Both the position numbers and the translations under genes were made by a program. The notes beneath the pieces were generated by a model that saw only the letters and a list, made by a program, of their open reading frames with translations, searched no databases and was not told the origin of the DNA. DNA of 24,000 nt from assembly GCF_028330765.1 (NCBI RefSeq), contig NZ_JAQMTY010000079.1, forward strand, positions 20,868-44,867, written 5' to 3'. The stretch comes from Spirulina subsalsa CS-330 (GTDB taxonomy: Bacteria; Cyanobacteriota; Cyanobacteriia; Cyanobacteriales; Spirulinaceae). This document shows, one piece after another, positions 1-24,000 of the stretch (the stretch's first letter is position 1; each line of letters starts with the position of its first letter).

Positions 1-98
1 TGAATCTCGGCTTCATGAGACAATTGAAAAATTGGGTTAATCCGCCCCAATTGTCCGAAATCACGACGAGGTGTTTTGTGGGGGGGCGATCGCTAACC

Positions 99-755
99 CT
101 AGTCACGGTCAATCATCCAATCTTGCAGGGCATCCACCCCCAACCCAGCCCGCACCATGTGGGGGGTATCGGTGGTGAGATCGAGAATCGTGGAACTCTT
201 AAACCCCAGTTCAACCCCCGTATCGATGATGATATCCACCACCGGATCAAGGGCATCAAACAAGCGCATCCGTTCAATCCCTAGGGTGGGTAATGTCCCG
301 TCCTCATCCGCTGGTACATAGGCAGAGGTGGAAACCACTGGGTTTCCGAGGGCCGCTAAAATCGCCTGACAGACGGGTTGATTCGGGACACGAATGCCCG
401 TGGTTTTCCGTTTGGGATTCATCACCACGCGGGGTACGAGTTTCGTAGCGGGTAAGAGAAAGGTATAGGGCCCCGGAATTAAACCGCGCATGATTCGATA
501 GGCTTGATCAGCAACAAGGGCATATTCAGCAATGTTGGACAGGGATGAACAGAGGAAGGTTAAGGGTTTATCGTTGGCCATCCGTTTTAGCTGTCGCACT
601 CGCTTCACGGCGGCGGGGGCATTGAGGTCACACCCGATCGCATAAACAGTATCGGTGGGATACAACATCACAGCCCCTCCCCGCAACGCTCGAACTATGG
701 ACTCTATTCGGTCAGTTTGCGGATTATCCGGATGGATTGAATACAGAATCGCCAT
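99..755 (-). CDS. yciO: YrdC/Sua5-family protein, YciO-like (L-threonylcarbamoyladenylate synthase family)
   Basis: The translation from the internal Met (MAILYSIHPDNPQ...LYPTDTVYAIGCDL...KRKTTGIRVP...STILDLT) aligns along its length with my recollection of E. coli YciO and the YrdC fold. The ORF track extends to 806, but that 17-aa N-terminal extension looks non-native, so ATG 755 is preferred. Confidence 0.75.
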   Translation of the reverse strand: MAILYSIHPDNPQTDRIESIVRALRGGAVMLYPTDTVYAIGCDLNAPAAVKRVRQLKRMANDKPLTFLCSSLSNIAEYALVADQAYRIMRGLIPGPYTFLLPATKLVPRVVMNPKRKTTGIRVPNQPVCQAILAALGNPVVSTSAYVPADEDGTLPTLGIERMRLFDALDPVVDIIIDTGVELGFKSSTILDLTTDTPHMVRAGLGVDALQDWMIDRD

Positions 756-848
756 AACGTAGAAATTGAAACATTCAACAATGAACCCCAGACCCGCCAC
801 CCCCACAGGTTAAGCTGATATTTACGGCTTAGAGAGGTAGGGTGAACA

Positions 849-2063
849 ATGACCAAAATCGCCTATTTTGATTGTCCGACGGGGATTGCGGGCGATATGT
901 GTTTGGGAGCATTGGTGGATCTCGGCGTTCCCCTAGAGTACTTGATTGATCAGCTTCATGGGCTAGGGATGGCGGGGGAGTATCGGCTGCGATCGCACCC
1001 CATCACCCACCACGGCCAACAGGGGACGAAAGTCCATGTGGACCTCCAGAAATCCGACCATCCCCCCCATCGCCATCTCCCCGAAATCACTGCCCTCATC
1101 CAGGGCGCAAAACTGCCCCGCCAAGCCCGTGATTGGTCGCTCCAGGTGTTTGAACAGTTGGCGATCGCCGAAGGAGCCGTCCACGGCATCCCCCCGGAAA
1201 CCGTCCATTTCCATGAAGTGGGCGCAGTGGATGCGATCGTCGATATCGTCGGCACTTGTATCGGCCTCGATTGGCTCGGTGTCAGTCGGGTCTATTGTTC
1301 CGCCCTCCCCACCGGCAGCGGCACGGTCAAGGCCGCCCATGGTCGTCTCCCCGTGCCCGTCCCCGCTGTGCTGAAACTGTGGGAAACGCGCCACGTCCCG
1401 ATCTACAGTAATGATCTGGAGGGCGAACTCGTCACCCCCACGGGAGCGGCGTTGATGGTCACCTTAGCCCAAAATTTTGGCACTGTACCGCCCATGCAAA
1501 TCCAGAAAACCGGCTGGGGTGCGGGGACGAAGGCCTTGCCGCTGCCGAATATGGTGCGCGTGTGGATTGGCACACCCACCGCTGCCGCTGAGACCGGGGC
1601 CACCGATCCCAACGCTGACGACCTCGAAACGGTGATCGTCCTCGAAACCCAGATTGACGATGCCTCACCCCAAGCGATCGCCTATGCCCAAGCCCAACTG
1701 TTCACCGCCGGGGCCCTCGATGTGTTCACCCAAGGCATTCAAATGAAAAAATCTCGCCTTGGCACGCTGATCACCGTCATCTGTCCCCCCGCTGCCGTGG
1801 CCGCCTGTGAAGCGGTGCTCTTTCAAGAAACGCCCACCCTGGGGATTCGGCGATCGCCCCAACGCCGCCGCATCCTTGCCCGCCGCTTCCACACCGTCAC
1901 CACCCCCTACGGTGATGTCACCCTGAAAATTGCCTCCCAGGGCGATCGCATCCTCAACATCCAACCGGAATACGAAGACTGCGCCACCCACGCCCAAGCC
2001 CACGGCATCCCCTGGCACACCGTCCACCAAGCCGCCCTCACCGCCTGGGAGCAACACCAATGA
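849..2063 (+). CDS. larC: LarC-family nickel insertion protein (DUF111; nickel-pincer cofactor biosynthesis)
   Basis: 404 aa. N-terminus [28 protein letters not shown] and [16 protein letters not shown] are characteristic LarC/DUF111 motifs, and the length is typical. Confidence 0.8.
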
Positions 2064-2166
2064 ATCCCCCGCCCCATACAATCAATCCTGATCCCCGATA
2101 ATTGATCCTGATCCTGAATCGTCGCCAATCGCCTAGGGGCGCGATTCCCTACCCACCCCCAACCCG

Positions 2167-3417
2167 ATGACCTTAAATCCACCCACTCAAGCCAAAACGC
2201 GATCGTGGACTCAAGCCTTTCGCTACCTGATCCCCTTCCTGGATGGGGATGTGGCCCATTGGTCGATGGAAGCGCGATTGCTGCGGTGGTTAACGTTTCT
2301 TTGGTTATTTTTGGGGTTGATGGTGCTGTTTTCCGCCTCCTTCCCGGTGGCCGATGCGGAATATGGCGATGGGCTGTATTACTTCAAGCGTCAATTGGTA
2401 TGGATTGCCTTGGGGATGGTGGGGTTTAGTGTGGTGGTGCGATCGCCCATCCGCCGCCTCCTCAATCTGGCCCGCTGGCTGATGCCCTTTTTTGTCTTTC
2501 TCATTGTCATCACCCTCATTCCCGGCATCGGCACCACCGTCAACGGAGCCACCCGCTGGCTCACCCTCTTCTTCATTCCCCTCCAACCCTCAGAACTGAT
2601 CAAACCCGTTCTCATTTTGCAAAGTGCCTCGATCTTCGGTCGCTGGCCAAAATTGCCGTGGATTGTGCGGGGCATCTGGTTGAGCATTTTTGCCATCATG
2701 CTAGGGGCGATTCTCCTCCAACCCAACCTCAGCACCGCCGCCCTCTGTGGCATGAGTCTCTGGCTGATGGCGTTGGCTGCGGGCCTGCCCTGGCTTGCGC
2801 TCTGGGGAACGGCTGGCTCTGGTTTAGTCTTGGGACTCTTCAGTATTGGCATCCAAGACTACCAACGCCGCCGGGTGATCTCGTTCCTCAATCCCTGGGC
2901 TGACCCGATGCAGGACGGCTATCAACTGATTCAAAGTCTTTTGGCGGTGGGGTCGGGGGGCCTGTGGGGATCGGGGTATGGCCTGTCGCAACAAAAATTA
3001 TTCTACTTGCCCATTCAATACACAGACTTTATTTTTGCGGTTTTCGCCGAAGAATTTGGCCTCGTGGGCGGGATCTTGCTGCTGCTCCTCTTGGGCTGCT
3101 ATGCGACGCTGGCGGTGTGGGTGGCGCTGAAGTCTCGCTATGCAGTGCATCAACTGATTGCGATGGGGGCGATGATTTTTCTGGTGGGGCAGGCGTTGGT
3201 TAATATTGCGGTGGCTACGGGGATGCTGCCGACCACGGGGCTACCGTTGCCGTTCTTTAGCTATGGGGGCAGTTCGGTGATTGCGAGTTTAGCGATCGCG
3301 GGCCTCCTGATCCGTGTCGCCCGCGAAAGCACCGTTGCCGAAGTGGTGTCCCTCCAGGGCCGCCGCACCAAGCCCCATTCCACCCCCCCGAATCCCACCC
3401 CACCCGAAAACCCTTAA
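2167..3417 (+). CDS. ftsW: SEDS-family cell division/elongation protein (FtsW/RodA/SpoVE), FtsW-like
   Basis: 416 aa polytopic membrane protein. SEDS signatures are present: RWLTLFFIPLQPSELIKP, FIFAVFAEEFGLVGG and GLPLPFFSYGGSS. The choice of FtsW over RodA rests only on the N-terminal region (YYFKRQ). Confidence 0.8.
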   Translation: MTLNPPTQAKTRSWTQAFRYLIPFLDGDVAHWSMEARLLRWLTFLWLFLGLMVLFSASFPVADAEYGDGLYYFKRQLVWIALGMVGFSVVVRSPIRRLLNLARWLMPFFVFLIVITLIPGIGTTVNGATRWLTLFFIPLQPSELIKPVLILQSASIFGRWPKLPWIVRGIWLSIFAIMLGAILLQPNLSTAALCGMSLWLMALAAGLPWLALWGTAGSGLVLGLFSIGIQDYQRRRVISFLNPWADPMQDGYQLIQSLLAVGSGGLWGSGYGLSQQKLFYLPIQYTDFIFAVFAEEFGLVGGILLLLLLGCYATLAVWVALKSRYAVHQLIAMGAMIFLVGQALVNIAVATGMLPTTGLPLPFFSYGGSSVIASLAIAGLLIRVARESTVAEVVSLQGRRTKPHSTPPNPTPPENP

Positions 3418-3457
3418 AGCAGGGTGGTACACTGGGCTATGGGCTGATGGCCCTCTG

Positions 3458-4246
3458 TTGATTCAACTCTGCGGACTAAAATCTGTGGCTTCGCTTCGTT
3501 CTTCTCGCTCACCGGCTTGGCAACGCTTCACCCTAACCCTGCTTGCTCAGGGGGTGCGCCTTTGGCGTGATCCCCAAACTCGACGCTTGGGTCAATGGGG
3601 GGTCGGCACGGGGGGCGCGATCGCACTTTGCCTGTGGAATTGGCAACTCGTCCTCTCCACCAGTGCCGGAGTCGGGGCGATGCTCTCGGTCTATTGGCTA
3701 CAAACGGGCCAATGGCGGAAATATTGGGCCACGGTGCAGCGGGTGCTAGATGGCCCGCAACAGCCCCTTGTGATTGCGGTGGCCAGTGGGGGCGGCATGG
3801 CGATCGCCACCTATCTCGCCAGCACCCTCTGGCTCACCACCGAAAACCATTGGCTCGCCACCAGTGAAATTCTCCAAAGCATCGGCATCATCGCCATTCT
3901 CGGCCTACTGATCAGCCAGTTTCTCCACCAACACCGCCACCACCTCAACCACCGCTACGATCGCCTCGTCTGGGCCCTCAGCCATCCCAACCCGATTAAA
4001 CGCCTCTTCGCCGTCCGCAAACTGAGCCAAGCCTACCCCCGCTACAGCCGCAGCCAACGGGCACACCTGCGCGAATATTTCCTCCTCTCCCTCAGCCAGG
4101 AAGACCATCCCCGCGTCCAGCACGCCCTCGTCGCCACCCTCAACCACATCGATCCCGCCCTCCTCTCCCACACCGACCGCCAACCCCTCCACCTCCCCCT
4201 CCACCTCAAACACCCCATCCCCGAACCCCACTGGGTCGAACGATAA
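3458..4246 (+). CDS. Hypothetical membrane protein (start uncertain)
   Basis: The open frame runs 3314-4246, but its first ~35 codons overlap the ftsW 3' end and contain no Met. Likely starts are TTG 3458 or GTG 3485. It has predicted TM segments (GAIALCLWNWQLVLSTSAGVGAMLSVYW; MAIATYLASTLWL; IGIIAILGLLISQF) and no recognisable family. Confidence 0.45.
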   Translation: MIQLCGLKSVASLRSSRSPAWQRFTLTLLAQGVRLWRDPQTRRLGQWGVGTGGAIALCLWNWQLVLSTSAGVGAMLSVYWLQTGQWRKYWATVQRVLDGPQQPLVIAVASGGGMAIATYLASTLWLTTENHWLATSEILQSIGIIAILGLLISQFLHQHRHHLNHRYDRLVWALSHPNPIKRLFAVRKLSQAYPRYSRSQRAHLREYFLLSLSQEDHPRVQHALVATLNHIDPALLSHTDRQPLHLPLHLKHPIPEPHWVER

Positions 4247-4248
4247 GC

Positions 4249-4277
4249 AAAAACCCCTCATCCAGCGGGCGAGGGGT
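4249..4277 (-). terminator. Candidate rho-independent terminator downstream of msrA
   Basis: The stem acccctc (4253-4259) pairs with gaggggt (4271-4277) across an 11-nt loop. On the minus strand it is followed by a short T run (the complement of aaaa at 4249-4252). Confidence 0.4.
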
Positions 4278-4369
4278 CAATTCAGTAGGGTGGGTTAGGC
4301 GGCTTAAACTCCTGATATCACTGCCATTTAGCAATCCGCCGTAACCCACCGATTCAGAGGTGTGTGACC

Positions 4370-5032
4370 CTACTCTTGAGTTTGCAGCAAACCAATAGGG
4401 CATTCTAACCCTGTCCCCCCCAGGCCACAGTAGCCGTTGGGATTCTTCGCCAGGTATTGCTGGTGATAGTCTTCGGCGTAGTAGAATTCCGGCGCGTCTA
4501 GAATTTCTGTGGTGATTTCACCATAGTTCGCGGCTTGGATCACCGCTTGATAGGCTTGCTTGGAGGCGATCGCCGCCTGCTGCTGTGCCTCAGAATAGGT
4601 GTAAATCCCGGAGCGGTATTGCGTGCCCGTATCATTCCCTTGGCGCATCCCTTGGGTCGGATTGTGGCTTTCCCAAAACACCTTAAGCAGCATTTCGTAG
4701 GGGATCACCTGGGGATCGTAGACCACCAGCACCACCTCGTTATGCCCCGTTTGCCCAGTACAGACTTCCTGATAGGTCGGATTGGGGGTTAAGCCCGCCC
4801 CATAGCCCACCGCTGTGGAATATACGCCCTCTAACTGCCAAAACTTCCGTTCCGCACCCCAAAAACACCCCAGCCCAAACATCGCCAATTCCATCCCTTC
4901 CGGAAACGGAGCTTTGAGGGGATGACCGTTAACAAAATGTTGTTTCGGAACCGGCATCGCTTGGGAGCGTCCCGGTAAGGCTTCGCCGGGGGCCGGCAAG
5001 GTTAATTTTTTACCAAAACCAAATAAACCCAT
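4370..5032 (-). CDS. msrA: Peptide-methionine (S)-S-oxide reductase MsrA
   Basis: 220 aa with the catalytic motif GLGCFWGAE. The N-terminus ([22 protein letters not shown]) and the remainder are collinear with E. coli MsrA as I recall it. Confidence 0.93.
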
Positions 5033-5357
5033 AGTGTAAAAATATTGGCCGCAGCCATCACGATGTACATCTATACAGTCTAGCGATCCTCCCCAAGAAG
5101 GTTAGGGAATTGCGGCGCGATCGCACCCCCCAATCCAGACCTGGGATCAATTGTTACGGTTTATTGACGCAATGATCCCCGCCATGCCCATCCTCTCGTG
5201 TGCTGGGAATGAATTCATGCCATCCGCCCCTTGACCCTAGAGGATTAGGCTTCTTAGATATAGGCAAGCGATCGCGCCGGCTGTCTGAAGATGCGATACC
5301 TTCTGTTCATCCAAATGCTTTTTTGATAGCAACCCTGATAACAAACAAAACGTACCG

Positions 5358-7331
5358 ATGGCCGAACAACGCCAATCCTTAGAAGAACTTACCTTGCGGC
5401 AACTGCGTAAAGTTGCCAGTGACTATAACATCTCTCGATACAGCAGAATGCGGAAATCGCAACTTCTCGCTGCTATCCAAGCGATTGAAATTGAACGCCT
5501 AGCTCCCCCCCTTTCATCTTCCGTTAACTTAGCGAGTCAACCAACCGAGGAAAAAACAGCAGTGGAAGCATCAAAGTTTGAAGTGGGTCAATACGACGAA
5601 GCCCTCCCGGATTTAGCTTCTGTGGATGCAGACTTACCCGACTTACCCAGTGGCTATGGTGAGAGTTGCATTGTGTTAATGCCTCGTGATCCCCAATGGT
5701 GTTACACCTATTGGGATATCCCCAACGACCAGAAAGAAAGCCTCCGTCGTCAGGGTGGACAACAACTCGCCCTCCGCATTTACGACGTTACCAACATCAA
5801 TCTCAACGACCAAAACCCTCAAAATACCCAAGAATACCCCTGCGATGAACTGGCCCGCGAGTGGTATTTACCGATTCCGATCAGCGATCGCGACTACATG
5901 GTCGAAATCGGCTATCGCTGCATGGATGGCCGTTGGCTCAGCCTCGCCCGTTCCGGCATCGTGCGCGTCCCCCCCGTCTACCCCTCCGACTGGATCGAAG
6001 ACCGCTTCATGACCGTAGAATGGGAACAAGAACTCGCCGGAAAATCCATCCATCACTTCGAGCAAATGGGCGGCGAAAGCATTGAAGACGAAATTCGCCG
6101 CCGGATGCGCGAACTCGAAGAAGTCGCCGCCACCAAACGCCAAGCCGGTTCCATGTTCCGCGCCGAAGAAAGCCTCAGCTCCTACATCTTCCCCTCTGGG
6201 ATCGGTCAATGGGCCTCTGGTGCTGGCATGTCCGGAGCAGGTTTAACCATGTCCGGTGCGGGGATGTCTGGGGCAGGCTTAACTATGTCCGGTGCTGGCA
6301 TGTCCGGTGTGGGTTTAACTATGTCCGGTGCTGGCATGTCCGGTGCAGGCATATCCGGTGCAGGCTTAACCATGTCCGGTGCAGGTGTTTCCGGTGCAGG
6401 GATAATGTCTGGTTATGGCATGGGTGAAACCCTCGTCTCCGGCATGGGCATGATGTCTGGCATGGGCATGATGTCCGGTTATGGCATGGGCGAAACCCTC
6501 GTATCCGGTATGGGCATGATGTCCGGGGCAGGCTTAACGATGTCCGGTATGGGCTTAACCGCTTCGGGTGCGGGCTTAACCATGTCCGGTTACGGAATGT
6601 CCGGCTTCGGCATGGGTGAAACCCTCGTCTCCGGCATGGGCATGATGTCCGGTTATGGCATGGGCGAAACCCTTGTCTCCGGCATGGGCATGATGTCTGG
6701 CGCAGGTTTAACGATGTCTGGCATGGGCTTCACCGCTTCGGGTGCGGGCTTAACGATGTCTGGTTATGGGATGTCCGGCTACGGGATGTCTGGCATGGGC
6801 ATGATGTCTGGGGCAGGCTTAACCGCTTCTGGATCTGGTATGGGCATGATGTCTGGTTATGGGATGTCCGGCTACGGGATGTCCGGCATGGGCATGATGT
6901 CTGGGGCAGGTTTAACCGCTTCTGGGTCTGGTATGGGCATGATGTCTGGGGCAGGTTTAACGATGTCCGGGGCTGGCCTCAGTGGCTTAACCATGTCCGG
7001 TTACAACATGTCCGGCGTTGGTTTTTCCGCCTCTGCCCCGCCGATTCGCCCCCGCAAATTCTGGCTTGTGGCCGATGCTGAATTGATCGTCTACGGCGCA
7101 ACGGAACCCGATGCCACCGTCACCATTGGCGGTCGTCCGATTAAGCTCAACGAAGACGGAACATTCCGGTTCCAAATGTCCTTCCAAGATGGCCAACTGG
7201 ACTACCCGATCATGGCGGTGGCCTCCGATGGTGAACAAACCCGTGCGATCCACATGGAATTTGAACGCCAAACGCCATCCCGCCACACCAATACACGGGA
7301 AGAGGCAACCCTAGAATGGTTCGACGCTTAA
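5358..7331 (+). CDS. Rho_N-domain / DUF4912-like protein with a long Met/Gly/Ser-rich repeat region
   Basis: 657 aa. The N-terminus LTLRQLRKVASDYNISRYSRMRKSQLLAAIQ resembles the Rho termination factor N-terminal (SAP-like) domain. CIVLMPRDPQWCYTYWDIP...LALRIYDVT resembles DUF4912. A C-terminal beta-rich module (FWLVADAELIVYGATEPDATVTIGGRPIKLNEDGTFRF) is present. The central ~270 aa is low-complexity repeat. Confidence 0.75.
   Translation: MAEQRQSLEELTLRQLRKVASDYNISRYSRMRKSQLLAAIQAIEIERLAPPLSSSVNLASQPTEEKTAVEASKFEVGQYDEALPDLASVDADLPDLPSGYGESCIVLMPRDPQWCYTYWDIPNDQKESLRRQGGQQLALRIYDVTNINLNDQNPQNTQEYPCDELAREWYLPIPISDRDYMVEIGYRCMDGRWLSLARSGIVRVPPVYPSDWIEDRFMTVEWEQELAGKSIHHFEQMGGESIEDEIRRRMRELEEVAATKRQAGSMFRAEESLSSYIFPSGIGQWASGAGMSGAGLTMSGAGMSGAGLTMSGAGMSGVGLTMSGAGMSGAGISGAGLTMSGAGVSGAGIMSGYGMGETLVSGMGMMSGMGMMSGYGMGETLVSGMGMMSGAGLTMSGMGLTASGAGLTMSGYGMSGFGMGETLVSGMGMMSGYGMGETLVSGMGMMSGAGLTMSGMGFTASGAGLTMSGYGMSGYGMSGMGMMSGAGLTASGSGMGMMSGYGMSGYGMSGMGMMSGAGLTASGSGMGMMSGAGLTMSGAGLSGLTMSGYNMSGVGFSASAPPIRPRKFWLVADAELIVYGATEPDATVTIGGRPIKLNEDGTFRFQMSFQDGQLDYPIMAVASDGEQTRAIHMEFERQTPSRHTNTREEATLEWFDA
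6217..7030 (+). repeat. In-frame nested tandem repeats (basic 21-nt unit encoding MSGAGLT; higher-order units)
   Basis: Reiterated atgtccggtgc(a/t)ggcttaac(c/t) units. Higher-order blocks recur: SGYGMGETLVSGMGMMSG x4, MGMMSGAGLTMSGMG(L/F)TASGAGLTMSGYGMSG x2, and YGMSGYGMSGMGMMSGAGLTASGSGMGMMSG x2. Confidence 0.9.
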
Positions 7332-7400
7332 CCACAATCTCTATGCCGATTAACGGACAATTGAAATAGCGCAATCGAGCAAGGCTCATGTCTTGATCTA

Positions 7401-7436
7401 TCTAGCCCTGGTTTTCACAACTGGGGCTAGATTTTT
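7401..7436 (+). terminator. Candidate rho-independent terminator of the DUF4912-like gene
   Basis: tctagccc (7401-7408) pairs with gggctaga (7424-7431), followed by ttttt (7432-7436), about 70 nt after the stop codon. Confidence 0.55.
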
Positions 7437-7590
7437 GCGATTCAGTTTCACGATCGCACCTTTTTCTCTCGTGATGCGATCGCCCCCCTTGGAACTTAAT
7501 CCCCCCCAACCACGTCCGCAATCTATAGAAAATATCGGGTTAATTCTGCCGTCACTCAATCCCTGTTGTTATCGATCGCTCCTTAAAAAA

Positions 7591-8370
7591 ATGACTATGC
7601 GTTTATCTCGCCTTTCTCTCACCGCCCTTGGCTTTTCCCTCCTCAGTACCATGGTGCTCGGTAATGCGCTCTCGGTCTCGGCCCAATCCACCAACGAGCC
7701 AGCGGCAGAGGAAGCCGATGTCGTTGTTGAGCCCGTAGACAATCCCCGCTTTTCCTGTCAATCCATGGATGCAACCCCCACCGTTGCCTACAGCCCCGTC
7801 GAACAACCCAATCAACAGTACGCCTGGGCAGCCCCCCGCAGCTTAGGCGGCGGCTGGACCGCAGAACGACGTTGTGCAGAGATTAGCCGCCGCCTCGAAG
7901 AATATCGCCCCGATGGTTTGGTGGAACTCAGCACCGGCATGGAAAACGGCTATGACACCATCTGTGTGACCACCGAGGATGATCCCACCTGTCGCATCGT
8001 CTTAACTGTTCCCCCCGGTCAAGACCCAATCGCCACCCGCGACAGCGTGTTCAATAACCTCACCCTCGCCAACAGCGGCCAACAAACCCAAGGCGTTCCC
8101 ACACTCCAAGACCGCAACCGTCCCGGCAATATTCTCGGTGATTTGCGTCAAGTGGGCGATATTTTCGGCGTGGACTTACCCGGTGGTGGTGCAGCGAATC
8201 CCGCACCCTCCCGATCCAACTTCGGTGGCATTAACCTCCGCCCCTTCCTCGCCCCCTCCGATCGCGGCACCGGTGAACAGTTAAATCTCCGCTCCTCTGC
8301 ACCGATCCCCACCACGCCCTCCAATCGTCGCCCCGCTCCCCAGGGTTTACCGATTGATTTTGATATCTAG
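7591..8370 (+). CDS. Secreted COP23-like (circadian oscillating polypeptide 23 family) protein
   Basis: From ATG 7591 there is a signal peptide (MTMRLSRLSLTALGFSLLSTMVLGNALSVSAQS). It is followed by RFSCQ...PTVAY...WAAPRSLGGGWTAERRCAEISRRLEEY...LSTGMENGYDTICVTT...C.IVLTVPPGQDP, which fits my memory of the cyanobacterial COP23 domain pattern. The upstream part of the ORF (7393-7590) begins at TTG and looks non-coding. Confidence 0.6.
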   Translation: MTMRLSRLSLTALGFSLLSTMVLGNALSVSAQSTNEPAAEEADVVVEPVDNPRFSCQSMDATPTVAYSPVEQPNQQYAWAAPRSLGGGWTAERRCAEISRRLEEYRPDGLVELSTGMENGYDTICVTTEDDPTCRIVLTVPPGQDPIATRDSVFNNLTLANSGQQTQGVPTLQDRNRPGNILGDLRQVGDIFGVDLPGGGAANPAPSRSNFGGINLRPFLAPSDRGTGEQLNLRSSAPIPTTPSNRRPAPQGLPIDFDI

Positions 8371-8417
8371 AACGTTCCTACGGTGACAGGTTGCTTCTGT
8401 GTGTTATGTTCCCAAGT

Positions 8418-8441
8418 CCCTACGGTGTAGGGGCTTTTTTT
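8418..8441 (+). terminator. Candidate rho-independent terminator of the COP23-like gene
   Basis: ccctac (8418-8423), loop ggt, gtaggg (8427-8432), then gc and a run of 7 T (8435-8441). Confidence 0.6.
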
Positions 8442-8510
8442 GTGCTACTGCTCAAAATGGTGCAGCGTAGATCATCGGAGCAAACAGGATGATTAAGGCA
8501 GGAAGACGGT

Positions 8511-9311
8511 ATGGAAGCAGCGGTACAGGACTATCACGAGCGGGGGTTTACGGTGGTGCGGGGTCAATTCGGCGGGGCGGCGTTGGGGGCGATCGCTACG
8601 GCAACGGCGGCCTGTTTTGAAGCGATGAATGATGCGATCGCTCGCCATGGCCCAGCCCACATTCCCCTGCCCCCGTCCTACCGCTTCGACCCCTATTCCA
8701 CCGCCCTCAACCCCATCGCCCTCGAAGATTTCGGCCTCGCCTCCTTCGCCGCTACGCTCCGAGCTTGTCTCACCGCTGCCCCGGATGGGCTGGCATTGTT
8801 GGACGCGATCGGCGGTTTCACCCACTGCACCCTAACCCGCGCCACTCTCCGCCAACAATACGCCCCCCATCGCGCCCACCCGCTCCACCACCCCAACCGC
8901 TGGCATCAAGAAGGGGCCTACGGTGTGACGTTTCCACCCCAGCCCGATGCGCCGCCCCACTGCACCACACCCCCCACGCCGATGGTGACGCTGTGGCTCC
9001 CCCTCACCCCCTGCGGCATCGATGCCCCCAGCCTCGAACTCTATCCCATCCCCCAAACGCAGCTTTTCCACTATCACGCCCTCAGCGATCGCACCCTCGC
9101 CGCCCACTTCGCCCCCACCCCGCCAGAACTCTTACCCCTAGAACCGGGGGACGGGGTCTTGGTGCATTGGGGGACGTTACACCGCAGCGGGGTACGAGCC
9201 GGCATGAGGTGCGATCGCTTCAGTCTCGGCCTCCGCTGGTTCAATCCGACGCAGATCCCAAAAAGTTTAAGGGGCGATCGGTGGCTGATACGCTCAAACC
9301 TTTGGGTATGA
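8511..9311 (+). CDS. Putative Fe(II)/2-oxoglutarate oxygenase, phytanoyl-CoA dioxygenase (PhyH)-like; 3' end possibly remodelled
   Basis: The N-terminus YHERGFTVVRGQF is typical of PhyH-family proteins. Candidate metal ligands are WHQEG (HxE/D) and a distal H in GTLHRSG. The assignment is weak. The last ~28 codons lie inside the segment bracketed by the 21-bp direct repeats. Confidence 0.4.
   Translation: MEAAVQDYHERGFTVVRGQFGGAALGAIATATAACFEAMNDAIARHGPAHIPLPPSYRFDPYSTALNPIALEDFGLASFAATLRACLTAAPDGLALLDAIGGFTHCTLTRATLRQQYAPHRAHPLHHPNRWHQEGAYGVTFPPQPDAPPHCTTPPTPMVTLWLPLTPCGIDAPSLELYPIPQTQLFHYHALSDRTLAAHFAPTPPELLPLEPGDGVLVHWGTLHRSGVRAGMRCDRFSLGLRWFNPTQIPKSLRGDRWLIRSNLWV
9207..9227. repeat. 21-bp direct repeat, left copy (aggtgcgatcgcttcagtctc)
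   Basis: A perfect match to 10019-10039. It contains a HIP1 octamer and lies inside the 3' end of the PhyH-like CDS. Confidence 0.85.
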
Positions 9312-9351
9312 TCATCTGTAAGAACATTAAAAAATCGTGGAGGCTTAACCC

Positions 9352-9579
9352 ATGAACCACTTGTTAGCCGAAATGATCCAAAAAATCCAGATATTATCTG
9401 AACCGGATCAGAATCGTATTGCTAAAGATGTTATACAGTCCATTGATCGCATCCTCCAACAGACACAAGAAACGCCAAATTGTTCTCTCGTTCAGATGTT
9501 GCGATTGCCTATCTTAGATGAAGAGGAAATAATCTGTTTTGAGCGAGACAAGGATACAGGACGAGATTTTATTTTATGA
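9352..9579 (+). CDS. Putative antitoxin partner of VapC (VapB-like)
   Basis: A 75-aa ORF immediately upstream of the PIN toxin, with a 4-nt ATGA stop/start overlap (9576-9579). The composition is AT-rich and unlike the flanks. Confidence 0.6.
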   Translation: MNHLLAEMIQKIQILSEPDQNRIAKDVIQSIDRILQQTQETPNCSLVQMLRLPILDEEEIICFERDKDTGRDFIL

Positions 9580-10007
9580 AATATCTTCTGGATACTTGCG
9601 CTTTATCAGAATACTTGAAGAAAAAGCCGGATCACTCAGTGCTCTCTTGGATGTCTGAACAGGATGAGAATGCGTTATTTCTCAGTATTTTGACCATTGG
9701 TGAAATCAAAAAAGGGATTGTCAAGATAGAAAATCTTCATCCTGAAAAAGCCAGGATGTTATCGCAGTGGCTTGATAGCATAGAAGCGCGGTTTACATCT
9801 CGTATTCTGCCAATTGAGCAGGATGTGATTGATGTATGGGCAAAAATGTGTGGTGAAGCGTTGAGACGGGGGCAAAAACTTCCTGTCATTGATAGTTTAA
9901 TTGCTGCAACCTGTCGCTATCACAATTTGAACTTAGTGACTCGCAACGTTAAGGATTTTTCGATGATGAATGTTACTTTAATTAATCCTTGGAGTGGGGA
10001 GAAATGA
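9576..10007 (+). CDS. vapC: Type II toxin-antitoxin system VapC-family toxin (PIN domain)
   Basis: 143 aa. MKYLLDTCALSEY (first acidic residue), LSILTIGEIKKG and LVTRNVKDF are typical PIN/VapC motifs, and the gene is translationally coupled to the upstream small ORF. Confidence 0.85.
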   Translation: MKYLLDTCALSEYLKKKPDHSVLSWMSEQDENALFLSILTIGEIKKGIVKIENLHPEKARMLSQWLDSIEARFTSRILPIEQDVIDVWAKMCGEALRRGQKLPVIDSLIAATCRYHNLNLVTRNVKDFSMMNVTLINPWSGEK

Positions 10008-10018
10008 TGAGAAAATTC

Positions 10019-10039
10019 AGGTGCGATCGCTTCAGTCTC
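10019..10039. repeat. 21-bp direct repeat, right copy (aggtgcgatcgcttcagtctc)
   Basis: A perfect match to 9207-9227, lying 12 nt after the vapC stop codon. Confidence 0.85.
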
Positions 10040-10081
10040 AACCCCGCTCATACCTCTGCCCTCACAAACGATCTAACAATG

Positions 10082-10501
10082 CTAACTGAGGCTTTTTTCA
10101 ATGGCCTGGGATGGGCTGGATGATGTCGCTTGGGGTTCACCTGCTCCGGTCAGGGGGCAGGCGCAGGGGTCTTGGGCGAGCCATTGGGAGCCGACGGTGT
10201 GGAGGGCGGCGAGGACGGGGCGGAGGGATTCGCCTTTGGGGGTGAGGGTGTATTCAACGTGGGGGGGGACTTCGGCGTAGACGCGGCGTTCGGCGAGGCC
10301 GTAGGTGGTGAGGGTGCGGAGGCGGGCGCTGAGGGTTTTGGTGCTGATGCCGGGGAGGGCTTTGAGGAGTTCGTGGGTGCGGCGATCGCCCCCAAACAGT
10401 TCCCGCAGGATCAAGATTGACCATTTATTCCCCAACAGATCCACCACATATTGAATCGGGCATTGGGTCACGGGGGCGGCGCAATTGTCCGGGTTTGCCA
10501 T
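10082..10501 (-). CDS. HxlR-family winged-helix transcriptional regulator
   Basis: CPIQYVVDLLGNKWSILILRELFGGDRRTHELLKALPGISTKTLSARLRTLTTYGLAERRVYAEVPPHVEYTLTPKG is a textbook HxlR (DUF24) domain. The start is set at ATG 10501 (MANPDNCAAP); the ORF-track extension to 10600 is AT-rich promoter-like sequence. Confidence 0.88.
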   Translation of the reverse strand: MANPDNCAAPVTQCPIQYVVDLLGNKWSILILRELFGGDRRTHELLKALPGISTKTLSARLRTLTTYGLAERRVYAEVPPHVEYTLTPKGESLRPVLAALHTVGSQWLAQDPCACPLTGAGEPQATSSSPSQAIEKSLS

Positions 10502-10727
10502 GCGGATTACCTTGTGTTTTTTCTTTTGATTAATCCAGATTGGCGGGCGTACTGTCGCCCTTTGCCCGGAAAACTTAATAATTTGTAGAATCAGCCTCAA
10601 CCCCTGACGGCATCCTAATTGTTTCCCTTGGGAAACTTAGGGGTAGAGTCGGAAACCCTCTTGTCGGCTTGGGGGGCTTGCGCAAGGATGGGAGAACTTG
10701 AATGAACTTTCTTGCGAATTGCACCCT

Positions 10728-11804
10728 ATGGTTACTGCGTTGCCGACTCCCCAAATCGATGAGATTCGCCCCGGCGTGAAGGCTCCGGTGAAGGAAACTC
10801 TTTTGACACCGCGCTTTTATACGACGGATTTTGAGGCGATCGCCAAAATGAGCCTCGCGTCCCAAGCCGATGAACTCGAAGCGGCGATCGATGAACTCAG
10901 AGCCGACTACAATCGCCATCACTTCGTCCGCGATGATGAGTTTAACCAAGCCTGGGATCAATTGCCGGAACATGTGCGATCGGTGTTTGTTGATTTTCTT
11001 GAACGGTCTTGTACCTCGGAATTTTCCGGGTTTCTCCTCTTTAAAGAACTGTCACGCCGCCTCAAAACCGATAGCCCGAAACTCGCTGAAGCCTTTGGCC
11101 TCTTGGCACGGGATGAAGCGCGGCACGCGGGCTTTTTAAATAAGGCGATGGCGGATTTTGGTGTGTCTCTGGATTTGCGCTATCTGACGAAAAAACGCTC
11201 CTATACATTTTTCCCGCCGGAATGGGTGATCTATACGGTGTACCTTTCGGAAAAAATCGGGTATTGGCGTTATATTTTGACCTTTCGCCATTTGGAAAAG
11301 CAGCCGGAATATCAAATTTATCCGCTGTTTCGCTATTTTGAGCAGTGGTGTCAGGATGAGAATCGCCATGGGGATTTCTTTAAGGTGTTGTTGCGATCGC
11401 AGCCTAAACTTTGGAAAACTTGGACTTCTCGCCTCTGGGCCCGCTTTTTCCTGTTAATTGTGTTCGTTACTCATACCTTGACGGTGTTTGAGCGATCGGA
11501 TTTTTATGAAATGATCGGCCTTGATGCGAAAACCTATAACCGGGATGTGATTCGCAACACCAATGAAACCTCACTGCGGGCGTTTCCGGCGGTGTTGGAT
11601 ACGAGCCATCCGGACTTTTTCCGCCTCATGGAAGACTGTTCGGACGCGAATTTGGAGTTAACGCGCCTCAGTGAGAGCGATCGCCCGGCTTGGCTCAAAG
11701 CCCTGCAAAAATTGCCCCTCCAGGCCCGCATCGCTGGGAATATCCTGCGTCTCTATTTCCTCAAATCCATTGACGCGGAAGCGCAACGCGCCACGGTGCA
11801 TTAA
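10728..11804 (+). CDS. acsF: Magnesium-protoporphyrin IX monomethyl ester (oxidative) cyclase, aerobic (AcsF/ChlE)
   Basis: IRPGVKAPVKETLLTPRFYTTDF, plus di-iron carboxylate motifs (DEARHAGF; QDENRHGDFF), match AcsF. The start is chosen at ATG 10728 (MVTALPTPQIDEIRPG) by analogy with other cyanobacterial AcsF N-termini. Confidence 0.93.
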   Translation: MVTALPTPQIDEIRPGVKAPVKETLLTPRFYTTDFEAIAKMSLASQADELEAAIDELRADYNRHHFVRDDEFNQAWDQLPEHVRSVFVDFLERSCTSEFSGFLLFKELSRRLKTDSPKLAEAFGLLARDEARHAGFLNKAMADFGVSLDLRYLTKKRSYTFFPPEWVIYTVYLSEKIGYWRYILTFRHLEKQPEYQIYPLFRYFEQWCQDENRHGDFFKVLLRSQPKLWKTWTSRLWARFFLLIVFVTHTLTVFERSDFYEMIGLDAKTYNRDVIRNTNETSLRAFPAVLDTSHPDFFRLMEDCSDANLELTRLSESDRPAWLKALQKLPLQARIAGNILRLYFLKSIDAEAQRATVH

Positions 11805-11984
11805 GGCCATTTTAAAGTTGGTTGGGTGCATCCCACTGTTGCAGATTTCCATGGCTCGCCAGGGATCACCCTCATCCCCAGCCCTTCTCCCGCAGGAGAA
11901 AGGAGCCAAAAGCCCTCTCCCTCAGGAGAGGGTTGGGTGAGGGATTGCATAGCTGGGATGCACTCAGTTGGTTCACGCTGGTTC

Positions 11985-12019
11985 CCCCGTCTCCTGGCAT
12001 GAGGAGATGGGGGATTTTT
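11985..12019 (+). terminator. Candidate rho-independent terminator after acsF
   Basis: ccccgtctcc (11985-11994) pairs with ggagatgggg (12003-12012), with one G-U position, followed by g-a-ttttt (T run 12015-12019). Confidence 0.5.
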
Positions 12020-12081
12020 GCAGCGGTTGGCACTGGCTCCATCCTGTACCCTAGAGGCACAGACTCCACCCGTAACAACCG

Positions 12082-12768
12082 ATGCCCTCTGTAACCCTGT
12101 ATAGCTCCAACCGCTGCCCCTACGCCCACCGCACCCGCCTAACCTTGACGGCAAAGGGGGTAGAGTTTGAACGAGTCGAAATTGACCTTGACCATAAGCC
12201 GGAGAATTTTCACGAGATTTCTCCCTACGGAAAAGTGCCGGTGTTGGTGGTGGGGAGCGATCGCATTTGGGAATCCGCAATTATTAATGAATATATTGAT
12301 GAAGTATTTCCCGATCCGCCCCTGCTGCCCACCTTACCGGGAGAGCGGGCGATCGCTCGGATTTGGATCGACTTTGTGAACACCAAATTCACCACGGCCT
12401 TTTATAAACTTCTCCTCGCCCAAGACCCCGCCCAACAAGACCAGTGGCGCGAAGAACTGTACCACCATTGCCGCTTCCTCGAAACCGAAGCCCTCCAACC
12501 GGATCAGCCCTACATCCTCGGTGATACCTTGAGTTTGGTGGATATTTCCATTTATCCCTGGTTGGAGCGGTGGTCTGCGATCGCCGCCCATCGTCAATTT
12601 CCCCTCCCCGCCGACTGTCCGCGCCTCCAGCACTGGTGGCACACCCTCCAACAACACCCCACGATCCAAACCTGGCAAAACGACCCCGCCCAATATGTCG
12701 AAGACTATCGCCGCTATGCCAACAACACCGCCACCAGCACCACCGCCCAAGAACTGCGCCAACCCTAA
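12082..12768 (+). CDS. Glutathione S-transferase family protein
   Basis: 228 aa. The thioredoxin-like N-terminal GST domain is present (LYSSNRCPYAHRTRLTL..KGVEFE..EIDL..KPE.F..ISPYGKVPVL...ESAIINEYIDE), as is a helical C-terminal domain. Confidence 0.85.
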   Translation: MPSVTLYSSNRCPYAHRTRLTLTAKGVEFERVEIDLDHKPENFHEISPYGKVPVLVVGSDRIWESAIINEYIDEVFPDPPLLPTLPGERAIARIWIDFVNTKFTTAFYKLLLAQDPAQQDQWREELYHHCRFLETEALQPDQPYILGDTLSLVDISIYPWLERWSAIAAHRQFPLPADCPRLQHWWHTLQQHPTIQTWQNDPAQYVEDYRRYANNTATSTTAQELRQP

Positions 12769-12831
12769 GCCAAGCTCCGCCCCATTTTCCCCCATCCTCA
12801 GCCCCACCCCCCGTGGGGTTGCGAGGAAAAT

Positions 12832-13554
12832 ATGTCAAAATCAACGATTAATCATGCAATTGGTCAAGGGGAGCACAGCACCGTGACAGTTCAAGACATC
12901 ATCGATAAAGGCGGGGTCGCCATCTGGCCCTTACTCTTCCTCTCCGTTCTCGCCATGGGGGCAATTTTCGATCGCCTCTGGTTTTGGTCGCGTGTCCTGC
13001 TTCAAGAGCGGCAAATCCTGATGAGCGTCATGGACACCGCCTATCGTAACTGGGATGCCGCCGTCGAAGTCGCCCGCGACTACCGCGAGCATCCCATGGG
13101 TCGATTTCTCTATACCCCGCTTCATCTCACCCAACCCGAACCGGAGGTGTTTCATCTCGCCCTCGAAGCCGCCGCCGATGACGAACTGGCGATGATGCGC
13201 CGAGGCGATAAAATCCTCGAAGCCGTGATCGCCCTGTCGCCCTTACTCGGCCTCCTCGGTACAGTCTTGGGGCTGATTAATTCCCTCGGCTCGATCAGCA
13301 TTAGCGACCTTGGAACCGCCTCCACCGCCGGGGTCACGTTGGGGATCGGGGAATCGCTAATTTCCACTGCTGCCGGACTGGTGGTGGCGATTATTAGCCT
13401 CGCGTTTTATCGTCTCTTTCAGGCCTTTCTCTTCGGTCAAATCCGCGTTTTCCGCAAGGCCGGCAGCGATCTCGAAGTGCTCTATCGCCAACGGTGGATC
13501 GAAGCAGAACAGATGAAACAACCCCCCAGCCCGAAAAAAATCCTTGAGATTTAA
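12832..13554 (+). CDS. exbB: MotA/TolQ/ExbB proton-channel family protein
   Basis: 240 aa with three TM segments. The conserved C-terminal core is [17 protein letters not shown]...[23 protein letters not shown]. The gene is followed directly by an ExbD-like gene. Confidence 0.85.
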
Positions 13555-13625
13555 ATCTGGTAATTGGGTGGGAAATGCCCATCCCACCGGCCCGAATTCT
13601 CTCCAGTTCGCCCCTTAAAATTCTG

Positions 13626-14330
13626 ATGAGTCAATCCCCCTCTACGCCTCCGAAAAAACGTGCCCCGGCCCCGGCGGCCCATCCCCTCCAGCTTTGGCAA
13701 GATAACCACAAACAAGAGGAAGTGCGGATTGAGATTATTCCGCTGATTGATGTGATTTTTTGTATTTTGACGTTTTTTATTTTGGCGGCGGTGGGGGTGT
13801 CGCGGCAGCAGGCGATTAGTTTGAACTTGCCGAAGGCGACGACGGGCACGGCGCAGATGCAGGAGATGTTGATCATCAGTTTGGATGATTTTGGGCAGGT
13901 GTATGTGGAGCAAAATCCGGTATCAACGCGAAACCAATTGTTTCAGGCGGTGGAGAGTTATTTTGCGACGCGGCCGGATGGGTTGATGGTGTTGTATGCG
14001 TCGAAGGAGGCGCGGTATGACGAGGTGATTCAGGTGTTGGATATTTTGCGAGAAGTGGGGGGCGATCGCGTCGCCTTAGCCACGCTCCCCGAAGGTCAAA
14101 CCCCGCAATCGGTTGAGCCTAACCCGATTGATCCCAACATGATCCCCAACGGTCTCCCCGACAGTGAACTCCCGCCGGACTTTGGACAACCCGGCCTCGA
14201 TCCCCTTGCCCCTAGTCCAGATAGTACCTTTCCCCCCACGGATGCCCCCGATTCCCTCGCTCCCCTCGGAGCACCGCCTATTCCCACCCCAGACCCGGAG
14301 CCGAATTTACCGGCTCTCCCAGCGGAGTAA
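13626..14330 (+). CDS. exbD: ExbD/TolR-family biopolymer transport protein with a Pro-rich C-terminal tail
   Basis: IEIIPLIDVIFCILTFFIL (TM) is followed by the ExbD periplasmic domain (ISLNLPKA...LIISLDDFGQVYVE...VLYASKEARYDEVIQVLDILREVG). ATG 13626 is preferred over the 13575 ORF start. The last ~80 aa are Pro/Asp-rich. Confidence 0.8.
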   Translation: MSQSPSTPPKKRAPAPAAHPLQLWQDNHKQEEVRIEIIPLIDVIFCILTFFILAAVGVSRQQAISLNLPKATTGTAQMQEMLIISLDDFGQVYVEQNPVSTRNQLFQAVESYFATRPDGLMVLYASKEARYDEVIQVLDILREVGGDRVALATLPEGQTPQSVEPNPIDPNMIPNGLPDSELPPDFGQPGLDPLAPSPDSTFPPTDAPDSLAPLGAPPIPTPDPEPNLPALPAE

Positions 14331-15342
14331 GGCCGGCGCGATCGCGGTCAACTTGCCAGCGTTTGAGGGCGCGGGAAAAGGCACTCAGCCCAGAGAAACC
14401 GAGGAGATAGGCCACTTCACTTTTGGTGAGGTCATCTTGGGTGAGGAGTTTGGCGGACATTACTTGGCGCACATCATCGAGGAGTTGGGTGAAGGTGGTT
14501 CCCTCCCGTTGGAGGTGATGTTGCAGGCTGCGGGAACTCATCATCAGGCAGGTGGCGACTTCCTGGATCGTGGGCAGATGGCCGTAGAGACTGATGGCGA
14601 GGATTTGCCGAACCCGATCGCTCACCAGATTGCCCACCGATTGCGTCAGGAGTACCTGCCCCTGCTGCTCAAACAGGTTAAAAAAATGGGGATTCGCCCC
14701 AATCACCGGCAACGTCAGCATCCGGCGATCGATCACGCAATAGGTTTCCTCGCCGCCAAACTGAAACGCCACATCGCCGAACGTCTCCCGATGCACCGTC
14801 AAGCCTGGATCATCGGATGGCGCAGCATAGTGAAATCCCATGCGTTGAATCAACTGGGTTTCCCGCCCCACCAACCGATCAAAAATACATTTGAGCGCAG
14901 ACATCACATAATCCACCACATACCGCTCCGCCGGATGCCAACCCATCTCACTGCTGGCGATCGCCAACTGCACAACCGTCGCATCTTGGCGCACCACAAA
15001 CCGCTCCACATCCGCCAACAGCCGCTCATACTGGGTCAAGATCGTCAACGCATCCCCCAGCGTTGGTGCATTCATCATCATGTAGCCCACCACCCCCAAG
15101 CTATTCAACAGCGCGTAGCGACCGAGCTTTAAGCCAATCTGTAGATCCTGAGTGACGCGGGCCAGTTCGTCCCACATGGCCCAGGCTTGCAGTACCGGAA
15201 AACGCGCCCCCGCTTGCAGCAGCATGGCCTGATCAATGCCGACTCGCCGCATCATGGGGGCGATCGCCACTCCGTGCGCTTGGGCCATTTGGAGAAAGGT
15301 ATAGATGAGGTGGGCAGAGACAGTCGGAGAACGCTGGAGCAT
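14278..15342 (-). CDS. AraC-family transcriptional regulator (N-terminal AraC-type ligand-binding domain plus C-terminal HTH)
   Basis: 354 aa. The C-terminal HTH_18 signature is present (TIQEVATCLMMSSRSLQHHLQREGTTFTQLLDDVR...SEVAYLLGFSGLSAFSRALKRW). The 3' end overlaps the exbD 3' end convergently by ~53 nt. Confidence 0.85.
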   Translation of the reverse strand: MLQRSPTVSAHLIYTFLQMAQAHGVAIAPMMRRVGIDQAMLLQAGARFPVLQAWAMWDELARVTQDLQIGLKLGRYALLNSLGVVGYMMMNAPTLGDALTILTQYERLLADVERFVVRQDATVVQLAIASSEMGWHPAERYVVDYVMSALKCIFDRLVGRETQLIQRMGFHYAAPSDDPGLTVHRETFGDVAFQFGGEETYCVIDRRMLTLPVIGANPHFFNLFEQQGQVLLTQSVGNLVSDRVRQILAISLYGHLPTIQEVATCLMMSSRSLQHHLQREGTTFTQLLDDVRQVMSAKLLTQDDLTKSEVAYLLGFSGLSAFSRALKRWQVDRDRAGLTPLGEPVNSAPGLGWE

Positions 15343-15567
15343 TGCACTAATTCGGATGCTTTACAAAATTTCACGGGGCATTGTGCATAAGGCCAAACTT
15401 TTGGCGTTGTCGGCCAACCTCATTTTTGATTAACCCTTTCATAATGCAACAAATAGCATCTTCACCATCATCATCGGGTGAATATTTCAGGTCGTCGTTG
15501 GCTCGATGTCTGAGGTTCAGCAGATCGTAAAGTGCATTTTTAATCCTGACATTTGCCCTCAACCCCC

Positions 15568-16572
15568 ATGTCTACCTCCTTAAAACTCTCTCGAAAACGT
15601 GACGCGATCACACCTTCTCCCAAAACAATGCCTTCCCAAAAAGGTGCGATCGCACCCCCCACGACCACCCTCCCCCCTGGGGCGTTGATTGATAATGTCA
15701 GCCAAGCCGCGCCAACCGTGCAACGGCAAGCCACCGGAGCAACCGCCGCCCCGGTCGAAATTGAATCCGAAATTCACCGCGCCCAAGGCAGCGGCCAAGC
15801 CCTCGACCCGCAGCTACAGCGTTCCATGGGTCAAGCCATGGGAGCCGATTTCAGCCATGTCAAAGTCCACACCGATCGCACCTCAGATACGCTCAACCAC
15901 GCCCTCCAAGCCAAAGCCTTCACCACCGGCAGCGATGTCTTTTTCCGCCAAGGGGAATACAACCCCAGCAGCAAAGGCGGCCAAGAACTGATCGCCCACG
16001 AACTCACCCACGTCGTCCAGCAAACCGGCGCAGCGGTGCAACGTCAACACGATCCGATCATTCAACGCCTAGGTTTGTCAGACGCATCAAAACACCTCAC
16101 TTCCCCTGATCCGGCTGCCGATCAAGTAGCACGGGCCGACTTTATTCGAGACAATTTTAGTGATTTTTGGTTTCGACTCCGGATGGATCGGCCATTATGT
16201 GATGCAACATTAGACTTTACTGATAAAAATCTTGCCGGTGAAAACCTGAGAATCATTCGAGATGCCTACCATGCGTCGATTGGTTTGCCGGCCATTTTCG
16301 ATCAATATATTCCCTATGATGGGCCTGATTATGTCAATATTGGCTCTCGTTTGAGAGATCGATTAATCGCCCAAGGTCGAGATAATTTTACGATGACAGA
16401 TATGGAAGAAGTATTAAGAGAATTAGCTGGCCCCGTGAGAACTATAATTCACAATGAACGAAGTAAGCCAGCATTTGCAGCCGATTACATTGCGATGTCC
16501 GATGCGTTTGGATATGGTGCTGGAGGGGGGCGTGAGCGAACTCGGGGGCGGGGTGATGCTAGTGCAGACTAA
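15568..16572 (+). CDS. DUF4157-like HExxH domain protein with an unrelated AT-rich C-terminal domain (copy 1)
   Basis: The core GSGQALDPQLQRSMGQAMGADFSHVKVHTDRTSDTLNHALQAKAFTTGSDVFFRQGEYNPSSKGGQELIAHELTHVVQQ matches the DUF4157 pattern as I remember it, with HELTH encoded at 15997-16011. The ATG at 15568 is preferred over TTG 15553. The C-terminal ~170 aa have no recognisable family. Confidence 0.8.
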   Translation: MSTSLKLSRKRDAITPSPKTMPSQKGAIAPPTTTLPPGALIDNVSQAAPTVQRQATGATAAPVEIESEIHRAQGSGQALDPQLQRSMGQAMGADFSHVKVHTDRTSDTLNHALQAKAFTTGSDVFFRQGEYNPSSKGGQELIAHELTHVVQQTGAAVQRQHDPIIQRLGLSDASKHLTSPDPAADQVARADFIRDNFSDFWFRLRMDRPLCDATLDFTDKNLAGENLRIIRDAYHASIGLPAIFDQYIPYDGPDYVNIGSRLRDRLIAQGRDNFTMTDMEEVLRELAGPVRTIIHNERSKPAFAADYIAMSDAFGYGAGGGRERTRGRGDASAD

Positions 16573-16718
16573 TAATGATGCTTGAATATCTTTCTATTAC
16601 GTTCATTCCCTTAATTTTGGATCATGAAATAGAGGCTACTCAGTATAGGAAAAAAGTTAGTCAAAAATCTCTAGAGGTTGATCGCAAGCAATAGAAATTC
16701 ACGATAAAAAAAAGACTC

Positions 16719-18656
16719 ATGACCGAGACTCAAACAACCCATTCAGACCAATTACAGGAACTTTATAACGGGGTTGCATGGGTGCGATCGCACCTCAGCC
16801 ACTATCTCGAATCCGGTCAAGTGCAGCGCGACCATCCGCCGCCGCCCGTATCACGCTTGGCGAGTCTGTCGCAGCGGTTGGGGTTGTCTTCGTTTGAAGC
16901 GAAAATTGTGCTGCTCTGTGGGGCGATGGAACTTGATCCCCATGGTGCGACCCTCTGCGCTCAGATGATGGGCAACCCAGACCATAGCTATCCGACTCTG
17001 GCGCTGGCGTTGATGTTGTTTCCCGATGCGGCGTGGGATGTGCTGTCGCCCCAATGTCCGTTGTTACGGTGGCAGGTGGTGAAGCTGGATGCAACGTTGG
17101 GATTGACCCGCGCTCGGTTGACCCTTGACCCTCGGATTTTGTGCGATTTACTGGGCGTGCCTGCGTTCGATCGCGCCCTAGCTCCTTGGATTCATCCCCT
17201 CAGCCTCGAAACCATCGCCCTGCCGCCGTCCCAGCAAGCGATCGCCGATCAAGTCATCCCCGTCTGGCGTTCCGGTCAGTATCCCCTGGTGCAACTGTGC
17301 GGCACAGATCGCCAGGCCAAACGTGCGATCGCCCTCACCATTGCCCAGACGTTAGGCTTGCAGATTTATCAACTCCCGATTAGTAATCTGAGCAGCGATC
17401 GCGACACCCTCACCACCCTAAAGCAGCAATGGTTGCGGGAAGCCATTCTCAGCCAAGCGATCCTCTTGATTGATGCCGATGCCCAAACCCAGCCGGAGCA
17501 AAAAATCGCGATCGCGTCCTTTGTCGCCGGCCTCCCCGTTCCTCTGATCCTGAGCAACCAAAGCCGCCAACCCCTCAACGAAACCAGCCTCACCTTTGAA
17601 TTGCGCCCCCTCCCCTACCGCGAAAAGCGGCAACTGTGGCACACCTATCTCGGCGATCGCGCCGCCGATCTCAACGGCCACCTCGATCCCCTCGTTGCCC
17701 AATTCAGCCTCAACAGCCACACGATCCAAGCGGCCTGCGCTGCCGTCCAAGATGTCCCCAGCCCCGATTTAAGCGATCGCCTCTGGCACTATTGCCGCAC
17801 CCAAGCCCGCCCCCAACTCGACCACCTCGCCCAGCGCATCCACTGCACCGCCACCTGGGACGACCTCGTCTTGCCCGATCGCGAACGTACCATCCTCCGC
17901 GACATCGCTACCCACGTCAAACAACGCGCCAAAGTTTACGAAAAATGGGGGTTCGCCGCCAAAAGTGTTCGGGGGCTGGGGATTACGGCTCTCTTTGCCG
18001 GGGCCAGTGGGACGGGGAAAACCATGGCCGCCGAAGTGCTGGCCCAAGAATTCCAACTCGATCTCTATCGCATTGATCTCAGCGCCGTTAGTAGTAAATA
18101 CATTGGCGAAACCGAGAAAAATCTCCGCCAAATTTTCGACGCTGCCGAAGCCGGATCAGCCGTTTTACTCTTCGATGAAGCTGATGCTTTATTTGGCAAA
18201 CGAACGCAGGTAAAAGATAGTCACGATCGCCACGCCAATTTAGAAGTGAGTTACCTCTTACAACGGATGGAATCCTATCAAGGCTTGGCGATTTTAACCA
18301 CCAATCTCCGCGATTCCCTCGATCAGGCCTTTGTGCGGCGGCTCCGGTTTATGCTCACCTTTCCGTTTCCCAAGGCAGAACATCGTTACGCCATCTGGCA
18401 GCGCATTTTTCCCCCTCAAACCCCCACCCAGGCGTTGGATTATGACGAATTGGCCCAGCTTGAAGTAGCGGGGGGAAATATTCGAGCGATCGCCCTCAAT
18501 GCCGCCTTCGTTGCCGCCGAAGCCCATGAGCCGATCCAAATGAAACATCTCCTCAAAGCCGTGCGCGTCGAATATTTAAAAATCGGTCAACCCTTAACCA
18601 ATATCGATCTTGAGGTATGGCTCGATCCGGAAAACGTCACCGCATCCGCATCATAA
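16719..18656 (+). CDS. AAA+ ATPase, N-terminal variable region plus C-terminal single AAA module (copy 1)
   Basis: 645 aa. Walker A is GASGTGKT (18000-18023) and Walker B is VLLFDEAD (18162-18185). SKYIGETEKNLRQIF and DRHANLEVSYLLQRME..GLAILTTN are typical of the CDC48/FtsH-like AAA clade that, to my recollection, includes eCIS Afp15/Pvc15-type ATPases. Confidence 0.88.
   Translation: MTETQTTHSDQLQELYNGVAWVRSHLSHYLESGQVQRDHPPPPVSRLASLSQRLGLSSFEAKIVLLCGAMELDPHGATLCAQMMGNPDHSYPTLALALMLFPDAAWDVLSPQCPLLRWQVVKLDATLGLTRARLTLDPRILCDLLGVPAFDRALAPWIHPLSLETIALPPSQQAIADQVIPVWRSGQYPLVQLCGTDRQAKRAIALTIAQTLGLQIYQLPISNLSSDRDTLTTLKQQWLREAILSQAILLIDADAQTQPEQKIAIASFVAGLPVPLILSNQSRQPLNETSLTFELRPLPYREKRQLWHTYLGDRAADLNGHLDPLVAQFSLNSHTIQAACAAVQDVPSPDLSDRLWHYCRTQARPQLDHLAQRIHCTATWDDLVLPDRERTILRDIATHVKQRAKVYEKWGFAAKSVRGLGITALFAGASGTGKTMAAEVLAQEFQLDLYRIDLSAVSSKYIGETEKNLRQIFDAAEAGSAVLLFDEADALFGKRTQVKDSHDRHANLEVSYLLQRMESYQGLAILTTNLRDSLDQAFVRRLRFMLTFPFPKAEHRYAIWQRIFPPQTPTQALDYDELAQLEVAGGNIRAIALNAAFVAAEAHEPIQMKHLLKAVRVEYLKIGQPLTNIDLEVWLDPENVTASAS
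17998..18592 (+). repeat. ~0.6-kb dispersed direct repeat, copy A (3' part of AAA+ gene 1)
   Basis: Collinear with 23297-23891 at a constant offset of 5299 nt with no indels seen. My manual count gives about 23 mismatches over ~595 nt. Confidence 0.85.
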
Positions 18657-18901
18657 TCAGGGGCGATCAACTATCTGGCTAACGTGAGTTTGATGAACAG
18701 AAAGGGGCAAGAAAAACGCTGAGACTGAAAAAAAGAAAGCCCCGACTCAGCAATAAATACCAATTCAACCCAAGAAAACCGTCTGGATGTGACATTCCGC
18801 AAGTTACTCAAACATTGCTCCATCAATGGTGCGTCAGATTGATGAATTCATGATGATATATAGCGATCTTAAATCAATCGGAGATCTTATCTCCTCATCA
18901 A

Positions 18902-18921
18902 CAAGGGGCTTCAGCCCCTTG
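18902..18921. terminator. Perfect 8-bp hairpin between convergent genes (possible bidirectional terminator)
   Basis: caaggggc ttca gccccttg. A second small hairpin, ggagat ctt atctcc, lies at 18880-18894. There is no clear T run on either side. Confidence 0.3.
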
Positions 18922-19035
18922 CCTGTTCATGAATCAAATAGGATTGCTATAGAGGGTTGAATGGTCTGACGCATCATTCAGTACCATCATTTGTCTGAAC
19001 CTGCGGAAAGTGAGTTAGAACCCTCTGCCATCTGG

Positions 19036-21669
19036 CTAAACCTCGCTTTTCTGCGACTTCTTGCGGTTATTCGTGAGGGTTTCAATCCGATTAAAGAGCA
19101 ATGTTTGCTCTTTAAACGCTTGATCATAGACATGGCGAATTACATCCTGGGTGTTGGGATCATTCTTGCCGTTGGGGTCAAACTCTGGATAAGCTGCTTC
19201 GCAGCAATTTATAATATCGATGATGGCTGGCAAGAGTTTTCTGATCGAAGTTCGTGAGTCATAATCAGTTTTTGTCTTTTGACGATGGTAGTACGACATT
19301 GCCTCAGCAAGTTCGTTTAAATTGAAGGTAGATTGTTCATAAGAACCAGACACCGGCTTGCCTGGAATAAAGTTCAATTTCTTAATAAGTATATCTCTCA
19401 ACATGATTTGTGTACCAAACTGGCGATGTTTTTCAGCGGCATTATCATACATTTCGCCCTGTTGTAAAGTTCCTTTTGGACTAGGCAGTTTTCTTTCAGT
19501 TTTAGGTTTAAGTTTTGCTTGAGTTTTAGGTTGTTTGATTTCTACTTCTGTATTTTTTTGAGGACTAGAACCTTCCCCAGAAGTTGCAGAATTTTGGTTT
19601 ACATTTTTTGTCGAGCTATCTTGAGCATTGTCCGCAGAGGATTTCTTCTTCAGTGCAGATAACAGTTTGTCTGATTCATCCTCAATATTGCTGTAGATCG
19701 ATCTAGCGCAAGTTGCAGGGCAGTCCTTCGCTTCTTTTGGGCTAATGCAATCCCAATAATCACCCGTAATTCGGCTCATCTGATCGAGTAAATTAAGGGC
19801 ATCAGTAAGATTGCTTATTCCCTTTGAATTTTGATCCCGGAATTTTTCATACTCCTGCAAAATATTGATCATCTGGCTATGGGACTGGATATAGTCTTCC
19901 TTCTGTGCATGATCACCATTACTCATTTTATAGTCAAAGACCGCCGCTTCTTGCTTTTCAAATTCCGCTGCGGTCATGATCTCATTAGTCAAGAAATATT
20001 GAGTTGAGTCTATTTCAGTGGCATCCTCTTGACCCTGAGCCGTTTGGCGATCGCTCCCTCCACTCTGTTTGCCATCCTCAATTTTAACCTTTTCACCCTG
20101 ACCTTCTTGCAAGCTGGGAGGTTTAATCGTCACATCTACTTCTAGATCTTCCGGTGCAAGATGTTCAAAATTATCAATAAGTGACTGATAATCTTCTATA
20201 CTTCCTTTGATATCTTTGAGGGTTTCAAATATTCCTTCCATGTATACGGGAGGTTCTTGTATTTCTTTGTAAATATTGGCGGGTTTTAGGAGCTTGCTGT
20301 GAATCTTAAATACGATCGTCAGAAGACTAGACACAGTAGTATCTTCGCCAAATGATTTGATGTATTCAGAACAAGGTTCAACCAAACCTTGTTCAATCAA
20401 AGTCTTGAGAGACAAAATCATTTTAATTTGATCAACAACGCTCATGCCTCCCTGTTTAGCAAAAAATGCTTGTCTTGCTTGTATAAACATTTTAAAACCA
20501 TTATCAATTACGGCAAACCTTTCATTTTTTCGAGAGCCAAAGAAAGGAGTTGTTTTTTCAATAAAGTAATCTAGCGGCATCAAATTAATTTGCACCGCAG
20601 CCACCATGTCTTGAAGATCAAGATCTCGTTGATTTTCGATGGTAGTTATTGCTTTAAAGGAATCTTTGACTTCTGATTTAAAACTAGCTAGATTCTGTTG
20701 GTTAGATAAGGCAAATTGAATCTCTTCAGCGACGTGTGCTTTCATATTCGTTTCAACGGCTGTATTTGCTGGTAAAGCTTGGATTTTTTTAAGCATATTC
20801 AAGCATTGACTAGACTGCTTAATCAAGCCATCAAAGTCTGCCTCAATTGTCTTCAAAACATTGCGACGCTCCTTAGGGGGAATACTTTTACCACTCTTCT
20901 TCGCTTGATCGCCAATAATTTGATCTACTTTATTATGTAAATCGTAAACTTTTTGAAGACAACTGATATTAAACGTCAAATAATTTTTGTAGAGGTCTTG
21001 AAGGGTTCCCAAATTATTCACTTGAGACTCTTGTTTCTGGACGGATTGGGAGCCGCCGGATTGCTGTACCACATGGGTTAATTCGTGGGCGATTAATTCC
21101 TGACCTGCTGTGCTGTTGGGGTTGTATTCGCCTTGGCGGAAAAATACGTCTTGCCCGGTGGTAAACGCCTTAGCTTGGATGGCGGTATTGAGTTGATCGG
21201 ACTGGCCATTGGTATGAATCCGCACGTTGCTAAAATCTGCCCCCATGGCCTGGCCCATGGATTCCTGCAAATTCGTGTCTAGAGATTGACCCCCTCCCTT
21301 GGCCCGTTGAATCCCAGTTTCCACATCCGCAGCAACAGCCCCGCCTCCTAAATTTCCCTGAGCCTGCATGACTCCCGCAAGGGGTGAAGGGGTGAGATTG
21401 CGGCCAACGGGTTGAATCGGGGTGGATTTCGTTTGGACGGTGGGGGCATTGATGGCCTGTACCACTTGTTTGGCGGTGGCATCGGCTTCCTGTTCGTAGC
21501 GATCGCCCACCTCCCCCAAGGTTAACTTCGCCTGAACCGGCAGCAGGCCAGAACCCTCGACCGCCACCACCGATGGTGGCACAGCGCGGGGTGAAGGGGC
21601 TAGATGGGAAGCCTTTTTTTGGACGGGCGGCACAAAAGGACGAGACTGTTGAACTTGATTTTTAGCCAT
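19036..21669 (-). CDS. DUF4157-like HExxH domain protein with a ~650-aa AT-rich, mostly helical C-terminal extension (copy 2)
   Basis: 877 aa. The N-terminal motif is GDRYEQEADATAKQVV. The core GGGQSLDTNLQESMGQAMGADFSNVRIHTNGQSDQLNTAIQAKAFTTGQDVFFRQGEYNPNSTAGQELIAHELTHVVQQ has HELTH encoded at 21073-21087 and looks about 70% identical to copy 1 by eye. The rest has no recognisable family. Confidence 0.82.
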   Translation of the reverse strand: MAKNQVQQSRPFVPPVQKKASHLAPSPRAVPPSVVAVEGSGLLPVQAKLTLGEVGDRYEQEADATAKQVVQAINAPTVQTKSTPIQPVGRNLTPSPLAGVMQAQGNLGGGAVAADVETGIQRAKGGGQSLDTNLQESMGQAMGADFSNVRIHTNGQSDQLNTAIQAKAFTTGQDVFFRQGEYNPNSTAGQELIAHELTHVVQQSGGSQSVQKQESQVNNLGTLQDLYKNYLTFNISCLQKVYDLHNKVDQIIGDQAKKSGKSIPPKERRNVLKTIEADFDGLIKQSSQCLNMLKKIQALPANTAVETNMKAHVAEEIQFALSNQQNLASFKSEVKDSFKAITTIENQRDLDLQDMVAAVQINLMPLDYFIEKTTPFFGSRKNERFAVIDNGFKMFIQARQAFFAKQGGMSVVDQIKMILSLKTLIEQGLVEPCSEYIKSFGEDTTVSSLLTIVFKIHSKLLKPANIYKEIQEPPVYMEGIFETLKDIKGSIEDYQSLIDNFEHLAPEDLEVDVTIKPPSLQEGQGEKVKIEDGKQSGGSDRQTAQGQEDATEIDSTQYFLTNEIMTAAEFEKQEAAVFDYKMSNGDHAQKEDYIQSHSQMINILQEYEKFRDQNSKGISNLTDALNLLDQMSRITGDYWDCISPKEAKDCPATCARSIYSNIEDESDKLLSALKKKSSADNAQDSSTKNVNQNSATSGEGSSPQKNTEVEIKQPKTQAKLKPKTERKLPSPKGTLQQGEMYDNAAEKHRQFGTQIMLRDILIKKLNFIPGKPVSGSYEQSTFNLNELAEAMSYYHRQKTKTDYDSRTSIRKLLPAIIDIINCCEAAYPEFDPNGKNDPNTQDVIRHVYDQAFKEQTLLFNRIETLTNNRKKSQKSEV

Positions 21670-21811
21670 GGTGTCACCTATCGAAGCTGAGGAATATACG
21701 GAATCTATGCGGAATTTTGCCCTCAGTTTTGATCGGGCATTACGGGAGTTTATAACATCATGAGAGGTGAATTGAAATACGACTTTAGTCTAGATTTTTA
21801 AATCACCTTCT

Positions 21812-21840
21812 ATTGTTTTCACTTGACAAGTGAAAACAAT
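21812..21840. promoter_or_regulatory. Perfect 13-3-13 inverted repeat (candidate operator) in the divergent promoter region
   Basis: attgttttcactt gac aagtgaaaacaat, read directly from the sequence. It contains TTGACA (21823-28), and a TACAAT hexamer lies at 21851-56. Confidence 0.5.
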
Positions 21841-21948
21841 TCTGGTTCGTTACAATGTGGGTAAATAGTAAATCTTGAAAAGAAGTGAATCTATCATTGA
21901 TAACTCAAAAGAGATACTTGTTTAAAACCGATTCAGCGATATAAAGCG

Positions 21949-23946
21949 ATGAATAATGATTGGCACGCCGTCAATTCACAATCCTTGATTGAAAATGTTA
22001 ATCAGCTTCAGCAGTTTTTAGAACGGCGGTGGTCTGCTCAACAAAACCCCGACGAGGATATCGGGGGAGATCGTGATCCCATGATCCAGATCCCGGCACT
22101 TTCCCCCCCTTCCCGCCTAGAAACGCTTTACACCACATTTAACCTCTCTCCCTTTGAACTGAATTCGCTGCTCATGGCCGTTGGCGTTGCCCTTTTTCCC
22201 CGGTTTTCTGCCCTCTGTGCCAGCTTCAACCATAACCCCCAGATGCCCTATCCCACCTTTGGCCTGGGGTTACAACTTTTTGCCCATGCCCATTGGAATG
22301 CTTTCACACCCCAAGGGCCCCTCCGCCGTTGGCAACTCCTGGATGTGGGAACTGGCCCAGTCATTACCCAATGCCCGCTGCAAATCGATGAAACGATTTT
22401 GCATTACTTGATGGGGGAACCCTACCAAGACGATCGCCTCGCTTCCTTCATGAGTCCCCTGGTGGCGGATACGGCGGCAATGTTGCCCCCCTCCCATGCT
22501 CAGATTGTGGAGAACCTGTTAACACTGCTGACGGCTGAGACTCCGGGGATGGTGCAACTGTGTGGTGTGGAGCATAGTGATAAACGGGCGATCGCTGCCG
22601 CTGTGGGGGAAGCTCTCCAGAGACCTGTGAAAATTTTATGGGGCGATCGCCTCCCCACCGACCGGGACAACCTCCGCTACATCACCCAACGCTGGCAACG
22701 GGAAGCCGCCCTCACCCAAAGCTTGTTAATTCTCGATCTTGACGGCTTCAATTTTGCTGATGGGGCCAAAGGGGCGATCGCCACCCAACTGATCACCGAT
22801 CTGCCACCCCCCCTGCTCATCTTCACGGAAGAACGCATCCAAAGCCCCCGCCATCCCCTCATTACCCTTGAAATCCTCTCCCTCACCTATCAAGAACAAC
22901 TGGATCTCTGGCAGCGGAACCTAGGTGAGGCGACCCACCTCCTCAGTGGTGAGTTAGGGATGATGGTGTCACAATTTAACCTCAGTCCCCAGGCGATTCA
23001 AGCCGCTGCCCATCATCTTCAAAAACAACCTCAAACCGAGTCAACCTCCACCGCATCTCCCTCGATCATTGCCCAACAACTGTGGCAAATTTGCCGCACC
23101 ATGGCCCGCCCCCGCTTAGATGACCTTGCCCAACGCATTGATACTAAAGCCACTTGGTCAGATTTGGTTTTACCGGAAAATCAACTGAAAATTTTGCAGC
23201 AAATTGCTGTCCAACTGCGTCAACGGTCTAAGGTCTATCAAGAATGGGGCTTTGCGGCTCAAAATAATCGCGGTTTAGGGATGACGGCGTTATTTTCCGG
23301 GGCCAGTGGGACGGGGAAAACCATGGCCGCCGAAGTGCTGGCCCAAGAATTCCAACTCGATCTCTATCGCATTGATCTCAGTGCCGTGAGTAGTAAATAC
23401 ATTGGCGAAACTGAGAAAAATCTCCGCCAAATTTTCGACGCTGCCGAAGCCGGATCAGCGGTTTTACTCTTCGATGAAGCTGATGCTTTGTTTGGCAAGC
23501 GGAGCGAGGTGAAAGATAGCCACGATCGCCACGCCAATTTAGAAGTGAGTTACCTCTTACAACGGATGGAATCCTATCAAGGCTTGGCGATTTTAACCAC
23601 CAATCTCCGCGATTCCCTTGATCAGGCCTTTGTGCGGCGGCTCCGGTTTATGCTCACCTTTCCGTTTCCCAAGGCAGAGCATCGTTACGCCATCTGGCAG
23701 CGCATTTTCCCCCCTCAAACCCCCACCCAGGCGTTGGATTATGACGAATTGGCCCAGCTTGAAGTAGCCGGGGGAAATATTCGAGCGATCGCCCTCAATG
23801 CCGCCTTCAATGCCGCCGAAGCCCATGAGCCGATCCAAATGAAACATCTCCTCAAAGCCGCCCGCGTCGAATATTTAAAAATTGGTCAAGCCCTGACGGG
23901 GATTGATCTAGATGCGTGGTTGGAGCCGCAACGGGTCGAAAACTGA
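21949..23946 (+). CDS. AAA+ ATPase, N-terminal variable region plus C-terminal single AAA module (copy 2)
   Basis: 665 aa. Walker A is GASGTGKT (23299-23322) and Walker B is LLFDEAD. The C-terminal ~200 aa are nearly identical to copy 1, while the N-terminal ~450 aa are only distantly similar (e.g. YPTFGLGLQLF / PLRRWQLL versus YPTLALALMLF / PLLRWQVV). Confidence 0.88.
   Translation: MNNDWHAVNSQSLIENVNQLQQFLERRWSAQQNPDEDIGGDRDPMIQIPALSPPSRLETLYTTFNLSPFELNSLLMAVGVALFPRFSALCASFNHNPQMPYPTFGLGLQLFAHAHWNAFTPQGPLRRWQLLDVGTGPVITQCPLQIDETILHYLMGEPYQDDRLASFMSPLVADTAAMLPPSHAQIVENLLTLLTAETPGMVQLCGVEHSDKRAIAAAVGEALQRPVKILWGDRLPTDRDNLRYITQRWQREAALTQSLLILDLDGFNFADGAKGAIATQLITDLPPPLLIFTEERIQSPRHPLITLEILSLTYQEQLDLWQRNLGEATHLLSGELGMMVSQFNLSPQAIQAAAHHLQKQPQTESTSTASPSIIAQQLWQICRTMARPRLDDLAQRIDTKATWSDLVLPENQLKILQQIAVQLRQRSKVYQEWGFAAQNNRGLGMTALFSGASGTGKTMAAEVLAQEFQLDLYRIDLSAVSSKYIGETEKNLRQIFDAAEAGSAVLLFDEADALFGKRSEVKDSHDRHANLEVSYLLQRMESYQGLAILTTNLRDSLDQAFVRRLRFMLTFPFPKAEHRYAIWQRIFPPQTPTQALDYDELAQLEVAGGNIRAIALNAAFNAAEAHEPIQMKHLLKAARVEYLKIGQALTGIDLDAWLEPQRVEN
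23297..23891 (+). repeat. ~0.6-kb dispersed direct repeat, copy B (3' part of AAA+ gene 2)
   Basis: See copy A at 17998-18592. Confidence 0.85.
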
Positions 23947-24000
23947 GGGGGAGCCAGAAATCAAGGGGAGCGATCGCGCCGAAATTGGGCGGTGAGAGGT

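Follow-up and report, generated by a model that had tools for sequence, protein, structure and literature searches.

A methionine-rich SGxG array maintained by selection, and possibly acting as a cohesive tether, in a cyanobacterial Rho_N/DUF4912 protein

In the window, by which we mean the whole 24,000-nt stretch of Spirulina subsalsa CS-330 DNA analysed here, one complete gene encodes a protein of a cyanobacterial Rho_N/DUF4912 family, the central segment of which is a tandem array of SGxG-hydrophobic units (Table 1). The array is maintained by selection and is not merely young, and Met is not obligatory for it. The reading we favour, with slightly better than even confidence, is that the array would serve this protein of cyanobacteria as a cohesive, flexible, multivalent tether; the proposal is drawn from sequence and predicted structure.

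Table 1. Features of the Rho_N/DUF4912 gene and its msrA neighbour, in window coordinates
Feature	Position	Strand	Basis
msrA, peptide methionine sulfoxide reductase, divergent, 325-bp spacer	4370..5032	-	Pfam PMSR E 2e-60
657-aa Rho_N / DUF4912 / SGxG-array / Ig-like protein, complete gene	5358..7331	+	ORF list, translation
Rho_N, SAP-like helix-extended-helix, aa 8-40	5379..5477	+	Pfam PF07498
DUF4912, fibronectin type III-like beta sandwich, aa 100-214	5655..5999	+	Pfam PF16258, AlphaFold2, Foldseek
Predicted alpha helix in the DUF4912-array linker, aa 242-261	6081..6140	+	AlphaFold2 models, pLDDT ~60
SGIGQW, conserved first unit and N-terminal boundary of the array, aa 280-285	6195..6212	+	Two alignments
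SGxG-hydrophobic tandem array, aa 287-556, 270 aa	6216..7025	+	Composition, Tandem Repeats Finder, AlphaFold2
Three 36-nt units, SGAGMSG(A/V)GLTM	6216..6323	+	Tandem Repeats Finder period 36; DNA 81-86% identical, peptide nearly identical
174-nt higher-order duplication, copies 6456-6617 / 6630-6791	6456..6791	+	Tandem Repeats Finder; DNA identity 88.9%
93-nt duplication, copies 6756-6848 / 6849-6941	6756..6941	+	96.8% identical DNA
C-terminal bacterial Ig-like beta sandwich, aa 574-635	7077..7262	+	AlphaFold2 strands pLDDT 55-79, weak Pfam matches

The N-terminus of the protein, MAEQRQSLEELTLRQLRK, lines up with those of its orthologs in the alignment. A preliminary description of this DNA had placed a Rho_N and a DUF4912-like domain before the repeat and a beta-rich module after it, and this layout was borne out. 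Rho_N was matched with E 2.7e-10 (40.5 bits against a cutoff of 24.9) and is modelled by AlphaFold2 as helices 13-22 and 33-48 with pLDDT 83-91, within a basic segment (aa 1-50, pI ~10). The DUF4912 match is stronger (149.7 bits against a cutoff of 29.4, E 5e-44), covers profile positions 1-117 of 118 and corresponds to a domain modelled with pLDDT 86-96, for which FN3 domains were the top PDB matches in Foldseek (E 2e-4 to 5e-3, TM-score on target 0.5-0.7). In the first array unit, SGIGQW, residue G283 is invariant and S280, G281 and W285 are nearly so in both alignments. The C-terminal module, formed by AlphaFold2 strands and weakly similar to Ig-like families, shows the highest conservation within the family and follows a nearly invariant MSGVGFSASxPPIRPRKFW; 23 of 29 diverse family members weakly match Pfam Glucodextran_B there (best E 8.9e-6) and 17 of the 29 match Big_6. 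At E <= 1, Pfam returned nothing for the window protein beyond Rho_N, DUF4912 and the weak Glucodextran_B match, NCBIfam gave no family, and sequence searches of solved structures found no significant match for the N-terminal half, the C-terminal domain or the C-terminal profile. The protein begins with the Rho_N domain and carries no signal peptide, so it should be cytoplasmic. Rfam gave no RNA family match for the window, and a promoter and terminator scan around the gene gave nothing exceeding the shuffled expectation.

The N-terminal helical subdomain is shared with transcription termination factor Rho, which, to our knowledge, is absent from cyanobacteria. However, the window protein contains neither the RNA-binding cold-shock domain of Rho nor its RecA-type ATPase (Pfam, E <= 1), and its AlphaFold2 model consists only of beta sandwiches and short helices. 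The identity of the protein as a Rho factor was ruled out by the missing cold-shock and ATPase domains. The closest match in domain order and sequence is to the Anabaena All2705-type DUF4912/Rho_N proteins, annotated as 'Rho termination factor', and All2705 is probably the ortholog in Anabaena PCC 7120, where it has been detected as a protein (PMC8147232). A 'Rho-like' family conserved across the cyanobacterial phylum and lacking the RNA-binding and ATPase domains of Rho is described in one passage of a further paper, the only one found to discuss the family, and that passage does not mention the repeat (PMC13613805). Literature searches on DUF4912, cyanobacterial Rho_N and Met-rich low-complexity domains in cyanobacteria yielded no functional study.

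The array is composed of G88, M54, S44, A22, L18, T18, Y9, V7, E4, F3, I2 and N1, that is, 33% Gly, 20% Met and 16% Ser, with K, R, H, C and P all absent. The count of about 54 Met in some 271 residues given in the preliminary description was thus exact for Met, and its limits for the array differ from ours by 1 nt and 5 nt. The remaining 13 long ORFs in the window contain 2.1% Met, which gives a probability of 1.6e-35 for at least 54 of 270. The Shannon entropy is 2.78 bits against 4.1 in the flanking domains, and across the array the frame of the ORF is the only one free of stops. The mean hydropathy is positive (GRAVY +0.54), hydrophobic residues are mostly spaced 2-3 positions apart, and there are 52 [GS]-hydrophobic-[GST] triplets, 8 of them [GS]Y[GS]. 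Splitting at SG resolves the array, as assembled, into 44 units, of which 40 are SGxG, with lengths of 5 aa (15), 6 aa (10), 7 aa (13) and 10 aa (4). The repeat unit in the window is therefore a stretch of 5-10 aa in which a hydrophobic residue (Met, Leu, Tyr or Phe) comes after SGxG, and the 7-aa MSGAGLT formerly taken as the basic unit has to be given up, as it occurs just 7 times. Tandem Repeats Finder reported nested periods of 36/72 nt (6219-6386), 174 nt (x1.9, 90% identity, 6459-6788) and 93 nt (x2.1, 97%, 6755-6949), while the 21-nt period gave only a weak, local signal. The higher-order blocks were also confirmed: GMGETLVSGMGMMSG occurs four times, preceded by SGY in three copies and by SGF in one, a block of ~54 aa occurs twice within the 174-nt duplication (aa 367-420 and 425-478, 51/54 residues identical), and the 93-nt duplication encodes an identical 31 aa twice (aa 467-497 and 498-528).

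The nucleotide differences between the copies are what points to selection. Among codon differences between repeat copies, 30 of 33 are synonymous against 24.6% expected (P ~1e-15); the ratio of synonymous to nonsynonymous differences is 7:0, 3:1 and 5:1 for the 36-nt units and 14 to 3 for the 174-nt duplication. Since the differences are almost all synonymous, the peptide of the array must be under purifying selection. It had been proposed that the whole repeat expanded recently. This holds for the 93-nt duplication, which is the youngest event in the array, but not for the other copies, which share only 81-89% of their DNA sequence and encode nearly identical protein. The expected variation in length between strains was found: the array of a close relative (P0294) has 329 aa and 25% Met, and another relative (P0290), with an identical C-terminal domain, differs in its array by whole-unit indels. 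The warning that the repeat might be an assembly artefact is justified to the extent that a public contig of the same genome (NCBI JAQMTZ010000216.1) stops inside the array, at window nt 6837 and within the 93-nt duplication; the copy number given here holds as assembled. As the array breaks short-read assemblies, the gene models of the family are often truncated.

Database searches returned 3212 homologs at E <= 1e-3, and all of the named ones are cyanobacterial; the top homologs span 100% of the query, those from Spirulina and Roseofilum are 54-60% identical to the window protein, and a scan of a genome collection with a single-protein query gave 9 loci. The order Rho_N, DUF4912, SGxG units and FWLVADAELIVYGATEPDA C-terminal domain is found at full length in the alignment, with invariant columns in all four parts. 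The number of units in relatives ranges from 0 to 75, and roughly half of the sampled proteins have five or fewer, in a sample partly biased by the repeat included in the first search query. The dominant units are lineage-specific (e.g., SGVGLYSE, SGAGLL, SGMGMM), and the family motif M-S-G-[VAI]-G-[ML] is kept, even among relatives only ~50% identical outside the repeat. In the 80 arrays of at least 15 units, from which the motif statistics were taken, position -1 is M in 58% and x is V, A or I in 85%, while the second G is followed by M in 51% and by L in 29%; the hydrophobic position of relatives can also be Ile or Trp. The median Met content of these arrays is 14.5%, so that the Met enrichment extends to orthologs, and the window array lies within the Met-rich top 9%. 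In 8 of the 80 Met falls below 5%, with L, I, T or Y as substitutes. The rarity suggested in the preliminary description was supported by a repeat-only query, which had 23 matches in 5.8 billion proteins; all the classifiable ones belong to this family except one sponge protein. In paralogous forms, a periplasmic-binding-protein domain and hydrophobic, probably membrane-spanning segments replace Rho_N, and the DUF4912, the array and the Ig-like module are retained. This exchange suggests that the DUF4912-array-Ig-like module is an effector and the N-terminus an anchor.

The array is predicted to be intrinsically disordered, with AlphaFold2 pLDDT of 27-40 and no secondary structure, and the units of a short ortholog are modelled no better (pLDDT 23-41). 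In the model that we prefer, the array would join two folded halves of a cytoplasmic protein, the N-terminal one made of the basic Rho_N and FN3-like DUF4912 and the C-terminal one of the very conserved Ig-like domain, as a tether that is flexible, multivalent and cohesive with itself. Within it, the Ser-Gly stretches might be the spacers between weak 'stickers' formed by the regularly spaced side chains of Met, Leu and the aromatic residues, while the copy number would set the reach of the tether and its valency. The copy number changes quickly, through unequal recombination within the array and with concerted evolution in each lineage, and selection meanwhile holds the peptide motif. A sticker-and-spacer grammar is known from the [G/S]Y[G/S] repeats of the FUS low-complexity domain and from nucleoporin FG repeats. 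Similar to these, the window array places a hydrophobic or aromatic residue between Gly or Ser; however, its stickers are mainly Met and Leu, their spacing of 2-3 residues is much denser, and there is no sign of homology. Abductin, elastin-like domains and lamprin, which are extracellular animal matrix proteins, are also built of Gly-rich, uncharged, hydrophobic short tandem repeats, and an ortholog (P0019) has a precomputed Pfam Lamprin match, which the window protein does not. Elastomers, however, typically show 2P+G of at least ~0.6, whereas the value for the window array is 0.33 with no Pro, and the protein is cytoplasmic. The predicted disorder, the lack of charge and the regular spacing of hydrophobic residues are compatible with phase separation or a hydrogel, and cohesion, tethering and condensate or gel formation by the array may be proposed from these features.

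The position of the gene adds a possible cellular context. The ancestral place of the gene is directly downstream of zipN/ftn2 (ARC6), a division gene that encodes an essential FtsZ tether: of 51 informative loci, 23 have zipN/ftn2 upstream on the same strand; the window itself is without it. The pairing persists although the identity of ZipN among the linked loci drops to 42%, and the genes found between zipN and the family gene are mostly transposases or single unrelated genes. From this conserved place 3' of zipN/ftn2, a link of the family to cell division may be suggested. However, the synteny block also includes pdhA, for which we know of no functional link to division, so synteny alone could reflect inheritance and not function. 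Published primers for Anabaena all2706 gave nothing beyond 4-mismatch noise among the fetched loci. Rubrerythrin-domain, glutathione S-transferase and HxlR-type genes are also encoded in the window.

A different explanation, which we consider rather unlikely, is that the SGxG-hydrophobic units are short linear motifs for a folded partner, so that expansion raises avidity and does not create a self-cohesive phase. Such a partner might lie within the protein itself, as its DUF4912 or its Ig-like domain, or be one of the division proteins, for example ZipN or FtsZ. The synteny with zipN fits this explanation, both flanking folds are typical protein-binding sandwiches, and even the shortest family members retain 2-3 nearly invariant units directly N-terminal to the conserved C-terminal domain. 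However, AlphaFold2 docks the units on neither folded domain, with no confident motif contact in models of the long or the short form, and it is not obvious that a specific ligand site could accommodate variation of the kind seen between lineages.

The abundance of Met invites a redox explanation, in which the array would be a sacrificial sink for ROS or an oxidation-sensitive cohesion switch reset by MsrA. The precedent is yeast Pbp1/ataxin-2, a Met-rich low-complexity domain that is redox-regulated through Met, and Met-rich prion-like domains have reportedly been surveyed in a human census. With 20% Met, low entropy and predicted disorder, the window array resembles Pbp1, and it could plausibly have a methionine sulfoxide reductase as its partner; on the other hand, it is bacterial, forms a strict short tandem repeat, has Met-poor orthologs and, with one Gln or Asn in 270 residues and no Pro, is not Gln/Asn-rich as Pbp1-type prion-like domains are. 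A divergent msrA does adjoin the gene in the window and at locus L094, and the Met content of P0294 is higher still; the rubrerythrin-domain, glutathione S-transferase and HxlR-type genes of the window can be counted on the same side. However, msrA stands beside the family gene in only 3 of 95 loci and was rejected as a conserved partner on this count. The Spirulina major and S. subsalsa loci, which are just as rich in Met, lack it, and at the third of the three loci (L004) an IS element splits the pairing and the family protein has just 3 units. A three-genome alignment of the spacer between msrA and the gene contained HIP1-type GCGATCGC sites and -35-like TTGAC blocks only, with no clear shared operator. 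The long arrays with little Met indicate that Met is not essential to the core function of the family, and we regard the redox explanation as improbable.

We give equally little credence to a neutral spacer, an array that expands and contracts through replication slippage and unequal recombination and of which the presence as a linker is all that matters. The wide range of unit numbers, with five or fewer in about half of the proteins, and the fast turnover of array organisation between close relatives would be expected of it. It is difficult to reconcile, though, with the strong synonymous excess between copies, with a motif shared by relatives that have diverged to about half identity elsewhere, and with the composition, because charged residues and Pro are common in neutral linkers and the array contains just 4 Glu and no K, R, H or P. 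A folded repeat, for example a beta helix of the pentapeptide type or some other solenoid, is very improbable: many units do have five residues, and designed pentapeptide-repeat proteins in the PDB are matched marginally (E 0.005-0.07), but these matches are composition-driven, the interleaved units of 5, 6, 7 and 10 aa break a fixed register, Pfam Pentapeptide gives no match at E <= 1 and AlphaFold2 predicts disorder (pLDDT < 40), for which reasons the beta-helix reading was rejected. Binding of Cu(I) or Ag(I) by the Met clusters, in the manner of the Met-rich motifs known from CopA, PcoC, CusF and Ctr1, is very unlikely, since the 9 MxM, 14 MxxM and 9 MM motifs occur without His or Cys in a protein that lacks a signal peptide and should be cytoplasmic, copper sites made of Met alone typically occur in oxidising compartments, Met-poor orthologs exist, and no copper genes lie near the family gene in any locus inspected.

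The cohesive, flexible tether is therefore the reading that we retain. It could be extended to a picture that we think improbable as a whole, in which the family is a division-linked cyanobacterial scaffold, anchored to nucleic acid by Rho_N (and to the membrane in paralogs), with an array that forms a condensate or gel, is dissolved by Met oxidation and is restored by MsrA. If this were true, the array would parallel, in a bacterium, the redox-sensitive low-complexity domain of Pbp1, and division or nucleoid organisation in a photosynthetic cell would be coupled to its oxidative state. The family, with no function described, is conserved and, if All2705 is indeed the ortholog, is expressed in Anabaena. 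What is new here is the rapid evolution of copy number with a preserved motif, and the position of the gene directly 3' of zipN/ftn2. Equally new is that the central segment of the protein is not junk but a selected motif array which, in a search of 5.8 billion proteins, proved nearly confined to this family. Together, these points make the protein a candidate bacterial low-complexity scaffold with an unusual, Met-based chemistry.

The family gene of the window encodes a member of the DUF4912/Rho_N family, distinct from Rho factors, in which folded domains flank a Met-rich array of SGxG units. Termination factor Rho was rejected as its identity because the Rho RNA-binding and ATPase domains are both missing, a point already made for the family in PMC13613805, the only paper found to discuss it. 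No NCBIfam model matched the protein, and no solved structure was detectable by sequence search. The flanking domains proposed in the preliminary description were recovered, Rho_N and DUF4912 by Pfam and the C-terminal beta sandwich by AlphaFold2 (input alignment of 68 sequences). Foldseek comparison of the model with the PDB returned fibronectin type III domains only (E 2e-4 to 5e-3); the output carries no query coordinates, and these matches were attributed to the predicted DUF4912 sandwich because the alignments span about 100-118 columns. Weak Pfam matches to Glucodextran_B (23/29 diverse family members) and Big_6 (17/29) mark the C-terminal domain as a bacterial Ig-like domain.

Features of the window, of its family protein and of related loci
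Feature	Position	Strand	Evidence or remark
Family gene	5358-7331	+	657-aa ORF
Array	aa 287-556 (nt 6216-7025)	+	Residue composition, repeat structure
Rho_N	aa 8-40		Pfam, E 2.7e-10
Rho_N helices			AlphaFold2, confident, pLDDT 83-91
DUF4912	aa 100-214		Pfam, E 5e-44
DUF4912 beta sandwich			AlphaFold2, confident, pLDDT 86-96
Helix	aa 242-261		AlphaFold2, pLDDT about 60
Segment without secondary structure	aa 258-574		AlphaFold2, pLDDT 27-40
C-terminal sandwich	aa 574-635		AlphaFold2, six strands, pLDDT 55-79
310-aa ORF	3314-4246		Overlaps end of FtsW/RodA gene by about 100 nt; GTG start probably wrong; no Pfam or NCBIfam match
msrA	4370-5032		Divergent from family gene, 325-bp spacer
COP23 (circadian oscillating protein) homolog	7393-8370		Downstream of family gene
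HxlR-type regulator (-), 368-aa rubrerythrin-domain protein, glutathione S-transferase/glutaredoxin-like protein	10082-12768
ExbB/ExbD (MotA/TolQ-type) pair	12832-14330
AraC-family regulator	14278-15342		Opposite strand to ExbB/ExbD
eCIS_core-domain protein	15553-16572	+
eCIS_core-domain protein	19036-21669	-
Winged-helix AAA ATPases, paralogous	16719-18656, 21949-23946		Interleaved with eCIS_core proteins
Upstream genes in L094 (closest full-length relative)	4027-6673		msrA, pipX, YggS/PipY-like gene, sepF, proC; the last four are a gene group known from cyanobacteria
msrA in locus L004	4210-5673		Split by 290-aa transposase-like ORF (by eye)
PBP2/FtsI-like gene in L004	2289-4091		Upstream (by eye)
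pdhA (divergent), zipN/ftn2, family gene			Block in loci L003, L017, L033, L047, L050, L084 and others (24 loci)

The array is composed of G88, M54, S44, A22, L18, T18, Y9, V7, E4, F3, I2 and N1, so that the 54 Met counted previously are exact. Against the Met background of the window (2.1% in 13 other long ORFs), P for 54/270 is 1.6e-35; Shannon entropy is 2.78 bits vs ~4.1 in the flanking parts, and within the array every frame other than the ORF's own contains stops. The nested periods found by Tandem Repeats Finder are 36/72, 174 (x1.9, 90%) and 93 nt (x2.1, 97%), and all higher-order blocks described earlier were found: GMGETLVSGMGMMSG four times, a 31-aa block in two exact copies and a second block of ~54 aa in two copies (51/54 residues identical). 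The proposed fixed 7-aa unit MSGAGLT was corrected, as it occurs only 7 times; cutting at SG yields 44 units (copy number as assembled), 40 of them SGxG, with lengths of 5, 6, 7 or 10 residues.

The full-length query matched 3212 proteins (E <= 1e-3), the named ones all cyanobacterial, and the N-terminal 286 aa alone matched 4112 cluster representatives. The order of parts is constant in the family while the number of array units varies from 0 to 75, with a median of 5.5 and five or fewer in 128/256 distinct proteins; the commonest form in metagenome loci has about 410-420 aa and only 2-3 units directly N-terminal to the C-terminal domain. The 80 arrays of at least 15 units give the consensus M(58%)-S-G-[V 55, A 18, I 12, M 9%]-G-[M 51, L 29%]-[S/T], with successive units mainly 5 and 7 residues apart. 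Met enrichment, anticipated in orthologs, is present there at a median of 14.5%, the window's 20% lying in the top 9%; since Met falls below 5% in 8/80, where L, I, T, Y or W replace it, Met is strongly preferred and not obligatory. Dominant units are lineage-specific (e.g., SGVGMTT, SGVGMQM, SGIGLTA, SGAGLL, SGVGLYSE), which is the hallmark of concerted evolution within arrays. The repeat alone retrieved only 23 proteins among 5.8 billion, and all classifiable ones are family members except a sponge protein (P0280, Ephydatia muelleri), the sole match clearly outside the family, in which about 28 tandem MSGAG units are fused to a GIDA-like domain; this repeat is probably convergent. A second short motif, AGS(L/I)FGSMQ(H/Q)V(P/A)GS, lies N-terminal to the array (family alignment A2, columns about 340-470) and is itself in tandem copies in some orthologs (e.g., P0116, P0062). 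Paralogs lacking Rho_N carry in its place a periplasmic-binding-protein domain and hydrophobic, probably membrane-spanning segments. Because they retain DUF4912, array and Ig-like module, these three parts are suggested to form an effector module whose anchor can be exchanged. In the large paralogs (800-1600 aa; P0064, P0068, P0082, P0083, P0098, P0044, P0121-P0130), the N-terminus is a PstS-like periplasmic-binding domain or a hydrophobic segment, and the segment after it probably spans the membrane; they contain 2 to about 10 DUF4912 copies, and many retain SGxG units as well as the C-terminal domain.

The window's repeat copies share 81-97% DNA identity and encode nearly identical peptides. 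Across four independent pairs, 30/33 codon differences are synonymous vs 24.6% expected from the array codons (P = 1e-15). The peptide motif is therefore under purifying selection, and few of the duplications can be very recent. The "recent expansion" proposed earlier thus holds only in part, namely for the 93-nt duplication (96.8% identical), the youngest. Length variation was confirmed between close relatives: the homolog P0294 (N-terminal part 85%, C-terminal part 95% identical) has an array of 329 aa with 25% Met and higher-order blocks of its own, and in P0290, whose 101-aa C-terminal part is identical to the window's, the array tail differs by whole-unit indels. Array structure thus changes rapidly between close relatives. 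Contig JAQMTZ010000216.1 (L093; GCA_028330205.1), essentially the same genome, equals window 6837-10331 with one mismatch in 3495 nt, 3 nt from the contig end, and breaks off within the 93-nt duplication, at nt 6837. Its family gene model is 5'-truncated (164 aa), and similar fragments beginning inside the array are found among database entries (e.g., P0270, P0273, P0290). As to a possible assembly artefact, orthologs, synonymous divergence and the intact frame all show that the array is real; the exact copy number given here is that of the assembly.

The best-supported reading sees in the array a tether of the sticker-and-spacer type that is disordered, uncharged and mildly hydrophobic. In support, its GRAVY is +0.54, hydrophobic residues recur at intervals of 2-3 positions and [GS]-hydrophobic-[GST] triplets number 52. 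It would join the basic Rho_N and fibronectin III-like half to the very conserved Ig-like domain; self-cohesion, condensates and redox switching via Met we would at most infer. Alternatively, the array may present linear motifs to a folded partner, a less likely reading. It was also considered as a Met redox sink acting with MsrA. The msrA gene is the divergent neighbour in the window, in L094 and in L004 (IS-split); it is missing next to the family gene in the other 92 of 95 loci, equally Met-rich Spirulina loci included. A neutral spacer would accommodate the variable unit number, but the synonymous excess speaks against it; a beta solenoid would suit the many 5-residue units, but the mixed unit lengths and the lack of secondary structure in the model of this region speak against it. 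Copper binding, judged unlikely, would draw on the Met residues, which are replaced in some long arrays.

Redox genes are abundant in the part of the window spanning msrA and the HxlR-glutaredoxin stretch. On the upstream side of the family gene, the second gene beyond msrA is of the FtsW/RodA family. The COP23 homolog is listed with a TTG start that probably lies too far upstream, as its public gene call in L093 has 259 aa. The eCIS_core/AAA ATPase stretch (15553-23946) possibly represents a cassette related to toxins or injection systems.

Among the 51 loci that extend 4 kb or more upstream of the gene, 23 have zipN/ftn2 (domains DnaJ, Arm_PDR, ARC6, ARC6-like_IMS) upstream in the same orientation, in most cases preceded by divergent pdhA. 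In some loci IS630, IS605/TnpB, Mem_trans or FGE-sulfatase genes separate zipN from the family gene; since most intervening genes are transposases or lone genes of unrelated kinds and ZipN identity among linked loci falls to 42%, the comparison points to an old direct adjacency. In Anabaena PCC 7120, zipN is all2707, followed by all2706 (PMC6391411), and all2705, annotated 'Rho termination factor', was detected by proteomics (PMC8147232); all2705 is taken to be the probable ortholog. Further neighbours with division or cell-wall roles, ftsX (Spirulina major), sepF (L094) and PBP2/FtsI-like (L004), are confined to single lineages and anecdotal. The zipN synteny is a lead to a division role and not proof, because pdhA, which has no functional link to division, is in the same block.

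Eukaryotic low-complexity domains of the Met-rich and [G/S]Y[G/S] types, and Gly/Met elastomers, are similar to the array in composition and grammar; however, the array lacks the defining features of each, as Gln/Asn are essentially absent (N1), Pro is absent and the protein is cytoplasmic. No paper describing the array was found in the literature, and it is classed with functional low-complexity tandem repeats. Its interest comes from the protein that carries it, which is widely conserved, uncharacterised and plausibly connected with cell division.

Follow-up and report, generated by a model that had tools for sequence, protein, structure and literature searches.

Two candidate satellite cargo-plus-loader modules of a contractile injection system in a strain-variable island of Spirulina major CS-329

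Four genes in the window (the whole 24,000-nucleotide stretch of DNA analysed) are read here as satellites of a contractile injection system (CIS), forming two modules of cargo and loader set in a strain-variable island of Spirulina major CS-329, a reading whose probability we put at roughly 70%. Each pair joins a DUF4157/eCIS_core HExxH protein (effector D1 or D2) to an ATPase (A1 or A2); the AAA domains of the ATPases are always written 'D1 domain' and 'D2 domain'. The ORFs are intact and lie where the initial annotation had placed them, with gaps of 146 nt between effector D1 and A1 (GC 0.315) and 279 nt between effector D2 and A2; the 339-aa ORF proposed for the first gene is present, but the deposited annotation starts effector D1 at ATG 15568 (334 aa) and not at TTG 15553. 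The features are as follows.

14278-15342, minus: AraC-family regulator gene (Pfam Arabinose_bd and HTH_18), divergent from D1, left island edge
15553-16572, plus: effector 1 (D1) gene, 339 aa, PF13699
15553-15801, plus: effector D1 leader, disordered, aa 1-83
15673-15696, plus: leader motif A, PPGALIDN, in effector D1
15802-16032, plus: effector D1 DUF4157/eCIS_core, aa 84-160, HExxH at aa 149
16033-16569, plus: effector D1 C-terminal domain, aa 161-339, no assigned function
16719-18656, plus: ATPase 1 (A1) gene, 645 aa, Afp15/Pvc15-type
16848-17186, plus: A1 N-terminal helix and winged-helix domain, aa 44-156 (Pfam)
17214-17918, plus: A1 degenerate D1 domain, about aa 166-400, P-loop position QLCGTDRQAKRAIA, without GKT and without DE
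18000-18023, plus: Walker A (GASGTGKT) of the A1 active D2 domain, aa 401-645, Walker B LLFDEAD
17941-18594, plus: shared AAA-module tract, copy 1, direct repeat of copy 2, about 5.3 kb away
19036-21669, minus: effector 2 (D2) gene, 877 aa, PF13699
21669-21283, minus: effector D2 leader, aa 1-129
21481-21525, minus: leader motif B, LTLGEVGDRYEQEAD, effector D2 aa 49-63
21282-21052, minus: effector D2 DUF4157, aa 130-206, HExxH at aa 195
21051-19039, minus: effector D2 C-terminal domain, 671 aa, no assigned function
21670-21948, no strand: AT-rich divergent intergenic region between effector D2 and A2, GC 0.355
21813-21839, in that region: perfect 10-bp inverted repeat TTGTTTTCAC-N7-GTGAAAACAA
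21949-23946, plus: ATPase 2 (A2) gene, 665 aa, A1-like architecture (Pfam: winged-helix domain aa 55-167, AAA aa 448-571)
23240-23894, plus: shared AAA-module tract, copy 2 (blastn, codon and three-way comparisons)

Every segment of the four genes is under purifying selection (dN/dS against orthologues 0.05-0.4), and orthologues were found for effector D2 (P0283, full length, 76% identity) and A2 (P0023, 98% identity), which together indicate that these are real genes and not chance ORFs. The Walker A and B motifs are kept in both ATPases and HExxH in both effectors.

The assignment of both HExxH proteins to DUF4157 was confirmed by Pfam, in which PF13699, now named 'eCIS_core', matches effector D1 with E 2e-31 and effector D2 with E 8e-32. 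Composition and alignment also agree with the layout first described: the leaders (P 10-13%, A 13%, about 70% disorder-promoting residues) are probably disordered, the DUF4157 cores share 52% identity over 160 aa, each ending in AHELTHVVQQ, and the C-terminal regions are unrelated to each other. Both C-termini are foreign in base composition, GC3 being 0.35 in the effector D1 C-terminal domain against 0.57-0.70 in its leader and core, and the effector D2 C-terminal domain having GC 0.386 and GC3 0.356 against GC 0.53-0.59 in leader plus core. The effector D1 orthologue of the sister strain PCC 6313 has 83% nucleotide identity; dN/dS is 0.23 in the effector D1 leader, 0.08 in the core and 0.14 in the C-terminal domain. 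Neither Pfam (effector D1) nor PDB and Pfam (effector D2) gave a match for the C-terminal domains, no recognisable toxin fold was found in either, and that of effector D2 has just three relatives among 1.84 billion representative proteins.

Two short motifs mark the leaders. Motif A recurs in the two DUF4157 proteins encoded by the PCC 6313 island and in the two of locus L003 of Spirulina sp. SIO3F2, and was found in 6 of 78 scanned DUF4157 ORFs, a count that includes effector D1 twice (locus L001 being the same contig as the window). Motif B (L.IG.PGD.YEQEAD) lies about 100-170 aa N-terminal to HExxH in 18 of the same 78, effector D2 again being counted twice through L001, and occurs also in DUF4157 proteins within canonical CIS operons (L008, L088, L094, L145 and L162).

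The C-terminal AAA module and divergent N-terminal region initially described for the ATPases both stand (PF00004, E 1e-26 for A1 and 2e-26 for A2), but the N-terminal region is not featureless: it comprises a PF22977 winged-helix domain and a degenerate AAA-like D1 domain, followed by the active D2 domain, as in Afp15. The AF2 model of A1 (pLDDT 82) was aligned by Foldseek onto the p97/Cdc48 D1+D2 tandem over about 550-580 columns. A1 is collinear with Afp15 of pADAP (34% identity, aa 47-624, E 4e-75), which has the Pfam architecture of A1 and is encoded between the genes for the tape measure and the DUF4255 terminator. This alignment and the gene context of 80 metagenomic relatives bear out the proposed Afp15/Pvc15 family membership, and A1 and A2 are both homologous to this CIS ATPase over their full length. 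In its N and D1-domain parts, A2 shares just 34-41% identity with each of the other cyanobacterial copies compared.

Around the 80 metagenomic ATPase relatives the usual order is sheath, tube, ATPase, DUF4157 (one to three genes), VgrG and gp25, and where at least 6 kb was available on both sides CIS structural genes were present in 16 of 19 loci and absent from three. Of the 51 loci that extend 1.5 kb or more downstream, a DUF4157 gene begins no more than 1 kb past the ATPase in 29 and is present anywhere in the locus in 40. The pairing is not the undescribed two-component system initially suggested: its parts are already known, and CIS operons contain ATPase then DUF4157 as a standard unit. 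In the CIS loci of the close relatives SIO3F2 (contig L007, which ends inside the ATPase gene) and P01_G01_bin.54 (L008), the ATPase lies about 2.3 kb 5' of the sheath gene; L008 resembles pair 2 in having DUF4157 and ATPase genes divergent from each other, just 5' of the sheath gene, and a divergent pair adjoins a CIS locus in Moorea. Satellite copies among housekeeping genes were found in Cylindrospermum and in SIO3F2, where they are arranged as a tandem of DUF4157-ATPase, DUF4157-ATPase; SIO3F2 has at least nine ATPase paralogues, one without an adjoining DUF4157 gene.

The lack of sheath, tube and VgrG genes noted for the window extends, with gp25, to the 10 kb upstream and 7.5 kb downstream (about 41 kb in all), and the search for immunity-gene candidates beside effectors D1 and D2 likewise found none. 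The suggestion that a locus might begin beyond 24 kb was not upheld, as what is left of the contig carries ffh, arsA, the S subunit of a restriction-modification system, hicAB and folB, and the upstream 10 kb carries housekeeping genes. The island is bounded by the AraC-type regulator gene and ffh and its content varies between strains; the AraC-family gene occupies the same place in PCC 6313 (73% nucleotide identity, against 93-94% for flanking housekeeping genes), and its product may, speculatively, regulate the module. PCC 6313 has a syntenic island with a single ATPase and an eCIS operon elsewhere on the chromosome, at Contig40:4665660-4701118 (Geller et al. 2021), at least 1.8 Mb away by an estimate that mixes IMG and GenBank assembly-version coordinates. 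Because the roughly 41 kb around the pairs is free of CIS structural genes and the PCC 6313 island is so far from its operon, the best reading is one of the placements first considered, namely orphan cargo/loader modules that serve a CIS encoded at a distance. Both Spirulina genomes surveyed by Geller et al. (2021) were eCIS-positive, and CS-329 presumably carries a CIS of its own; no Spirulina major sheath gene was among the matches listed in two sheath searches or in one pattern-limited genome scan.

Under the satellite-module reading, each DUF4157 protein would be a CIS effector with a disordered packaging leader, an HExxH DUF4157 domain and an exchangeable C-terminal payload, and each neighbouring ATPase, a tandem-AAA protein of Afp15/Pvc15/Alg15 type and presumably a hexamer, would engage the leader. 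Its active D2 ring would unfold the cargo and thread it into the inner tube of a CIS particle, the structural genes for which would lie elsewhere in the genome. That effectors D1 and D2 are loaded into a CIS, and by a mechanism like that of AlgoCIS and PVC, is suggested by analogy. In AlgoCIS of Algoriphagus machipongonensis (Xu et al. 2022, PMC8894135), the cargos Cgo1 and Cgo2 likewise have a disordered leader, DUF4157 and a C-terminal domain that varies in size, and loading needs the cargo's N-terminal leader and ATP hydrolysis by Alg15, an AAA+ ATPase encoded with the system (PMC8894135; bioRxiv 10.64898/2026.05.27.728243); the likeness of Alg15 to A1 and A2 is one of description and not of sequence, Alg15 lying outside the Algoriphagus loci examined. 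One ATPase there serves both cargos, all three being encoded in the structural cluster, and DUF4157 is dispensable for loading (same sources), so that the known mechanism does not require a dedicated ATPase per cargo, whereas here two ATPase paralogues with one cargo each lie away from structural genes.

Afp15 (Serratia entomophila pADAP) and Pvc15 (Photorhabdus), the latter required for PVC loading, combine the PF22977 winged-helix domain with AAA as A1 and A2 do, and Pvc15 has an N domain, D1 and D2 with canonical Walker motifs in D2 only, again as in A1 and A2. Both are single-copy in a 16-gene operon with cargos (Afp18, Pnf, Pdp1) that lack DUF4157, whereas the window ATPases occur in two copies, away from an operon, with DUF4157 cargo as partners. 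The thylakoid-anchored CIS of Anabaena PCC 7120, also cyanobacterial, has the DUF4157 proteins Alr3311 and Alr3312 as proposed cargo, and both were detected in its preparations by mass spectrometry (Weiss et al. 2022, PMC8894136); unlike those of the window, the Anabaena effector genes flank the structural cluster, and the main text does not discuss an ATPase. The eCIS components, of which Afp15 is one of eight core ones, can occupy two separate genomic locations (Chen et al. 2019, PMC6899500), but such 'split' loci divide one structural gene set, whereas the detached part here is a multiplied ATPase and effector sub-module. As in auxiliary (orphan) T6SS effector modules and polymorphic-toxin cassettes, the effector genes lie away from a main cluster and are accompanied by an accessory or loading factor of their own; the effectors keep a conserved N-terminal trafficking part, and their C-terminal part can be exchanged and is foreign in composition (GC3 0.35 against 0.55-0.70 in the window). 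Zhang and colleagues reportedly described, in 2012, a PVC-metallopeptidase pre-toxin domain in polymorphic-toxin cassettes. The domain is cited as 'PVC-metallopeptidase' in Geller 2021. Unlike the small adaptor, chaperone or VgrG of T6SS and toxin cassettes, the accessory protein here is a tandem-AAA unfoldase, and neither effector is followed by an immunity gene as in those systems.

The two ATPase genes are mosaic. Their AAA tracts (about 650 nt) are 94.2% identical over 657 nt by blastn, codons 426-605 reach 97-99% nucleotide identity (third positions 0.80-0.97 identical) and dS is 0.118 in the tract, whereas the N-terminal 425 codons give about 35-40% protein identity with dS saturated (>1.6). 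The single PCC 6313 ATPase gene is 88% identical to A1 in nucleotides over its whole length, and in a three-way alignment its upstream part is as A1 and its tail and flank as A2; the D2-domain tail and 3' flank of A2 are those of the ancestral locus. Recombination between the two AAA tracts accounts for the difference in island content between strains: serving as direct repeats, they would let homologous recombination add or delete a cassette of effector and ATPase N-terminus, the island evolving by cassette exchange, with effector C-termini exchanged just 3' of the HExxH motif.

The initial annotation had proposed the ATPase N-terminal region as a specificity module, and the association of this region with the partner (partial Mantel r 0.15, p 0.04) hints weakly that each may recognise its own DUF4157 protein, while published work on Pvc15 assigns signal-peptide handling to the D2 domain, precisely the part homogenised between A1 and A2. 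A less probable view is that the ATPase copies serve a CIS but are interchangeable, their adjacency reflecting a co-mobilised ancestral operon fragment and their N-terminal regions lacking cargo specificity. The single ATPase before one to three DUF4157 genes in canonical operons, the shared Alg15, the SIO3F2 ATPase without a DUF4157 neighbour, the role of the Pvc15 D2 domain and the weakness of the Mantel signal all fit this. Against it, A1-type N-terminal regions accompany motif-A leaders in CS-329, PCC 6313 and SIO3F2, the A2 N-terminal region accompanies a D2-type effector in an independent metagenomic contig (JGI contig L167, where the A2 orthologue is divergent from a D2-like gene with ffh next), the N and D1-domain regions are under purifying selection (dN/dS 0.19-0.4) although the paralogues have diverged to saturation, and leader-specific AAA+ recognition was hypothesised by the AlgoCIS authors. 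Each ATPase may prefer the neighbouring cargo, and the scattered one-motor-per-cargo layout could serve to test how injection machines choose cargo.

An independent protease-ATPase system, as also proposed initially, in which ATPase and HExxH protein form a stress, defence or self-lysis module or an otherwise exported toxin with no contractile particle, is unlikely. It would accommodate the missing structural genes nearby and in the three well-flanked loci, the multiplication of modules beyond one per CIS locus in SIO3F2, the fact that a CIS in CS-329 itself is deduced from relatives, and a sub-threshold similarity to the anti-phage ATPases IetA/IteA; this last identity was rejected, the AAA domain alone matching at 88-103 bits against a curated NCBIfam cut-off of 510, with no IetS-type partner by A1 or A2. 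Against it, canonical CIS operons contain ATPases of this family and leaders with motif B, the homology of A1 and A2 to Afp15 is full-length, CIS loci are present in the sister strain and in relatives with satellite copies, and DUF4157 has an odds ratio of 2614 in eCIS operons (Geller et al. 2021). Less probable still is that the genes are decaying, non-functional leftovers of a former CIS locus: their detachment and the variable island content would suit this, but the ORFs and catalytic motifs are intact, dN/dS is low, orthologues are 76-98% identical in other samples and several genomes carry satellite modules of a similar kind.

Promoter and terminator consensus scans of the effector D2/A2 intergenic region gave no excess over shuffled controls. 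Its inverted repeat is kept in the metagenomic orthologue L167 and, among the other loci, is found only in L001.

The four open reading frames were recovered at the coordinates given by the initial annotation. They encode two HExxH proteins (the D1 and D2 effectors) and two ATPases (A1 and A2), which form pair 1 (D1 effector with A1) and pair 2 (D2 effector with A2):

15553-16572, + strand: D1 effector, 339 aa (start at ATG 15568 in the deposited annotation, giving 334 aa)
16719-18656, + strand: A1 ATPase, 645 aa
19036-21669, - strand: D2 effector, 877 aa
21949-23946, + strand: A2 ATPase, 665 aa

The AT-rich gaps within the pairs were also as described (146 nt, GC 0.315; 279 nt, GC 0.355), and the proposed membership of both HExxH proteins in PF13699 (DUF4157, at present named 'eCIS core domain' in Pfam, where CIS denotes a contractile injection system) was borne out by matches at E ~1e-31, whose scores of 108.4 and 109.7 bits lie above the gathering threshold (22). 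The DUF4157 cores, which had been described as conserved, share 52% identity across 160 aa and carry AHELTHVVQQ at their end (HELTH at aa 149 in the D1 effector and aa 195 in the D2 effector), and sequence comparison agreed with the initial annotation in finding no relationship between the two C-termini. Both leaders are Pro/Ala-rich, again as claimed, with 69–73% disorder-promoting residues (judged from composition only), and the AF2 single-sequence model of the D1 effector was of low confidence over its whole length (pLDDT 37.7).

By architecture, full-length homology and a degenerate D1 domain (the first of two AAA-type domains, D1 and D2, inside each ATPase), as read from sequence and a predicted structure, A1 and A2 are Afp15/Pvc15-type CIS AAA+ ATPases. 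The Afp locus on the Serratia entomophila plasmid pADAP was retrieved by tblastn of plasmids, and the matching gene was identified as afp15 from its neighbours, the CIS tape-measure gene on one side and the DUF4255 terminator gene on the other. Residues 47–624 of A1 are collinear with residues 91–693 of Afp15 (34% identity, E 4e-75), and PF22977 (a winged-helix variant) and PF00004 (AAA) were matched in A1, A2 and Afp15. The AF2 model of the ATPase (16 family members in the alignment, pLDDT 82) consists of an N-terminal helix, a WHD, an α/β D1 domain with a lid, and a D2 domain, and aligned with the D1+D2 tandem of p97/Cdc48 over ~550–580 columns (Foldseek). The D2 domain has Walker A (GASGTGKT) and Walker B (LLFDEAD) motifs; in the D1 domain the P-loop position is occupied by QLCGTDRQAKRAIA in A1 and by QLCGVEHSDKRAIA in A2, neither with GKT, and LLIDAD or LILDLD stands in place of Walker B, without the catalytic Glu. 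This layout and motif pattern agree with the published description of Pvc15, which has an N domain, D1 and D2, with the D2 domain as the sole active ATPase. A relationship to the IetAS/IteAS anti-phage system was considered and rejected: the NCBIfam IteA model gave only 88.7 and 92.6 bits, well short of its curated threshold of 510, matches to IetA in PADLOC were restricted to the AAA domain, and the partner is a DUF4157 protein without a PADLOC match, not the IetS protease. As the IetA, IteA and TRIP13 matches (PADLOC, NCBIfam) were all sub-threshold and made through the AAA domain, the reading as a defence system was set aside.

A metagenome scan with alignment of the ATPase yielded 80 loci with relatives of 42–52% identity, nearly all across almost the full query, in which the recurrent gene order was sheath, tube, ~3 kb, ATPase, one to three DUF4157 genes, VgrG and gp25. 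Of the 19 loci flanked by 6 kb or more on each side, 16 contained CIS structural genes, and homologues in loci L004, L007 (Spirulina sp. SIO3F2) and L008 (MAG P01_G01_bin.54) likewise have the CIS-operon location that characterises Afp15/Pvc15-type ATPases; no such operon surrounds A1 or A2 in the window and its flanks. Where at least 1.5 kb of downstream sequence was available (51 loci), a DUF4157 gene on the same strand started within 1 kb 3' of the ATPase in 29 loci and was found anywhere in the locus in 40. This recurrent order of ATPase then DUF4157 makes the pairing a standard CIS sub-module, and the suggestion of an undescribed two-component system was therefore not upheld.

In the closest CIS-bearing cyanobacteria, SIO3F2 and P01_G01_bin.54, the ATPase gene is ~2.3 kb upstream of the sheath gene (the sheath-linked contig of SIO3F2 ends within the ATPase gene); in P01_G01_bin.54 this gene and a DUF4157 gene are divergent, as in pair 2, and in Moorea such a divergent pair directly adjoins the CIS cluster. 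Detached copies are many in cyanobacteria: SIO3F2 has at least nine ATPase paralogues, including a tandem DUF4157-ATPase, DUF4157-ATPase locus beside mutS2 and two more ATPase loci set among housekeeping genes, and Cylindrospermum has one lone divergent pair. On SIO3F2 contig L168 (3045-9913), satellite DUF4157 proteins of 798 and 699 aa, with weak Aspzincin_M35 matches in their C-terminal parts, are each followed by their own ATPase paralogue. A 50%-identical ATPase in a MAG labelled Actinomycetota (GCA_050262755.1) shares its contig with petC, petA (apocytochrome f) and a BMC-domain (bacterial microcompartment shell) protein gene, and the contig is probably cyanobacterial and mis-binned.

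The window sits on a 52-kb contig. HMMs for sheath, tube, CIS_tube, VgrG and gp25 had no further match anywhere in the window, and genes for sheath, tube, VgrG and gp25 were likewise absent from the 10 kb upstream and from the 7.5 kb that remain of the contig downstream. Housekeeping genes make up the rest of the window (sua5, larC-like, ftsW, msrA, genes for a DUF4912 protein and COP23, and a PIN-domain gene, with acsF, GST, exbB/exbD and an AraC-type regulator) and also the 10 kb upstream, and A2 is followed by ffh, arsA, a restriction-modification S subunit, hicAB and folB before the contig ends. With housekeeping genes on either flank, the pairs do not lie at the edge of a larger CIS locus, which had been one of the possibilities raised. 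Among known eCIS-associated toxins (EATs), 88% have their genes inside a CIS operon or no more than about 10 genes away from one; the D1 and D2 effectors have no such operon in the window and flanks.

In Spirulina major PCC 6313 the island is syntenic, bordered likewise by the AraC-type gene and ffh. Protein searches with Moorea and SIO3F2 sheath queries returned no Spirulina major sheath among the best 120 matches, from which the 4.99-Mb contig was likewise missing, and a contig scan for sheath genes with only six 8-mer patterns found two cyanobacteria and Bacteroidota; neither result proves absence. The question was settled for PCC 6313 by the published eCIS list of Geller et al. (2021), in which both Spirulina genomes of the set are eCIS-positive and eCIS operon 588 of PCC 6313 is placed at Contig40:4665660-4701118 (Supplementary Data). 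The island lies at ~2.15 Mb of the 4.99-Mb scaffold and hence at least 1.8 Mb from the operon in either scaffold orientation, a distance that is only approximate since the coordinates derive from IMG and GenBank assembly versions.

Homology and gene context favour the reading (probability about 0.7) that the D1 and D2 effectors are cargo, and A1 and A2 their loaders or unfoldases, for a particle encoded elsewhere; a distant CIS particle would receive the effectors with the ATPases acting on them. In AlgoCIS, loading of DUF4157 cargo into the tube needs Alg15 ATPase activity and the N-terminal leader of the cargo, DUF4157 itself being dispensable for loading (Xu et al. 2022, PMC8894135; bioRxiv 10.64898/2026.05.27.728243); Alg15 is known here from publications only, the Algoriphagus loci examined (sheath ±10 kb) stopping short of the ATPase gene. 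Pvc15 is needed for PVC loading, with its D2 domain implicated in signal-peptide handling, and DUF4157 proteins have been found in Anabaena CIS preparations (Weiss et al. 2022, PMC8894136). The multiplication of detached pairs in cyanobacteria would also fit an autonomous module independent of any CIS, in which a tandem-AAA unfoldase and an HExxH partner serve toxin processing, export or stress/defence, and of which CIS operons merely carry one copy while cyanobacteria have multiplied it; given the relatives within CIS operons and the homology to Afp15, we regard this as improbable. If it were true, two 'eCIS core' markers used in genome annotation would change meaning. Decay of the four genes is very improbable indeed, their motifs being intact and every segment being under purifying selection (dN/dS 0.05–0.4).

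Within the cargo-and-loader reading, the hypothesis of the AlgoCIS authors, under which each leader has its own AAA+ protein to recognise it, has a possible counterpart here, in that each ATPase paralogue might be a cargo-specific loader whose N/D1 region reads the leader of its neighbour, a proposal we advance tentatively. If the ATPase N domain were matched to leader motifs A and B by a recognition code, one particle type could be armed with alternative cargos. Motif A (PPGALIDN) of the D1-effector leader is common to PCC 6313 and SIO3F2 proteins, and motif B (L.IG.PGD.YEQEAD) of the D2-effector leader occurs in 18 of 78 DUF4157 ORFs, including proteins inside CIS operons. The proposal is supported indirectly: the A1-type N-terminal region is inherited together with motif-A leaders, as A2 is with the D2 effector, and selection acts on the N regions of both ATPases. 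A direct test of whether N domain and cargo leader covary (Mantel r 0.26; r 0.15, p 0.04 when controlling for D2 similarity) gave a signal too weak for a claim of specificity, the Pvc15 work associates signal-peptide handling with the D2 domain, and a small identity matrix of cyanobacterial ATPase N-terminal regions was not decisive for A2. That the ATPases are interchangeable and merely co-mobilised with the effectors is plausible, if on balance rather unlikely.

A1 and A2 are mosaics. Over codons 1–425 their protein identity is 35–40%, with third positions at the random level, whereas codons 426–605 are 97–99% identical in nucleotides; by blastn the tract as a whole (17941-18594 vs 23240-23894) is 94.2% identical, and dS is 0.118 in the shared tract against >1.6 upstream. 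In a three-way alignment the single ATPase of PCC 6313 was A1-like upstream of the tract and A2-like in the last ~70 nt of the gene and the 3' flank. From this pattern of matches we infer that one homologous exchange between direct repeats of the AAA tract would turn the arrangement of two pairs into that with a single ATPase, or vice versa; by recombination of this kind, through the conserved AAA tracts, entire cargo/loader cassettes could be added or deleted, a possible route to effector diversity. An A2 copy in a JGI metagenome contig (L167) is 98% identical, is divergent from a D2-like effector gene and is followed by ffh. Between the D1-effector orthologue and the ATPase, PCC 6313 (L002, 7317-9819) has a 160-aa protein with a leader and DUF4157 only, flanked by two extra genes for hypothetical proteins of 278 and 208 aa, both missing in CS-329, the strain under study. 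By analogy, the 160-aa protein may be a trans-acting DUF4157 adaptor with separate payloads; toxins adjacent to DUF4157 genes have been described (Geller et al.).

The C-termini of both effectors have a GC3 of 0.35, compared with 0.55–0.70 in their own leaders and cores and 0.57–0.70 in host genes, and this foreign base composition suggests that the payloads were acquired and then fused directly after the HExxH motif. The C-terminal domains (CTDs) gave only noise against Pfam at E up to 10 and no match to PDB sequences. Only three relatives of the D2-effector CTD were found among 1.84 billion representative proteins, one of them a full-length orthologue (76% identical), and this near-orphan 671-aa C-terminus may conceal a new effector activity. 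Unrelated, compositionally foreign C-termini fit polymorphic toxin systems, but the absence of an immunity-like ORF 3' of either effector does not; many EATs are without immunity genes (Geller et al.). A perfect inverted repeat (TTGTTTTCAC-N7-GTGAAAACAA, 21813-21839) in the divergent promoter region of the D2 effector and A2 could be an operator; it recurs in the metagenomic orthologue L167 (at 857-881) but in no other fetched locus except the window's own contig (L001). Promoter and terminator scans were not above shuffled controls.

None of the gene families is new, nor is the cargo architecture or the loader role, and dispersed EATs and 'split' loci have previously been noted (split loci: Chen et al. 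2019, PMC6899500). In an incomplete search of the literature we found no description of detached modules of effector and Afp15-like ATPase multiplied within one genome, nor of recombination through the AAA tract. The question of how a CIS chooses and loads its cargo limits the engineering of these particles as protein-delivery tools, and the window locus, together with the larger SIO3F2 sets, offers a natural experiment within one genome, its main value being as a test bed for cargo-loader specificity. Since the paralogous loaders have near-identical motors, differing N-terminal halves and neighbouring leaders, cognate and non-cognate loading could be compared directly, and any specificity of loading could be mapped to the ATPase N/D1 region.

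Several further features were recorded around the pairs. The AraC-family regulator gene at the island border (14278-15342, - strand) has 73% nucleotide identity to its PCC 6313 counterpart, the adjoining housekeeping genes having 93–94%, and may be a member of the variable island and its regulator. Antisense to it, a 322-aa ORF (14164-15132, + strand) of odd His/Arg/Pro/Gln-rich composition is almost certainly a shadow ORF and no gene. The PIN-domain (VapC-like) gene (9576-10007, + strand) stands alone in a low-GC stretch (GC 0.46), the hicAB genes and the S subunit, of type I restriction-modification, are directly past the window, and toxin-antitoxin and mobile-type genes are abundant in the neighbourhood. 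A contig of a second assembly of the strain ends inside the gene for a 657-aa protein with Rho_N and DUF4912 domains (5358-7331, + strand), which includes ~300 aa of Gly/Met/Ser-rich tandem repeats (GMMSGAGLTMSG..., 6219-6973) with periods of 15–174 nt and matches of up to 97% (TRF).
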